Source: an uncultured Gemmatimonadales bacterium (GTDB taxonomy: Bacteria > Gemmatimonadota > Gemmatimonadetes > Longimicrobiales > RSA9). From it: a stretch of 64,000 bases of DNA. Below the pieces are notes generated by a model that was not told where the DNA came from, searched no databases, and saw only the letters and a list, made by a program, of their open reading frames with translations. This document shows, piece after piece, positions 1 to 64,000 of the stretch (position 1 is its first letter; each line of letters starts with the position of its first letter). A program made the position numbers and the translations under genes. The DNA lies in contig OY970192.1 in the NCBI GenBank assembly GCA_963708135.1, positions 2,752,001 through 2,816,000 on the forward strand, read 5' to 3'.

Positions 1-2814
1 GTGTGGGTGGGGACGGGCGAGGCGGGCGTGCGCAACAGCATGGGGGTGGGCCGGGGCGTGTGGCGGACCGTGGACGGCGGCGCGCGCTGGAGCTTTCTCG
101 GCCTCGGGAAGTCGGAGCGGATCGCGCGCATACGCGTGGATCCCGGGGACGCCGACGTCGCCTGGGTGGCGGCGCTCGGACCGGCCTGGAGCAACGGTAG
201 CGAGCGCGGCATCTATCGCACCCGCGACGGCGGGAAGACGTGGGACCATGTGCTGCCCGGCGACTCCACCACCGGCGCGGCGGACCTCGCCATGGATCCC
301 GCCAACCCCCGCCACCTGCTCGCCGCTCTCTGGCAGTACCGGCGCTGGCCGTGGGGCTTCCGGTCGGGCGGGCCGGGGAGCGGGCTCTACGAGTCGTGGG
401 ACGGCGGCAGGACGTGGCGGCGGGAGAGCGCGGCGGACGGGCTGCCGGAGGGGGAGCTCGGCCGGATCGCGCTCGCGTTCGCGCCCTCCGCGCCGGGCGT
501 GGCCTACGCGCTCGTGGAGGCGAAGTCGAGCGCGCTCGTCCGCTCGGACGACGGCGGACGGACGTGGACGACGGTCGAGCAGGGGCCGGAGGTGGACCCC
601 CGCCCCTTCTACTTCTCGCGCATCGAGGTGGATCCGGCCAACGAGAACCGGCTCTACCGCGTGGGCGAGACGCTCGAGGTGAGCGAGGACGGCGGGCACC
701 ACTTCCGCACCGTCGTGCCCAGCCGGAAGGTGCACGGCGACGTGCACGTCGTCTGGATCGGGCCGCGAGGGCAGCGGCTGATCCAGGGCAACGACGGCGG
801 CGTCGGCATCTCCGTGGACCGGGGCGCCAGCTGGCGCTGGGTGGCCGACCTGCCGCTCGCCCAGTACTACCACGTGAGCGTGGACGACGCGCTGCCGTAC
901 GACATCTACGGCGGGCTCCAGGACAACGGCAGCTGGGTCGGGCCGAGCAGCGTCTGGCACACGGGCGGCATCCGCAACTACGACTTCCAGCGCACGGGCG
1001 GCGGGGACGGCATGGGCTCGGTCGTGGACGCGTCCGACCCGCGCTACCTCTACGGCGCCTCGCAGGAGGGGGAGCTCTACCGCTTCGATCGCGTGACCGG
1101 CGGCCGGACCCTGGTCCAGCCCACCGGCCCGGACGGCGTGAAGCTCCGCTTCAACTGGAACGCGGCCATTGCGGCCGACCCGTTCACGCCCGGCACCGTC
1201 TACTACGGCAGCCAGTTCCTGCACGAGACGACGGACCACGGCGACACGTGGCGGACCATCTCGCCGGACCTCACGACGAACGATCCGGACAAGCAGAAGC
1301 AGGACGAGAGCGGCGGCCTCACGCTCAATGCATCGGGCGCGGAGAACCACACCACCCTCATCACGATCGCGCCGAGCCACGCCGCGAAGGGCGAGATCTG
1401 GGTCGGCACGGATGACGGCAACGTGCAGCTCACGCGCGACGGCGGCGCCCACTGGACCAACCTGCGGAACCGCATCCGCGGGCCCGCCGCGGGCACGTGG
1501 GTGTCGCACATCGAGCCCTCGACGACGGACGCGGCGGCCGCCCTCGTCGCCTTCGACGACCACCGGCGCGGGGACTGGACGCCCTGGATCTTCCGCACCG
1601 CCGACTACGGCCGCACCTGGGAACGCCTCGGGACCGACGGCCTCGACGGCTTCGTCCATACCGTGATCCAGGACTCCGCGCGGCCGAGCCTGCTCTTCGC
1701 GGGCACCGAGTTCGGGCTGTTCGTGAGCTTCGACGCCGGCCGGCGCTGGCAGAAGTGGACGCACGGGCTGCCCACGGTGCCGGTGCGCTCGCTCGTCATC
1801 CAGCCGCGCGAGGCGGACCTCGTGATCGGCACCCACGGCCGGGCCGCCTACGTGCTCGACGACATCCGGCCGCTGCGCGCGCTGGCCGCCGATCCCGGCA
1901 TCGCCCGCCGGCCGCTCACTGTCTTCCCCGCGCCCACCGCCTACCAGCACGAGCAGGCCGAGCCCCTCGGCTACCGCTCCACCGGGGACGGCATGTTCTT
2001 CGGCGAGAACCGCCCCTACGGCGCCCTCCTGAGCTTCTGGCTCGGGGCGCCCGCCGCCACCACCGCTGATGATGGCGACGCGCCCGCCGCCGACTCGTCG
2101 CGTTCCGCGAAGCTCGAGGTGGCCGACAGTACCGGCGTCGTGGTCCGCACGCTCGAGGCGAGCGCCGAGCGCGGACTCGTGCGCGCCGTCTGGGACCTGC
2201 GCCGCGACGGCTTCCACGCCGGCGGACAGCGCGGTGCCATGGATGGCCCGGAGGTGCCGCCGGGAACCTACACCGTGCGCGTCCACGCGGGCGACGCCAC
2301 CGCGAGCACGCCCGTCGCGGTCGTCTTCGATCCGCGCGTCCGGAGCTCCGTGGCGGACCGCCGCGCCAATTACGACGCCCTGGTCGCGCTCGGCGGCGCG
2401 CTCGAGCAGGCGACGAAGGCGCTCGGCACGATCCGCGACGCGCGCGGCAGCGTGGACGTGGTGCTGCGCCGGGTCCACGGCCGCGAGGACGCGCAGGCGC
2501 GCGCGCTCGGGGACGCCGGCCGCGCGCTCGGCCGCTCCCTCGACTCCCTCGAGATCGCCTTCGCCGGCCCGCAGCACGTGCAGGGGCTAGCGCCTCAGGG
2601 CGACGCCGTGCTCGCCGTGCTGCGCGGGGCCTACCGCATGATCTCGGCGGGCTTTGCCGCGCCCACCCCGAACCAGCGTGCGCGAGCGCGCCAGGCGGAG
2701 GCGGCGCTCGCCGCCGCCATGGCCCGCCGCGACGCGGTATGGAAGGGCCCGCTCGCCCGCTTCCGTGCCCGGGTCGAGGAGGCCGGCCTCGGACTCGTGC
2801 CGGCGGCACCGTGA
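1..2814 (+). CDS. BNR/Asp-box repeat (VPS10/sortilin-like) glycosyl hydrolase-family protein, 5'-partial
   Basis: Repeated S/T-x-D-G-G-x-T/S-W Asp-box motifs (RTRDGGKTW, ESWDGGRTW, RSDDGGRTW), GGLQDNGSW and IGTHGR motifs; ORF is open at the window start. Confidence 0.85.
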   Translation: MWVGTGEAGVRNSMGVGRGVWRTVDGGARWSFLGLGKSERIARIRVDPGDADVAWVAALGPAWSNGSERGIYRTRDGGKTWDHVLPGDSTTGAADLAMDPANPRHLLAALWQYRRWPWGFRSGGPGSGLYESWDGGRTWRRESAADGLPEGELGRIALAFAPSAPGVAYALVEAKSSALVRSDDGGRTWTTVEQGPEVDPRPFYFSRIEVDPANENRLYRVGETLEVSEDGGHHFRTVVPSRKVHGDVHVVWIGPRGQRLIQGNDGGVGISVDRGASWRWVADLPLAQYYHVSVDDALPYDIYGGLQDNGSWVGPSSVWHTGGIRNYDFQRTGGGDGMGSVVDASDPRYLYGASQEGELYRFDRVTGGRTLVQPTGPDGVKLRFNWNAAIAADPFTPGTVYYGSQFLHETTDHGDTWRTISPDLTTNDPDKQKQDESGGLTLNASGAENHTTLITIAPSHAAKGEIWVGTDDGNVQLTRDGGAHWTNLRNRIRGPAAGTWVSHIEPSTTDAAAALVAFDDHRRGDWTPWIFRTADYGRTWERLGTDGLDGFVHTVIQDSARPSLLFAGTEFGLFVSFDAGRRWQKWTHGLPTVPVRSLVIQPREADLVIGTHGRAAYVLDDIRPLRALAADPGIARRPLTVFPAPTAYQHEQAEPLGYRSTGDGMFFGENRPYGALLSFWLGAPAATTADDGDAPAADSSRSAKLEVADSTGVVVRTLEASAERGLVRAVWDLRRDGFHAGGQRGAMDGPEVPPGTYTVRVHAGDATASTPVAVVFDPRVRSSVADRRANYDALVALGGALEQATKALGTIRDARGSVDVVLRRVHGREDAQARALGDAGRALGRSLDSLEIAFAGPQHVQGLAPQGDAVLAVLRGAYRMISAGFAAPTPNQRARARQAEAALAAAMARRDAVWKGPLARFRARVEEAGLGLVPAAP

Positions 2815-3299
2815 CCCCGCGACGGGCAGCCCGCCAGGAGCCCGCGTCGTTCCGCTTCTCCGCCCCGGTCGAGCGGGTGGGGCGGAACCCCTGCGTGGCG
2901 GTGCCCGCCCGGGTGAGCGCCGCGCTCGGGCGGCACGGCCCCGTGCGCGTGAAGGGGACGCTCAACGGTACGCCGATCCGGGCCACGCTCATGCCGGCCG
3001 GCGGCGGCCGCCACCAGCTCTACGTGAACGCGGCCATGCGGCGGGACGCGGGCGTGGACGTGGGCGACCGCGCCCGGCTCGTGCTCCGGGAGTCCGCCGA
3101 GCCCGAGCGGCCCTCGCTCCCGCCCGACCTCGCCCGCGCCCTCGCCGCGGCGCCGCGCGCGAGCGCCGCGCTCGATGCGCTGCCGGCGGCGCGCCAGGGC
3201 GAGCTGGTCGCGTGGGTGCTCGCCGCGCGCCGCCGCGACACCCGCAGGGAGCGGGTCCGCTGCCTGCTCGACCTGCTGGCCGGGCGCAAGCGGCGGTGA
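2811..3299 (+). CDS. DUF1905 + YdeI/OmpD-associated domain protein
   Basis: GTG overlaps the upstream TGA; 'PVRVKGTLNG..RATLMPAGGGRHQLYVNAAMRRDAGVDVGD' then 'LPPDLARALAA...WVLAARRRDTRRERV'. Confidence 0.75.
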   Translation: MTPRRAARQEPASFRFSAPVERVGRNPCVAVPARVSAALGRHGPVRVKGTLNGTPIRATLMPAGGGRHQLYVNAAMRRDAGVDVGDRARLVLRESAEPERPSLPPDLARALAAAPRASAALDALPAARQGELVAWVLAARRRDTRRERVRCLLDLLAGRKRR

Positions 3300-3333
3300 G
3301 CGGGGTGTACCCCTCCCGGCATGGAAGGCGAGC

Positions 3334-3864
3334 GTGAGCGGCGGCGCGCAGTCCGGCGACGTGCCGCGAGCGGGCACGCCGGCGGTCGCGGTCCGGCGGG
3401 CTGAGGTGGACGATCTGGACGCGCTCGTGCCGCTGTTCTCGGCGTACCGCGCGTTCTATCATCAGCCCCGCGACGACGACGCCGCGCGCGCGTTCCTCGC
3501 CGCCCGCCTCGGCGCGCGGGAGTCCGTGGTCTTCCTGGCCCTGCTGGACGGCCGCGTGGTCGGGTTCACGCAGCTCTACCCCGGCTTCTCCTCCGTCGGA
3601 CTCGGGCGGGTATGGATCCTGAACGACCTTTTCGTGGCGCCGGAGGGCCGGCGCCGTGGCGTGGGCGCGGCGCTGCTCGAGCGGGCACGGCGGCACGCGG
3701 TGGAGACGGGCGCGCGGGCGCTCACTCTCGAGACCACCACGGACAACGCGCCGGCCCGGGCGCTCTACGAGGCGAACGGCTGGAAGATCGACCCGCTGCT
3801 CCATTACGAGTTCCGGCTGGACGGAGAGGGCGCGGAGCACGGGGGCGAGGCGGACGAGCGTTGA
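3334..3864 (+). CDS. GNAT family N-acetyltransferase
   Basis: WILNDLFVAPEGRRRGVG acetyl-CoA motif and DNAPARALYE..GW; GTG start inferred. Confidence 0.85.
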   Translation: MSGGAQSGDVPRAGTPAVAVRRAEVDDLDALVPLFSAYRAFYHQPRDDDAARAFLAARLGARESVVFLALLDGRVVGFTQLYPGFSSVGLGRVWILNDLFVAPEGRRRGVGAALLERARRHAVETGARALTLETTTDNAPARALYEANGWKIDPLLHYEFRLDGEGAEHGGEADER

Positions 3865-3941
3865 GGGTCCAGGCGCCGGGGACGGTGCCGTCCCGGCGGC
3901 TCTGCGGGCGACCCAAGCCAGCCCGATAACGAGGAGGAGCG

Positions 3942-4490
3942 ATGAAGGAGGAAGTCCGGCGGGAGACCGCCACGCTGGCCGGCGGGTGCTTCTGGTGCCT
4001 CGAGGCCGTCTACGAGCAGCTCCGGGGCGTGCTCGCGGTGGAGTCCGGGTACACCGGCGGACACGTCGAGAGCCCCACCTACCAGGAAGTCTGCGGCGGC
4101 GACACCGGGCACGCCGAGGCCGTGCGCATCGACTTCGACACCGAGCGCCTCTCCTACCGCGAGCTGCTCGAGGTCTTCTTCACCATCCACGACCCCACCA
4201 CGCCCAACCGCCAGGGCGCCGACGTCGGGACGCAGTACCGCTCCGCCATCTTCTACCACTCCCCGGAGCAGAGGCGTACGGCCGAGGACGTCATGGCGGA
4301 GCTTCAGGCGGAGGGCCTCTGGGATGCGCCGTTCGTCACCGAGCTCCAGCAGGCCGGGCCGTTCTACGCGGCCGAGGCATACCACCGGACCTACTTCCGC
4401 AACAACCCCGAGCAGGCCTACTGCCGCTTCGTCATCGAGCCCAAGGTGGCCAAGTTCAGGCAGAAGTTCCTCGAGAAGCTCAACGCCTGA
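3942..4490 (+). CDS. msrA: Peptide-methionine (S)-S-oxide reductase
   Basis: GGCFWC active site, GHAEAV, HDPTT.NRQG.DVGTQYRSAIF, FYAAEAYH; GAGGAG RBS. Confidence 0.97.
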   Translation: MKEEVRRETATLAGGCFWCLEAVYEQLRGVLAVESGYTGGHVESPTYQEVCGGDTGHAEAVRIDFDTERLSYRELLEVFFTIHDPTTPNRQGADVGTQYRSAIFYHSPEQRRTAEDVMAELQAEGLWDAPFVTELQQAGPFYAAEAYHRTYFRNNPEQAYCRFVIEPKVAKFRQKFLEKLNA

Positions 4491-4544
4491 GCCGCGCCGG
4501 GCGGGAGAGCCCGACTCCCCCGCCCCCGCCGCTCCCGCCGCAGG

Positions 4545-4773
4545 AGGCCCGGAGTCTCGACCACCATGGGCGCATCCGTGCGGCGGCCGCGGTGAACGCC
4601 CCACGCATACCCCGGCGCGGAGACGGTTGGGGAGTTGACCCCGCCATTCGTTGTCAACTCCCCACGGGCCGCACGTCCACGGGAACGCTTGGGGATTTTA
4701 CCGCGCTATTCGCAGTCAAGTCCCCAAGCGTCGATTCTACGGCCAATGCGTGGGGACTTTCCTGCCCTCGCGG
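4545..4773. repeat. Dispersed ~230-bp palindromic repeat element, copy 1 (REP/BIME-like)
   Basis: GTCAACTCCCCA-like boxes at 4592, 4653, 4715 alternate with TGGGGAGTTGAC-like boxes at 4628, 4690, 4751; colinear with 13441-13670. Confidence 0.85.
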
Positions 4774-4832
4774 CCCCGCCGCGCCCCGCACGGCACATCA
4801 CCCACTCGCCCGCTCGCTCCTCTCTCTCCCCT

Positions 4833-7541
4833 TCAGTCCGTTCGCAGCGCCCGCATCGGCTCCACCCCCGCCGCGCGACGGGCGGGAATGACGCTCGCGA
4901 GCACCAATGCGCCCAGGAGCACGACGGCCACGCCAATGTAGACCACGGGGTCGCGGGGTGACTCCTCGAAGAGCAGCGGCTTCAGCCAGCGGGCGGCCAC
5001 GAGCGCGATGCCGAGGCCGAGCGCGACCCCGGTCACGGCCACGCGCAGCCCCTGGGCGAGGACGAGGCGGACGAGGTGGCCGACGCGCGCGCCCAGCGCC
5101 GCGCGCACGCCCAGCTCGTGCGTGCGCTGCGCCACGTCGTAGGCGATCACGCCGTAGAGGCCGATGGCCGCGAGCAGCAGGGCGAGCAGCCCGAAGAGCG
5201 CGAACATGGTGGCCCCGACCTCCCACGACCGGGTCTGCTGGCCGAGGATCTCGGCGAGCGGCGTCACGCTCACGTACGCGGCGCCCGGCATGAGCGGCTG
5301 GAGCGCGCGGCGGATCGCCTCGCGCTCGTCGCCCGCCCGTCCACGGGTGCGCAGGAAGAGGCCCGTCTGCTGCGGGTGGAACTGCGCCGCGGACAGGTAA
5401 TAGAAGAGCGATGGGTCGTCGTCGAGGCTGCTGTTCTTGATGTTCTCGGCGATGCCGACCACGTACGTGCACGGCACGGTGTCGGCGCCCACCTGCACGC
5501 ATTTCCCGATCGCATTCTCCTTCGGCCACAGCTTGTGCGCCATGGCCTGGCTGACGACCATCGCGCCGGGCGCGCCCGCGCGATCGTCCTCGGTGATGCC
5601 CCGGCCGCGGAGAAGCCGCGTGCCCATCGTCGCGAAATAGTCGGGACTCACGGCGTTCAGGTCGAACTCGCCGAGCTTGGCCACGGAGTCGACGCCGGCC
5701 ACGTGCAGATCCGTGTTCCACATGCTCCAGAACGGGGTCGTGAGCTGGAGCGTGGCGTGCTCGACACCCGGGAGCGCCTGCGCCGCCTCGAGCAGGCGCC
5801 GGCGCAGCAGCACCGCCTTCGCGCTGTCCAGGTCCACGCCCCGCATGTTGAGGTCAACCTCCGCCACGCGCGCCGCGTCGTAGCCGAGCGGCACCGCCCG
5901 CACCCGCGCCAGGCTGCGCACGAAGAGCCCGGCGCCGACGAGCAGCACGACGGAGAGCGTCGCCTGGAAGACGAGCAGCGCGACCCGGGCCGGCGAGCGG
6001 TGGGAGCGGCCTTCACGCGCGCCGCCCCGCAGATCCCGCGTCAGGTCGATCCGGCGCGCCTGTGCCAGTGGCGCGAGCCCCGTGAGCAGCCCCGCCACGA
6101 GCGCGGCCACGCCGGCGAACACGAGCGTGCGCGGGTCCTGCACCACCGTGGCGGTGGTCTCCTTCGAGAGGAAGCGCGCCCGCAGCAGCGCCCCGCCCCA
6201 CTGCGCGACCCCCACACCCGCCACGCCGCCCACCAGCGCGAGCAGCAGGCTCTCCGTCAGGAGCTGCGAGGCCAGCCGCACGCGGCTCACGCCGAGCGCC
6301 AGCCGCACGGCGATCTCGCGCCGCCGCCTGAGCGCCCGCGCCAGTAGCAGGTTGGCCACGTTCGCGCACGCGATCAGCCACACGATCAGCGCCACCCCGC
6401 TCACCCACGTGGCCACCTTCGCCTCGCTCGACTCGTTCGGCCCGCGCTCGCTCAGGATCGAGGCGATCACCGCGTGCGGCCGGCCTTCGGCCAGCGGCGG
6501 CAGTCCCGAGCTCGTGGCCTTCTGCGCGCGGTAGCTGCGCACGTATGCCTGCGTGAGGTCCGCCGTCGCGGCCGCCGGCGAGACGCCCGGCCGCCGCTCG
6601 ACCATCACCGATGCCCACGTCCAGTGGTAGGTCCGCCACCAGCTCTCATCCCGCAGGAACGTCCCGGCCGACTCCGCGCCATAGGCCGTGATCGGGATGA
6701 AGGCCGCCGGCGGCGCGTCCGGCCAGAGCCCCACGAATCCCTTCGCCGCCACGCCGATCACCGTGTAGGTCGTGGCGCCGATCCGCACCTTCGAGCCCAG
6801 CGCATCACGCCGGCCGCCGTAGCGCGTCTGCCACGTGCCGTAGCCCAGCACCGCCACCGGAGTCCCGTTTGGCGGACTGTCCTCCGCCACCGTGAAGTAG
6901 CGGCCCAGCGCCGGCGGCGCGTCGAAGAAGCCGAAGAAGCTCGCGCTGACCACCCCAATGTTCAGCTCTCGCGCCTCCGTGCCCGCACCGACCGCGAGCT
7001 TCCGGTTCGTGAACATCGCCGCGCGCTCCAGCGTGCGCGCATCCCGCGCGATGTCCACGTAACGGGCGTACGGCGCGCCCGCCCCCGCGAACTCCTTCCC
7101 CCGGTACGTGCTCGCGAAGTACAGACGATGGACCCGCGCCGCATCCTTCATCAGCGGCGGAGAACGGAAGAGAAGCCGGTCCACCACCCCGAACATCGCG
7201 GCGTTCGCCCCGATCCCCAGCGCCAGCGTCAGCACCACCGCCAGCGCGAACCCCGGCTGCTTGCGCAGGCCCCGCAGCGCGTAGCGCAGATCCTCCAGCA
7301 GGTGCTCCAGCCAGCGCACCCCGCGCGCGTCCCGATGCGACTCCCGCGTCCGCTCCTCGCCCCCGAAGGCGACGAGCGCCCGCCGCCGCGCCTCCTCGCG
7401 CGAGACCCCCTCGCGCCGGACCAGGTCCTCCGTCTCCAGCTCGATGTGCAGCCGTACCTCCTCCGCCAGCTCGTGGTCCAGCGTCTCCGCGCGGGTCAGC
7501 GCCGTCCAGCGGCGCAGCAGTCGATGGGCCCATTCCCTCAT
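4833..7541 (-). CDS. ADOP-type duplicated ABC permease (MacB/FtsX-like, no ATPase)
   Basis: N-terminal '[13 protein letters not shown]...[13 protein letters not shown]', [61 protein letters not shown]. Confidence 0.92.
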
Positions 7542-7581
7542 GGGATCTCCGGGGCGGCAGGGTCCGGCGGGTCGTCACACC

Positions 7582-7624
7582 TTGTCGTTCGACAACAGTA
7601 GGCGCCCGTGTTGTCGAGTGTCAA
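7582..7624 (-). promoter_or_regulatory. Sigma70-type promoter with palindromic operator for the ADOP gene
   Basis: Minus strand TTGACA (7619-7624) N18 TACTGT (7595-7600); palindrome TTGTCG-TT-CGACAA at 7582-7595 and an imperfect copy at 7611-7624. Confidence 0.6.
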
Positions 7625-7703
7625 GGCGTGCGGCCACCGCCGCTTGCGGCCGCCCGCCCCACCCGAGACATTTCGATGTGACCGCAGACCGGAGCGTGCC
7701 CGC

Positions 7704-9425
7704 GTGACCCCCGAGACCGCCACCCTGCTCGAGACCATCCGGTGTAGCGTGATCGGCCGCGAACGGGCGCTGGACGGCCCCTACGGCCCGCGCCGCATCA
7801 CGTACGCGGACTACACGGCGTCGGGGCGGGCGCTGTCGTTCATCGAGGAGTTCATTGCCGAGCAGGTCCTTCCGTACTACGCGAACACGCACACGGAGAC
7901 GTCGGAGACGGGGCGTCGCACGATGCGGCTGCGGGAGGATGCGCGTCGCCTGATCAAGGCCGCGTGCGGGGCGCGCCCCGAGGACGCGCTGATCTTCTGC
8001 GGCTCGGGCTCGACGGCGGCGGTGAACAAGCTGGTGGAGGTGCTGGGGCTGCGGCTTCCGCGGGAGCTGGACCGTCGCTACGAGCTGTCGTCGCGGATCC
8101 CGGAGTCGGAGCGGCCGGTGGTGTTCGTGGGCCCGTACGAGCACCACTCGAACGAGCTGCCGTGGCGGGAGTCGGTGGCGGACGTGGTGTGCGTGTCGGA
8201 GACGGCGGCGGGGCAGGTGGACCTGAAGGAGCTGGAGGCGGCGCTCGTGCGCTACGCCGAGCGGCCGCTCCGGATCGGCAGCTTCTCGGCGGCGTCGAAC
8301 GTGACGGGGATCTGCTCGGACGTGAGCGCCATCTCGATCCTGCTGCACCGCCACGGCGCCCTGTCGTTCTGGGACTGCGCGGCCGCGGGGCCGTACCGGG
8401 ACGTGCGCATGCACGGCGCGGGCGACGATCCGCTCGACTACAAGGACGCCGTCTTCCTCTCGCCGCACAAGTTCGTGGGTGGTCCCGGCACGCCGGGGAT
8501 CCTGCTGGCGCGGCGCGAGCTGTTCCGCAACCCGGTCCCGTCGGAGCCGGGCGGCGGGACGGTGCGCTTCGTCACGGAGACGGAGCACCGCTACATCGAG
8601 GACCCGGAGCATCGGGAGGAGGGCGGCACGCCGGCCATCGTGGAGTCGATCCGCGCGGGGCTCGTCTTCCATCTGCGCGCGACGGTGGGTGGGGCGGCCA
8701 TCGAGGAGCGGGAGCGCGCCTTCGTGCGGCGCGCCATCGAGGCGTGGCGCGCGAACGCGTCGCTCGAGATCCTCGGCCACCCGGACGCCGAGCGGCTGGC
8801 GATCGTCTCCTTCCGGATCCGTCACGGCGGCCGCTGGCTGCACCACGAGCTGGTCGGCGCGCTCCTGAACGACCTCTTCGGCATCCAGTCCCGCTCCGGC
8901 TGTTCGTGCGCCGGCCCCTACGGCATCCGCCTGCTCCACCTTTCGCCCGCCACGATCGATGCCCTCATGCGCGTCGTGCTGGACGGATGGGAAGGCCTGA
9001 AGCCCGGCTGGACGCGCATCAACTTCAACTACTTCATCGACGCCGCCGAGGCCGAGTTCCTCATCCGCGCCGTGGACCTCCTCGCCCGCGAGGGCTGGCG
9101 GCTGCTCCCCGCCTACGCCTTCGACCCGCACACCGGAGCGTGGCGTCACCGGCATGCGCGGCCCGACGCCGGGATCCGGCTGGGCGACGTCGCCTACCGG
9201 GACGGGCGCTGCGTGGTCCGTGACGCCGCGCCGCCGCTCATCGCGTCCGAGGCCGAGCGCGACGGCTACCTCGAGGAGGCGGAGCGGATCCTTGCCGCGG
9301 CAGGCGACGCGTGGGCCGCCGACCCCCCGCCCCGCCTCGCCCTGCCCGCCGACTTCGAGCGGCTGCGCTGGTTCCCGGTACCCGGGGACGACCGAGCGAA
9401 CGGCGAGCCCGCCGCGACGCCGTGA
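7704..9425 (+). CDS. Class V PLP-dependent aminotransferase (cysteine desulfurase-like)
   Basis: YADYTASGR, YANTHTE, EHHSNELPWRE, SAASNVTG, FLSPHKFVGGPG (PLP Lys), RSGCSCAGPYG. Confidence 0.9.
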   Translation: MTPETATLLETIRCSVIGRERALDGPYGPRRITYADYTASGRALSFIEEFIAEQVLPYYANTHTETSETGRRTMRLREDARRLIKAACGARPEDALIFCGSGSTAAVNKLVEVLGLRLPRELDRRYELSSRIPESERPVVFVGPYEHHSNELPWRESVADVVCVSETAAGQVDLKELEAALVRYAERPLRIGSFSAASNVTGICSDVSAISILLHRHGALSFWDCAAAGPYRDVRMHGAGDDPLDYKDAVFLSPHKFVGGPGTPGILLARRELFRNPVPSEPGGGTVRFVTETEHRYIEDPEHREEGGTPAIVESIRAGLVFHLRATVGGAAIEERERAFVRRAIEAWRANASLEILGHPDAERLAIVSFRIRHGGRWLHHELVGALLNDLFGIQSRSGCSCAGPYGIRLLHLSPATIDALMRVVLDGWEGLKPGWTRINFNYFIDAAEAEFLIRAVDLLAREGWRLLPAYAFDPHTGAWRHRHARPDAGIRLGDVAYRDGRCVVRDAAPPLIASEAERDGYLEEAERILAAAGDAWAADPPPRLALPADFERLRWFPVPGDDRANGEPAATP

Positions 9426-9476
9426 AGGAAGGACGACCGCGTCCCTCGACGCGGCGGCCCGGCTCGCCAGCCTTCC

Positions 9477-9917
9477 TCAGGGTGTCGCCCCGCGTCCCGG
9501 CGTCGGCTGAGGATGGGGAAGGGGAAGGGCCGGATCCGCAGCGGAGACGGCGCCCCCGCCCGGATGGCCCAGCTCGTGGACGTAGCCGGCGACGGCATCG
9601 ATCTCCATTGGCGTGAGCTGACCACCGCCCGTGTGCGGCATCGGACGCGGGTGCCCGGCCGGCAGGGGCACGCCCTGGCGGACGATCGCCGCGATCGCCG
9701 GCGCGCTGCCGTCCCCGTGGCTCCAAGCCTCGTCCGTCAGGTCCGGGCCCAGCTCCGTCCCCTTCCCCGCAGCGCCGTGGCACGAGATGCAGCGGCCCCT
9801 CCCCTCGTAGACCTCGCGGCCCGGACCTCCCGCCCGCCCCGCCGCATCCGTCAAGGCGAACGCCGCCGCTATCCCGGCGGCGACGATCATCGTCCTCAGC
9901 ACCAGCTCGTGGCTCAC
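9477..9917 (-). CDS. c-type cytochrome (monoheme)
   Basis: Signal-like N-terminus, CISCH heme motif, GPDLTD..W.HGDGS, distal Met in PMP; GGAGG RBS before GTG. Confidence 0.8.
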   Translation of the reverse strand: MSHELVLRTMIVAAGIAAAFALTDAAGRAGGPGREVYEGRGRCISCHGAAGKGTELGPDLTDEAWSHGDGSAPAIAAIVRQGVPLPAGHPRPMPHTGGGQLTPMEIDAVAGYVHELGHPGGGAVSAADPALPLPHPQPTPGRGATP

Positions 9918-10219
9918 GACGCTATCCTCCGCTGACACCGCCGGCTGTCCCGCGGCCGCCGCCCACGATGCCCGGGGAGGCGGGGCGCGGCATCGCGGCC
10001 CCGGTCTCCAGGCCGCGCGCCTCGTGCCACCCGGCCGGGCGCGCGCCTCGAGACCCGCAATCCAAAGCGGTGGAACGGGTTGGGACATCACCGGGCGGGT
10101 GGGTCCGGCGGGCGCGGCGTCGCACAATGTCCTGGCGCACCGCGGGGTGCGGGGCGGCCGGGACATCCTGTCTCTCCGCCGGCCGGCGGAGCCGGAGTCG
10201 GCTCCCGGATGCGGCGCGG

Positions 10220-11581
10220 CTAGTGGAACGTCCCGAACAGGTCCGTGGTCGGCCAGCTCGTGACCTGCTGGGAGGCGGTCCAGAGGTCGGCGTCGAGGTC
10301 GGCGGCGAAGAGGTCGCCGGCGGGGCTCTCGGTGCGGGCGTTGAAGAAGGCGGCCCACTCGAGGCCGTTCCAGGCGCGCACCACCAGCGTGCTCGTGCCG
10401 GGGAGGCTGCCGTTGTGCCACCAGTTGGCGTCGCCGTTCGATGGGCGGACGAGCCAGCCCATGGCGTACCAGTAGGCGCTGCCGGTCCAGGTGGCGTTGG
10501 CGGCGGAAGGCCGGGCCGTCATGGTCTGGAGCGTCGCGGCGGAGAGCAGGTCCGGCCGGTCGGCGCGGCCGTCTACGGCGCCCAGGAAGCGAAGGTAGTC
10601 GATGGTCGAGGACACCCAGGCGCCGTGCGAGTCCATCGCCTCGAGGTAGAAGCCGCCGTACGGCGTCGGTACCGAGCCCTCGCCCGGGAAGACCGACTGG
10701 GTCGTCTGGTAGCTCAGCCCCTGCCCCGGCACCGCGTAATAGCGGACCTCGCCGGGCGCCGCCTCCGACAGGCGGGTGCGGCCCTGCACCATGTGCAGCA
10801 CCCCGGCGGGCGCCAGGATGTTCTGCCGGACCCAGTCGGCGTACGGCGTGCCGGTGACGCGCTCGATCACCCTTCCGAGGACGTCGTAGCCGAAGTTGGA
10901 GTAGGCGTACCGGGTGCCCGGATCAAACTGGAGCGGCTGTCCGCGCATGTAGCGGATCACCGTCTCCGCGCTGGCCGGCGCGGGCGCGCCCACCGCATCC
11001 GCCGCGGTCTGCGGCCGGAACATCGGATCGAAGCTCTGCTGGCTGTCCCAGCCGCCGGAGTGCTGAAGGAGCTGCTCGACGGTGATGAGCTTCAGGCGCG
11101 GGTCCTCCGTCGCGCCCGCCGGTGGCTCGAGGTCGGAGAGATGGGAGAACGCGCGGTCGCCGAGGTCCAGCTTCCCGTCCTGGTACAGCTTCATGACGGC
11201 CGCTGCCGTGATCGGCTTCGACAGGCTCGCCACCCTGAACAGCGCATCAGGCTCGGCCTTCACCTTCCCCTCGACATCCGCCCAGCCGTAACCGTGCGCG
11301 AACACCAGCCTCCCGTCCTTCACCACCGCCACCGCGCCCCCCGGGATGCCGTACTGCTTCATCAGCGCCGGGATGATCCGGTCGTAGCTCTCCATCCCCG
11401 GCGATGCCGGACCCGTGATCGGAATCGAGTCGCTTCCCGCCGGGGTGGTCGGCGTCGTGTCCGGCGGCGGAGCCGTCTTCGTCACGCCCGTGGGCTCGCC
11501 GCCGCCGCAGGCCGCCAGCAGGGCGAGACCGAGAGCGGCGGCCGCCGCTCTCGTGTTCCGTAGGCCTGGGGTCCAGCTCAT
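10220..11581 (-). CDS. Serine hydrolase / beta-lactamase-family lipoprotein
   Basis: Lipobox LAAC, FRVASLSK (SxxK), YSNFGY, HNGSLPG. Confidence 0.9.
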   Translation of the reverse strand: MSWTPGLRNTRAAAAALGLALLAACGGGEPTGVTKTAPPPDTTPTTPAGSDSIPITGPASPGMESYDRIIPALMKQYGIPGGAVAVVKDGRLVFAHGYGWADVEGKVKAEPDALFRVASLSKPITAAAVMKLYQDGKLDLGDRAFSHLSDLEPPAGATEDPRLKLITVEQLLQHSGGWDSQQSFDPMFRPQTAADAVGAPAPASAETVIRYMRGQPLQFDPGTRYAYSNFGYDVLGRVIERVTGTPYADWVRQNILAPAGVLHMVQGRTRLSEAAPGEVRYYAVPGQGLSYQTTQSVFPGEGSVPTPYGGFYLEAMDSHGAWVSSTIDYLRFLGAVDGRADRPDLLSAATLQTMTARPSAANATWTGSAYWYAMGWLVRPSNGDANWWHNGSLPGTSTLVVRAWNGLEWAAFFNARTESPAGDLFAADLDADLWTASQQVTSWPTTDLFGTFH

Positions 11582-11679
11582 ACCGCGCTCCCTCGCGAGG
11601 TCCTCTGCGTCCACCCCTGTATACAGAAACTAGCGCGGGCGGCTCCGCGCCGCCAGCGGAGCGGGGCGCCGGGGGTTCA

Positions 11680-11818
11680 GCGCACCGCTCCGCTCCTCGG
11701 GCTCAGGGCGCGACGACGGGCACGGTGAAAGGGCCCGGGATCATGGGCGCACCGCTCCGCCTTCCCGGGCTCAGGGCCCCACGACGAGCACGGTGAAGGA
11801 CCCGGGGATCATGGGCGG
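11680..11818. repeat. ~68-bp imperfect tandem duplication of the YncE gene 3' end
   Basis: 11701-11750 resembles 11769-11818; the copies encode PMIPGPFTVPVVAP* and PMIPGSFTVLVVGP*. Confidence 0.8.
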
Positions 11819-12823
11819 CCGGCGGCGCTGGCCGGGCGCGGCGGCGGGGGCCGGGCCGAACCTCGCGGCGGGCGTGAACACGCGGTGCGTGCGGGTGTCG
11901 AGCGTGATCGTACGCGCGCTGGCCTGGGTCGGCACCGTCGCCACGACGGAGTACTTGTCGGGCGAATCCTCGTGGACGACGGTGAGCGTTCCGTCGCGGC
12001 CGTTGGGGCTGAAGGCGAGGCCGGTGGCCGGATCGAACGCCGCCCCGTCCACGCCTCGCCCGATGGGGACGGTGGTGACGAGCTTGTGGCCGGCGGCGTC
12101 GCTCACGGCCAGGATCCCGTTGCCGCAGGCGGAGAAGAGGCGGTGGTGGGCGTTGTCGAGCGCCAGCCCGCTCGGCTCCTCGCAGGGGGCGATCGACCAG
12201 CGCGCCTCCTCCTTCAAGGTCCGGCCGTCGAAGGCGACGATCTCGCCCTTGTCCTCGATGTTCGCGAAGATCCGCCCGGTGCCGTCGGCCACCGCCTCCT
12301 CCGGCTTGCCGCCCAGGGCGAGCGTGCCGATGACCTTCCCGCCGGCGGCATCGATCGCGGTCGTGTTGCCGCTCCGTCCGTTGAAGGTGAAGACGCGCCT
12401 GGTCGCCGGGTCGTAGAGGATGGCGTCCGGGTTCTGCCCCGTCGTGGCGATGGAGCCGGTGGTGGCGAGCGTCTTCGTGTCGAACACCGTCACCTGGTTC
12501 GCACGCCCGTCGCTCACGAAGCCCCGCCCGAGCTCCGGTGCGATCGCGATCCCGTGCACCCCCTGCGTGTTCGCGATCTCGCCGACCGGCTTGCCCGTGT
12601 CCAGGTCGAGCACGTGCACCCGGTCCGCGTGGGACACGTACAGGCGCCGCGCCGCCGCGTCCGCGTACAGGTAGTCCCAGAACCCCTGGTCCCCGCCTAC
12701 CGCCCAGCGGGCCGTGACGTGGTAGCCCGCGCCCTGCGCGCGCAGGACCGCGGGAAGGACCAGGACGAGCGCGACGAGAAGCGATCCTGCGCGGGATGGG
12801 CGAGACGGACGCCGCGGTTCCAT
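11771..12823 (-). CDS. YncE-family beta-propeller (YVTN-like) secreted protein
   Basis: Signal peptide, WDYLYAD, GVHGIAIAPELGRGFVSDG, NPDAILYDP, ARTITLD. Confidence 0.85.
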   Translation of the reverse strand: MEPRRPSRPSRAGSLLVALVLVLPAVLRAQGAGYHVTARWAVGGDQGFWDYLYADAAARRLYVSHADRVHVLDLDTGKPVGEIANTQGVHGIAIAPELGRGFVSDGRANQVTVFDTKTLATTGSIATTGQNPDAILYDPATRRVFTFNGRSGNTTAIDAAGGKVIGTLALGGKPEEAVADGTGRIFANIEDKGEIVAFDGRTLKEEARWSIAPCEEPSGLALDNAHHRLFSACGNGILAVSDAAGHKLVTTVPIGRGVDGAAFDPATGLAFSPNGRDGTLTVVHEDSPDKYSVVATVPTQASARTITLDTRTHRVFTPAARFGPAPAAAPGQRRRPPMIPGSFTVLVVGP

Positions 12824-12915
12824 GAGAAGCTCTCCGGTGAGGGATGCTGGATGGGACAGCAAGGAGTACAGACAACCTGCGGCCCGCGTTTGTCCGCGGA
12901 AAGGCGCACATGCAC

Positions 12916-12966
12916 TTGACTCCACGGTCGCCGTCATGCATCCTTTCCCCTGAACATTTCATGGAA
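12916..12966 (+). promoter_or_regulatory. Putative padR promoter and operator
   Basis: TTGACT (12916) N17 CATCCT (12939); imperfect palindrome TCCCCTGAA-CAT-TTCATGGAA at 12946-12966. Confidence 0.45.
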
Positions 12967-13092
12967 GGCGACGACGCGCGCCCGAGACTCCCCCGCCGCG
13001 CCGACCAATGCCCGGGCGCCGATTCGTCGGGTGGGCCGGGTGTGCCGATCCGCTGTACCGAGAAAGGGAGGCGCGAGCTGGCCGAAACCAAC

Positions 13093-13410
13093 ATGGCCCT
13101 GCTCCAGGGCACGCTGGACCTCCTGGTCCTGAAGACGCTCATGTGGGGACCGCGGCACGGGTATGCGATCGCGGGGTGGATCCTGGACACGAGCGGCGAG
13201 GAGCTGCGGATCGAGGACGGGGCGCTGTACACGGCGCTGCACCGGATGGAGAAGCGGGGCTGGCTGGCCTCGGAGTGGGGGCTCTCGGAGAACAACCGGA
13301 AGGCGAAGTATTACCGGCTGACGGCCGCGGGCCGGCGGCAGCTGGCGGCGGAGTCGGCGCTGTGGGAGCGGTACGCGGCGGCGGTGTTCCGGGTGCTGCG
13401 GACGGCATGA
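13093..13410 (+). CDS. PadR family transcriptional regulator (ADOP-associated type)
   Basis: LLQGTLDLLVLKTL..GPRHGYAI, GALYTALHRME, WGLSENNRKAKYYRLT; may start at CTG 13078. Confidence 0.93.
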   Translation: MALLQGTLDLLVLKTLMWGPRHGYAIAGWILDTSGEELRIEDGALYTALHRMEKRGWLASEWGLSENNRKAKYYRLTAAGRRQLAAESALWERYAAAVFRVLRTA

Positions 13411-13440
13411 GCCGGGAAGCGCGCCGGACCAAGCGTACGA

Positions 13441-13768
13441 GCACCGGGAGGTCTCGATCCAAGGGCGCAGCCGTGCGTGCGCGCAGCGGTGAACTCCCCA
13501 CCCGTACCCGGGCGCAGAGACGGCTGGGGAGTTGACCGCGGTATTCGTTGTCAACTCCCCAAGGGCCGCAGGTTCATGGGAACGATTGGGGAGTTTGCCG
13601 CGCTATTCGCAGTCAAGTCCCCAAGCATCGATTCCACAGCCGACCCGTGGGGACTTTCCAGCCCTCGCGGGCTGGCGTCATCCCGCATGCCGGTGGGGAC
13701 TTGCCTGCCCTCGCGGGCTGGATGCGTCATCCCGCATCCCGGTGGGGTCTTCCTCCCCTGGCGGGCCC
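13441..13768. repeat. Dispersed palindromic repeat element, copy 2, with extra ~47-bp tandem tail
   Basis: Boxes at 13489, 13525, 13550, 13587, 13612, 13648; then about 2.5 copies of GTGGGGACTT.C..CCCTCGCGGGCTGG..CGTCATCCCGCAT.CCG. Confidence 0.85.
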
Positions 13769-13779
13769 GAGGTGTCGGG

Positions 13780-13853
13780 GCGGCAGCCGGCGGCGAAGTC
13801 GGCGCTGCGGGAACGATACGCGGCGGCGGTGTTCCGGGCTTTACGGGCGGCGG
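13780..13853 (+). repeat. Diverged duplicate of the padR 3' end
   Basis: Matches 13335-13408; reads RQPAAKSALRERYAAAVFRALRAA versus RQLAAESALWERYAAAVFRVLRTA. Confidence 0.85.
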
Positions 13854-13889
13854 TAGGCGGGACGGAAACGGGTGACACGGAGGCGATCC

Positions 13890-16616
13890 ATGGATGGATT
13901 TCCCGGACTGCGGCGGATCTTCCGGCTTCCGGCGTCGGCCTCGCGGGTGGGCGAGGACGTGGACGCGGAGCTGGCGTTCCACGTGGAGGAGCGTGTGCGC
14001 GAGCTGGTGGCGGCGGGGCGGACCGAGGAGGAGGCACGCGCGGAGGCGCTGGCCGGCTTCTCGGACCTGGACGCGACGCGCGCGGAGCTTCGCCGGCTGG
14101 ACCGGGAGCGGGTGGGAGCGGAGCGGCGGGCGGAGTGGTGGCGGGCGCTCGCGCAGGACGCGCGGCATGCGCTGCGCGGGCTGCGCAAGCGCCCGGGCCT
14201 CGCGCTGGTGGTGGCGCTGACGCTCGGGATCGGCGTGGGCGCGAACGCGACGATGTTCGGGATCCTGGACCGGGTGCTGCTGGAGCCGCCGCCGCATATC
14301 GCGAATCCGGAGCGGGTGCGGCGGATCTACTTCAAGGTCCGTTTTGGCGGGGAGGAATACACGCAGCAGCGCACGTCGTATCCGGACTACGAAGCGGTGC
14401 GGGACGGCGCGCGCGGCTTCGAGGCGCTGGCGGCGTCCTCGCGGGGGTCGCTCTCGCTGGGGAGCGGCACGTCCGCCGAGAAGCTGACGGACGTGGAGGC
14501 GACGGCGAACTACTTCGAGGTCCTGGGGACCAAGCCGGTGCTGGGCCGCTTCTTCACGGCCGCGGAGGCGGGCCCTCAGGCCGCGCGGCGCGTGGCGGTG
14601 CTGTCGTGGGGGCTGTGGCAGCGCAGGTTCGGCGGCGCGAACGACGCGCTGGGGCAGCAGATCCGCCTGAACGGCGATCCGTACACGGTGATCGGCGTGG
14701 CGCCGCGCGGCTTCACGGGACCGGACCTGGAGCGGGTGGATCTGTGGATCCCGCTGGGCACGGCCACGATCGCGATCGAGGAGTGGTCGCACTCGCGCAA
14801 CTGGTACTGGCTCTCGATCATCGGGCGGCTGAAGCCGGGCGTCGATCCGGGCGTGGCCGAGGCGCAGGCGACGGCGGCGTACCGCGCGGGCCGGGCGGCG
14901 TGGCGGGAGGAGCAGGTGGCGGCCGGGAAGGGCTCCGATGGTGCGTTCGGCCCCGGGAAGATCCTGCTCGGTCCGGTGCTCGAGACGCGGGGCCCGGAGG
15001 CCCCGCCGGAGGCCAAGATCGCGGCGTGGCTGGGCGGCGTGTCGCTGGTCGTGCTGCTGATCGCGTGCGCCAACGTGGCGAACCTGCTGCTGGCGCACGC
15101 GATCTCGCGGCGCCGGGAGATCGCGGTGCGTCTGGCACTCGGCGTGGGGCGGCGTCGCCTGGTGACGCAGCTCCTGACGGAGAGCCTGGTGCTGGCGGCG
15201 GCCGGCGGGGCGGCCGGGCTGGCACTGACCTGGTGGGGCGCGGCGGCGCTGCGGCGCCTGCTGCTCTTGGACGTGGCGTGGGAGGGCGCGCCGGTGGACG
15301 GGCCGGTGCTCCTCTTCGCGCTGGGCGCGGTGCTCTTCACCGGGATCGTGACGGGCCTGGTCCCGGCGCTGCAGGCGAGCAGCCCGGACCTCTCGGCGGC
15401 GCTCAAGTCGGGGGTGCGGGAGGGGACGCACAGGCGCTCGCGCACGCGCACGGCGCTCCTGGTGACGCAGGCCGCGCTCTGCACGCTGCTCCTGGTGGGG
15501 GCGGGGCTGTTCGTGCGCAGCCTGCACCGCGTGACGTCGCAGGACCTGGGGATGGACCTCGATCACGTGCTGGTGGCGTGGGTGAACCCGGGCGCCAGCC
15601 TCCAGCGCGATCCCGCGGACCAGGACGCCTTCTACCTGGCCGCGCGCGAGCGGCTGGCCGCGGTCCCGGGCGTCACGCGCACCGCGATCGGCCGCACCAT
15701 CCCGTTCCGCAGCAGCTACGGCGCCCACCTTTCGGTCGAGGGGCGGGACTCGCTGCCCAGGTTCGATGACGCCGGGCCGTACGTTTACTCCGTCTCCCCC
15801 GGCTACCTGGCCACGGTCGGCACGAGGGTGCTGCGCGGCCGGCCGTTCAACGCCGGCGACGTGAAGGGCTCGGCGCGCGTGGCGATCGTGGGGGAAACCT
15901 TCGCGCGCACGGTCTGGCCGGGTCAGGATCCGATCGGCAAGTGCGTGCGCATCGGCGAGCCGCCCCAGCCGTGCACGACCGTGGTGGGCGTGGCCGCGGA
16001 CATCCACCGCGAGGAGATGGAGCCGAAGAAGACCGGCATCTACTACGTCCCCTTCACCCAGGCGCCGGACTGGCTCGGCCCGCGCGCCGTATTCCTGCGC
16101 ACGGCGACCCCCGCGGCGGGGCTCGCACTCCCGGTCCGGCAGGCACTCGAGTCGGTGCGGCCCGGCCTACCCTACGCGGACGTGCACACCCTTGCCGACC
16201 TCGTCGCGCCGGGGATCCGCCCGTGGCGGCTGGGCGCCACCATGTTCACCATCTTCGGCGCGATGGCGCTCCTGCTCGCGGCCGTCGGGCTCTACAGCGT
16301 CCTCGCCTACGCGGTCACGCAGCGCCGCCACGAGTTCGGCGTGCGCGTGGCGCTCGGCGCCGGGGCCGGCGCGGTCGTTCGGCTGGTGGTCGGGGAGGGC
16401 GCGCGCGTGGCGCTGGCCGGCGTCGCCATCGGCGCGGCGGCGGCGCTGCTGGCCGGCAAGGCGCTCGCGCCGCTCCTCTTCCAGACCTCGCCCCGCGACC
16501 CGCTGGTCTTCGGCGGCGTGGCGCTCACGCTGCTCGCGGTCGCCGTCGCCGCCAGCGCGCTGCCCGCGTGGAGCGCCGCGAGGACGGACCCGCTGAGGAC
16601 GCTAAAGGCGGAGTGA
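13890..16616 (+). CDS. ADOP-type duplicated ABC permease
   Basis: [56 protein letters not shown]. Confidence 0.92.
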   Translation: MDGFPGLRRIFRLPASASRVGEDVDAELAFHVEERVRELVAAGRTEEEARAEALAGFSDLDATRAELRRLDRERVGAERRAEWWRALAQDARHALRGLRKRPGLALVVALTLGIGVGANATMFGILDRVLLEPPPHIANPERVRRIYFKVRFGGEEYTQQRTSYPDYEAVRDGARGFEALAASSRGSLSLGSGTSAEKLTDVEATANYFEVLGTKPVLGRFFTAAEAGPQAARRVAVLSWGLWQRRFGGANDALGQQIRLNGDPYTVIGVAPRGFTGPDLERVDLWIPLGTATIAIEEWSHSRNWYWLSIIGRLKPGVDPGVAEAQATAAYRAGRAAWREEQVAAGKGSDGAFGPGKILLGPVLETRGPEAPPEAKIAAWLGGVSLVVLLIACANVANLLLAHAISRRREIAVRLALGVGRRRLVTQLLTESLVLAAAGGAAGLALTWWGAAALRRLLLLDVAWEGAPVDGPVLLFALGAVLFTGIVTGLVPALQASSPDLSAALKSGVREGTHRRSRTRTALLVTQAALCTLLLVGAGLFVRSLHRVTSQDLGMDLDHVLVAWVNPGASLQRDPADQDAFYLAARERLAAVPGVTRTAIGRTIPFRSSYGAHLSVEGRDSLPRFDDAGPYVYSVSPGYLATVGTRVLRGRPFNAGDVKGSARVAIVGETFARTVWPGQDPIGKCVRIGEPPQPCTTVVGVAADIHREEMEPKKTGIYYVPFTQAPDWLGPRAVFLRTATPAAGLALPVRQALESVRPGLPYADVHTLADLVAPGIRPWRLGATMFTIFGAMALLLAAVGLYSVLAYAVTQRRHEFGVRVALGAGAGAVVRLVVGEGARVALAGVAIGAAAALLAGKALAPLLFQTSPRDPLVFGGVALTLLAVAVAASALPAWSAARTDPLRTLKAE

Positions 16617-16629
16617 GGGCTCCGGCCGT

Positions 16630-17313
16630 TCAGCCGCCCGGATTCGCCGCCTCGACCTGCTGCCTCCACGCCTCGTTGGCGTAGAGCGCGACCTCGATGC
16701 GACGGTTCTGCTGGCGGCCCGCGTCCGTCGCGTTGGACGCGATCGGGTCCGTCTCTCCCATCCCCTTCGTCGCCACGCGTGAGGGCGTGACGCCGATCGA
16801 CTCGAGGTAGGCGGCGGCCGATTGCGCCCGCCGCTCCGAGAGCGACTGGTTGTAGGTCTCGGTGCCGACCGAGTCAGTATGTCCGATGATGAGGACGTTC
16901 TCGTTCGGGTACTGCTTCAGGCTCGCCGCGAGGTTCTGGAGGTTGTCCTGCGCGGCGGCGCGCAGCGCCGAGGAGTCGAAGTCGAAGAGCAGCCCCGAGG
17001 GGAAGCTCACCACCATCCCTTCGCCCACGCGGGTGACGGTCGCACCCGGCACCGTCGCCTCGATCTGCTTGGCCTGCTGGTCCATCTGATGGCCGATGAC
17101 CGCGCCGGCCACGCCACCCACGGCCGCGCCGATGATGGCGCCGCGGGCGGTGTTGCCCGTCACGTGTCCTATCACGGCGCCGGCGGCCGCACCGGCGCCC
17201 GCGCCGATGGCCGCGCCCTTCTCCGTCTTGTTGAGCGCGCAGCCGGCGAGGCCGAAGTTCGCCAGCGTCGCGAGCGTCGCCGCCGCCAGTACGCCGCGTC
17301 TCGCTCCGGTCAT
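16630..17313 (-). CDS. OmpA family lipoprotein with glycine zipper
   Basis: LAGC lipobox, GAAIGAGAGA zipper, GHTDS.G...YNQSLSERRA, GRQQNRRIE. Confidence 0.93.
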   Translation of the reverse strand: MTGARRGVLAAATLATLANFGLAGCALNKTEKGAAIGAGAGAAAGAVIGHVTGNTARGAIIGAAVGGVAGAVIGHQMDQQAKQIEATVPGATVTRVGEGMVVSFPSGLLFDFDSSALRAAAQDNLQNLAASLKQYPNENVLIIGHTDSVGTETYNQSLSERRAQSAAAYLESIGVTPSRVATKGMGETDPIASNATDAGRQQNRRIEVALYANEAWRQQVEAANPGG

Positions 17314-17458
17314 GAGAGCCCCCGTGGTCCTGGTTTCGTTTGTTGCTTCCGGGGGAAAGTGGGAGCAAGGGTGGTGCCAGAAGGGGCCGGAGATTCGGGG
17401 CTCGTTCGGGTTCGGCGGCATTCGCGCCCGATGATCGGCGCGTGCGTGTCCCGGCCCA

Positions 17459-18685
17459 CTACTTCAGATGCAGGTTCAGTACGGGCAGCCAGCGCAGCGG
17501 CGGGCGGTTGTTCGCGGCGTGGTTGAGCAGCCCGATCTGCACGCCGTGCAGCTCGCGGGCGGAGTTGAAGACGCCGATCGCGAGGCCGCGCTGCACGCCG
17601 CGGATGTCGTTGTAGCCGGCGAGGGTGAGGCCGGCCTGCTCGCGGGTCTTGACCCAGCCGGCGGCGCCGAGGCCGTGCACCGCGCCGGCGTCGATCTTGT
17701 AGCCGGCGAGCGCGGCGCCGCGCACGGCGCCCTGCGCCACGATCCCGAGGCCGGCGGCGGTGAGCCAGGCGACGTCGCCCTGTCCGACGACCGCGAGCCC
17801 CGCCGCGCTCACGCCCGTCACGTCGCCCTGTGCGACGACGGCGAGGCCGGCGGCGCTCACGCCGCGCATCCGGCCCTGCCCGACCACGGCCAGCCCCGCG
17901 AGGCTGGCGCCCGTCATGTCGCCGCCCGACACGGTGGCGAGGCCGGCGATGGCGATCCCGCTCAAGCCGCCCTGCGCCACGGTGGCGAGACCGGCCACGC
18001 TCAGGCCGGCGGTGGCGCCCTGCGAGACGGTGGCGAGGCCGGCGATGCCGATCCCCTCCATGTCGCCCTCGGCCACGGTGCCGAGGCCGGAGAGGCTGAT
18101 GCCGCGCATGCGCCCCTGCGAGACGACGCCGAGCCCGCCGAGGCTGATCCCCTGGACGTCCTCGTTGCCGACGATGCCGAGCCCGGCGAGGTTGATGCCG
18201 TGCATCCCGCCGTTCGAGACGAGGCCGAGGCCGGCGAGGGAGATCCCGTCCATCCCGCTCTCGGCGACGACGCCGAGCCCGCCCACCGTCAGCCCGCGCA
18301 TGGTGCCGTTGGAGACGGCGCCCGCCAGGCCGAGGTTGAGCCCCGAGAGCTCCAGCTCGCCCACGGGGCCGCCGAGCCCGAGGTTCAGCCCGCGCAGCCG
18401 CGCGCCGGCGGGCGCGAGCCCGAGCGAGATGCCCGTGAAGGTGCCGGTGGGGTGCTCGTCGGGGCGCCAGAGCGTGATGTTCAGCCCGCTCACCCGCTCG
18501 ACCCCGCGGTCGACCCAGTTGATGCGGACTCCCGTCCAGCGGGGCGAGTTGCCGATGCTCAGCCCGACGTGCTGGATGCCGAGGTCGATCGACCCGCCGG
18601 CCTGGGCGGCGGCGGCGGCGGGAAGGGCGAAGACAGGGACGATCGCGAGGACGGCGGCGATTGCACGGGCTCGCATGGCGCTCAT
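17459..18685 (-). CDS. Secreted beta-solenoid repeat protein (LA_2272-like)
   Basis: Signal peptide and more than ten 16-aa repeats G-x-M/V-x-G-I/V-S-x-A-G-L-x-x-V; C-terminal GVQIGLLN...LPVLN. Confidence 0.7.
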   Translation of the reverse strand: MSAMRARAIAAVLAIVPVFALPAAAAAQAGGSIDLGIQHVGLSIGNSPRWTGVRINWVDRGVERVSGLNITLWRPDEHPTGTFTGISLGLAPAGARLRGLNLGLGGPVGELELSGLNLGLAGAVSNGTMRGLTVGGLGVVAESGMDGISLAGLGLVSNGGMHGINLAGLGIVGNEDVQGISLGGLGVVSQGRMRGISLSGLGTVAEGDMEGIGIAGLATVSQGATAGLSVAGLATVAQGGLSGIAIAGLATVSGGDMTGASLAGLAVVGQGRMRGVSAAGLAVVAQGDVTGVSAAGLAVVGQGDVAWLTAAGLGIVAQGAVRGAALAGYKIDAGAVHGLGAAGWVKTREQAGLTLAGYNDIRGVQRGLAIGVFNSARELHGVQIGLLNHAANNRPPLRWLPVLNLHLK

Positions 18686-18824
18686 CGGTTCGGGAACGGA
18701 GTGGCGGTCGCGAACCTTACGCCCGCCGGGGCGCGGGGGTTTCCAGCGCCTGTGCGGACCTCCGCGTCTCCGCGAGACAGAGGCACGCCGGCAAGTGCGG
18801 GGGCACGCGAGGCCGACCAGGGTT

Positions 18825-20132
18825 TCATCGGTCCCCGCGCAGCGAGCCGAAGCCGCGCACCTCCGGGAAGAGCCAGGCGATGCCGAGCACGACGAGGATG
18901 CTGCCGATGCCGCCGGCCACGACGGAGACGACGGGTCCGAAGAGCGCGGCCGTGGCGCCGGACTCGAAGCCGCCCATCTCGTTGGAGGTCCCGATGAAGA
19001 GGGAGTTGATGGCGGCGACGCGGCCGCGCAGGTCATCGGGCGTGAGCACCTGGAGGAGGGTACTCCGGATCACGACGCTGATCATGTCGAAGCCGCCGAC
19101 GGCGGCGAGGCAGAAGAGGGAGAGGGCAAAGGAGCGCGAGAGGCCGAACGCGATCGTCGCCACGCCGAATCCGGAGACCGCCCAGAGCAGCGAGCGGCCG
19201 GCGCGCCCGAGCGGCGGGCGGTGCGCGAGCAGCAGCGCGACGACGAGCGCGCCGACGGAGGGCGCGGCGAGCAGCCAGCCGAGGCCGGTGGGGCCGACGC
19301 GGAGGATGTCCTTGGCGAAGATCGGCAGCAGCATCACCGCGCCGCCGAGCAGCACGGCGAACATGTCGAGGGTGATGATGCCGAAAAGGACGCGGGTCGA
19401 GCGCACGAAGCGCACGCCCGCGATGACCGTCTCGAGCGCGCCGGCGTGGGGGCGCGGCGTGTACGGGCGCGGCTTCACCGGGAAGATCAGCAGCGCGAAG
19501 AGCGCGGCGGCCAGGGCGTCGAGCAGGTAGGCCGGCGCGGCGGCGTGGAACACGGCGATCACGGCGCCGCCGGCGGCGGGCCCGAGGATCGCCGCGAGCT
19601 GGAACAGGCTGCTCCGCCAGGTGGCGCCGTTCGCCAGCAGGTGCACGGGCAGGAGCTGCGGGCCGAGCGAGTCCTTGGCCGGGGAGTGGAACGCGCGGCC
19701 GATGCCGTTCAGCACGAGGAAGGCGTAGAAGAGCGCGATGGAGGCGCGGGCGTGGCTCACGGCGGCCAGCCCGAGCGAGCTCGCGATCATGACCGCCTGC
19801 GCGAAGATCAGCACCTTGCGCCGGGTGAAGCGGTCGGCCACGTGGCCCGCGGGCAGCGTGAGCAGGAAGATCGGCAGCACCTGCGCGAGCCCCACGCCGC
19901 CGAGCGCCAGCGCGGAGCCGGTGCGGTCGTAGAGGTCCCAGCCGACCGCCACGGTCTGCATCTGCACGCCCAGGCTGGCGACGAAGTTGCCGATCACGAA
20001 GCGGCGGAAGTCCGGGAAGCGGAGCGCGGCGTAGGGGTCCTCTCCCTGCTGCGGCTCGGGCGCACGACGCGCTGCCGGGGCGGGCGCGCGATCCGCGGCC
20101 GGCGGCGCCGATCTGTCGTCGGGTCCGTCCAT
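18825..20132 (-). CDS. MFS transporter (EntS/MFS_3-like)
   Basis: AGHVADRFTRRK, LDMFAVLLGGA..LLP.FA.DIL, TPDDLRGRV, SNEMGGFESG. Confidence 0.9.
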   Translation of the reverse strand: MDGPDDRSAPPAADRAPAPAARRAPEPQQGEDPYAALRFPDFRRFVIGNFVASLGVQMQTVAVGWDLYDRTGSALALGGVGLAQVLPIFLLTLPAGHVADRFTRRKVLIFAQAVMIASSLGLAAVSHARASIALFYAFLVLNGIGRAFHSPAKDSLGPQLLPVHLLANGATWRSSLFQLAAILGPAAGGAVIAVFHAAAPAYLLDALAAALFALLIFPVKPRPYTPRPHAGALETVIAGVRFVRSTRVLFGIITLDMFAVLLGGAVMLLPIFAKDILRVGPTGLGWLLAAPSVGALVVALLLAHRPPLGRAGRSLLWAVSGFGVATIAFGLSRSFALSLFCLAAVGGFDMISVVIRSTLLQVLTPDDLRGRVAAINSLFIGTSNEMGGFESGATAALFGPVVSVVAGGIGSILVVLGIAWLFPEVRGFGSLRGDR

Positions 20133-20306
20133 CGGTCTCCGGCAGGTGAGGCGGCCCGCGCGCCGGTCGCGCGGCGCCCAAGGATGGGCACGCGTGCGCG
20201 GCGGGGGCAAGGTGCTGTCGCGGAGCGCATCGCCTTTACAGGTGACGCGGCGAGAGCGTAACGTTGCCTCATACCCCTTCCCCCGGCACGAGCGTACGAG
20301 GCGTCC

Positions 20307-21869
20307 TTGTCCACAGATCGGCCCGACCCCGCGTCCGAGCGGACCGCGTCGGAACGCGACGAGGCGTCGTCCATCGGCGACCGGTACCGCGAGATCTACG
20401 AGGGCGTCGCGCTCCCGGTGCTGATGATCGACGCGGAGTCATGGCGCATCGTCGCGGTGAACGATGCGGCGGTGGCACAGTACGGCTACACGCGCGAGGA
20501 GTTCATCGGCATGTCGGTGCTCGACGTGCGGCCGCCGGACGGCCGGTCGGAGGCGCGCAGGATCCTGTCGGAGATGCCGCACGGCTTCTGGAAGGCGACG
20601 GCCGTGCGGCACCGGCGCAAGGACGGCTCGATCTTCCGCGTGGACGTCTGGTCGAGGGACACGATCGTGGACGGCCGGCCGGTGCGCATCTGCACGATCA
20701 GCGACGTCACCGAGCGCGTGCAGTTGCAGCAGGAGCTCCAGCAGGCGCAGAAGATGGAGGCGGTCGGCCGCCTGGCCGGCGGGATCGCGCACGACTTCAA
20801 CAACGCGCTGACCGCGATCATCGGCGGGGCCGAGCTGCTGACGGAGTACATCGGCGACGTGCACGGCGCCTCGGCCGAGATCGCCGCGATCCAGCGGGCG
20901 GCGGAGCGCGCCGCCTCGCTGATCCGGCAGCTCCTCGCCTTCAGCCGGCAGCAGGTGCTGCGCGTCGAGGTGCTGCCGCTGAACAATGTGGTGGAGCGGA
21001 CGGCGGCGCTGCTCCGGCCGACCCTCGGCGAGCAGATCGAGATCCTCACCTGGCTCGCCCCGGACACGGGCGCCGTGCGCGTGGACCCGGGGCAGCTCGA
21101 GCAGGTGCTGCTGAACCTGGCGGTCAACGCGCGCGACGCCATGCCCGGCGGCGGGACGCTGGCCATGTCCACGCGTCGCGTGGCGTTCGCCGCCGACACC
21201 AGCGTGGCGGGGGTCACCATCCCGGCCGGGGACTACGCCGAGACCATCGTGCGCGACACCGGCATCGGCATGGATGACATTACGCGGCTCCGCATCTTCG
21301 AGCCGTTCTTCACCACCAAGCCGCCGCCCGAGGGCACCGGGCTCGGCCTCTCGATGGCCTACGGCATCATCCGGCAGAGCGACGGCTTCATCGCGGTGGA
21401 GTCCGCGCCAGGGGTGGGCAGCACGTTCAGGATCCTCCTGCCGCACGCCGACCGGCCCCGGCCAATGCCGGCTGCGCCCCCCTCGGCACCGGGCAGCTCC
21501 GCGGCCACCACCGTTCTCGTGGTCGAGGACGAGGACGGCGTGCGCCGCGTCACGCGCCGGGTGCTCGAGAGGCTCGGCTACACCGTGCTCGAGGCCGCCG
21601 ACGGCGAGGCGGCGCTGGAGCTGGTGGAGCGCGAGCGGCCCTCGATCTCGCTCCTCGTGACCGACCAGATCATGCCCCGCATAGGTGGGCGCGAGCTCGC
21701 CACTCGCCTGCTGGCGGCCTACCCCGAGCTGCGCGTGCTCATAGTTTCGGGCTACGCGGACGAGACCGCCGCGCTCGGCATGCTCGCCCACGGCATGGCC
21801 TTCCTGCCGAAGCCGTTCTCGATCGAGTCGCTGGGAGAGGCCGTGCGCCGGCTGCTCGCCGACGCCTGA
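20307..21869 (+). CDS. PAS-domain hybrid sensor histidine kinase/response regulator
   Basis: QKMEAVGRLAGGIAHDFNN, NLAVNARDAMP.GG, FEPFFTTK...GTGLGL, C-terminal receiver (LVVEDE, FLPKPF). Confidence 0.93.
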   Translation: MSTDRPDPASERTASERDEASSIGDRYREIYEGVALPVLMIDAESWRIVAVNDAAVAQYGYTREEFIGMSVLDVRPPDGRSEARRILSEMPHGFWKATAVRHRRKDGSIFRVDVWSRDTIVDGRPVRICTISDVTERVQLQQELQQAQKMEAVGRLAGGIAHDFNNALTAIIGGAELLTEYIGDVHGASAEIAAIQRAAERAASLIRQLLAFSRQQVLRVEVLPLNNVVERTAALLRPTLGEQIEILTWLAPDTGAVRVDPGQLEQVLLNLAVNARDAMPGGGTLAMSTRRVAFAADTSVAGVTIPAGDYAETIVRDTGIGMDDITRLRIFEPFFTTKPPPEGTGLGLSMAYGIIRQSDGFIAVESAPGVGSTFRILLPHADRPRPMPAAPPSAPGSSAATTVLVVEDEDGVRRVTRRVLERLGYTVLEAADGEAALELVERERPSISLLVTDQIMPRIGGRELATRLLAAYPELRVLIVSGYADETAALGMLAHGMAFLPKPFSIESLGEAVRRLLADA

Positions 21870-21992
21870 GCGCGCAACGGCGCGCGCGGCACCGGGATCG
21901 GCGGCGTGTCGTCTCTCGGGCATACGGTGTGGGAGCAAATCCTGGAACGCTGAGGCGGAGCCCACGGCCGCGGGCGGGCGGGCCGCCCGGCG

Positions 21993-22280
21993 CTACGAGG
22001 CGGTCCCCGCCACCGCGAGCAGGAGCGCCAGCGCGAGCACGACCAGCCCGAGACAGCCGAGCGTGAGGTAGAGCGCCACCGGCCAGCCGAGCGTCCAACC
22101 CCAGATCCCGCAGGCGACGAGGCCGAAGCCCGCCGCCCAGCGAAGCCCGCCCGCCACGCCGTCGGCGGAGCTCACGCCGCCGAAGCGCTCGCCGTGCGCC
22201 CGCCACCGGAGACGGGCGTGCGCCAGCGCGAGCGCCGCGCAGAAGAAGGCGCCCGCGGCGGAGAGCACGCGGATCCACAT
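21993..22280 (-). CDS. Small hypothetical membrane protein (~3 TM)
   Basis: Hydrophobic tail of the 21993..24680 ORF with its own ATG (MWIRVLSAAG). Confidence 0.45.
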   Translation of the reverse strand: MWIRVLSAAGAFFCAALALAHARLRWRAHGERFGGVSSADGVAGGLRWAAGFGLVACGIWGWTLGWPVALYLTLGCLGLVVLALALLLAVAGTAS

Positions 22281-22418
22281 CCCGGGTTCGGCCACATCGA
22301 AGACGCCGACCATGCGGGCGTCGACGGGCAAGGCGCGCGCCGCCGCGAGGATGGTTTGTCTCTTGCGCCTGTTTTTCCGCGAATCGAGCGGGAAGGGGCC
22401 GCGGTGCGGGAGGCAGAC

Positions 22419-23054
22419 ATGCGCGAGGTGCGGGACGGCGACGTCGCATGGGATGTCACGGCGGAGTGGGCCTACAACCCTTCGGCATGGCGGGAGCGGA
22501 TCCCGGAGGCGCTGCTGGCGCTCCTCGCGCTCGGCGTCGGGCTCTACCTGGGCGGCTATCAGGTCCATTTCTGGGACACCGTGTGGGACCCGTTCTTCGG
22601 AGGCGGCACGGCGGCGGTGCTGGAGTCGGACCTCTCGCATCTTTTCCCGGTCCCGGACGCGCTGCTCGGCGCGGGCGGGTACCTGCTCGACCTGGTGCTG
22701 GTGCTGGCCGGCGGCAGGGAGAGGCACCGCACGGCGCCGTGGATCGTCCTGCTCTACGGGCTCGCCACGGTGTCGGTGGCCGCCAGCGGCATCGCGCTCA
22801 CGGTCTCGCAGGGCGCGATCGTGGGCAGCTGGTGCTTCCTCTGCCTGGTGACGACCGGCATCTCGCTCACCCTGCTCTACCTCTCCTGGGACGAGGTCTG
22901 GCTGGCCGCGCTGGTGGTCTGGCGGCGCTGGTCGGCGGGCGTTCCGCTGCGGCGGGCGCTCCTCCCCCGGCCCGGCCCCCGCCCGAGCCCCCCGCCCTTC
23001 CCCTCCCGACGCGGGGACGCGGGGCCACACCACGAGGGTGATCGCGCGCCGTGA
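22419..23054 (+). CDS. Vitamin K epoxide reductase (VKOR) family membrane protein
   Basis: YNPSAWRER, VWDPFFG, PVPDA.LGA, WCFLC CxxC; GGAGG RBS. Confidence 0.8.
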   Translation: MREVRDGDVAWDVTAEWAYNPSAWRERIPEALLALLALGVGLYLGGYQVHFWDTVWDPFFGGGTAAVLESDLSHLFPVPDALLGAGGYLLDLVLVLAGGRERHRTAPWIVLLYGLATVSVAASGIALTVSQGAIVGSWCFLCLVTTGISLTLLYLSWDEVWLAALVVWRRWSAGVPLRRALLPRPGPRPSPPPFPSRRGDAGPHHEGDRAP

Positions 23055-23191
23055 CCGCTCGGCAAAGTCGCGGTCCACTGGCGCCCGCGGCCGCCCGGAA
23101 GGTTCCGGGCGCGATCGCCGCATCGGTGTGGCCCCGCGTCCCCGCGTCGTGCGGCGGGGCGGGGGCGGGCGTCCGGGGAAGGGGGCCGCCG

Positions 23192-24566
23192 TCAACGGCC
23201 GGGCGGGGGTGACGCCCGCCGGCGCCGCACCATCTCCCGCGCCCGAGATGCACGCGGCCACCCACACGATGCCCGCGGCGTAGCCGCCGACCACGTCGCT
23301 GAAGTAATGGACGCCGAGATAGAGGCGGCTCGCTCCGATGCCGAGGATGAGGAGCGCGGCGGCGCCGATGATCGCGGCCCGGCCAGCGCCGGAGCGGACA
23401 CGGTGGAACAGGAAGTAGGCGATCATGCTGAAGGCGATGAGCGAGCCCATGGCGTGGCCGCTCGGGAAGCTCCAGCTCGGCACGACGGCGAAGGGGTCGG
23501 TGAAGACGGGCCTCGGCCTGCGCACGATGTCCTTCAGCCCGAGGTTGAGCAGTCCGCCCCCGAAGACGGCGGCGACCCATACCTGCGCGAACAGGCGCCG
23601 CCGGGCGAGGACGAAGGCGGCCGCGAGCACCACCGCCAGCACCAGCATGGACGGGAAGGAGCCGATGTCCGAGAGGAGCCGGCTCACGGCGAGGCCCGCG
23701 GGGCTGGCGGACGCGTGCAGCCGCTGGTCGAGCGCGATGTCGAAGCGGGTCAGCGGGTCGCCTTCCACCACGTCCTCGAGGATCCCGCCGAAGAGCCAGA
23801 GCGCTCCGAGGCTCACGACCATGCCGATGGTCAGGTGCAGCCCGAGATACGCGCCCGGCGTCAGCCGCCGCACGATGAACTGGAGCGCACCCGGGTAGCG
23901 CTGCGCCAGGCGACGCGCGGTGGCCGAGCCCGCCAGCCGCTGCCACCATCCCTCGACCGTACGCCAGATCGTCTCGCGCGCGTTCCAGCTGGCGCGCGCG
24001 ACCATGACGAGCGCGACCCCGAGCGTGGCGAGCAGCGCCACCGTCAGCATCGCCGCCGCCGTGCCTCGCTCGACGCGCGGCAGCGTGCGGCCGAAGCCGT
24101 AGCCGAGCCCCGAGAACACGCCCGCCCAGACCACGGCGCCGAGGGCGTTGTAGGCCATGAAGCGCCTGAACGGCATGTGTGCCACCCCCGCCATCAGCCC
24201 GACGTACGAGCGCAGGACGGCGACGAAGCGGCAGCCAACGATCGCGGCGGGGCCGTAGCGGTCAAAGAAGGCGCGCGTCCGCGGCAGGACTTCGGTGCCG
24301 AGGCGCAGGCGGGCCCCGAACCGGCGCACGAACGGCTCGCCCCCGCGCAGCCCGATCCAGTAGCCGATCGCGCTGCCCAGCGCACCGCCGAGGACGGCGG
24401 CCGCGACCACCCAGCCGATCTCCAGCCGCCCCGCCGCGGAGAACGCCGCGCCGGACACGAGCACCGTCTCCGCGGGGAGCGGCACGCCAATGCCCTCGAC
24501 GAGCGCCACCAGAAAGATGATGGCCGCGCCATAGACACGAACGCCGTGAAGGAGCGTCTCCAGCAT
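23192..24566 (-). CDS. Bifunctional DedA / PAP2 phosphatase family protein (one extra base near 23237)
   Basis: DedA motifs (EGIGVPLPAE, GRF-like CRFVAVLR) and PAP2 motifs (K..V.RPRP, SFPSGHA, SRLYLGVHYFSDV); removing one G gives ISGAEMVRRRR...* ending at 23192. Confidence 0.85.
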
Positions 24567-24868
24567 GTCCCGGAATGGAGGTCGTGTGTCCCGCGCCGGC
24601 CGGTGGACCGGTGCGCCGGCGGCCGCGTCCCGCGACGGCGCACGCAATCGTCGCGCCGGGCACTGGTCTTGCCCTTCCACCTCTCCGCCCGGCCGGAGTG
24701 GGCGAGTGGGAGAGTGGGAGACGGGGCAGCTGCCGGGCGAACCGCGCAGCGCCGGGCCCGAGAGACGTTCGCGGGCTGCGCCGGCTCCGAGCGGGGGGCC
24801 AGCGCGCGGGCTCCACCCACCCGCTCCCGCCGTCCAAGCCTGGCCGTGACAGCCGCGAGAGGAGAGAG

Positions 24869-25252
24869 ATGGACGATCGCTCGAGGAAGACGCTGTGGAT
24901 GCTGGCGGGCGCGGGCGCGGCCGCGGGCGCCGCGATCGCGACGCGGAAGGCGATCGGCGCCGGCTGGCGCGCGGCCACGGGCGAGGATGCGCCGAGAAAC
25001 CCGGTCGCGTCGGACGTGGACTGGCCCGCCGCCCTGCTCTGGGGCGCCGTCGTCGGCGCCGCCGCGGGCCTGGCGCGCGTGGCCGCCCGCCGCGGCGCCG
25101 CGCTGGCCTGGCACCGGGCGACGGGGGACAAGCCGCCTCCTATACCGACCCGTTTGGGCTGTGCCCGCCCCAGGACATTGAGCAAGGTCCGCAATGCAAT
25201 CGCGTCCACTTTTTGGGCCTTGGCGGCACTCTGGTCGTGGGCGGCGGAGTAA
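24869..25252 (+). CDS. DUF4235 family protein with a foreign C-terminal extension after 25140
   Basis: W...TGEDAP.NP....V.W..AL.W.....A..G.AR..A.RGAA..W...TG..PP pattern; composition changes after 25140. Confidence 0.75.
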   Translation: MDDRSRKTLWMLAGAGAAAGAAIATRKAIGAGWRAATGEDAPRNPVASDVDWPAALLWGAVVGAAAGLARVAARRGAALAWHRATGDKPPPIPTRLGCARPRTLSKVRNAIASTFWALAALWSWAAE

Positions 25253-25283
25253 CCGGGGCCGTTGGCCTGGTTCCATATACACC
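25140..25283 (+). pseudogene. Orphan Rhs toxin tip fragment (YTDPFGLC-PPQDIEQGPQCNRV...), truncated by an IS21 end
   Basis: 25140-25166 is identical over 27 bp to 34725-34751 of Rhs cassette 2. Confidence 0.75.
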
Positions 25284-25497
25284 TGTAAAGGGACCCCCAA
25301 ATCTACGCAGTTGGGCGACACCCAGATTTGCGCACGCGGCCGAGCGGGTTAGCTGACGGCGGCACCTCCTTTCCTGGCGTGAGTGGAGCCGGGCTTGAGG
25401 AGCCCGTCGAGTTCACGCAGCCGGTAGCTGCGCCCGTCGATATGGGACGATGTGGATGTGGTGGAGCAGCCGGTCGACGATCGCGGTGGTGAGGATC
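25284..25497 (-). mobile_element. istB: IS21-family right-end remnant: terminal repeat plus istB C-terminal fragment
   Basis: Minus strand encodes [28 protein letters not shown]; the end starts TGTAA at 25284 and holds GGCGACACCCAGATTTGCGCAC, similar to GGAGACATCCAGTTTTACGCAC near 37283. Confidence 0.8.
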
Positions 25498-25776
25498 CCA
25501 TGGCCCACGGAGTGGCGGCGCTTCCGCGAGGAGGAGCGCCGCATGTGGGAGGCGTCGAATCCGGGCGCGTGGGAGGAGCACGACCCGATGCTGGAGAGCC
25601 CCGCCGCGGAGATGCGCCGCTGGGAGCTGTGGCGCCGCGCCCGCCGCCGCGCGCGGCGGGCCGCCGAGCTGGCCGAGCAGTCGGCGGACGTCTACGGCGA
25701 GGATTACTTCCGCCGCGTCCCCGGCGTGCGGCGCCGGCTGGCGGGGCGGAGGCGGGGAGGGTGGAGAGGGCACTGA
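25498..25776 (+). pseudogene. Possible 5'-truncated hypothetical gene fragment
   Basis: Protein-like frame [18 protein letters not shown]...YGEDYFRR abutting the istB remnant; no family recognised. Confidence 0.3.
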
Positions 25777-25880
25777 GCGGAGCGAGAGGGGCGCCCGGCC
25801 CGGTGTCCCCGATCCTTCGCGGCGCGGGCCTGCGTCGTCCGGGGTAGTGCCGCCGGCGTATACACGAGTGTATTCGCATG

Positions 25881-25963
25881 GACTCCTGACAGACTCCTGA
25901 CAGACTCCTGACAGACTCCTGACAGACTCCTGACAGACTCCTGACAGACTCCTGACAGACTCC
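25881..25963. repeat. Perfect 11-bp tandem repeat (GACTCCTGACA) x7.5
   Basis: Seven exact units plus GACTCC; preceded by palindrome ATACAC-GA-GTGTAT (25860-25873). Confidence 0.97.
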
Positions 25964-26172
25964 CGGTTGCTACTCCGATCCAGTCGGCCACACTCTACAA
26001 CTCGCCGCCATCTGGATCCGAAGCAGACCAGATCCCCTCAACGCGGCGCCGGACCGGATCTGGTCCACTCCCCCGGGCTGGGACGGTCCTTCACCGACCG
26101 CGAAGAGGCGGGCGGATCGCGCTCGATCCGTGAGCGCGGACGCACGCTTCTCCGCTCCGCGGGTGGAGATCG

Positions 26173-27018
26173 TTGCGCAGCACCGGCCACTGGCGTCCTC
26201 TCAAGCTCCTCGCCCTTCTGGGCGCAACGGGCAGTGCGTCCGGCGAACTGGACGAAGCCGTCCGTCCGCGGGCGGAGATCGTGCTCGCGGCGGGGTGGAG
26301 CGAAGTGGTGGCGTCCCTTACCTCGCCTGCACCGCCGGCAGCGTTCGTGGCGGCGGGCGAGCTCATCGATGAGAACGCCCGCAACACCCTGCGAGCGCTA
26401 CACCGGCGCGGACTGCTGGTCCCCAGCGCGGTCTACCTGCGCGAGCCGAATTGGGAGCTCGTCGAGCGCGTCTACCCGCTGTACGGCTTCGGCGTGCGTC
26501 TCCTCTTCCGGAGGGCGGACCTCGGGGACCGTCTGCACGACCTGCTTGGCGGATCCGCCGAGGACGTGGCCAACCACATCGTGCGGCGCCTGGGGATCCG
26601 GGACGAGGCGGTCGTCCGCCTGCTCCGCCTCCTGTCCCGCGGAGGCGAGGGCGTCCGCGGCAGCCCGTCCGATCTCGCCGCGCGACTCGCGCTGAGCCGC
26701 ACCCGCCTGTATCAACTGCTCCGGGCCGCCGGTCTGCCCGCGGTCGAGCAATGCCAGTATTTCTTCCGGCTGCTGCCGGCCCTGTCCCTGATCTCGAAAG
26801 GCGGAAACGTGGAGGACGCGGCGTACATGGCGGGGTTCTCCGATGCCACGGCGCTGCGGAAGTCCCTGCGCTCTCGGCTCGGTACGTCGCTTTCCGATCT
26901 CAGAGCCGGACCCGCCGGCTCCCGGATCGCGGACCTCTGGCTGGAGCACCACGGCCTCAAGGGCTCAGATGCAGATTCAACCCCAGCAGGTCCTGAAGGG
27001 CGGCCTGCCTCGTGCTGA
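26173..27018 (+). CDS. AraC-type HTH transcriptional regulator (start uncertain)
   Basis: DLAARLALSRTRLYQLL (HTH1) and NVEDAAYMAGFSDATALRKSLRSRLG (HTH2). Confidence 0.75.
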   Translation: MRSTGHWRPLKLLALLGATGSASGELDEAVRPRAEIVLAAGWSEVVASLTSPAPPAAFVAAGELIDENARNTLRALHRRGLLVPSAVYLREPNWELVERVYPLYGFGVRLLFRRADLGDRLHDLLGGSAEDVANHIVRRLGIRDEAVVRLLRLLSRGGEGVRGSPSDLAARLALSRTRLYQLLRAAGLPAVEQCQYFFRLLPALSLISKGGNVEDAAYMAGFSDATALRKSLRSRLGTSLSDLRAGPAGSRIADLWLEHHGLKGSDADSTPAGPEGRPASC

Positions 27019-28442
27019 GGACGCCGTCGACCGCGGTGCGGAAGCTGTCGTTCAGGAGCTCCGCATCGGGCGGCCTGGCGGGGTAGAGTCCCTTGAAGGA
27101 GGCGTAGGCCTGCTCGAGCTTTGCCCGGATCGGCGCCACTTCGGCGGATCTCTTGAGCGGCTCGTCGGGTGTGGGCAGGGACCGGGCGAGCAGCTCGAGG
27201 GAGCTGATCAGGAGCGCGCCGAGCCCGGCCGCGAAGCTCCGGGTCGCGGAGGACCTGGCGAGCTGGAATCCGCCCGCGAGCGTGCTCACGCCGATCACCA
27301 CGTAGTGGACGACGTCCTTCCGCCGCGTTCGCCGCTCGGCCTCCGCCCGATACGTGCCTTCGAGCGAGTCCATCCTGACCAGATCCTGTGATATGCCGCG
27401 CGTGATGAACTCGTAGCGGGTCGCCATGATCTTGACCGGGTCGGTCGGATTCGGCAGCACGCGCAGCGTCAGGGCCAGCGCGCCGGAGCCGAAGCCGTCG
27501 GATGCGGTGAGGGTGATCGGCACGGATGCGGCGTACTGTCCCGGGGGCACGAAGGTCTCGGGCGCTTCCCAGGAGAGCCGCGCGGTCCTCGGGTCGAAGC
27601 TCGCGCCCGGCGGCAGCCCCACGGCCGAATAGGGCGATCGGATCCGAGTTCGGGTCGCGCGCCGGGAACGCGCGCGTGAAGCGCACCCCCTCGTACAGAT
27701 CGACCGCCTCGGCCCGCGCGGCGAAAGCCGGCGGCAACTGCTGGTCGGTCACGAGCAGCCGGACCGTGTCCTCGGCGCTGCCGCCTCGGGTATCGCGCAC
27801 CTGGAAGCGCACGCGGAACGAGGTGCCGGGCTTCACCATCCCGGGTTCGGGCGTCCAGCGGAACGTGGCGCTGGCGGGATCGAAGCTGGACTGCGGCGGG
27901 AGGTCGGGCAGCCCGTAGGCGGCATAGGAGATCGCGTCGCCATCGGGATCTCGCGCGTTGACCCTGATCTCGACGGTGCTGCCGAACGCGACGCTGCGGT
28001 CTCCGGCCGGCGTGAGCACGGGCGGGTGCTCGGCCGGCTCGACCAGCAGCGCGTAGGCACGCGATGCCGTGCCAACGCCGGCCTGGTTCGCCGAGACGAC
28101 GATCGGATGGCCGCCCACGTCGCTCGTGGTGGGCGTCCACTGGAGAACCCCGTGCTGCCGGTCGAACTCGGCGCCGGGCGGCAGCCCCTGGATCGAGAAT
28201 TCGAGCGGCGCGGCCGGCACGGCGCCGGTCACCAGGAACTGGGCCCGGAACGGCTCGCCCACCGGGGCCGTGTTCGCGTGGATGTCGAGCAGCTCGAGCT
28301 GCGCGTGCACACGGCTCGGCGAGAACCCCAGCAGTGCCGCCGCGCCGATCAGGAGCGCCCCGGCTCGCGCGAGCCGTCCGCTGCCGTGGTTGCTCTCCGC
28401 GAGAGCGGCCATCACGCGAAACGCCCTGCGTGCGCGAGCCAT
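26957..28442 (-). CDS. Signal-peptide protein with three Ig-like (He_PIG/cadherin-like) domains and a C-terminal 2-TM domain; frameshift near 27633
   Basis: GLPPGAEFD....L.WTP, ARDPDGDAISY, ARDPNSDPIA(Y)SAVGLPPGASFDP; the two ORFs join by removing one C; GGAGG RBS 8 nt before ATG 28442. Confidence 0.75.
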
Positions 28443-28504
28443 CGAGACATCCTCCTCTGGAGTGGAAGCTCGGGCCTCCCCATGCTCCGGCCCGCTGGCT
28501 CTCC

Positions 28505-28665
28505 AGTGTAAGGCGGCCCCCCCGGGGCGCGAGGTTCCAACGTCCTGCGGAGAGGTTCCAACGTACACGGGTGGTGAGCCTCGCGGGCCCCGGCGGCCTG
28601 TACGTTGGAACCTCTGGTCTGGACGTTGGAACCTCGACCGCTCGTGGAAACGCGATAGATAGGAT
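28505..28665. promoter_or_regulatory. Divergent promoter region with four 15-bp boxes forming one large palindrome
   Basis: GAGGTTCCAACGTCC 28531, GAGGTTCCAACGTAC 28552, GTACGTTGGAACCTC 28600, GGACGTTGGAACCTC 28621; box1/box4 and box2/box3 are exact reverse complements. Confidence 0.75.
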
Positions 28666-28733
28666 GGCGCCACAGCCGGGGAAGCGGCCTGCTTCGTTCC
28701 CCCGGGCTCATCCCTCCACCAGGGAGCGCCATC

Positions 28734-31700
28734 ATGTCAAAGGGAATCGCTCGACGCCGGGCCAGCGTCTACGGCGGGATCCGGATCCTCACGCTCGGGG
28801 CCATCCTCCTCCTCGCGGCGCGCCCCGCCTCGGCCGCCACGGGCGGCCCGGGCGTCGCGGGGCGCGCCCACCGGGACGTTCTGCCGACCGTCACGGCAAC
28901 CAACTCGCCCATGACCGTGCCGCCCAACACGGGCGGCCACGGCGCGACGTTCCAGATCGACAACAGCGGCAATCCCACCACGACGTACGACCTGGGCTGC
29001 TCCTTCGTCGCGCCCGTCACATCCTGTTCGGTTCAGAGCTCGATCACGATCCCGGCCGGCGGCTCGGCCAATGTGAGCATCACGTACGCGGTCGGCTCGA
29101 GCCCCAGCAGCGGATACGTGACGCTCAGCGTCGCCACCCAGGGCGCCTCGCCGGCACGGATCTCGCCCAACCTCCCACCGCCCGCCGAGTACACGAACTG
29201 TTACGTCAACCTCCAGCAGGTGAATCCGCAGGGCGCCCCCACCGTGGATGTCTCGTCGGTCAATCCCGGCTCCCTCACCGACCGCGGTTCCTGCGTGACC
29301 GTGGGCGCCGGCCCGGCGGGCGCTTCCCAGTGCGGCGAGCTGCTCCTCGCCCAGAAGATGCCCGCCTACCGCACGATGAACCGGGACCGCGCCCTCGGGC
29401 TCGTCTACACCAGCGGCACGGCCAAGCCCTACCCGATCGTGCTGGCGAACGTGAGCGTTCCCTCGGGGCTCCAGGGGCCCGACAGCGTGCGCGCGACGCT
29501 CGTGGTGGACGGGACCACCCGCGCCGTGCGCTGGTTCTCGGCTTCGGGCTTCACGCCCGGCGGCGCCGCCCGCCGCATCGCCGTCGGCTTCGACGCGGCC
29601 GCGGCCGGTCTCGGCACCGGCCTGCACGCGTACACGCTCTCCGTGGCCGATGCCTATGCGAACACGGTCTGCGGCGGCTGTCAGACCAGCCAGAGCGGCG
29701 ACCTCGTGGTCGTCAACCGCTCGGGCAGCCTCTATGGAGCCGGGTGGAGCGTGGCCGGCGTCGAGGCGCTCTATCCGAACCAGCGCTCCGGCACGGCCGT
29801 CATGCTCGTCGAGGGTGACGGCAGCGCCGCCGTGTACGAGTCGATCGGCAACAACGCGTATTGCGCCCCGGCCGGCGCCTATCGGGACACGATCTTCTAC
29901 GAGACCGCCGTCGACCCGAGCGGCAGCTCGACGACGCACTTCCGGCGCCGCCTCCTGGACGGCGCCCAGATCTACTTCAACACCGCGGGGCAGGAGACCT
30001 GGGTCCAAGATCGAGTCGGCAACAAGGTCCAGTACAGCTATACCGGTGGGGCGGGCACTGGACTCTCACAGGTGCGGATCTCGCCCTGGGACCAGAGCAA
30101 GACCTACAGCTTCGCCTACGGCAGCACGGGCGCGAAGTTGAGCGCGATCACGGATCCCGCCGCGCGGGCCATGAACGTGACCGTGGACGCCTCCGGGAAT
30201 CTGACCGATTTCTACCTCCCCGACCGGCCCGACTCCGCGATCGCGCTGACCTACAGCGGACACCTCCTCACGCGCTGGACCTCGCGCCTCGGACACGCGA
30301 CGAAGTACGCCTACACGGGCGAGACGGCGCTCCTCGCCGCCGACACCCTGCCGCAGGTCACGGCCGGAACGCCGGTCACGACGTTTACTCCTCTCCAGAG
30401 CCGCGGCCTTGCCACCCTTTCGAGCGGCCTCAACACCAGCTACGCGGCCGCGAGCGCCGACTTCGAGGTGCACGGGCCGCGCACGGACACCCTGCAGATC
30501 ACGAAGTTCTACCTGGACCGCTTCGGCGCACCGGATACGGTCATCGACGCCGTCGGGCACCGGACCGTGCTCGAGTACGACGCCGCTTTCCCGCTGCTGG
30601 CCAGAGAGGTCGACTGGCCGAACGGCCGCACCACCACGACCGCCTACGACGGCTCGGGCCGGGTCGCCTACGCTGCCGACCTCACCTCGAGCGCCGGCGC
30701 GGATTCCGTGACGTACGTTTACTCGACCGCGGCACGAGACAAACCATATCAGGTGAGCGTGCCCCGCGATGGCACCAGCCGCGACCTGACGACCTATACC
30801 TACAACGCCACGGACGGCACGCTGGACAACGTCGTGGACCCGCGCGGGCACGAGACCAGCTTCACGTACAACAGCCGCGGCCAGGTGGCGAGCGCGACCG
30901 AGCACTCCGTGCCCGTTTACGGCGCCGGCGTGCAGGATCTCACCACGATGCTCGGCAACGACGATTCCGGCACCGGCAACCTGCTCTCGAGCACCACGCC
31001 CGGCGGCGAAACCACGAGCTACGGCTACGACGCCTACGGGCTGTTGCGCCGCGTGAGCAACCCCGCCGGTGACAGCACCACGTTCGTGCACGACCTGCTC
31101 GGCAACGAGACCGAGATCGATCAGTACGAGGGCGTCTATCAGCGCCCCAGCCGCTTCACCTTCGACGCCGACGGCAACCGCGTCGGCGCCTCGGACCCGC
31201 GCCTGCTCGCCCGGATCTGGCAGTACAACGCCCTGGGCGAGGACACCGCGATGATCGACGCGAAGAACGCAACCCAGCTTCACGCCTACGACCTCGCCGG
31301 GAACCTCACCCTGGGCACGAACCGCGACGGCAGCACCGTCACGATCCACTACGACGGCGACAACCGGCCGAAGCAGCGGACCCTCTCGAACACCTACCAG
31401 GGCGGTGTCCTCGGGGTGCGCGGCACCACGATCAACCTCCAGTACGACGCCGCCGGCAACCCGACCGTGCTCGACGAGGACAGCTCCAAGGTCACCCGCA
31501 CCTTCAACCGGGAGGGCACCCTCGCCTCGAGCGTCCAGCTCCACAAGTGGTCGGGAACGACGCGGACGTACACGTCGGCCTACCAGTGGGCGGGCCGCCA
31601 CACGCTGACCACGCCGAAGGGGACCTACACCTCGATCTTCGGCCCGGGCGGGCTCGTCAGCCAGATCCAGACGCCGGCGGGCGAGGTGATCTCCTTCCAT

Positions 31701-33257
31701 TACGACGCGCTCGGCCGGCGCGACACGGTCTCGCTGCCCAACGGCACCAAGACGAGCTACGGCTACACCACGGACGGGCAGCTCGCGCGCGTCGTCTCGG
31801 TCAATGCGACGACGGGCTACACCCCCGTGGACCTCACCTTCGCCTACGACGCCGCGGGCCGGCCGGACTCGGTCGTGAACCGGGGCAGGGAGACGAACGG
31901 AGGGACGTGGGTCAGCCACTGGGCCTACGACCACCGGGGGAAGATCCGCTACACGGACCAGATGAAGAACGGCACCTACGCCTCCATGGACAGCCTGATC
32001 TACGATGCGGCCGGCAACCGCGTGAAGGAGTACCTGTGCGCCCGCGGCAGCCTGTGCGCCGACAGCGTGCTCTTCCAGCTCGACGGCCTCTCAAACGAGG
32101 TGACCCGCCGGACCCGCTACTACAGCGGCGTCTCCGGTCCGGAGAGCGTCAACTTCAGCTACGACGCGAACGGCAACGAGACGCTCGAGCAGGGCACCTA
32201 CGCCGGGACCGGCTACACCTGGCACCGCTACTACGACGCCGCCGGGCACCTGTCCGGCACGGCCGCCGGCACCGCCTTCTTCCGCTACGACGGCCTGGGC
32301 CGAAGGATCCGCGGCGCCTACGCACATTCGGGCGCCGAGACCTTCTACGACACCCAGAACGTGATCGAGCACGCGACGGTCGAGTTCGTGGATGGGCCCG
32401 GGCTGGACGATCCGCTCCTGATGTACGGCAACAGCGCCTGCCCGCTCGGCAGCCTGAGCGACGAGCGCGCGTATTTCGTCACCCACGGCGGCCGGCTCTT
32501 CAGCTTCCAGGGCCCGGGGGGCGAGAACTGCATCCAGGACACGAACGGCAACGAGCTCCAGGCCTGGAGCGTGTGGGGCTCGCAGTCGGGCGCGATCCGC
32601 GAGAGCTACAGCTTCGCCCCCGCCCGCAACGGCGACTCGAACGAGGAGACCGGCGCGTTCTTCCGCAACCGGTACTACGATGCCAGATTGGGGCGGTTCA
32701 CACAGGAAGACCCGATCGGGTACGCCGGCGGGCTCAACCTCTACAGCTACAACGGGGACAACCCGGCGAGCTATACGGATCCGTTTGGGCTCTGCCAGCC
32801 AATGCCGCAATGCTTGCAGGCCCAGTCCCTACTCGGGGTCAGTCGGTCGCCCGGCGTCTTGCTGCCCGGCTTGGCGCGATTCGGGGCGGCGCTCCGTCAA
32901 TTCGGCCGTGCCCACGGAGCCGAGCTGGCTCAAGCCGCTGCCGTGGTCCTGAGTGAGGGAATGTCCGCGGAGGGCGAGGAACTGCTATCCTCGGATAACC
33001 TGCTCGGGCGCAATCCTGTTCGCGCCGGCAACCGAATCAACACTGACCTGCCGGGCGGGCGGGCAGTGGCGAAGAGCATCTTCAGGAACCTCACAGAGGG
33101 GCAGTCGCTCATTCAGGAACCCCTGGGGAATGGTGGAGTGCGCCGCTTCTCTCCGAATGGCACCCAGATTCGTATGAACCCGGACGGCACGACTCGGCTT
33201 GACCTGCCCCGAGGGCCGCTCGGTCGAGAAACCATCCACTTCAATGACTTGTGGTGA
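28734..33257 (+). CDS. Rhs/YD-repeat polymorphic toxin 1 with N-terminal signal peptide
   Basis: Many YD repeats, RNRYYDARLGRFTQEDPIGYAGGLNLYSY...PASYTDPFGL core end, lower-GC C-terminal tip; Sec-like leader ending ARPASA. Confidence 0.93.
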   Translation: MSKGIARRRASVYGGIRILTLGAILLLAARPASAATGGPGVAGRAHRDVLPTVTATNSPMTVPPNTGGHGATFQIDNSGNPTTTYDLGCSFVAPVTSCSVQSSITIPAGGSANVSITYAVGSSPSSGYVTLSVATQGASPARISPNLPPPAEYTNCYVNLQQVNPQGAPTVDVSSVNPGSLTDRGSCVTVGAGPAGASQCGELLLAQKMPAYRTMNRDRALGLVYTSGTAKPYPIVLANVSVPSGLQGPDSVRATLVVDGTTRAVRWFSASGFTPGGAARRIAVGFDAAAAGLGTGLHAYTLSVADAYANTVCGGCQTSQSGDLVVVNRSGSLYGAGWSVAGVEALYPNQRSGTAVMLVEGDGSAAVYESIGNNAYCAPAGAYRDTIFYETAVDPSGSSTTHFRRRLLDGAQIYFNTAGQETWVQDRVGNKVQYSYTGGAGTGLSQVRISPWDQSKTYSFAYGSTGAKLSAITDPAARAMNVTVDASGNLTDFYLPDRPDSAIALTYSGHLLTRWTSRLGHATKYAYTGETALLAADTLPQVTAGTPVTTFTPLQSRGLATLSSGLNTSYAAASADFEVHGPRTDTLQITKFYLDRFGAPDTVIDAVGHRTVLEYDAAFPLLAREVDWPNGRTTTTAYDGSGRVAYAADLTSSAGADSVTYVYSTAARDKPYQVSVPRDGTSRDLTTYTYNATDGTLDNVVDPRGHETSFTYNSRGQVASATEHSVPVYGAGVQDLTTMLGNDDSGTGNLLSSTTPGGETTSYGYDAYGLLRRVSNPAGDSTTFVHDLLGNETEIDQYEGVYQRPSRFTFDADGNRVGASDPRLLARIWQYNALGEDTAMIDAKNATQLHAYDLAGNLTLGTNRDGSTVTIHYDGDNRPKQRTLSNTYQGGVLGVRGTTINLQYDAAGNPTVLDEDSSKVTRTFNREGTLASSVQLHKWSGTTRTYTSAYQWAGRHTLTTPKGTYTSIFGPGGLVSQIQTPAGEVISFHYDALGRRDTVSLPNGTKTSYGYTTDGQLARVVSVNATTGYTPVDLTFAYDAAGRPDSVVNRGRETNGGTWVSHWAYDHRGKIRYTDQMKNGTYASMDSLIYDAAGNRVKEYLCARGSLCADSVLFQLDGLSNEVTRRTRYYSGVSGPESVNFSYDANGNETLEQGTYAGTGYTWHRYYDAAGHLSGTAAGTAFFRYDGLGRRIRGAYAHSGAETFYDTQNVIEHATVEFVDGPGLDDPLLMYGNSACPLGSLSDERAYFVTHGGRLFSFQGPGGENCIQDTNGNELQAWSVWGSQSGAIRESYSFAPARNGDSNEETGAFFRNRYYDARLGRFTQEDPIGYAGGLNLYSYNGDNPASYTDPFGLCQPMPQCLQAQSLLGVSRSPGVLLPGLARFGAALRQFGRAHGAELAQAAAVVLSEGMSAEGEELLSSDNLLGRNPVRAGNRINTDLPGGRAVAKSIFRNLTEGQSLIQEPLGNGGVRRFSPNGTQIRMNPDGTTRLDLPRGPLGRETIHFNDLW

Positions 33258-33787
33258 TGCTGACTCACTATCTCTGCGCCGTCACCGCGTCAACGTTGGC
33301 CAACCTCGAACTGATGGCACTTGACTCGTGGAGTGCTGTTGACATGCTGAGGCCGGTTCAGCGGCCTTCTCTGGCTTCCGCGCGCACTGGCCGCGTTCGA
33401 GTTCGGGGCGGCGCAGAGTTCGTCATTACATCCGAGCCGGTTGAGTTGACGAAGAAGCTGGAAGTGTTTCGGCTCGGCGTGCGAGCACCGGACTTCTCAG
33501 CCGACAAGAGGTTTCGACCTCCGTCGTATGAGGAATCAAACGAAATGTGGAGTGCATTTCTCGGGCGACACCACCATCTTTACTTGCTGCGCCGCAGGGT
33601 CGCCGTTGATGCGCCCGCGGGGATTGGGTCTGTCGAGGTGGATGATGTTGCAATGTTTCGCGACCCGTCAGGTCAGCGCCTCTACATCGCGGCAGACACC
33701 GGGCAGCCGGGAGCAATTGTCGTATGTCGACAACCGGAGGACCTTCCGAATCCGGGTTCTGAGGTTGTGCGGATTCGCGCGCTTTAG
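33257..33787 (+). CDS. Candidate immunity protein for Rhs toxin 1
   Basis: TGATG overlap with the Rhs stop; lower GC like the toxin tip; no family recognised. Confidence 0.6.
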   Translation: MLTHYLCAVTASTLANLELMALDSWSAVDMLRPVQRPSLASARTGRVRVRGGAEFVITSEPVELTKKLEVFRLGVRAPDFSADKRFRPPSYEESNEMWSAFLGRHHHLYLLRRRVAVDAPAGIGSVEVDDVAMFRDPSGQRLYIAADTGQPGAIVVCRQPEDLPNPGSEVVRIRAL

Positions 33788-33879
33788 CGAGAAGAGGGCG
33801 TAGCCGCGAACGCTCGCGGCGATATCGCAAAACGAAGCGGCCTCGCCCAGCCGGAGCTGAGCGAGGCCCTGACGGCCCG

Positions 33880-35196
33880 GGCGTATGACGTCCGGGCTCG
33901 GATCCGCTACAGGGATCTCCAGAAGAACGGCACCGTCGCCTTGTTGGACAGCCTGGTCTACGACGAGGCGGGCAACCGCGTGAAGGAGTACCTCTGCCCG
34001 CGCGGAACGATCTGCGGCGAAAGCGTGCTCTACCGGATGGATGAGTTGTCGAACGAGACGATCCGGCGGGTCCGCTACTACAGCGGCATCTCCGGCCCGC
34101 ACACCCTCGCCTTCACCTACGACGCGAACGGCAACGAGACGCTCGAGCAGGGGAACTACGCCGGGACCTCCTACGCCTGGCACCGCTACTACAGCGCAGC
34201 CGGCCAGCTCTCCGGCACTCACCCCGATACCGCCTTCTTCCGCTACGACGGTCTGGGCGCCGGATCCGCGGCGCGTACGCCCACTCGGGCGTGGAAACGT
34301 TCTACGACGGTCAGAACGTGATCGAGCACGGCACGGTCGAGTTCGTGGACGGACCCGGGCTCGACGACCCCCTCATGATGTACGGCACCGCCGCCTGCCC
34401 GCTCGGCGGGACGGACGACCGGGCGTACTTCGTGACCTTCGGCGGCCGGCTCTTCAGCTTCCAGGGTCCGGGCGGCGAGAACTGCATCGAGAACTCGTCC
34501 GGCCAGGAATACATGGCGTGGAGCACGTGGGGCTCGCAGTCGGGCGCCATCCGCGAGAGCTACAGCTTCGCCCCGGCGCGCAACGGCGACTCGAACGACG
34601 AGACCGGCGCCTTCTTCCGCAACCGCTACTACGATGCGAGATTGGGACGGTTCACGCAGGAGGACCCGATCGGCTACGCCGGCGGGCTCAACCTGTACAG
34701 CTACAACGGGGACGACCCGGCCAGCTATACCGACCCGTTTGGGCTGTGCCCCTTCACCGGCTCAGACGCATCCTGCTACCAACTGTTGGCGAACTGGGGT
34801 GCAAGCACCGGGCGAGACTGGGCGGTGAACCTGGGCGCCGGGCTCGAGGCCTTCGCCGCCATTGGGAACGCCATTGAGGGTGTGGAATGTCACAACGGAG
34901 TCTGCAGTGCCTCAGGTCCTCCTGTGGTGCCCGCGCTTGGCGCTGGCGGCGGCGCCGTTGCTGGCAAAATTACCGGGTTCACCAAGCATGGATTAGAGCA
35001 AGCAATGGGGAGAGAAGGAGTTGGTGTTTCGAACGAATCTATTATTGATGCGGTGAGAAATCCACAACGGACGATTCAGCAAGCCAAGGGCGCCGTGACA
35101 TACGTCGGTGAGAATGCTACGGTTATTCTCAACAAAGCAGGTGAGGTCATAACCGCCTGGGCGCGCAATAGCGCTGCATGGAGGATTCAGCCGTGA
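33880..35196 (+). pseudogene. Orphan Rhs cassette 2 (core homology arm plus different toxin tip); frameshift near 34259
   Basis: Close paralogy to Rhs1 about 31925-32795 (YDEAGNRVKEYLC, AWSTWGSQSGAIRESYSF); tip ITGFTKHGLEQAMGR...ATVILNKAGEVITAW; no leader. Confidence 0.88.
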
Positions 35197-35444
35197 CACG
35201 TCGGTATGCGATGACCGATAAGTTCCTTTCCGACCTGATCGAGCAGGTGCTACGGTCGCGCCTCCAGGACCCCGTTGTACTGCTGAGCGCGTTGCGCCGG
35301 CAGCCACTCGGAGAGGACGACAGAGAGGAGATGCGAGGGGTTCTCGCCGACGAGCTGGTTGAAAACGGACTGGGCCCGGACGGTGAACCGAACGAGCGGG
35401 GAAATTTCATTGAAGCAGCTATTGACTGGCTCGGTCACCGCTAA
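35193..35444 (+). CDS. Candidate immunity protein for Rhs cassette 2
   Basis: GTGA overlap with the toxin stop, GGAGGA RBS; small acidic protein with GL..D.EPNERG..IE..ID. Confidence 0.75.
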   Translation: MTRRYAMTDKFLSDLIEQVLRSRLQDPVVLLSALRRQPLGEDDREEMRGVLADELVENGLGPDGEPNERGNFIEAAIDWLGHR

Positions 35445-35493
35445 CGCGGGCCAATCACCCGCATTCGTGCACGCCCTGCGGGGAGCCCGGCCG

Positions 35494-36928
35494 GAGCTAT
35501 TGTCAAATGTTGTGGATTGGGGTGATCAGGCGGCGCTCCTCCGCCCTTCTTGATCCTCCCTCTCTTGCATGATGCCGTCGGTGAACTGGACCTCCGCCCG
35601 AACGAGGGGGAGGAGGTGGGCGCCGTCGAGGCGCCGCCACCGCTGGCTGGCCATGTCCAGGAGCTTGTAGGCGAACACCAGCCCGCGCGTTCTCGAGCCC
35701 GCTCCCTTCGTCACCCGCTGCCGGAGCCGCACGGTCGCGAAGGTGCTCTCCACCGGATTGGTGGTGCGCAGATGCTTCCAGTGTTCGGCCGGGAAGTCGA
35801 AGAAGGCCAGGAGCTGGTCCTGGTCGCGCACGAGGGACGCCACCGCCTTGGGGTACTTGGCGCCGTACTCTTCGCGGAAGCGCTCAATCTCCTCCTGGGC
35901 CGCCGCGCGGCTCTCCGCGTTCATGATCTCGCGCAGATGCGCTTTCGCTTTCGGCTGGAGCCGCTTGGGCAGCTTGTCCAGCACGTTGGCCAGCCGGTGC
36001 ACCCAGCAGCGCTGCTCCCGCGTGTCGGGCCAGACGTCGCGCGCGGCCGCCCAGAAGCCGAGCGCGCCATCCCCTACGGCCAGGACGGGAGGGCGCATGC
36101 CGCGCCTCGTCAGATCGCGCAGGAGCGCCGCCCAGCTCTCCGTCGATTCGCGGTAGCCGTCCTCGATGGCCACGAGCTCCTTGGTCCCGTCCGGGCGCAC
36201 TCCGATCACGACGAGCGCACACAGGCGGTCCTCTTCCAGCCGGATCCGGAAATGCACCCCGTCCACCCAGACGTAGACGTAGTCTCGGTCCGAGAGATCG
36301 CGCCGCCGCCAGGCCCGGTACTCCTCCTCCCAAGCTCCAGTCAGGCGGCTGATGACGCTCGGCGACAGCCCCGCTGTGGCCTCCGCTCCGAGCAGCGCCC
36401 GCAGCGCCTCCTGAAAGTCCCCGGTCGAGAGCCCGCGCAAATAGAGCACCGGCAGCACCTCCGCCACCTTGGGACTGCGCCGCATGTACGGCGGCAGGAT
36501 CTCGCTCGTGAAGCGCTGGCGCGTCCCCTCCACCACCCGTCGGTCATTCACCCGCGGCGCGGCGACCTCCACCGTCCCGGCCCCGAGCGTCACGCGTCGC
36601 GGCCGCGCCTTCCCGTTGCGCACCACGAGCGCGTGTCCCGCCTCGTCCCGCTCGCCCCGGTAGCGCTCCACGTAGGCGGCCACCTCCGCCTCCAGCGCCA
36701 CCGCCAGCATCCGCCGCGCGCCCTCACGCGCGAGCTCGTCCAGCGTGAACTCCAGCCCCCCCGCTTGCTCCGCAGGGGCGTCCATGAATAGCTTCAGCAT
36801 GGGTGGCGTCTCCTTCCCCCCGCCGGCCAGCGGGGCTTCGCGTTTCGGTGAACGAACCAACGCGGAAGGATACGCCGCCTTTTTTCACCCCATCAAGTCA
36901 CGCGATCCACAACTTCTGAAAATACCTC
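35494..36928 (-). mobile_element. Intact IS256-family insertion sequence, 1435 bp
   Basis: 24-bp terminal inverted repeats matching at 20/24 (GAGCTATTGTCAAATGTTGTGGAT vs GAGGTATTTTCAGAAGTTGTGGAT); 9-bp TSD GCCCGGCCG at 35485-35493 and 36929-36937. Confidence 0.95.
35526..36800 (-). CDS. IS256 family (Mutator-type) transposase
   Basis: YVYVWVDG, LAVGDGALGFW, QRCWVH, HLRTTNPVES. Confidence 0.95.
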   Translation of the reverse strand: MLKLFMDAPAEQAGGLEFTLDELAREGARRMLAVALEAEVAAYVERYRGERDEAGHALVVRNGKARPRRVTLGAGTVEVAAPRVNDRRVVEGTRQRFTSEILPPYMRRSPKVAEVLPVLYLRGLSTGDFQEALRALLGAEATAGLSPSVISRLTGAWEEEYRAWRRRDLSDRDYVYVWVDGVHFRIRLEEDRLCALVVIGVRPDGTKELVAIEDGYRESTESWAALLRDLTRRGMRPPVLAVGDGALGFWAAARDVWPDTREQRCWVHRLANVLDKLPKRLQPKAKAHLREIMNAESRAAAQEEIERFREEYGAKYPKAVASLVRDQDQLLAFFDFPAEHWKHLRTTNPVESTFATVRLRQRVTKGAGSRTRGLVFAYKLLDMASQRWRRLDGAHLLPLVRAEVQFTDGIMQEREDQEGRRSAA

Positions 36929-36956
36929 GCCCGGCCGGTTGGCCGGGCTCTTCGTA

Positions 36957-37253
36957 TCAGGAGGCGTTCATGAGGCCGCGCTTGTCGAGGAGGGCCTCGA
37001 CGAAGGTGATGATGGCGCGCTGCTCGGCGGGGGGCAGATCGGCAGCAGCGCGCAGGCGCTCGAGGAGCCGACCGGCGCGGGGACTGGCCACCTCATCGCG
37101 CACAGGCTTCAGGCCGAGGAGCTCGTCGGCGCTGACGCCGAGGGCGCGGCAGAGGTCGGGGAGCATGGGTCCCGGGGGCTGGGCGTTGTCGGCCTCGTAG
37201 TAGGCGATGACGCGCTGAGAGACGCCCACGGCCTCGCCCAGCTTTTCCTGGGA
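36957..37253 (-). pseudogene. XRE-family HTH regulator, 5'-truncated by IS21
   Basis: SQEKLGEAVGVSQRVIAYYE....QPP...L..LCRALGVSADELLG; first helix missing at the IS boundary. Confidence 0.85.
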
Positions 37254-38438
37254 TGTAGGAGACACCGCCAGATTGCTTCTCTGGAGACATCCAGTTTTAC
37301 GCACCTGAGTTGACGGGACCCGCCGGAGCGGGTCCACTCCGGGTCGACACCGACCCGGAGCGAACGCGTGAAACTGAGCGAGGAGCAGATCACCGTGGCG
37401 AAAGGGATGAAGGAGCGAGGGACGTCGGTCCGCCAGCTCGCGAAACAGCTCGGGGTGACGGAAGGAGCGCTTCGATACCGGCTGGCGAAGGCGAGGGAGC
37501 GGACAGCGGACGGGCGCGCGCACCAGCCCACCGCAATGGACGGCTATGAGGAAGCCGTTGTGGCGATCCAGGAGCGTCTGAACGACGGGCGGCTGAGAGA
37601 GGACTGGGGCCGGCCGTGCCAGGTGCGGGAGATCTATGACGCGCTGGTGCGAGAGCACGGTTACCGAGGCAGCTATCAGGCAGTCGTGCGCCATCTCCGG
37701 CGGCGCCATGGGAGGCCGAAGGTGCGGGCGCTGCGGCGAGTCGAGACGCCCCCGGGGGTGCAGGCGCAACACGACTGGTTCGAGGTGCGAGTGCCGATCG
37801 GCGGCAAGCGCCGGAAGGTCCAGGCGTTCGTGGGCACGCTCTCCCATAGCCGGGCGCGCCTCTGCTGGGCGAGCTGGGATCAGGGTCAGTTGGCGTGGCA
37901 TACCGGGCATCTCGAGCTGTTCCGGCGCTATTGGGGCGTCCCGCTCTGGATCCGGATCGACAATCTGAAGACCGGCGTGGCCTCCGGGGCGGGAGGGAAT
38001 GCGGTGTTGAACCGGTCCTACGAGATTTTCGCCCGCACCTGCGGTTTCGAGGTTGACCCGTGCCGGTCTCGGAAGGGATCGGACAAGGGGAAGACGGAGC
38101 GGTCGGTGCGCACGTTCCGGGGCGCGTTCGGACGTACGCTTCGGAGCGGTGCCGGCTGCCTGGAGGAGCTTCAGCACCGGTTGGACGCCGACGCAGACGC
38201 GCTCCTGGATCGGCTCGAGTGCCCGGTGACCGGCACCTCCGTCCGGGAGGCCTGGCAGGTCGAGCGGGCGTTTCTCCAGCCCATGCCCCGCATGGCCGAT
38301 CCCTTCGACGTGGTAGTGAGCCGAAAGGTCCAGCGGGACTGCCTGGTCTCCCTCGAGGGTCGGCGCTACAGCGTGCCCTTCGCGTGGGTCGGCCGCTTGG
38401 TGGAGATCTGGGGCACCCTGAATCACGTGGTTATCCCG
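37254..38438 (+). mobile_element. IS21-family element, left end plus truncated istA
   Basis: End starts TGTAGGAGACACC at 37254 with an internal GGAGACA repeat; no istB downstream. Confidence 0.85.
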
Positions 38439-38456
38439 TGTCACGATCGGTTGTAA
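37368..38456 (+). pseudogene. istA: IS21 transposase IstA, C-terminally truncated (362 aa)
   Basis: RVETPPG.QAQHDW, RIDNLKT, KGKTERSV (DDE), RKVQRDCLVSLEGRRYSVP. Confidence 0.88.
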
Positions 38457-38492
38457 GCTGGACAGGTGCAGCGGTGTAGAAATGGACACTCC
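38439..38492 (+). mobile_element. Isolated end of a second IS21-like element
   Basis: TGTCA start and tandem CGGTTGTAAGCTGGACA / CGGTGTAGAAATGGACA repeats, at the istA/Rhs3 junction. Confidence 0.55.
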
Positions 38493-41400
38493 CGCCTACG
38501 GGTGAAGTCGAGGGCGCCGGTCCGCGTTCTCGTCGTGAACGAGAGCGCGAGCGTCCTCGGGGCCGGCTGGTCACTCGCCGGAGTTCAGCGCATCTACGCA
38601 CAGGCGGACGGCTCCGCGCTCATCGTGGATGGCGACGGCGCCGCCGAGTACTTCGCGCGCGGGTCCTGCTCCGCCACGTGTACCTACACACCGCCGCCGG
38701 GGGATTTCACAACACTGACGGGGGGGAACGGCAGCTCCTACACACGGACCGCCCCCGACGGCACCACCGCCAGCTATGATTCCAACGGCCGCCTGACGTC
38801 GGTGGCCGACCGGTTCGGAAACCAGACCATGCTCACATGGAACGGTACGACCGGAACGCTCACCTCGACGACCGATCCCGCCGGCAAGAGCATCACCTTT
38901 GCGTACACCGGCAGCGGCTCGAGCTTGCGCCTTGCCTCGATCTCGGACGCCGGCAGTCCGGCGCGCACCGCCACGGTCGCGATCGATCCGACCGCCTGGA
39001 ACATGACGGCAATTCAGGATGCCGACGGCGTGAACGCGCTTCAGGCGACGTATGATTCCACCCACCGCATGCTGCACCGGACCGACCGCCGCGGCGGTGG
39101 CTGGGGGTTCGCCTACGATGGTAGCGGTAAGATGGCCGCGGACACGGCTCCAGCGGTCGCCGTCAACGGTACGAACGTGCGGCCGGTCACGACCTTCGTC
39201 TCCGCGCTCAGTGCAGCCCTTCCCCCGGCCGGGACCGGCACGAGCTCGAGTCCCGCGCCACGCCGGGTCCCCGCGAATCTACGCGCGACCATCACGAACC
39301 CGCGCGGCTACGCCACGAGTTACGCGCTCGACCGCTTCGGAGCTCCAACACGGATCGAGGAGCCGCTCGGGCGCACGACGCAGCTCGCGCGCAATGCCGC
39401 GTCCCAGGTGACCCGGACGGTTGCGCCGTCTGGACACACGGTGAATTACACCTGGTCGGGCGCCGACCTTACTCAGGTCGCGGATGCGACGACCGGGCGC
39501 ACGATCCACGTCAGCTACACGTCGAGCTATCATGACGTCCAGCACGTCTACGGCAATACCCTGGAGGTCACGAGCTTCTTCGCCGCCTCGGGCAAGACGG
39601 TGGACAGCACGCGCGTGGGTCCCACGGGCACCAAGGCCTCGGTCGACAGCGCCTACGACAGCCGCGGGCGACCTCGTGGTCATCGATCCCGCCGGCCACC
39701 GCAGCGCGTTCACCTACGCCGCGACGGGGTTCCAGAACATGCAGCAGGGGACGATCGGTGCTCGGGTGACCAGCTACACGCCGGACGCCTATGGCCGGAT
39801 CTCGCAGCTCACCGCGCCCGACGGCGCTGTCACGACCCTCGCCTACGACGCGCTGAACCGCGTCAGCCGCAGGGTCGGCCTGACGTTCAACGACACCACG
39901 ACCTACAGCTACGACAACCTCTACCTCACCAAGGTGCGCGATGCCGCTGCGGATAGCGTGCTCTACGGCGCGAACGCCCTCGGCTGGGTGACCAGCCGGA
40001 CCGATCCGACCGGCCATGTCTCGAGCTATGGCTACGACAAGAACGGCAACCGCACCACGGCCGTGAACCGGCGGGGCCAGAGCGTGAGCTTCACCTACGA
40101 CGCGCTGGACGACCTCACGACCCGCGTGGCGGACGGGAGGACGAGCACCTTCGCGACGGACCCGCTCGGCGGCTTCGTCGCCGCGTCCAACGCGGAAAGC
40201 ACGGACACGATCTACTTCGACCCTGCCGGCCGGCCCGCGACGGCGGCCACCTGGCGCGGGGGGACACGCTACGTGCTGGCGTCGCTCTACAACAATCTCG
40301 AGGGGGTGCGGTACACGCTGAAGATGACCGCCCCGTTCACCCGGCAGATCGTCTACGGCTACGATGTGAACGAACAGCTCGACAGCCTCGTGGACCTGGC
40401 GGGAGGGCTGACCACGGTGGGCTACAACGCGGAGCTGCTGGCGGACACGTACACGCTGCCGAACGGGCTCGTAGTGACGAGGAGCTTCCCCTCCACGCAC
40501 GAGACGGCGCAGGTCACCTACAGCAACACCACCGTGAACGGCGCGCTGGGCCTCGAGCTGGGCTACAACACGGCGGGGCAGGTGGACCGGCACATGAACG
40601 TGGCGGAGGACAGCGTCCGCGCGTTCCTCCACGACAGGCTGGGCCGCCTGGCCCAGCTCAGCGACAGCGCCTACACCAGCATGACGTGCAACTTCAGCAA
40701 CGACACCGGGTTCAACAACTGCACCGGCGGCGGCGTGACGTGGAAGGGGACGACCTCGTACGCCTACGACAAGGTCGGCAACCGCACGGATTCCGGCGCG
40801 AGCGTGCAGGTGGGCGACCGCCTCACCGCCTTCGATGGCTACACGCTCGGCTACGACGCCGACGGGAACCTGACGTCGAAGAGCGGCAACGGCGTAAGCC
40901 AGACCCTCTACTGGAACAGCCTGGGCCAGCTCGACAGCGTGAACGCGAACGGCACCATGGTGAGGTTCGGCTACGACGGCCTCGGGCGGCGGGTGCGCAA
41001 GACGGTGGGCAGCACCACGACCACCGCGGTCTACGATGGGGTGAACCTGTTCATGGAGCTGGACGGCTCGGGGCAGCCGCTGCGCGAGTACACGTACTAT
41101 CCGGGCGTGGACCGGCCGCACAGCATGGTCTCCGGCGGTGCGGTGTACTACTATGCGACGGACTTCCCGGGCAACGTGCTCGGGCTGGTCAGCTCGACGA
41201 ACTCGGTGGTGAACCAGTACCGCTACAAGCCCTTCGGCAAATCGGAGCTCGCGAGCGAGGGCGTCACCAATCCGCTGCACTACGCCGCGCGCTATCTGGA
41301 CACGGAGACCGGGCTCTACTACGACCGGGCGAGGTACTACGACCCGAGTCTGGCGCGGTTCGTGAGCCAGGATCCGATCGGGCTGGCGGGCGGGATCAAC

Positions 41401-42008
41401 CCGTATGCGTACGTGGGGAACGATCCGGTGGATGCGCGCGATCCGTTCGGCGCCTGCAAGAATGGGGTTCCGACCTTCAAGTTTTCTGACGGAGGCGTCG
41501 AGATTGACGACTGCCGGCATGCACCGCCCGAGTCCTCCGCTGGACCGCCTGGTATTGGCGCACCGCGGCGTCCGGGCGGCGGAAGTACGCAGAGTCCTTG
41601 TCCGAACTGTGGGGGCGGAGACAACAAAGGGTCCCAAGCACCGACAGCGGGCCGAGCCCGACCAACCAGTGCATTGCTGACGTCGCACAACTCGGCATCA
41701 ACTTCGCCTTCACAGCGGGCGGCCTGACCATACTGACTTTTGAACGGAGTTTGTGGGCGTATCTTGGTGCAGAGACGGCATCTGAAGCGTTGCCGTTCGG
41801 TGCGCGAGCGACTGGTCTTGCCCCGGCTGTGTTCGCACGTACATACGTTCGCTCGGTGCTGCTCGGCGGGAGCAGCTTGGCAGCCGATTACGGTTGGTCG
41901 CGGGGCATGACGATCGCATACAGCGTTGCCAAGGCTACGCCGATAGTCAATCTCGCAGTCGATGCCGCCGAGACGACTACATCGTGCCTTATGAATAGCG
42001 GACACTAA
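38493..42008 (+). pseudogene. Rhs/YD-repeat toxin 3, 5'-truncated; frameshifts near 39667 and probably near 41630
   Basis: VLVVN...GAGWSLAGV matches Rhs1 LVVVN...GAGWSVAGV; core RARYYDPSLARFVSQDPIGLAGGINPYAYVGNDPVDARDPFG; tip probably continues in ORF 41598..42008. Confidence 0.85.
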
Positions 42009-42027
42009 GGTAACAAAGGATGCGCTC

Positions 42028-42402
42028 GTGACTGAACGGCGTAGCCGGCTGTCGCTTCTTCTCGTCTTCCTGACGGTCGGTGGCATTGTGGGCGTTATCT
42101 ATTGGATTGCTCTGAAAGCGCAACCTGAGCACGCAGTCAGCAACTGGAGTGAGTTCCTCGAGCTTGTCCTAATGGGTTTAGCTGGAGGAGGTACTCTTTA
42201 CTTCGTCCTACCAATTCGGCGGAAGCGTGGCCCGATTTGGCCTTGTGTGGCCTGGACTGCGGTTTTCATTGTTGCTTTTGCCGTGCTTGGAATTCCTGAC
42301 ATTGCCGCCTCGCCACGGCTCGACACTGCGGCCCCGTATTTGATTTTTGCGTTAATGGCCGGGTTATCGATCGGGCTTACGGACTTCTACCTGCACCAGT
42401 AG
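42028..42402 (+). CDS. 4-TM membrane protein, candidate immunity for Rhs3
   Basis: Four hydrophobic segments, low GC, AAAGGA RBS, directly after the Rhs3 tip. Confidence 0.65.
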   Translation: MTERRSRLSLLLVFLTVGGIVGVIYWIALKAQPEHAVSNWSEFLELVLMGLAGGGTLYFVLPIRRKRGPIWPCVAWTAVFIVAFAVLGIPDIAASPRLDTAAPYLIFALMAGLSIGLTDFYLHQ

Positions 42403-42489
42403 CACGCGCCCACATGGTTCAGTGTGGCGTGCAGCGCAAGCACGACCGCAAGCATCAGAAACATCGATATGGATTCAGCTTCTTGACCG

Positions 42490-42528
42490 GGAGGGGCTGG
42501 CTCAGCAGAGAGCCAGCCCCTCCTTTTC
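42490..42528 (+). terminator. Rho-independent terminator
   Basis: GGAGGGGCTGGCTC / GAGCCAGCCCCTCC 14-bp stem followed by TTTT. Confidence 0.75.
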
Positions 42529-42545
42529 TCTGTTGTCCGCGTGAG

Positions 42546-42749
42546 CTACGCTCCAGTCCCCGGCCAGTCGTTCTCCGGTGCCAGGCCGCACCGGAACGGC
42601 ATTTCGGAGAGGGTGCCGATCACGTGGTGCAGAGCGGCGACCCACTCGTCGGCGACGCTGGTCGGCCACACGTTGGCGCGCAGGTACGCGTGGGTCTCGA
42701 CGATGTTCGCCCTCGCCTCGTTCTCGATGACGACCTCGTAGTTCTGCAA
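42546..42749 (-). pseudogene. RelE/ParE family toxin, truncated (67 aa)
   Basis: YEVVIENEARANI.E...YL......A..W...L...I.TLSEMPFRCGLAPE; C-terminal strands missing. Confidence 0.75.
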
Positions 42750-43044
42750 CTACTCGACCGGCTCGCCGACTCCGAGCTGCGCGAAGCGAAGCGAACGCCT
42801 CGTCCAGCGGCTGGCCACGCCCTTGGCGCATGGAGTCGAGGCCGCGGTGGATGCCGAGAAGCGCCTCCGCGCGGTCAAGGCGGTCGAGGAGGCCCTGGTA
42901 CGCCTTGGCGTCCTGAACGGCCAGCTCCGGGACGCCATGGACCGTCAACACCTCGGGAAGGCCGGTCTCCTTCAGCCGCTCCGCGAAGACCTTGGCGTTG
43001 CGCTGGAAGTCGGTGAGCGAGTGGATCTCGTGGGTCTTCATCAT
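42750..43044 (-). CDS. Phd/YefM family antitoxin (frame slip near 42782)
   Basis: IHSLTDFQRN.......LKETG.P.VLTV.G..ELAVQDA.AYQ; the alternative frame ends QLGVGEPVE* next to the toxin start. Confidence 0.82.
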
Positions 43045-43104
43045 GCTCCAAGGGGTTCGGCCCCGGCACGAAGCACCGGCTCCACGAAGACCTCCATCAC
43101 CCCG

Positions 43105-43540
43105 TGTAGGAGGGCCGGCGCGCACCGCGCCAGCCGGCCCTCCCCTGGTGTTGATTCCCCCAACCTACCGCGGCGGTTCCATCGTGTACAGCCGCCGCTC
43201 CTTCGCGAGCGCGAACATGAGGCGCGTCGCCTTCCGCGCGATCGCGACCAGCACCTTCTTCTTCGGCGTGTTCGGGTTCCTCTGGAGCGCCCGCTCGTAG
43301 TCCGCCCGCGTGCTTCCTCTTGCCTGCGTCGACTCCGGCGACGGCGACGCCGCGCTGGGCCCGGCGGCGCTTCTCGAAACGGCTCATGGTCTCGCTCCTG
43401 TTGAAGGCCCAGAGCCGTACCGAGGGCCGCACCGATGGCGGAATCGCGCTCTATGGGGCCCTGAGCGGCTCCTGCCGGGACTGAGGCCGAACCCGGAAGC
43501 GTATCACCGCCGGGATCGAGCGCGGAATCCGGCTGGATAG
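43105..43540 (-). mobile_element. Internally deleted IS110-family element (boundaries tentative)
   Basis: ATG 43387 MSRFEKRRRAQRGVAVAGVDAGKRKHA (RuvC-like first Asp) joined near 43306 to ADYERA...KKKVLVAIARKATRLMFALAK...* (stop 43165); CAGGAG RBS. Confidence 0.75.
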
Positions 43541-43860
43541 AAGGCGGTCGAGCGCACCTGAGGCGATGGAGCTGCGGGGGGTATGCTGAAGGGTTTGGGT
43601 GTTCGGGACGGGGTCAGGACGGGTGACTGAGACGCTCGCGGCGTGCGCGGGTCCGACCGGTAACCTCGGGCGCGCGGGCCGAGCGTGTCCCGGCGCGGCG
43701 GATCTCGGTTCGCGCCGGGATCGTCGCCGCGCACGGGGACGGGAGGGACGCGGCGAGGCCGGCCGCGGTCCCCCACTCCCCCACTCCCCCACTCTCGTCA
43801 TCCCGCCGCCGCGCTGCGGAGGCGGCCCGCGCCGGCCGCGAACCGCGACGCTGACGCTAC

Positions 43861-45714
43861 CTACAGATCGCCCGCGGACACCTGGACGCTCGACGCGGGG
43901 CTCTCCGCCCCGGCGTCCGGGTCCTCGCCCGGGTTGATGAAGCGGTTGCGCTCGAGGCGGTACTGCTTGTCGTAGAGGCGGCGGTAGAGGCCGCCGCGCT
44001 CGAGCAGCTCGTCGTGGCTGCCGCTCTCCACGATGCGGCCGTCGTCCATGACCAGGATCTGGTCGGCGCTCATGATGGTGGAGAGGCGGTGCGCGATGAC
44101 GAAGGTCGTGCGCCCCTGGCGCAGCCGGCGCAGCCCGTCCTGGATGAGCGACTCGCTCTCGCTGTCGAGCGAGGAGGTGGCCTCGTCGAGGATCAGGAGG
44201 CGGGGATTGGCGAGCACCGCCCGCGCGATGGCCACGCGCTGCCGCTGGCCGCCGGAAAGCCGCACGCCTCGCTCGCCGACCACGGTGTCGTAGCCCTTCT
44301 CGAAGCGCTCGATGAACTCGTCGCAGTGGGCGAGGCGGCTGGCGGCGCGGATCTCCGCGTGGCTGGCGCCGGGGCTCGCGAAGGCGATGTTCTCGCCCAC
44401 GGTCCCGTCGAAGAGGAAGTTGTCCTGCATGACCACGCCGAGGTGCCGGCGGAAGTCGGCCATGCGCAGCTCGGCCAGGTCGCCGCCATCGACCAGGACC
44501 CGCCCGCGCAGCGGGTGGTTGAACGCCATGACCAGGCTGATGAGCGTGCTCTTGCCGGAGCCGCTCGGGCCCACGAGCGCGGTGGTCGTGCCGGCGGGCG
44601 CGTGGAAGGAGACGTCGCGGAGCACGGGCACGCCCGGGTCGTACTCGAAGGTGACGCGGTCGAAGGCGACGTCGCCCTGCAGGTCCTCGAGCGCGAGCCG
44701 GCCGCGGTCCTCGTCGCCTTCCGTCTTCATGTCCCGGAGCTCGCGGATGCGGTCGAGGCCCGCGAACGCGTCCGTGATCTGGGTGCCGATCGAGGAGATC
44801 TGCACCAGCGGCGCGACCATGAGCCCCTCGAAGAAGACGTAGCGCACGAGGTCGCCGAGGGTCATGGTCCCGCCCAGCACGGCGCGGCCGCCCACGATGA
44901 TGAGCACCACGCCGTTGATCCCCACGATCACGGTCGAGATCGCGGACACCGCGGAGGTGCCGGTGATCGTGCGCGCGACGTTGCGGAAGAGGCGGTGCAC
45001 GCCGTGCGCGAAGACGCGGTCCTCGCGCCGCTCCGCCACGTACGCCTTGAGCACGCGGATCCCGCCCAGCGCCTGCGAGAGCCGCCCCGTCACCTCGGCG
45101 TTGATCTGCCCGCGCTCGCGGAACATCGGCCGCAGCCGCTTGAACGTGTAGGAGGTGATCACCGCGAAGATGCCGAGCAGCACCAGCGTGAAAGCGGTCA
45201 GCTTCCAGTTGAGCCAGAAGAGCACGCCCATGGCGATGACGGCCGTGACCACGCCGCCGGTCAGCTGCACGAGGCCGGTGCCCACCAGGTTCCGGATCCC
45301 CTCCGCGTCCGTCATGATCCGGGAGATCAGGATGCCGGTCTGCGTCTTGTCGAAGTAGCGGATGGGCAGCCGCAGCACGTGCGCCTCCACGCGCTTGCGC
45401 ATGTTGGCGATCGCCCGCTGCCCCGCCACGCTCACCACCTGCGAGAGCACGAAGCCCGTGAGCCCCTGCACGACCGTGGCGCCGCCCACGATGAGCGCGA
45501 CCGGCACCAGCATGTCCGCGCGGCTCTTGCCGATGATCGTGTCGATCACGTAGCCCGAGCTGTAGGGCAGCACCAGCCCCGACAGCCGGTTCACCACCAT
45601 GACGAGGAGCCCCAGCACCATCGAGCGCCGGTGCTCGTAGATCAGCTCGCGCGCCTCCGGCCAGGCCCGCCTGTAGTCGACCTTCTTCTTCCCGTTCCGC
45701 TTCTCGTCCGCCAT
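43861..45714 (-). CDS. ABC exporter, fused permease/ATPase (MsbA-like)
   Basis: GPSGSGKS, VGERGVRLSGGQRQR, ILDEATSSLD, IAHRLSTI. Confidence 0.95.
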   Translation of the reverse strand: MADEKRNGKKKVDYRRAWPEARELIYEHRRSMVLGLLVMVVNRLSGLVLPYSSGYVIDTIIGKSRADMLVPVALIVGGATVVQGLTGFVLSQVVSVAGQRAIANMRKRVEAHVLRLPIRYFDKTQTGILISRIMTDAEGIRNLVGTGLVQLTGGVVTAVIAMGVLFWLNWKLTAFTLVLLGIFAVITSYTFKRLRPMFRERGQINAEVTGRLSQALGGIRVLKAYVAERREDRVFAHGVHRLFRNVARTITGTSAVSAISTVIVGINGVVLIIVGGRAVLGGTMTLGDLVRYVFFEGLMVAPLVQISSIGTQITDAFAGLDRIRELRDMKTEGDEDRGRLALEDLQGDVAFDRVTFEYDPGVPVLRDVSFHAPAGTTTALVGPSGSGKSTLISLVMAFNHPLRGRVLVDGGDLAELRMADFRRHLGVVMQDNFLFDGTVGENIAFASPGASHAEIRAASRLAHCDEFIERFEKGYDTVVGERGVRLSGGQRQRVAIARAVLANPRLLILDEATSSLDSESESLIQDGLRRLRQGRTTFVIAHRLSTIMSADQILVMDDGRIVESGSHDELLERGGLYRRLYDKQYRLERNRFINPGEDPDAGAESPASSVQVSAGDL

Positions 45715-45788
45715 GCGCCCGGCCGGTTGCTGGTTGGGGGGGTGGAACCCGCCTGTCTACCCCCGCCGGCGCGCGCGGGTCCTGGGAA

Positions 45789-46562
45789 TCAGCTCTCCCG
45801 GTGCACGACGAACACGTTCCGCTGCGCCGTTGGCAGGACGACGACGTCCGCGATGTTGACGTGCGGCGGCCGGGCCGCCACGAAGACCACGATGTCGGCG
45901 ATGTCGTCGCCGGTGAGCGTCTCCAGGCCCTTGTAGACGGACCGGGCGCGCTCCTCGTCGCCGTGGAAGCGCACGACGCTGAAGTCCGTTTCCACCAGCC
46001 CCGGGGACACGCTGCTGACGCGCACGGGGGTGCCCGCCAGGTCGAGGCTCATTCCCTCCGTCAGGGCGCGCACGGCGTACTTGGTGGCGGCGTAGACGTT
46101 GCCGCGGGGGTAGGTCATGTGCCCCGCCGTGCTGCCGATATTGATCACGTGGCCGCGGCCCGCTTCGACCATGTGCGGCAGCACGGCGCGCGTGACGTTG
46201 AGGAGCCCCTTCACGTTCGTGTCGATCATGCGGTCCCAGTCCTCGGGGTCGCCCTCGTGGAGCAGGTCGAAGCCGGCGGCGAGCCCGGCGTTGTTCAGGA
46301 GCACGTCGGGCACGCCGGCCTCCGCGACGAGGCGCTCCACGGCGCCGGCGACCTGCTCGCGGTCGCGGACATCGACGCGGGCGAGGAACACGCTGGCGCG
46401 ATCGTCGCCTACCACATCCGCGGCCAGCGCCTCGAGGCGGTCCAGCCGGCGGGCCCAGAGCGCGAGTCGCGCGCCCTCCGCGGCGAAGTGCCGCGCGCAC
46501 GCCATGCCGATGCCCGAGCTGGCGCCCGTGATCAGGATGAGCTTCCCTTCGATCCTGTTCAT
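45789..46562 (-). CDS. SDR oxidoreductase (YdfG-like)
   Basis: TGASSGIG, NNAGLA, YAATK, PGLVETDFSVVRF.GD. Confidence 0.92.
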   Translation of the reverse strand: MNRIEGKLILITGASSGIGMACARHFAAEGARLALWARRLDRLEALAADVVGDDRASVFLARVDVRDREQVAGAVERLVAEAGVPDVLLNNAGLAAGFDLLHEGDPEDWDRMIDTNVKGLLNVTRAVLPHMVEAGRGHVINIGSTAGHMTYPRGNVYAATKYAVRALTEGMSLDLAGTPVRVSSVSPGLVETDFSVVRFHGDEERARSVYKGLETLTGDDIADIVVFVAARPPHVNIADVVVLPTAQRNVFVVHRES

Positions 46563-46627
46563 GTCGAGATTCCCCGGGCGGACGTCCGCCCGTTCCGGTG
46601 GATGCGTGGGGGTCGAACGGAGACAGC

Positions 46628-47677
46628 ATGAGCGCCAGAACCCGACATCGCAAGCTCCCGCGGCCGCGCCTGCGAGTCGTGGTCCTCCTCGCCGTCGTGG
46701 CCGTCGGCATCATCCTGCTCGGCGGCGCGCTCGACACGCTGCTCCAGGCGCGGATCGGGGAGGCGGAGTTCCCGCCCGGCGGGCTGTTCCTGCGCCTGGA
46801 CGGCACGAGCATCCACTACATCGACCGCGGCGCCGGCCGGCCCGTGGTCATGCTGCACGGCAACCCCGGCTTCCTCACGGACTTCTCCGCGCTCGTCCCG
46901 CGCCTGGAGGAGGATGCGCGCGTGGTGGCCCTCGACCGGCCCGGCCACGGCTACAGCGCGCGGCCGCACGCCTACATGAGCCTCGCCGCGCAGGCCGCGC
47001 TGCTGCACGACTTCCTCCGCCGCATCCACGCGCGCCGCCCCGTCCTCGTCGGCCACTCCTGGGGCGCCATCCTCGCCCTGGTCTACGCGCTCCGCTATCC
47101 AGGCGACGTTTCCGCCCTCGTGCTGCTCGCGCCCGCGGCCTACCCCTACCCGGAGACCCCCTGGTTCCGGCTGCTGCGCAGGCCCGTGGTCGGCACGGTG
47201 CTCCGCGACGCCGTCTTCCTGCCGCTCACCCGCCACCTGGCCGGCGCCGCCGCCGCACGCGCCTACGCGCCGAACCCGGTGCCGGGGCGCGCCGAGCGCC
47301 TGGCCTCCACGCTCGCGCTCCGCCCCAGCGATGTGCTCGCAACCGCCGAGGACGACGCCGCGGCCTCGCGGGAGCTCGGCCGCTACGTCCCGCGCTACGC
47401 CAGCATTCGCGTCCCCGTCGTGATCGCCCAGGGTGACGGCGACCTGGTGGTGGACGACGCGGAGCGGCTGCACGACGCCATCCCCGGCTCCGTGCTCATG
47501 CGGCTCCCCGAGACCGGGCACGAGATCCCGGAGGCGCGGCCGGACGTGGCGGCCACGGCCGTCGAAAAGGCGTGGCGGATGCGCTCAGCTCCGCCGGCGA
47601 TTGCGGGCGGCCAGGACCCACGGCGCCCCCGGGCCAGGCGGGCTTGTGCTGTTTGCGCGATTGTGTATTATACGTGC
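46628..47677 (+). CDS. Alpha/beta hydrolase; no stop codon before the downstream antitoxin
   Basis: [19 protein letters not shown] nucleophile elbow, GDGD, TGHEIPE; end coordinate is nominal. Confidence 0.8.
47644..47677 (+). promoter_or_regulatory. Leaderless promoter of TA module 1
   Basis: TTGTGC N16 TATTAT then 6 nt to ATG 47678; no SD sequence. Confidence 0.6.
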
Positions 47678-47938
47678 ATGGAGCACCGCCTGTCGGCTAC
47701 CGACCTCGCCCGCAACGCCGGCGACATCCTCGGCCGCATCCGCTACCGCGGGGAGTCCTTCGTGATCGAGCGCAACGGAGAGCCCGTCGCGCGCATCGGG
47801 CCGCTGGGGACGCGGCCCGCCGCGCTCGCCTCCCTGGCGCGGGCGTGGGCGGAGGCGACGGCGGATTCCTTGTTCGCGGCGGACCTGGAGCGCGTCGCGG
47901 CGGAGGACCGGGCGGCCGAGCGCGCGTGGGACTCCTGA
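47678..47938 (+). CDS. Phd/YefM-type antitoxin
   Basis: [35 protein letters not shown]. Confidence 0.85.
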
Positions 47939-48339
47939 TCGACACGAGCGCCCTGGTGGCGCTCGAGCGCGCCGGGGGCCGGTGGGAGGAGGCGCTCGGG
48001 GACCTGGCGGACGAGCCCGTCGCGATTCCGGCGGTCGTCCACGCCGAGCTGCTGGCCGGCGTCGAGCTGGCCGACACGCCCGTGCGGGCGGCGGCGCGGC
48101 GGGCAAAGGTGGAGGCGATCGCCAACCTGGCGCCCGTCGTTGAATTCGGCGCCGAGGCGGCGCAGCGGTGGGCCGCGGCGTTCGCGCACCTGCACCGCGC
48201 GGGCGGAATGATCCGCGCCAACGATCTGGCGGTGGCGGCCACCGCGCTGCACCTCGGCTTCGGCGTGCTGGTCGGCCCGGCGGACGAGCACCACTTCCGG
48301 CGGATCCCCGATCTGCGGGTCGAGGTTCTGCGCGCCTGA
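47926..48339 (+). CDS. vapC: VapC-type PIN-domain toxin
   Basis: [29 protein letters not shown]; overlaps the antitoxin. Confidence 0.88.
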
Positions 48340-48384
48340 GTCCTCGGCCGCCTTGCTGCCGTCCCCCACGCCGCACCCGGCGAG

Positions 48385-48784
48385 CTACAGGGCCACCCGG
48401 CTCACGCCGGCCACGGCATCGAAGCCGGTATCGAAGGTGAGGATCCGGCCCACCTCGCGGCGGCGCATGATGGCCACGTGGAGGGCGTCGCGGGCGGAGA
48501 GGTCGGGGAGCCCATCAAGGATCTTCTTGGCCTGCTCGACGTCCTCCCGCTCGACCGGGAACACCTCGTCGGCAACGCCGAGCAGCGCGTCCATGGCGGG
48601 CTGGATCGCGTCGCGCCTCCGGATGGCGGTGTAGCGGTGCAGGATCTCTTGCAGGACCTCGGCGCTCGTCACGAGCCGCTCGCCCGCGCCGATCGCACGC
48701 TCGAGCGAGATGACGCGCCGCCGCCTTGTGCGGGTGCGGCGCGCCCACCAGGTATATCGGGATGTTGGAGTCAACGAAGACCAT
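48385..48784 (-). CDS. vapC: VapC-type PIN-domain toxin 2 (frameshift near 48715)
   Basis: MVFVDSNIPIYLVG in one frame; TSAEVLQEILHRY...SARDALHVAIM...ILTFDTGFD in another. Confidence 0.82.
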
Positions 48785-48789
48785 CGCCC

Positions 48790-49044
48790 TCAGGACCCGC
48801 CGTCCATGTAGCCCCGCTCGACCTCCTTCAGCATCTGATCAATGTCCGCCGTCGGAAACCGATGCGCCTCCGCCGCACGCACGGCCGCCAGCTTCCGCCC
48901 CGCCTCCACCGACGGCTCCTCCCGCCGCGCGCGCCGGAGCGACTGCCGCACCCACTCCGATACGGTGAGGCGATGCCGCCGCGCCACCCGCTCGATCTCG
49001 CGGTACTCCTTGTCGTCCAGAACCACCTGCAGCCGCTTACTCAT
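48790..49044 (-). CDS. Ribbon-helix-helix (CopG-like) antitoxin
   Basis: [16 protein letters not shown]...A......[18 protein letters not shown]; upstream of the PIN gene. Confidence 0.82.
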
Positions 49045-49079
49045 GTCAGTAGTATGATCGATGTAGCACCCGCAGTCAA
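49045..49079 (-). promoter_or_regulatory. Leaderless promoter of TA module 2
   Basis: Minus strand TTGACT N17 CATACT then 6 nt to ATG 49044. Confidence 0.7.
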
Positions 49080-49093
49080 TCCCGCATCCCGCG

Positions 49094-49765
49094 CTACGCG
49101 ATCTTCTCCACCCGCCTCGCCCATCTGAGCCAGGGATAGCCGCGGATGCGCTCGAGCAGCGCGTCGGAGACCGGGGCATCGGCCTCGATGGTCATGAGGG
49201 CATCCTGGTGGCGGCCGGTCCGATCCACGCGCATGGTGGCGAGGTTGATGCCGGCGTCGGAGAAGGCGCCGGTGATGGCGGCGATGGTGCCGGGCTGGTC
49301 GTGGGCGAGGAGGACGAGGGTGTTGTAGTCGCCGCCGAGGGCGACGGGGAAGCCGTCGACCTCGGTGACCTGGATGCGGCCACCGCCGACGGAGGCGCCA
49401 CGCAGGGCGGCTGACTCGCCGCCGCGCTCGAGCTCGAAGAGCGCTGTGTTGGGGTGGGCCTCGGCGCCGAGGTCGATGCTCTCGAAGCGCCAGTCGAGGC
49501 CGGCGTCCTTCGCCTCGTCGTAGGCGTTGCGGAGCCGGAGGTCGTCGGGCGGGAGGCCGATGAGGCCGCCCACGATCGCGCGGTGCGTGCCGTGCCCCTC
49601 GCCGGTGGCGGCGAAGGAGCCGTGCAGGCGGATGATGGCGCGCTCGGGCGTGCCGCCGAGGATGGCGCGGGCCATGAGCCCGAGCCGGCAGGCGCCGGCG
49701 GTGTGGGAGGAGGACGGCCCGACCATGACGGGCCCGAGGATGTCGAAGAGGTTGACCATGCTCAT
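49094..49765 (-). CDS. sdaAB: L-serine dehydratase, Fe-S dependent, beta subunit
   Basis: [34 protein letters not shown]-terminal ACT domain. Confidence 0.95.
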
Positions 49766-50646
49766 CCGCTGATCCCGGTCGGCTGCCGGGCGGGCTGGAT
49801 CTGGACCAGCTTTCGGGCGGCGGGTGTGGCGGCGAGGCCGCCCTGTGCGGTCTCGCGGTAGGCGACGGGCATCTTGCGGCCGACCTCGCCCATGACGTCG
49901 ATGACCTGGTCGGCGGGGACGGGGAAGTCGAGGCCGGCGAGGGCCATCTCGGCGGCGGCGATCGCCTGCATCGCGGCGGAGGCGTTGCGGTAGATGCAGG
50001 GGATCTCGACGAGGCCGCCGATCGGGTCGCAGATGAGGCCGAGCATGCCCTGGAGCGAGAGGGCGACGGCGGTCGAGACCTGGGCGTCGTCGCCTCCGGC
50101 GAGCCAGCAGACGGCGGCGGCGCCCATGGCGGCGGCGGACCCGGTCTCCGCCTGGCAGCCGCCCTGCGCGCCGGCCAGGGAGGCGCGGTGGGCGATGACG
50201 CCGCCCACGCCTCCGGCGACGAGCATGGCGTCCACGAGGCGCTCATCGTCCTCGCCCAGCACCTCGCCGACGGTGGCGAGGATGGCGGGGAGCACCCCCG
50301 CGGCGCCGGCGGTGGGCGCGGCCACGATGAGGCCCATGGCCGCGTTCACCTCGAGGGTTGCAATGGCGCGGGCGAGGGTGATGGTGACGCGCTCGCCGAG
50401 GAGGCGGGGGCCGTTCTCGAAGAGCCGCTTCGCGCGCCCGCCGGTGAGGCCGGAGGGGGAGCGGACATCGCCGACGAGGCCCTCATCGATGGCGGCGCGC
50501 ATGACCTGGAGGGTGCGGCGCACGCGCTCGCGGATGGCGTCGGCGTCCTGGCCGCTCTCGCGCACCTCCTCCGCCAGGACGACCTCGGGGAGAGAGCGGC
50601 CGCTCGCCCTGGCCTCGCCCAGCAGTGCCTCCATCGACGTATGCAT
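49762..50646 (-). CDS. sdaAA: L-serine dehydratase, Fe-S dependent, alpha subunit
   Basis: EVNAAMG.IVAAPTAG, GGCQAE, GLICDPIGGLVEIPC, RETAQGGLA. Confidence 0.95.
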   Translation of the reverse strand: MHTSMEALLGEARASGRSLPEVVLAEEVRESGQDADAIRERVRRTLQVMRAAIDEGLVGDVRSPSGLTGGRAKRLFENGPRLLGERVTITLARAIATLEVNAAMGLIVAAPTAGAAGVLPAILATVGEVLGEDDERLVDAMLVAGGVGGVIAHRASLAGAQGGCQAETGSAAAMGAAAVCWLAGGDDAQVSTAVALSLQGMLGLICDPIGGLVEIPCIYRNASAAMQAIAAAEMALAGLDFPVPADQVIDVMGEVGRKMPVAYRETAQGGLAATPAARKLVQIQPARQPTGISG

Positions 50647-50665
50647 TCCGGACCTTCCGCGCCCC

Positions 50666-51136
50666 TCAGGCGCCTTCGATCGTGACCGTTTCCATGACCA
50701 CCGGCTCGATGGGACGGTCGTTGGGGCCCGTGGCCACCTGGCCGATCGCCCGCACGACCTGCATGCCGTCCGCCACCTTGCCGAAAACCGCGTGCCGTCC
50801 GTCCAGCCACGGCGTCGCCGCGAGGGTGATGAAGAACTGTGAGCCGCCGGTGTCGGGCCCCGCGTTCGCCATCGACAGCACGCCCTCGGAGTCGTGGCGC
50901 AGCTCGGGGTGGAACTCGTCGGGGATGTTGTAGCCCGGCCCGCCGGTGCCGGTCCCCTTCGGGTCGCCGCCCTGGATCATGAAGCCGGAGATCACACGGT
51001 GGAAGGTGAGCCCGTCGTAGAATCCCTTGCCCGCGAGCTCGACGAAGTTTCCCGTCGTGCGGGGCGCGCGGGCCTCGAAGAGCTCGACCGAGAAGTCGCC
51101 CGCGCTGGTGTGGAATTTCGCCGTCCGGTTGGCCAT
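50666..51136 (-). CDS. Cyclophilin-type peptidyl-prolyl isomerase
   Basis: [52 protein letters not shown]. Confidence 0.97.
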
Positions 51137-51389
51137 GTCGCTCCTCTCGTGCGCGACGGCCGCCCCGCCCGATCCGGCTCGGAAGGGGGTTGCGGCGCCG
51201 CGGTCACAAAGCGCGCCCGCGGCTGCCGCACGGACGCTTGTGGTCGGATGACGAGAATGCTAGGGGGCCGCGTGGCGGACGTCAAACGGCAGGAGTGGGA
51301 GAGGGGGAGAGTGGGAGACGGGCAACTTTCCGGGCGCCGCGGAGCGCCGGGCGGGGAGCGCCGCGCGGGGTGCGCGGCGGCGGGGCGCC

Positions 51390-51770
51390 TCAGCCGGTCG
51401 TCCCGGCCTCCGGCTCCGCCGGCTCCTGGGCAACGGCGTGGATCCGCGGCCGCGACGCGCCGGCGCAGAGGGAGGTGGCCGGCGAGACCACCGCCCTGTC
51501 GAGCACCCGGTTGCGCGGGCACGGCGGCGCCGGGATCTTCGCCGCGGCGGGCGGCTCGGCCGGCGCCGGCGCGGCCGGGGCGGGCGTCCAGCGCATGGCG
51601 GCGGGCGCGGTCTGGAGGGTGGCGGGCACAGCCCGCGCGGCGGCGCGGGCCGGGCCGTGCGCGCGCAGCCCATCGACCGCCAGGCCGACGACGAGCGCCG
51701 TGAGCATCGCGAGCCGGGTGAGCGCCTGCGCGTTGTGCAGGACCATCGAGGAAACCTCATCTCTCGTCAT
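51390..51770 (-). CDS. Small single-TM hypothetical protein A
   Basis: AAGGAGG RBS; TRLAMLTALVVGLAV segment shared with the neighbouring ORF. Confidence 0.45.
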   Translation of the reverse strand: MTRDEVSSMVLHNAQALTRLAMLTALVVGLAVDGLRAHGPARAAARAVPATLQTAPAAMRWTPAPAAPAPAEPPAAAKIPAPPCPRNRVLDRAVVSPATSLCAGASRPRIHAVAQEPAEPEAGTTG

Positions 51771-52142
51771 CTCGCCGCCTCCTTCACATGCCGTCGGCGC
51801 CGACACAGGGCGCCGCCGTCCATCCGTCCATTCCAGTTCCATGCCCGGGAGCGCGTTTTCCACAACGTCAATATTCCCTTGTGGTTACGGCACTCGCTCC
51901 CGATCGGTCGCCCCATCCGGTCCTGCCCGATCCCGGACGCCCGATTCCGGAACCGAACGCCCGCCGCTCCACCCCCGTCACTGCCTTGGATGAGCGCGGG
52001 CGACGGAACGTTGCATCGGGCGCCGCCCGCCGCCGCCCGGCCCCCGCGGCATCGACCTTCGCAGCGGGCCCGAAAAGCGGAGCCGGCGCGGAGCCCGGGG
52101 GCCCCACGCCGGCTCGTCCTGGCGCTTCCGTTCCGGGGCGGC

Positions 52143-52400
52143 TCAGCGCCCCGACGGCTCCGGCGCGGGGTGCGGATCGGCGCGCAGCACGGCGTGCTGC
52201 GACGTCGTGCGCGGGCGCGTGCTCGAAACCGTCTCGACGCTGGTGTCCGCCCCGGCGTGCGCCTGCGCCCCCGCCGCGGGGCGGTGGGACAGCGCCGCGC
52301 TGACGCCGAGCCCGACCACGAGCGCGGCGAGCAGCCCGAGTCGGGTCGCGGTCGCGGCCCTGCTGGCCACCGGGTGTGCCATCGTGCTCGTCCGAGTCAT
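52143..52400 (-). CDS. Small single-TM hypothetical protein B
   Basis: GAGGGG RBS; TRLGLLAALVVGLGV segment. Confidence 0.45.
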   Translation of the reverse strand: MTRTSTMAHPVASRAATATRLGLLAALVVGLGVSAALSHRPAAGAQAHAGADTSVETVSSTRPRTTSQHAVLRADPHPAPEPSGR

Positions 52401-52687
52401 ATGAGAACCCCTCTGCACTGGGGATCGTGGTCCCTTTTCCGGGCGGCCCCCATCGGACCGCCCCGCTGGACAACCATACGGGGATGGTGCCACAGGAGTT
52501 TCAGGGCGCGGCCGTCCGCGCCGGCGCGGACGCCCCCTTGTTCCGCGTTCGGGCGGGCGGCATCTTCGAGTCGCTCCCAACGGGAATCCCAGATGAATCC
52601 ATCCAGGCACCGCCCGGAGCTGAAGCGGCGTCGCGCCGGCGCGGTCGCCGCGCCGCTGGCCGCATCGTGCGGGAAGGCGACGTCGCA

Positions 52688-54445
52688 ATGAGTGGTTCCG
52701 GCTCCGTGCTCGACCGCCTGTTCCATGAGATCCACCGCCGCCGGCTGCTGCAGGCGGCGGGCGCGTACGCCATCGTGTGCTGGTTCCTGGTGCAGACGGC
52801 GGCCGCGGCGCTGCCGATCCTGGGCGCGCCGGACTGGGCCGCGCGGGCGATGCTGGCGCTGGTGCTCCTCGGGCTGCCGGTGGTGCTGGGCGTGGCATGG
52901 CTGGTGGCGGGCGGGGAGCCGGATGAGGGGCCGGAGCGGAGGCGGCCGGGATGGAGCATCGCGGTCACGGGATCGCTCCTCGTGCTGCTCGTGCTCGGCG
53001 CCGGAGCGCGGATCTTCCGCGCGCGAGCGGATCTCGCGACGCGCGAGCGGGAGGCGCTCACCCGCGGCGCGGCGGCGCCTCCGTCGCCACGCACGATCGC
53101 CGTGCTGCCGCTCGAGACGCTGAGCCCCGACCGGCGAGATGCCTACTTCAGCGACGGCATCACGGTCGAGATCATGAACGCGGTGGCGCAGGTGCCGGGG
53201 CTGACGCTCGTGGCGCGCAGCTCGGCGTTCGCGTTCCGCGGGCGCACGGACGACCTGCGCGACGTGCGCACCAAGCTCGGCGCCGGCAGCGTGCTCGAGG
53301 GGAGCGTGCGGCGCGCCGGGCAGCGCGTACGGATCGACCTGGCGCTGGTCGACACCGGCACCGGCAGGGAGATCTGGCGGCAGAGCTACGATCAGGGGCT
53401 GGGCGACATCTTCGCGCTGGAGGATGAGATCGCGCACGACGTGGCGACGGCGCTGGAGGTCAAGCTCACGGGCGCGCCGCCCCGCGCCGCCACCGCGAAC
53501 GTGCCCGCGCACGACCTCTACCTGCTCGGGCTCTACCACTGGAACCGGCGCACGGGGCCGGAGATCCGGCAGGCGATCGACTACTTCAAGCGCGCGGCGC
53601 AAGCCGACCCGTCCTTCGCGCGCGCTTACGCTGGCCTCGCCTCGGCGTACGTGCTGCTCCCGCTCTACGCCGATGTGCCGGGCGAGGAGGCGTACCCCCG
53701 CGCCCGCGCCGCGGCCGAACAGGCGCTCGCCCTCGACAGCACGCTGGCCGAGGCGCATACCGCGCTGGCCAGCGTTCGCATGATCTACGGCTGGGATTGG
53801 AAGGGCGCCGACGAGGAGTTCCGCCGCGCGATCGCGCTCGATCCCTCCTACGCCACCGCGCACGAGTGGCGCGCGCAGCTGCTGGATGAGCTTGGGCGTC
53901 CCGATTCCGCCGCAGCGGAATACGAGCGCGCGCGAACGGCGGACCCGATGTCCGCGATCATCATGGTGGCCGCCGCGCTGCACGAAGCGCTCGTCGGCCG
54001 GCCGCGGGCCGCGGCCGCGGGCTACCGCCAGGCACTCGAGCGCGAGCCGGGGCTGCCGCTCGCCCTGGGGTTCCTGGCCCAGGCGGAAGCGCTCGCGGGC
54101 CGGCCCGACAGCGCGCGGGCGGCGCAGCGGCGTTGGGCCGCCGCGGTGCAGGTCGACCCCGCCCAGGCGGAGTCGCTCGTGCGCGGACTGTCCGACCCCA
54201 GCGCGCGAGCCGCCGGGCTCGCGGCGCTCTCCGACACCGCCCTGCAGCGGACGCTCAAGCCGTATCAGCTGGCCACCTGGGCCGCGATGCTCGGGGACTC
54301 GGCGGTGGCACTCGACTGGCTCGAGCGTGCGGCGGCCAACCACGATTACCTTCTCTTCGCGGTGAGGGAGGATCCTCTCCTGCGCCCGCTCCACGGCACG
54401 CCGCGCTTCGACGCCCTGCTCGCGCGCCTCGACCTCCCAAGATGA
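52688..54445 (+). CDS. Membrane-anchored TolB-N-like + TPR protein
   Basis: N-terminal TMs, IAVLPL.......YFSDGIT, VARSSAFAFRG, VLEGSVRRAG.RVRI, TPR repeats. Confidence 0.85.
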   Translation: MSGSGSVLDRLFHEIHRRRLLQAAGAYAIVCWFLVQTAAAALPILGAPDWAARAMLALVLLGLPVVLGVAWLVAGGEPDEGPERRRPGWSIAVTGSLLVLLVLGAGARIFRARADLATREREALTRGAAAPPSPRTIAVLPLETLSPDRRDAYFSDGITVEIMNAVAQVPGLTLVARSSAFAFRGRTDDLRDVRTKLGAGSVLEGSVRRAGQRVRIDLALVDTGTGREIWRQSYDQGLGDIFALEDEIAHDVATALEVKLTGAPPRAATANVPAHDLYLLGLYHWNRRTGPEIRQAIDYFKRAAQADPSFARAYAGLASAYVLLPLYADVPGEEAYPRARAAAEQALALDSTLAEAHTALASVRMIYGWDWKGADEEFRRAIALDPSYATAHEWRAQLLDELGRPDSAAAEYERARTADPMSAIIMVAAALHEALVGRPRAAAAGYRQALEREPGLPLALGFLAQAEALAGRPDSARAAQRRWAAAVQVDPAQAESLVRGLSDPSARAAGLAALSDTALQRTLKPYQLATWAAMLGDSAVALDWLERAAANHDYLLFAVREDPLLRPLHGTPRFDALLARLDLPR

Positions 54446-54540
54446 GGCCGCGGCCGCGAGGCACCTCCGCGCCCGAGGCGGCGGCGCGGACCGGGCGGCG
54501 CACGCCGCCCGCACCCACTCTCGAACCCGGAGGACCGAAC

Positions 54541-55053
54541 ATGCGACGCCCACCCCTGATCCTCGCCACCGCCGTCCTCCTCGCCGCGGGCTGCGGGCCG
54601 CAAGCCGGGCAGCAGGCCGGGAGCCCGGCCGACAGCGCCTCCGCGGCGAACCCCGGGGCGATCGCGGACTCGATCCGCTCGCTCGACCAGCAGTGGTCGG
54701 ACGCCGCTGGCCGGCACGATGCGCAGGCGTTCGCGGCGTTCTACGCCTCGGACGGGATGATCATGCCGCCCAACATGGAGGCCGCCTCCGGCAGCGACGC
54801 CATCCAGAAGCTGATGGGAGGGATGCTCGCGGACACTTCGATGACGCTGTCGTTCCAGCCGGCCGACGTGAACGTCGCGAAGGCCGGCGACATGGCGTGG
54901 GAGCACGGCACGTGGGCCTTCAAGGGCGGGTCCGGCCAGCAGCTGGACCACGGCAAGTACGTCGTGGTCTGGAAGCGCGGCGCCGACGGGTCGTGGAAGG
55001 CGGCCGCGGACATCTTCAACTCCAACGTGCAGGCGCGGGCGGCGAAGAAGTAG
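54541..55053 (+). CDS. NTF2-like (DUF4440/YybH) lipoprotein
   Basis: AAGC lipobox, GDMAWEHG, DHGKYVVVWKR..DGSWK...DIFNS; GGAGG RBS. Confidence 0.85.
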   Translation: MRRPPLILATAVLLAAGCGPQAGQQAGSPADSASAANPGAIADSIRSLDQQWSDAAGRHDAQAFAAFYASDGMIMPPNMEAASGSDAIQKLMGGMLADTSMTLSFQPADVNVAKAGDMAWEHGTWAFKGGSGQQLDHGKYVVVWKRGADGSWKAAADIFNSNVQARAAKK

Positions 55054-55325
55054 TCCTTCGGCGTCACGACGCGCGGGAGGGCGCCGGCGGCCTGCGCTCG
55101 CCGGCGCCCTCTGCGCGAGAGTGGGAGAGTGGGCGCCGGGCGCGGTGCCGGAACTCACCGCGCCAGGAAGGCATGCGCGGCGCCTCAGGCGCTACGAGCC
55201 GGGCGAGCATGCGCGGCGCCGGAATGGTCTCCGCGCCTGGCCAGGTCACGGGCCGCCGGCGCTAGCCGCATCCCCCACTCTCCCACTCCCCCACTCTCGA
55301 ACACCGGCGGGAAGAGCCGCCGGAA

Positions 55326-58300
55326 CTACCGGATCCCCGCCGCCGTGTTCGGCTCCGGTTCGTGCCACAGCAGCGCGGGCAGCTTCCGCTGCCGCGGCCA
55401 GACCTCGTCCAGCGTGTCGCCGTCGTAGAGGCGGCCGTTCTTCATGACGTAGTGGATCGAGTCGGTGTTGTGGATGTCGTCGAGCGGGTTCTTGTCGAGC
55501 ACGAGCAGGTCGGCCAGCTTGCCGGGCTCGAGGGAGCCGACGTCGCGGTCGAGGCCGATCGCCCACGCGCCCGACATGGTCGCGCTGCGGAGCACCTGCA
55601 TCGGCGTCATCCCGCCCGTCGCCATCATCCACATCTCCCAGTGCATGCCGAGCCCCTGGAGCTGGCCGTGGCTGCCGGTGCCGACCCTGCCGCCGGCGTC
55701 CACCACGTCCTTCGCGAACTTCGCGTGCATCGGGAAGACGTACTCGTCCTTCATGAACCAGCCGCCGGGCCCGGGCGAGCCGCCGCTGCCGGAGCCGCGC
55801 CGCCGGGTCTTGGCATCAATGTCCTCGTGCGGCGTGAAGTGGCGCAGCTTGGCGTTGTCGTGCACGTCCGTGTTGGTGTAGAAGTAGTTCTCGCCGAAGG
55901 GCCCGCCGTAGGAGACGATGAGCGTGGGCGAGTTGACCGTGCCCGACTGCGCGAGCAGCTGCACCGCGTCCTTGTACTTCGGCTCGATCGGCAACGCGTG
56001 CTCGACGCCGGCGTAGCCGTCCATGATGTGGGTCATGTCGAGCTTGTAGTCGAGGCCGCCCTCGGTGGTCGGGGACAGGCCCAGCTCCCTGGCGGCCATG
56101 ATCACCCACTGGCGCTGCTCGCGGTTGCCGGTCATGTACATCTTGAGCGTCTTCGTATCGTAGTACTTCGCATAGCGCTCGAGCACGTGCTTCGCGTCGT
56201 CGAGACTCGAGATCATCTCGGACTGGAACACGCCGGGGCCGGTCGAGTAGATGCGCGGGCCGATCATCTCGCCGTCCGCCACCTTGTCCTCGTAGGTGAG
56301 CACGTCCGTCGTGGCCGTCTGCGGGTCGCGCGTCGTCGTGGTGCCGTAGGCCAGCTCGGCCAGGTACTGCCACGCCTGCGAGCTGTGGATCTCCGGGATC
56401 AGCCACTGCGGGTGGTAGTGCGTGTCGACGAAGCCGGGGATGATCGTCTTGCCGGCGACGTCGATGACCTTCGCGCTGGCCGGGACGGTGACCGAGCCGC
56501 GCGCTCCGATGGCCTCGATCCGGTTGTCACGGATCACGATGTCGGCGTCGTCGATCACCTCATCACCCTTCATTGTGATCACGCGCGCCCCGCGCAGCAC
56601 CGCCACGCCGCTCGGGATGTCGCGCTGCACCGTGACCCTGATCTCGTGCGACGCCGGCTCGTAGCGCGGCGGCTTCTTCTTCGCGCCCGCGCTGTCCTGG
56701 CTCGGGCCCGCCGGCGCGGCCGCGGCGGCGGCCTTCACGCTGTCATCGAACGCCTTGGCGCGGTCCAGGTCATAGACGAAGTGGGTGTTGCCGATCGACC
56801 AGTGCGCGGTCCGCCCATCCGTGCCCCAGGCCGGGAACTCGCCGCCCACCACGGAGAGCTGCCTGGCGGGGAAGGCGGCCTTCGAGGCGTCGGCGAGCGA
56901 GATCGTCGGCGTCTCGCCGCCGATCATCGGCACCGTGATCGAGTACAGCTCGTGGTCGAGCAGCACCAGCGCCTGGTCGCCCTTCGGCGCCAGGATCACC
57001 TCGTCCGCCAGCATCGGCTGCTTCGAGCCCGGCACCGTCTTCCCCGTCACCTTCACTATCCCGCGCTCGTCCGTGCCGTCCCAGCGGAAGGAGACCAGCC
57101 CGTCGCGGGGAGAGTAGGCGTAGATGCGGTCCGGGTCGCTCGTGAAGTGAGGGTCCCCGCGCCCCGCCGCGGGCGCGATCACGCTCACCTCGCCCCCCGC
57201 GGCCGGCACCCAGATGAAGCTGGCGCCGAGTCCGCCGCGGAAGGAGCCGATCGCGTCGTGCAACTCGCGCGCGGCGACGCGCACGCCCACGATCCGCCGG
57301 CCGTCCGGCGACCAGGCGATCTCGCGGTACAGCGCGCCCTCGGGGGTCAGCTTCTGCGGCGTGCCGCCGCCCGCCGCCACCTTCCAGATGTAGCCCGCAT
57401 CGCGGTCGGACCACGAGACGTAGGCGATCTGCCTGCCGTCGGGCGACCACGCCGGCTGCGCCTCGACCACGCCGGTCCCCGTGCTCGTGAGGCGGCGGGG
57501 CGTGCCGTCCGGGTAGTCCATGACGTAGAGCTTGTCCATGGACGCGAACGCCAGCCGCTTGCCGTCGGGCGAGGGGACGGCGTCGCGGATCTGATGGGCG
57601 GTGAACGTGGGCGCCGTGTCGACCCGGTACTCGAAGTGGGAAAGCGGGCCCATCGCCACGGCCACGTCCGCCGTGAACGGGATCTTCACGGGCGCGTTGC
57701 CGTCCACCGGGATCTTCCACAGCTCGCCGCCGTAGGACGCCACCACGAACTTGCCGTCGGGCGTGAAGCTCATGCCGGGCAGCACGTCGAGCGGCGCCAC
57801 GGACTCCTGGTCATCGCGCTGGACGGGGTAGGCGAGCCAGCTCTCCTTCCCCGTCTCCTGGTCGCGCAGGATGAGACCGGTCTTCGCGTCCAGCCGCGTG
57901 CCGTAGACCATCCACCGGCCGTCCGGCGAGAGGGTGGGCCGGAGCGCCGAGCCGACCCGGTCCGTCATCACCGTCCGCTTCCCCGTGCGCCGGTCGTAGA
58001 CCGCGATCTCGTATTGCGGGTAGATCGCGTTGTACGCCCAGTCCCCCTCCCGCTCCGCGAACCAGATGTAGCGCGGGTCGCTGCCGAACGCCGCGCCCAG
58101 CGTCTTCAGGTTGTCCGGCTCCTTGATCAGCTGCGCGCCCGCGCCGCCATCCCTGTGGAACATCCAGAGCTGCGCGATGCGTGTGCCCTTCGAGGCGACG
58201 ATGTACTCACCGTCCGGCGTCCACTCCGGCGACACGTAGTCGAAATCCTTCCCGTGCGTCACCTGGACCGTGTCCTTCCCGTCCAGCGACATCGTCCAGA

Positions 58301-58682
58301 TGTTGTTGCCGCCGTCCCGGTCGGAGACGAACACGAGCGTCCTGCCATCGGGGCTGAAGCGCGGCTGCGCGTCGTAGGGCAGACCGCTCGTCAGCCGCGT
58401 CGCCTTGCCGCCCGCGATCGGCACCGTATAGAGGTCGCCAAGCAGGTCGAACACCACCGTCTGCCCGTCCGGCGAGACGTCCACCGACATCCACGTGCCC
58501 TGGTCCGTCGTGAAGGAGATGGTGCGCGCCGCCTCGAGCGGCAGCCCCTTCTTCTCCTTTTTCGCCGTGTCCTGCGCAGCCTTCTCCGCGCCGCCCTGCT
58601 GCCACGCCGCGACCGGCACGGGCGCCGCCAGGGCGAGGAGCAGGGCGAGCACCGGCAGGGCCGGGCGTTGAATCACGCGCAT
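55326..58682 (-). CDS. PD40/TolB beta-propeller + amidohydrolase family protein
   Basis: GTWMSVDVSPDG, repeated P.F/WSPDG, PGFVDTHYH, GSHGQLQG...HWE, GSLEPGKLADL. Confidence 0.92.
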   Translation of the reverse strand: MRVIQRPALPVLALLLALAAPVPVAAWQQGGAEKAAQDTAKKEKKGLPLEAARTISFTTDQGTWMSVDVSPDGQTVVFDLLGDLYTVPIAGGKATRLTSGLPYDAQPRFSPDGRTLVFVSDRDGGNNIWTMSLDGKDTVQVTHGKDFDYVSPEWTPDGEYIVASKGTRIAQLWMFHRDGGAGAQLIKEPDNLKTLGAAFGSDPRYIWFAEREGDWAYNAIYPQYEIAVYDRRTGKRTVMTDRVGSALRPTLSPDGRWMVYGTRLDAKTGLILRDQETGKESWLAYPVQRDDQESVAPLDVLPGMSFTPDGKFVVASYGGELWKIPVDGNAPVKIPFTADVAVAMGPLSHFEYRVDTAPTFTAHQIRDAVPSPDGKRLAFASMDKLYVMDYPDGTPRRLTSTGTGVVEAQPAWSPDGRQIAYVSWSDRDAGYIWKVAAGGGTPQKLTPEGALYREIAWSPDGRRIVGVRVAARELHDAIGSFRGGLGASFIWVPAAGGEVSVIAPAAGRGDPHFTSDPDRIYAYSPRDGLVSFRWDGTDERGIVKVTGKTVPGSKQPMLADEVILAPKGDQALVLLDHELYSITVPMIGGETPTISLADASKAAFPARQLSVVGGEFPAWGTDGRTAHWSIGNTHFVYDLDRAKAFDDSVKAAAAAAPAGPSQDSAGAKKKPPRYEPASHEIRVTVQRDIPSGVAVLRGARVITMKGDEVIDDADIVIRDNRIEAIGARGSVTVPASAKVIDVAGKTIIPGFVDTHYHPQWLIPEIHSSQAWQYLAELAYGTTTTRDPQTATTDVLTYEDKVADGEMIGPRIYSTGPGVFQSEMISSLDDAKHVLERYAKYYDTKTLKMYMTGNREQRQWVIMAARELGLSPTTEGGLDYKLDMTHIMDGYAGVEHALPIEPKYKDAVQLLAQSGTVNSPTLIVSYGGPFGENYFYTNTDVHDNAKLRHFTPHEDIDAKTRRRGSGSGGSPGPGGWFMKDEYVFPMHAKFAKDVVDAGGRVGTGSHGQLQGLGMHWEMWMMATGGMTPMQVLRSATMSGAWAIGLDRDVGSLEPGKLADLLVLDKNPLDDIHNTDSIHYVMKNGRLYDGDTLDEVWPRQRKLPALLWHEPEPNTAAGIR

Positions 58683-58827
58683 GGGTCTCTCCGGGTTGGG
58701 GAAGCGCCGGACCGCGGCGGCGCGGCGCGGCGACGGGGCGCCGCGCACAGGGGATCGTGTTCGGAATGTCGGGTCGGGAAGCCCCAAATTGAGCGGAGCC
58801 GTCCGGCTTGGCAACCATGTCGACGGC

Positions 58828-60618
58828 TCAGTAGCCGGCCACGCTGCTGTCCGGGTCGCGCGGGTCGGCGGCGCCGATGCGCGCGCCGGTGGCGGGGTCG
58901 ATCGCGATGCAGTCGGCCACGCCCTGCCGTCCGCCGACCTCGACGGCGTGCCCCATCCGCCGCAGCTCGGCCACGGTCGCGGCGGGGACGGCGCCGTCCT
59001 CGAGATGGATGACGTCCGGCAGCCACTGGTGGTGCATGCGCCCGGCGTCCACCGCCTGCTGGATCGGCATGCCGAAGTCTATGAGGTTCAGCATCACCTC
59101 GAGCACGGTGTTGATGATGGTGCGGCCGCCGGGGCTGCCGACCACGGCCACGAGCCTGCCGTCGCGGGCGATGATCGAGGGCGACATGCTGGACAGCATC
59201 CGCTGCTCGGGCCGGGCGAGGTTCGGATCGGTGCCGATGAGCCCGTCGGCCGTGGTCAGGCCCGGCTTGCCGTTGAAGTCGCCCATCTCGTTGTTCAAGA
59301 GGAAGCCCGCGCCGTCCACGGTGATCTTCGAGCCGTAACCCTGCTCGAGCGTGTAGGTCACGGACACCGCCATGCCCTCGGCGTCGACCACCGAGTAGTG
59401 CGTCGTCTCCAGGCTCTCGTGGTCCGCGGCGACGTCGGCCGGCTGCGACCGCGTCGCGTGCTCCGCGTCGATCGTCTTCCGCAGCTCCGCCGCGTACGCC
59501 TTGCTCGTCAGCCGCTCGATCGGGACCGTCGCGAAGTCCACGTCGCCGACGAGCGCCGCGCGGTCCCGGAACGCGCGCCGCATCGCCTCCGTCAGCAGGT
59601 GCAGGTAGCCCGCCGAATTCGCCCCGAGGGATTTCAGATCGTAGCCCTCGAGGATGTTCAGCATCTCCACGATTGCGATCCCGCCGCTCGACGGCGGCGG
59701 CATCGAGATGATGTCGTAGCCGCGGTAGGTGCCCCGGATCGGCGCGCGCTCCACGGCCTGGTAGCGGGCCAGGTCCTCCTCCGTGATCAGCCCTCCGTCG
59801 CGCCGCATCTCCGCCGTCACGAGCCGCGCCGTCTCGCCGCGATAGAAGCCGTCCCGCCCGCCGTGCTCGATCCGCTCCAGCGTGGCCGCGAGCGCAGGCT
59901 GCCGGAAGCGCTCCCCCGCGCCGTACGGCGCGCCGTCCCGCGAGAACGTGCGTACGCTGGCCGGATGGTCCTTCATGGCCCGGACCCCATACTCGAGCGA
60001 GCGCGCGAGCGACGACGTGAGCGGGAACCCATCGCGCGCCAGCTTCACCGCAGGCCGCACGAGCGCCGCCCACTTCGAGCGGCCGTACCTGCCGCTCGCC
60101 AGCGCGAACCCCGCCACCGTCCCGGGCACGCCCACCGACAGCGCGCTCCCGTGGTGGAGCCGGTACGAGTACTCGCCCGCCGAGTCCGTGAACATCGTCG
60201 GCCGCGCCGCCAGCGGCGCCTTCTCCCGGAAGTCGATCGTCGTCGCGCGCCCATCCGGTAAGCGGATCACCATGAACCCGCCGCCCCCGATGTTGCCCGC
60301 GCTCGGGTGCGTCACGGCCAGCGCGAACCCCGTCGCGACGGCCGCGTCCACCGCGTTGCCCCCGGCCCGCAGCACGTCCACGCCCACACGGCTGGCCAGC
60401 GGGTAAGCCGACACGACCATCCCGTGCGCCGCGCGCGTGCCTCCCGCTGCCGGACCTCCCACTGCCGGGCCCTGTCCCAACGCCGGCGCGCCGCCGGCGG
60501 CCAGGAGCGCACCCGTCAGGAGCAGCGTGCGCAGCGGGGCGGGGCGGACGGGGGCGGCACGGCCCACTGCACCATCGGCGGCGGAGCGCCGGCGGGACAC
60601 GGCGAGGATCTCCGGCAT
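58828..60618 (-). CDS. ggt: Gamma-glutamyltransferase
   Basis: GGNAVDAAVA, IDFREKAP, PPPSSGG, ETTHYSVVD, LNNEMGDF, LSSMSP, GSPGG; start uncertain. Confidence 0.95.
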   Translation of the reverse strand: MPEILAVSRRRSAADGAVGRAAPVRPAPLRTLLLTGALLAAGGAPALGQGPAVGGPAAGGTRAAHGMVVSAYPLASRVGVDVLRAGGNAVDAAVATGFALAVTHPSAGNIGGGGFMVIRLPDGRATTIDFREKAPLAARPTMFTDSAGEYSYRLHHGSALSVGVPGTVAGFALASGRYGRSKWAALVRPAVKLARDGFPLTSSLARSLEYGVRAMKDHPASVRTFSRDGAPYGAGERFRQPALAATLERIEHGGRDGFYRGETARLVTAEMRRDGGLITEEDLARYQAVERAPIRGTYRGYDIISMPPPSSGGIAIVEMLNILEGYDLKSLGANSAGYLHLLTEAMRRAFRDRAALVGDVDFATVPIERLTSKAYAAELRKTIDAEHATRSQPADVAADHESLETTHYSVVDAEGMAVSVTYTLEQGYGSKITVDGAGFLLNNEMGDFNGKPGLTTADGLIGTDPNLARPEQRMLSSMSPSIIARDGRLVAVVGSPGGRTIINTVLEVMLNLIDFGMPIQQAVDAGRMHHQWLPDVIHLEDGAVPAATVAELRRMGHAVEVGGRQGVADCIAIDPATGARIGAADPRDPDSSVAGY

Positions 60619-60850
60619 CGGAACCTGTCTCGAGGAGGGAAAGCGGCCGCCCGGCCGGCGGCTCGTTCCCCTAGTGTGCGCCGTCCGGCTCCTGCCGGCA
60701 ACCCCGTCGCCCTCGATCCTCCCGAGCCCCACATGCGTTCTGTACACGGCCTTGCATCCCCCGCCGCGAAGCGCGAGAGTAGGGCGATCCAGCCAAGCCG
60801 GCCTCCATCACGACGCGAAGCGGGGGGCCGCCGATCCGGAACAGGATGAG

Positions 60851-63136
60851 ATGACCGAGACTCCCGAGCGGAGCGCGGGGCGAGCGCGGCTGCTCGCGGC
60901 CGGCGCGCTGGCGCTGCTGGCGTGGGCGGCGGCGCCGCTCCGGGCGCAGGAGAACACGGCGGTGGATGGGGCGAAGTCCGCGCCGCCCGCGCACCTGGGG
61001 CGCTCGGCGCCGGTGGACCCGGAGCGAGCGCCGCGGCCGGAGGTGGTGGCGTCGCCCGCGGGTGCGGAGATGGTGGTCGACGGCCGGCTGGACGAGCCGG
61101 CGTGGGCGGCGGCCGCGCCGGTGGGCGGGTTCGTGCAGCAGTCGCCGCACACGGGCGATCCGGCCAGCGAGCCGACGGTGGTGCGGGTGCTGTACGGCCC
61201 GCACGCGCTCTACATCGGCGCCATCTGCTACCAGTCGTCGCGGCACGACATCATGATCGCGGGACTGGAGCACGATTTCGAGACGGGCGCGGGCGACCTC
61301 TTCGGGGTGACGCTCGACACGTTCCTTGACCGACGCAACTCGTTCCTGTTCCTCGTGAATCCGGGCGGGGCGGTGCACGACGAGCGCACCTTCGACGACA
61401 GCCGGAACGTGATCGGGGCGTGGGACGGGGTGGTGCGCACGAAGGTGACGGTGAGCGACAGCGCGTGGGTGGTGGAGATGGCGATCCCGCTGACGACGCT
61501 GCGTTTCGATCCGGGGCGGGCGAACCAGCGGTGGGGCATCCAGTTCCTGCGGCGGATCCGTCGGGCGAACGAGACGACGTACTGGGCGCCGCTGGACCGG
61601 CAGGACGTGATCCACCGGATGTCGAAGGCGGGCACGCTCGTGGGGCTGCAGGGACTCGTGCAGGGGCGGAACCTGAGGGTGAAGCCGTACGTGCTGGCGC
61701 GGACGTCGAGCGGCGGGGAGGTCCCGGCTGGCGCGGCGGGGCGGAGCGCCGCCGCGGGCGGCGACGTGAAGTACGGCCTGACGCCGGGAATGACGCTGGA
61801 TCTGAGCTACAACACGGACTTCTCGCAGGTCGAGCTGGACCAGGCGCAGGTGAACCTGACGCAGTACTCGCTCTTCTTCCCCGAGCGACGCGAGTTCTTC
61901 ATCGAGAACGCCGGTGACTTCGCCTTCGGCGACGTCTCCGAGCGCAGCTACCGGTTGGGCGCCTCGCCCCACGACTTCACCCTCTTCCACTCGCGGCGCA
62001 TCGGGCTGAACGACGACGGGCGGCCGCTGCCGATCCTCGGCGGCGGGCGCGTGAGCGGGCGGGCGGGGAGGTTCGGCCTCGGGTTCCTCGACATGCGGAC
62101 GCGCGCCAGCGCGGACGGGCCGGCGGAGAACTTCGCCGTGGCGCGCGTGCGGCGGGAGATCCTGGGCGGCTCGGACGTGGGGCTCATGCTGATCGACCGC
62201 GAGGCCACCGGCGAGGCGGCGGGCGGCTACAACCGGAGCTGGGGCGCGGACGCGAACCTGCGGCTGCTCGGCCACATGGTGGTGAACGGCTACGTGGCGG
62301 GGAGCGCGGCCCCCGGCACGCTCTCCGACGGAAGCGCGGAGAAGCTGGGCGTGGCGTGGCGGGACCGGCTGTGGGACGTCTCGAGCCTGGTGAAGCGGGT
62401 CGGCGAGCACTTCGATCCCGGCGTCGGCTTCATCCGCCGCACCGCGATGCGGCAGGTGTACGGCACCGTGGGCGCGCACCCTCGCCCGGCGGCTTCCTGG
62501 GTCCAGGAGCTGAACCCCTACGTCGAGATGGACTACATCACCGGCCTCGACGGCGGCCTCGAGACGCGCAGAGCGACGGCATCGCTCGGCGCCACCTTCA
62601 TGGATGCGTCCTACGCCAGCGTCTCGGTCCGCGACGAGCTCGAGCGCATCGACGAGCCCTTCGAGATCTTCCCCGGCGATACCGTGCCCGTCGGCGAGTT
62701 CACCTTCCGCACCGCGAGCGTCTCCTATTCCTCGAGCAGCGCACGCGCCCTCTCCGCCAGCATCGGCCTGCACGCCGGCGGACTCTACGGCGGCCGGCGC
62801 CGCTCCGCCTCCCTGTCCGCCACCTGGCGGCCGCGCTACAACGTCTATCTCCGCCTCTCAGGCGAGCGGAACGACGTGCACCTGCCGGGCTCCGCGTTCC
62901 GCGCCGACATCGCCGGGGCGACGCTCCGCTACGAGTGGTCCACCCGGCTGCTCGGCAGCGCCTTCGTGCAGTACGACGCCGCCTCCGCCCAGCTCGTCGA
63001 GAGCGCCCGCCTCGACTTCCGCCACGCTCCGCTGAGCGACATCTACCTCGTCTACACCGACCGCCGGGACACGCGCGCCAGCGCCCTGCTCGAGCGCTCC
63101 GTGGCCCTGAAGGTGACGAGGATGGTGGGGTTCTGA
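60851..63136 (+). CDS. CBM9-like + DUF5916 outer-membrane protein
   Basis: VDGRLDEPAW, EMAIPL..LRF, NTDFSQVE.D...VNLT.YSLFFPERREFF.E, FHSRRIG. Confidence 0.88.
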   Translation: MTETPERSAGRARLLAAGALALLAWAAAPLRAQENTAVDGAKSAPPAHLGRSAPVDPERAPRPEVVASPAGAEMVVDGRLDEPAWAAAAPVGGFVQQSPHTGDPASEPTVVRVLYGPHALYIGAICYQSSRHDIMIAGLEHDFETGAGDLFGVTLDTFLDRRNSFLFLVNPGGAVHDERTFDDSRNVIGAWDGVVRTKVTVSDSAWVVEMAIPLTTLRFDPGRANQRWGIQFLRRIRRANETTYWAPLDRQDVIHRMSKAGTLVGLQGLVQGRNLRVKPYVLARTSSGGEVPAGAAGRSAAAGGDVKYGLTPGMTLDLSYNTDFSQVELDQAQVNLTQYSLFFPERREFFIENAGDFAFGDVSERSYRLGASPHDFTLFHSRRIGLNDDGRPLPILGGGRVSGRAGRFGLGFLDMRTRASADGPAENFAVARVRREILGGSDVGLMLIDREATGEAAGGYNRSWGADANLRLLGHMVVNGYVAGSAAPGTLSDGSAEKLGVAWRDRLWDVSSLVKRVGEHFDPGVGFIRRTAMRQVYGTVGAHPRPAASWVQELNPYVEMDYITGLDGGLETRRATASLGATFMDASYASVSVRDELERIDEPFEIFPGDTVPVGEFTFRTASVSYSSSSARALSASIGLHAGGLYGGRRRSASLSATWRPRYNVYLRLSGERNDVHLPGSAFRADIAGATLRYEWSTRLLGSAFVQYDAASAQLVESARLDFRHAPLSDIYLVYTDRRDTRASALLERSVALKVTRMVGF

Positions 63137-63140
63137 GAGC

Positions 63141-64000
63141 CTACTTCATCCTTCCCGGCTCCAGCACCGTCACGGCCTCTGTCACCGCCTCCACGGCGGA
63201 GCGCGAGTACGCCACGGGGAAATAGCCGCCCGTCGCCCACATGCGAAACAGGTCGCTGTAGTGCGGACTGGCGGGATCGCCCGACTGTCCGGGCGCGTTG
63301 GTGCCGACGCTGCGGTCCCAGTCGGCGACGTCCGCGATGATGCGGAACGAGGCGCCCGACGTCTGGTTCTCGCCGTTGCTGGTGGCGTTGACCGTGTAGC
63401 CGTAGCCGGGGCGCGGCAGCGGTCCGACGTCGAGGCGCGCGCGCGTGGCGCTGTCCACGGCGTGCGTCATCGGGTGGTGCAGCAGGGCGTGGTGATAGCG
63501 GCCGTAACGCCACGCGTCGAGGTCGCCGCCGTACCGCCTGGTCACCGCCGCGACGGCCTCGGAGAGCGCGTTCACGAGCAGGGTGTCGCGCGCCGCGGCC
63601 GGCGCGGCGCCGAGCTCCGGTCCGGGATTTCGCAGGTGCTCGATGACGCGCGTCATCGACACGTAGGGGACGAGCGCGCGGGCGGCGGGGGGAACGAGGG
63701 CGTCGCGCACGTGCGCGGCGAGGCGTCGCTCCCACAGGGCGTAGATGGTGGCGGCGACGGACGTGGTGTCCATCCGGTCGTCCCAGGCCAGGAGACGGCG
63801 GGCGGCCGCGGCCACGCGCGGGTCGGCGGGACGCACGCCGGCGAGCAGCGGGACGAGCCGGCGGGCGGGCACGGAGACCACGTCCTGCTGCAGCCGCTCC
63901 ATGTCCTCCAGGGTGAAGCGGCGGCCGGCGCCGAGCACCTCATCGATGCGGTCCACGCGGAACGGATCGGCCCAGGAGTGGCCCACCGCGTCCATGTGGG
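63141..64000 (-). CDS. Penicillin acylase family protein, 5'-partial
   Basis: GASFRII.D..DWD......PGQSG.P.SPHY.D...W; ORF runs off the window end. Confidence 0.88.
   Translation of the reverse strand, partial: HMDAVGHSWADPFRVDRIDEVLGAGRRFTLEDMERLQQDVVSVPARRLVPLLAGVRPADPRVAAAARRLLAWDDRMDTTSVAATIYALWERRLAAHVRDALVPPAARALVPYVSMTRVIEHLRNPGPELGAAPAAARDTLLVNALSEAVAAVTRRYGGDLDAWRYGRYHHALLHHPMTHAVDSATRARLDVGPLPRPGYGYTVNATSNGENQTSGASFRIIADVADWDRSVGTNAPGQSGDPASPHYSDLFRMWATGGYFPVAYSRSAVEAVTEAVTVLEPGRMK

Follow-up and report, generated by a model that had tools for sequence, protein, structure and literature searches.

How did a toxin tip of the Rhs type come to be joined to the 3' end of an unrelated chromosomal gene, with no Rhs core in front of it? 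The case lies in a 64,000-nt stretch of a Gemmatimonadota genome (the window; coordinates are window positions unless given as genome positions), where a DUF4235 gene runs into a toxin tip. This point marks the left edge of an Rhs island that spans about 18.5 kb (25140-43691), and the features around the joint are the following.

24869..25139, plus strand, native part of the DUF4235 gene, ATG at 24869 (translation, Pfam and orthologue C-termini)
25121..25132, plus strand, host 12-mer GGGGACAAGCCG, look-alike of the Rhs core end and putative half-site for the element's guide
25133..25148, plus strand, the joint, CCTCC/TATACCGACCC (junction table and left-end starts)
25140..25166, plus strand, 27 bp identical to Rhs2 34725-34751, encoding (S)YTDPFGLCP
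25141..25356, plus strand, core-less remnant of the fourth toxin tip (tip4), 71 codons at most
25349..25511, minus strand, frameshifted C-terminal remnant of an IS21-family IstB gene, overlapping the end of the tip4 frame

The joint is positioned 5 nt ahead of the Tyr codon of the YTDPFGL motif. Comparison of the letters confirmed that CTATACCGACCCGTTTGGGCTGTGCCC (25140-25166) is identical to Rhs2 34725-34751, as an earlier note on this DNA had reported; the identity falls in the YTDPFGLCP coding stretch, which is conserved in all tips. A contig mis-joined at this repeated 27-bp sequence would give the same picture. The 27 bp is indeed repeated in the genome, but the genome is one 5.45-Mb contig, the repeat is presumably far shorter than the read length needed for such contiguity, and the downstream tip is unique in the genome, so that no alternative partner exists. 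We consider an assembly artefact highly improbable.

The tip4 frame starts with TAT at 25141, reads YTDPFGLCPPQDIEQGPQCNRVHFLGLGG... and stops at 25354-25356. It is a fourth and different tip, as previously claimed, unlike the Rhs1 and Rhs2 tips of the window and all tips at genome 0.81-0.84 Mb. The YTDPFGL motif of an Rhs/YD-repeat tip (junction motif PxxxxDPxGL) is present at 25141 and the RHS-repeat core is absent: no core sequence was found upstream of 25121, where the DUF4235 gene stands instead. Tip4 is therefore regarded as a displaced or cargo tip outside any Rhs gene. It has no recognisable immunity gene and no Pfam family, and no homologue of the fragment was found among longer proteins at E 0.001 or better. 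Classical orphan rhs modules carry a core homology arm upstream of the tip; Rhs2 (34041-35196) has one and tip4 does not. The earlier description of tip4 as arm-less is thus right as far as the core is concerned, but its opening codons resemble a mobile-element terminus. The sequence CTCCTATA at the joint is the start of core-fused tips and, read by eye, apparently also the inverted repeat of the element's left-end start. Downstream, the IstB remnant matches PF01695 positions 202-225 at 25440-25511 in a genome-wide family search (E 0.012, below the cut-off), and 38 nt match intact IstB genes at 87%; a Pfam search of the minus-strand ORFs across the IS21 remnant gave no match.

The host gene is a member of the DUF4235 family (PF14019, E 3.3e-14, 53.1 bits against a cut-off of 27), with residues 11-86 aligned to positions 2-77 of the 77-position profile. 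The gene has lost its own stop codon, and the frame now continues to a stop at 25250-25252. Recovery of the uninterrupted 3' end from relatives had been suggested in the earlier note. Six orthologues (33-54%) were found in 6 of the 40 relatives searched, and a metagenome scan for the DUF4235 end added a single distant match (37%). The orthologues end in ...G-x-x-P-(P/T/S) plus 1-20 residues and then a stop. From them the native C-terminus can be defined; the empty site was not recovered. Conserved neighbours were found at the locus of one relative (G017), in which homologues of the window genes at 45.8-46.7 kb and 50.7-51.3 kb, two right-flank genes, sit 3.7-6.2 kb from the DUF4235 orthologue; the loci of the other five relatives have none. 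From the orthologue C-termini, ...ATGDKPP (to about 25137) is therefore taken as native and the DUF4235 stop codon as lost. One of the six orthologues (L004, from G019) comes from an unpublished genome, and the claim stands without it.

The same nucleotides might instead belong to the tip. In that case GGGGACAAGCCGCCTCC would be what is left of a short core arm that decayed by one substitution and the loss of 1 nt, and the true joint would lie a few bases upstream, near 25120. Rhs NGDNPAS and DUF4235 TGDKPP do share the same frame over GGGGACAAxCCG, and short arms of about 10-30 nt occur in three relatives (L073, L093, L105). The orthologues argue against it: G-x-x-P stands at the host-end position in 6/6, PP in 4/6, and a basic residue where the host gene has K in 5/6; moreover, the PF14019 profile is covered to its last position. 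On the strength of orthologues and Pfam coverage the stretch therefore reads as a native DUF4235 end, and a decayed arm is improbable.

The host end resembles the end of an Rhs core. Three junction strings quoted in the earlier note are correct: GGGGACAAGCCG-CCTC-CTATAC for the host, GGGGACAACCCG-GCGAG-CTATAC for Rhs1 and GGGGACGACCCG-GCCAG-CTATAC for Rhs2. The host 12-mer agrees with the Rhs1 core end at 11 of 12 positions. This level is reached by 45 of 10.9 million genome positions (both strands; 4e-6), and the similarity is beyond chance. Against GGGGATAATCCG, the core end at 0.81-0.84 Mb, the agreement is 10/12 (2e-5).

Tip4 is not the only core-less tip. A search for other arm-less tips, another suggestion of the earlier note, found three more in this genome. 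All three (genome 838119, 813398 and 810499) sit directly against the left end of a gene for an IS110-family transposase; the fourth is tip4. In the order (401 genomes), 18 loci come from 9 genomes, and in 12 of them the transposase gene is preceded, at 160-366 nt, by a core-less [YF]xDPxG tip on the other strand; the same arrangement is present in 18 of 35 loci from the genome collection (other Gemmatimonadota); the 18-locus and 35-locus sets overlap. The transposase (L009:12394-13653) is a DEDD (RuvC-like) enzyme of the IS110 family with an IS110 N-terminal domain (PF01548, E 9.6e-24) and an IS116/IS110/IS902 C-terminal domain (PF02371, E 3.6e-10). An Rhs-type junction, mostly fused to a full core, is found 1.17-2.03 kb past the transposase stop in 27 of 36 loci. 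On the side away from its left end, the element holds an immunity gene as well as a tip fused to a complete Rhs core. No core end was found directly at the element's right end (0/18 loci), which rules out a plain cargo-less IS inserting into Rhs genes. Copy c838 measures about 3.0 kb from the tip start to the left-end terminus, including a 162-codon tip and a DUF7674 gene, and is not a compact IS of about 1.2-1.6 kb with transposase gene and guide only. By eye, the left end starts with A-CTCCTATA and the tip with (T)CTCCTATA(G); the copies in this genome read CCTC-TA-ACC with indels. Positions -6 to -4 differ between paired joints (junction table). Intact elements are also present at two non-Rhs sites, after an iron-sulfur subunit gene in L105 (guide 8/10) and after a PIN gene in L073 (9/10).

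A structured RNA is predicted after the transposase gene. Its fold has an inner hairpin set off from an outer stem by an internal loop, and compensatory changes are seen at 17 of the 20 pairs (RNAalifold). The RNA model gave 70 matches, all on the transposase strand. The 10 nt at -15 to -6 before the junction match loop nt 2-11 at 9/10 or better in 14 of 24 loci and at 7/10 or less in 7 of 24. When tested without picking loci, guides matched their own flank with a mean of 8.08 vs 5.35 for the flanks of other loci (at least 9 in 17 of 421). At least eight different guides were found, e.g., GATAATCCGG, GGCGACCCGG, GGGGATCCGG and GACAACCCGG. The 3' loop strand matches the left-end/tip joint with a mean of 8.94 of 13 (controls 6.55). 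Loop strands that match the target flanks are characteristic of the RNA of the IS110/IS1111 family, and the predicted RNA here has them. Each element carries two or three tandem guide modules. Of 15 upstream modules examined as a possible donor-binding loop, 13 have strands that correspond to neither element end, and those of L083 and L085 match the flank instead. The motif GGCCTCC in the right end was considered as the guide and ruled out, being the 3' arm of the inner hairpin. An Rfam search with an intact element returned no family (two chance-level matches, both far under the gathering scores). The earlier note had suggested the DPxG-encoding DNA as a recombination site. This has to be given up: the DNA that appears to be recognised is about 20 nt long and covers the Ser/Thr-Tyr codons together with the last core codons. 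The joint itself falls some 4-6 nt ahead of the Tyr codon.

The DUF4235 end was judged to resemble the half-site that the element's guide reads. The register is off by one base, 5 nt rather than 6 separating the look-alike from TAT. The in-register host 10-mer GGACAAGCCG matches this genome's guide GACAATCCGG at 4/10 (hand count) and, shifted by one, at 8/10. Insertion at this site must therefore assume slipped pairing or a later 1-nt loss. The proposal that the gene end was hit as a mimic gains from the resemblance and from the intact elements at non-Rhs look-alikes in two relatives, but both of these analogues are in register, unlike the DUF4235 joint.

The right border of the island bears on the same question. 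The features from Rhs1 to the right flank are listed below.

28734..33257, plus strand, Rhs1, full length, core-tip junction (Tyr codon) at 32772 (Pfam RHS_repeat, motif)
34041..35196, plus strand, Rhs2, orphan tip with a conventional core arm, junction at 34726
35178..35444, small ORF after Rhs2
35526..36860, minus strand, IS256-type (Mutator family) transposase (Pfam PF00872, E 1.2e-64)
43105..43691, minus strand, relic of an IS110/IS1111-family element at the right border of the island (blastn, tblastn), composed of a right-end stub (43105-43167), the transposase C-terminus (43168-43317) and N-terminus (43295-43432), and the left end (43433-43688 plus CCC)
43692..43860, host-type DNA of about 77% GC to the right of the island (composition, G017 synteny)
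43861..45714, minus strand, convergent ABC transporter gene (Pfam)

The relic retains 47 N-terminal and 50 C-terminal transposase residues (77% and 90% identity). Its left-end terminus is intact by alignment and is joined to non-tip host DNA. The guide region has been deleted, and the RNA model search found no guide module anywhere in the window. The DNA to the right of the relic's left end was considered as a decayed tip and rejected: an in-register similarity to the 810499 tip (CGGATC...TCGGTTCG) scored 19, which is not significant (shuffles: median 18, 95th percentile 24). Near-identical copies of the IS256-type element are found at 0.814 Mb, where one splits another IS110-family element, and at 1.188 Mb (blastn). 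Besides IS256-type and IS21-type elements, three Rhs genes and an AraC-type gene lie within the island. This content goes far beyond one simple cassette, so the two borders of the island may stem from separate events. The relic may belong to Rhs3 and not to tip4, because it lies about 1.7 kb past the Rhs3 junction, the usual distance. When the host flanks are joined across the island, no DUF4235 stop codon is found nearby in any frame (by eye), which counts against insertion by the element.

The same joint could have arisen by illegitimate recombination independent of any recombinase. Here the DUF4235 end (GGGGACAAGCCG) would have recombined with an Rhs core end (GGGGACAACCCG, then GCCT), a deletion or template switch would have removed the core, and the relic at the far border would be unrelated. 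Two of its attractions also count against insertion by the element: no transposase, guide loop or immunity gene adjoins tip4, and short homology could put the joint at the same spot without a recombinase. The 11/12 similarity sits right at the joint, and if the host read ...AAGCCGCCT, an overlap with Rhs ...CCGGCCTCC by the 4 nt GCCT would yield the observed sequence with no further change. The region has also been much rearranged by IS21-type and IS256-type elements. However, the GCCT overlap is off register with the 12-mer, whose similarity would then have to be put down to chance (4e-6), and in 27 other loci the element family uses a terminus no more than one base away from this joint. Both non-Rhs analogues carry intact elements, and at the far border an element terminus is preserved intact, oriented as an insertion would predict. 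Given the one-base shift and the lack of a recombinase gene or guide at tip4, plain short-homology recombination stays a live rival for the DUF4235 joint, although we regard it as rather unlikely.

We favour, with some reservation, an off-target insertion at a half-site mimic that was later eroded. In Gemmatimonadota the tip start would be the terminus of an IS110/IS1111-family mobile element. Read in Rhs orientation, this element would comprise the tip start (a sub-terminal inverted repeat), the toxin tip, the immunity gene, two or three guide-RNA loops, the antisense DEDD transposase gene and the left end. One strand of the guide loop would spell the last Rhs core codons and the other the left-end/tip joint. 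Insertion at a resident Rhs core-tip junction would fuse the cargo tip in frame to the core and leave the old tip core-less, downstream, behind the left end. The DUF4235 end resembles the guide-read half-site and may therefore have been hit off-target as a 'half-match', and the continuation past the joint, CCTCCTATAC, would not be native to DUF4235. An IS21-type element and deletions would later have destroyed the rest of the tip4 cassette. The far border is formed by a relic of a same-family element with its left terminus intact. The empty site would have read ...GACAAGCCGCC, with a stop within a few codons, followed by the DNA that now begins at 43692. The evidence is comparative throughout: the anatomy, the association of tips with the element, the covariation in the RNA, the agreement between guides and flanks and the chance expectation for the look-alike were observed, and from these we infer transposition itself, expression of the RNA, the order of events and a single event for both island borders. 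The recombinase-driven tip delivery suggested in the earlier note accordingly has a candidate agent, a family of DEDD transposases tied to core-less tips with a guide that spells the pre-tip DNA; at tip4 itself neither recombinase gene nor guide is present.

Insertion sequences of the IS1111/IS110 family such as IS621 and ISEc11 are described as guided by a seekRNA or bridge RNA in the accessible text of Durrant 2024 (PMC11208160) and Siddiquee 2024 (PMC11187229). The elements found here share with them the DEDD transposase with PF01548 and PF02371 domains, the long non-coding region after the transposase gene (IS1111 group), and an RNA of stem, internal loop and hairpin whose loop strands spell the DNA flanking the insertion joint. 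Site-specific insertion with no long duplication is predicted here too, and sub-terminal inverted repeats, read by eye, may be a further common trait. They differ in that the target is coding sequence, namely the last Rhs core codons and the Ser/Thr-Tyr codons, and in that the guide region is separated from the right terminus by some 0.9-1.5 kb of cargo, made up of the toxin tip and its immunity gene. The right terminus would be formed by the tip's first codons and insertion would therefore make an in-frame gene fusion, in contrast to known IS110/IS1111 elements. Further differences are the tandem guide modules, of which the upstream one matches the flank in two loci, and the lack of an Rfam family match. 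Two preprints, as far as their accessible text goes, report cargo-bearing IS110 elements above the canonical 1.5 kb with adaptive cargo (Hu 2026, 10.64898/2026.08.14.744561) and off-target insertion at half-matches (Xie 2026, 10.64898/2026.08.31.748434). Enlarged elements with cargo, one-half-site boundaries and half-match off-target insertion are common to those reports and to our case. The systems in the accessible text are plasmid-derived and resistance cargo and IS621, whereas here the cargo is of one fixed kind (tip plus immunity gene) and insertion is aimed at the corresponding toxin gene. The accessible text of the Hu preprint (10.64898/2026.08.14.744561) does not contain the words Rhs, toxin or polymorphic. 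In the literature searched, no description of a link between IS110 and Rhs or polymorphic toxins was found.

Silent cassettes of tip and immunity gene downstream of a full Rhs gene, with new tips displacing old ones, are also a property of orphan rhs/CDI modules, and Rhs2 of the window is such an orphan, with a core arm. These toxin-immunity modules are reportedly exchanged by homologous recombination, in work attributed to Koskiniemi in 2014 and Jackson in 2009. The accessible text of Zhang 2012 (PMC3482391) likewise describes orphan toxin-immunity modules and their exchange by homologous recombination. The core arm of classical orphans serves RecA-dependent exchange, whereas the tips found here are arm-less and bounded by an element terminus or left end. 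Integron cassettes provide another comparison: a site-specific recombinase assembles arrays of promoter-less cassettes at a single conserved site, with the newest cassette in the expressed position. In contrast to integrons, the recombinase here is predicted to be RNA-guided and travels with each cassette, and the attachment site lies inside a gene, so that insertion creates a protein fusion. Integron attC sites are themselves targeted by IS1111-attC elements (Post and Hall 2009, as cited in the accessible text of PMC11208160).

The known account of how C-terminal toxin domains are acquired and shuffled is homologous recombination through core arms. Our comparison of sequences points to toxin-domain swapping by a guide-RNA-carrying element, not previously described. 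We lean slightly towards the wider view that the IS1111-like guide-RNA elements of Gemmatimonadota are dedicated to toxin-tip delivery and build integron-like cassette arrays, each insertion writing a new toxin domain in frame, bringing the matching immunity gene and storing the displaced tip behind it. Having several guide modules may give each element a second, non-Rhs landing site, and the DUF4235 joint would be a fossil at a look-alike site. If this is true, an RNA-guided recombinase that carries tip and immunity gene and is aimed at the core-tip junction would be a second, active mechanism, and a natural case of bridge/seekRNA recombination making in-frame protein fusions. It would also account for core-less orphan tips and for those left at genes with no relation to Rhs. 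The idea is directly testable, since intact copies exist at genome 0.81-0.84 Mb and in loci L072-L096, and it yields natural guide/target pairs and off-target sites for a recombinase class under development for genome editing.

The core-less Rhs toxin tip that begins at 25140 (tip4) is joined to the end of a DUF4235 gene, in a genome that forms a single contig of 5.45 Mb with about 70% G+C. The features that enter the argument are as follows.

DUF4235 gene, ATG at 24869; Pfam PF14019 at E 3.3e-14, residues 11-86 aligned to profile positions 2-77 of 77
25349-25511, opposite strand, frameshifted IstB-like remnant overlapping distal tip4 (sub-threshold PF01695 match at 25440-25511)
37368-38456, IS21-type integrase gene directly before the start of Rhs3
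38466-39956 and 39484-41727, Rhs3, in two overlapping frames
43105-43691, internally deleted relic of the same IS110-family element that stands at three other core-less tips of this genome

The DNA from 25140 reads CTATACCGACCCGTTTGGGCTGTGCCC and is identical to Rhs2 at 34725-34751 (27 bp). The tip4 frame from 25141 encodes YTDPFGLCPPQDIEQGPQC... and stops at 25354-25356. On the host side, the 12-mer GGGGACAAGCCG (25121-25132) matches the end of the Rhs1 core at 11 of 12 positions, and no more than 45 of the 10.9 million genome positions, counting both strands, reach that level (4e-6). It also resembles the core end in use at 0.81-0.84 Mb, with 10 of 12 positions matching (2e-5). The spacing from the look-alike to TAT is 5 nt at the host joint versus 6 nt in the Rhs genes. 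A tip fused to a chromosomal gene at a look-alike site, as the earlier note had read the joint, is thus confirmed. A search of 40 relatives gave six DUF4235 orthologues from 6 genomes (33-54% identity). Because all six end in G-x-x-P-(P/T/S) plus 1-20 further residues before the stop codon, ...ATGDKPP is the native end of the gene, whose own stop codon is gone. One orthologue (G019) comes from an unpublished genome, and the assignment stands without it. Short GAGTGGG-type repeats in opposite orientation (24690-24790 and 43768-43800) flank the DUF4235 gene and the Rhs island. The left block has partial matches at dozens of places in the genome, so these repeats are a dispersed intergenic family.

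Tip4 is unlike all other tips of the genome; the earlier note had called it a fourth, different tip. No Pfam family was found for it, and no homologue among longer proteins at E 0.001 or better. The IstB-like remnant shows 87% identity over 38 nt to intact IstB genes. Since distal tip4 overlaps this remnant, tip4 is a stump of at most 71 codons. Eight head-to-tail copies of the 11-nt unit GACTCCTGACA lie between the tip4 remnant and an AraC-type gene (25866-25955).

Scanned in six frames for the motif, the genome has ten Rhs-type YTDPFGLC sites; an eleventh, YTDPFGSC, was seen afterwards. Four of the sites are core-less, namely tip4 and those at genome positions 838119, 813398 and 810499. Three arm-less tips thus join the one first described, and all three abut the non-coding left end of an opposite-strand gene encoding a DEDD_Tnp_IS110 and Transposase_20 protein. 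The three transposase copies share 67-95% protein identity, and their tips differ. The element copy c838 carries a 162-codon tip and a DUF7674 gene as cargo. At the other Rhs locus of this genome, two guide modules without a transposase gene (genome 827103-827297; L009:1104-1298) lie 3' of the tip and immunity genes that belong to the Rhs gene with its junction at 828121, and look like a decayed element. At the same locus (genome ~829.0-833.1 kb; L009:3068-7104), a tyrosine integrase gene and a primase/helicase-like gene (Zn_ribbon_DnaG, Toprim) stand between two duplicated Rhs units, and the tips at genome 824610 and 834792 are identical. This arrangement points to an element integrated within the Rhs array.

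The same layout is found in relatives. At a cut-off of E 1e-40 or better, the transposase is present in 9 of 401 genomes of the order, at 18 loci; at 12 of these a core-less [YF]xDPxG tip precedes the transposase gene by 160-366 nt, on the opposite strand. A transposase-alignment scan of a species-genome collection gave 35 loci, nearly all in Gemmatimonadota, 18 with a core-less tip at the left end (3 of the remainder had less than 200 nt of upstream sequence). These two counts are not independent, since the sets overlap and their members are related. On the right side, an Rhs-type junction, mostly that of a full-length Rhs gene, lies on the opposite strand 1.17-2.03 kb past the transposase stop in 27 of 36 loci (33 plus the three copies of this genome). 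A core end directly at the element right end was found at none of 18 loci. Read in the Rhs orientation, the recurring order is core, tip N, immunity gene, right non-coding region, transposase gene (antisense), left end and a core-less tip O. Arrays of two or three such units are seen (L057). The tip AACPAAPAAS... is fused to a core in one genome (L056), and in a second genome (L057) it stands behind a left end. One element has the tip start YSDPYGLCPQPACIGCPPPPC on both sides (L055:3058 and L055:5968), as expected if it re-inserted beside its own copy.

The right non-coding region consists of two or three tandem modules. RNAalifold on 17 chosen copies predicted an outer stem, an internal loop and an inner hairpin, with compensatory changes in 17 of 20 predicted pairs. 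With a covariance model built from these copies, 70 modules were found across the searched loci, each on the strand of the transposase gene; the window had none. Genome-wide the model gave 12 hits, all at 809.6-840.3 kb, among 150 of 14039 candidates scored. No Rfam family matches the region. Loop sequence on the 5' strand covaries with the DNA preceding the tip: GATAATCCGG goes with cores ending GGGGATAATCCGG and GGCGACCCGG with cores ending AATGGCGACCCGG, and further loop strands are GGGGATCCGG, GACAACCCGG and others. Because the 17 sequences had been picked for a good match, the retest took all 26 loci with a right-side junction and located modules by the model alone (24 of 26 have them). 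Loop nucleotides 2-11 matched positions -15 to -6 at 9/10 or better in 14 of 24 loci and at 8/10 or better in 17, versus 17 of 421 control pairs at 9/10 or better; the mean match was 8.08 for own flanks and 5.35 for flanks of other loci. Of the seven loci below 8, three are arrays where another element's left end forms the flank (L080, L098 and c810), three score 6-7/10 (L075, L076, L088) and one 7/10 (L093). The 3' strand of the loop matched the joint between left end and tip with a mean of 8.94 of 13 versus 6.55 in controls (scores of at least 10 in 6/17 own pairs versus 11/261). At L083:4506-4584 and L085:4560-4635, no Rhs core precedes the cargo tip, and the flank there agrees with the upstream module's guide at 9 and 10 of 10, not with that of the last module. 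The modules of an element may encode alternative landing sites. In PMC11208160 and PMC11187229, bridge RNA and seekRNA have the same loop architecture as that predicted here, and in the IS1111 group described there the guide follows the transposase gene, as it does in this element.

By this anatomy, the guide-specified joint would be the tip start, 1.2-2 kb beyond the end of the conserved non-coding region, which would place the tip and its immunity gene inside the element. The start of the left end (A-CTCCTATA...) is, read by eye, an inverted copy of the tip start (...CTCCTATA...), with the appearance of IS1111-type sub-terminal repeats. The unit would insert at the junction of core and tip and fuse its cargo tip in frame to the resident core, and the previous tip would stay core-less behind the left end. 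From the anatomy we infer that such insertion would account for every layout seen.

A guided element probably also made the joint at 25140. The joint has the polarity of a guide-specified one and lies within one base of its position, with the DUF4235 end in place of the core. Two relatives carry intact elements at sites other than Rhs genes: in L073 (guide 9/10) a PIN-domain gene precedes the element by 45 nt, and in L105 (guide 8/10) an iron-sulfur subunit gene and a tandem repeat come before it. L105 has about seven copies of the 13-nt unit GGAGGCAGGAGTA at 3120-3225, after the iron-sulfur subunit gene and before the cargo tip. The proposal of recombinase-driven tip delivery in the earlier note is supported in part. 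Tip4 itself has no transposase, guide or immunity gene left adjoining it, and its look-alike is one base out of register: by hand count against the guides of this genome, the in-register 10-mer GGACAAGCCG matches GACAATCCGG at 4/10, and the sequence shifted by one base at 8/10. A guided origin would require slipped pairing, or that CCGGCC later lost one base. Left-end joints in relatives do show irregular spacings (4, 9 and 12 nt). Illegitimate recombination through short homology, the main rival, would place the joint at the same spot, and we regard it as rather unlikely.

Two more observations tie the joint to the element, the synteny with a relative and the far border of the island. The relative with the closest orthologue (G017) has homologues of the genes at window 45.8-46.7 kb (69% identity) and 50.7-51.3 kb (75% identity) 3.7-6.2 kb downstream of its DUF4235 gene and no Rhs gene at that locus, so the DNA from 25140 to 43691 looks like an insertion. 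Within it are three Rhs genes, IS256-type and IS21-type elements and an AraC-type gene that has a paralogue next to the other Rhs locus. Given this content, the two borders of the island may derive from different events. No early DUF4235 stop arises when the two host flanks are joined (read by eye). The far border is the left end of the element relic with an intact terminus (...GCCGAGCGTGT-CCC, by alignment), joined to non-tip-like DNA of 77% G+C and then a convergent ABC transporter gene. The relic has lost its guide region and, being about 1.7 kb from the Rhs3 junction, which is the usual spacing, may belong to Rhs3. The Rhs3 core ends in NDPVDARDPFGA, a junction class different from that of Rhs1 and Rhs2. 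A minus-strand ORF between the genes downstream of Rhs3 and the relic (42414-43125) weakly matches the Phd/YefM antitoxins (E 0.006, below the cut-off).

It has been reported that IS621 inserts off-target at sites matching half of the guide (preprint 10.64898/2026.08.31.748434) and that IS110 elements can be expanded by cargo (preprint 10.64898/2026.08.14.744561). The words Rhs, toxin and polymorphic are absent from the available text of the latter, supplements aside. No published link of IS110 with Rhs or polymorphic toxins, or of Rhs orphans with a transposase or recombinase, was found in the literature searched. We read the element as an RNA-guided one of the IS1111/IS110 type with a toxin-gene junction as its target and a toxin tip as its cargo, and we consider it highly probable that a family of such tip-carrying, guide-directed elements is the general mechanism.
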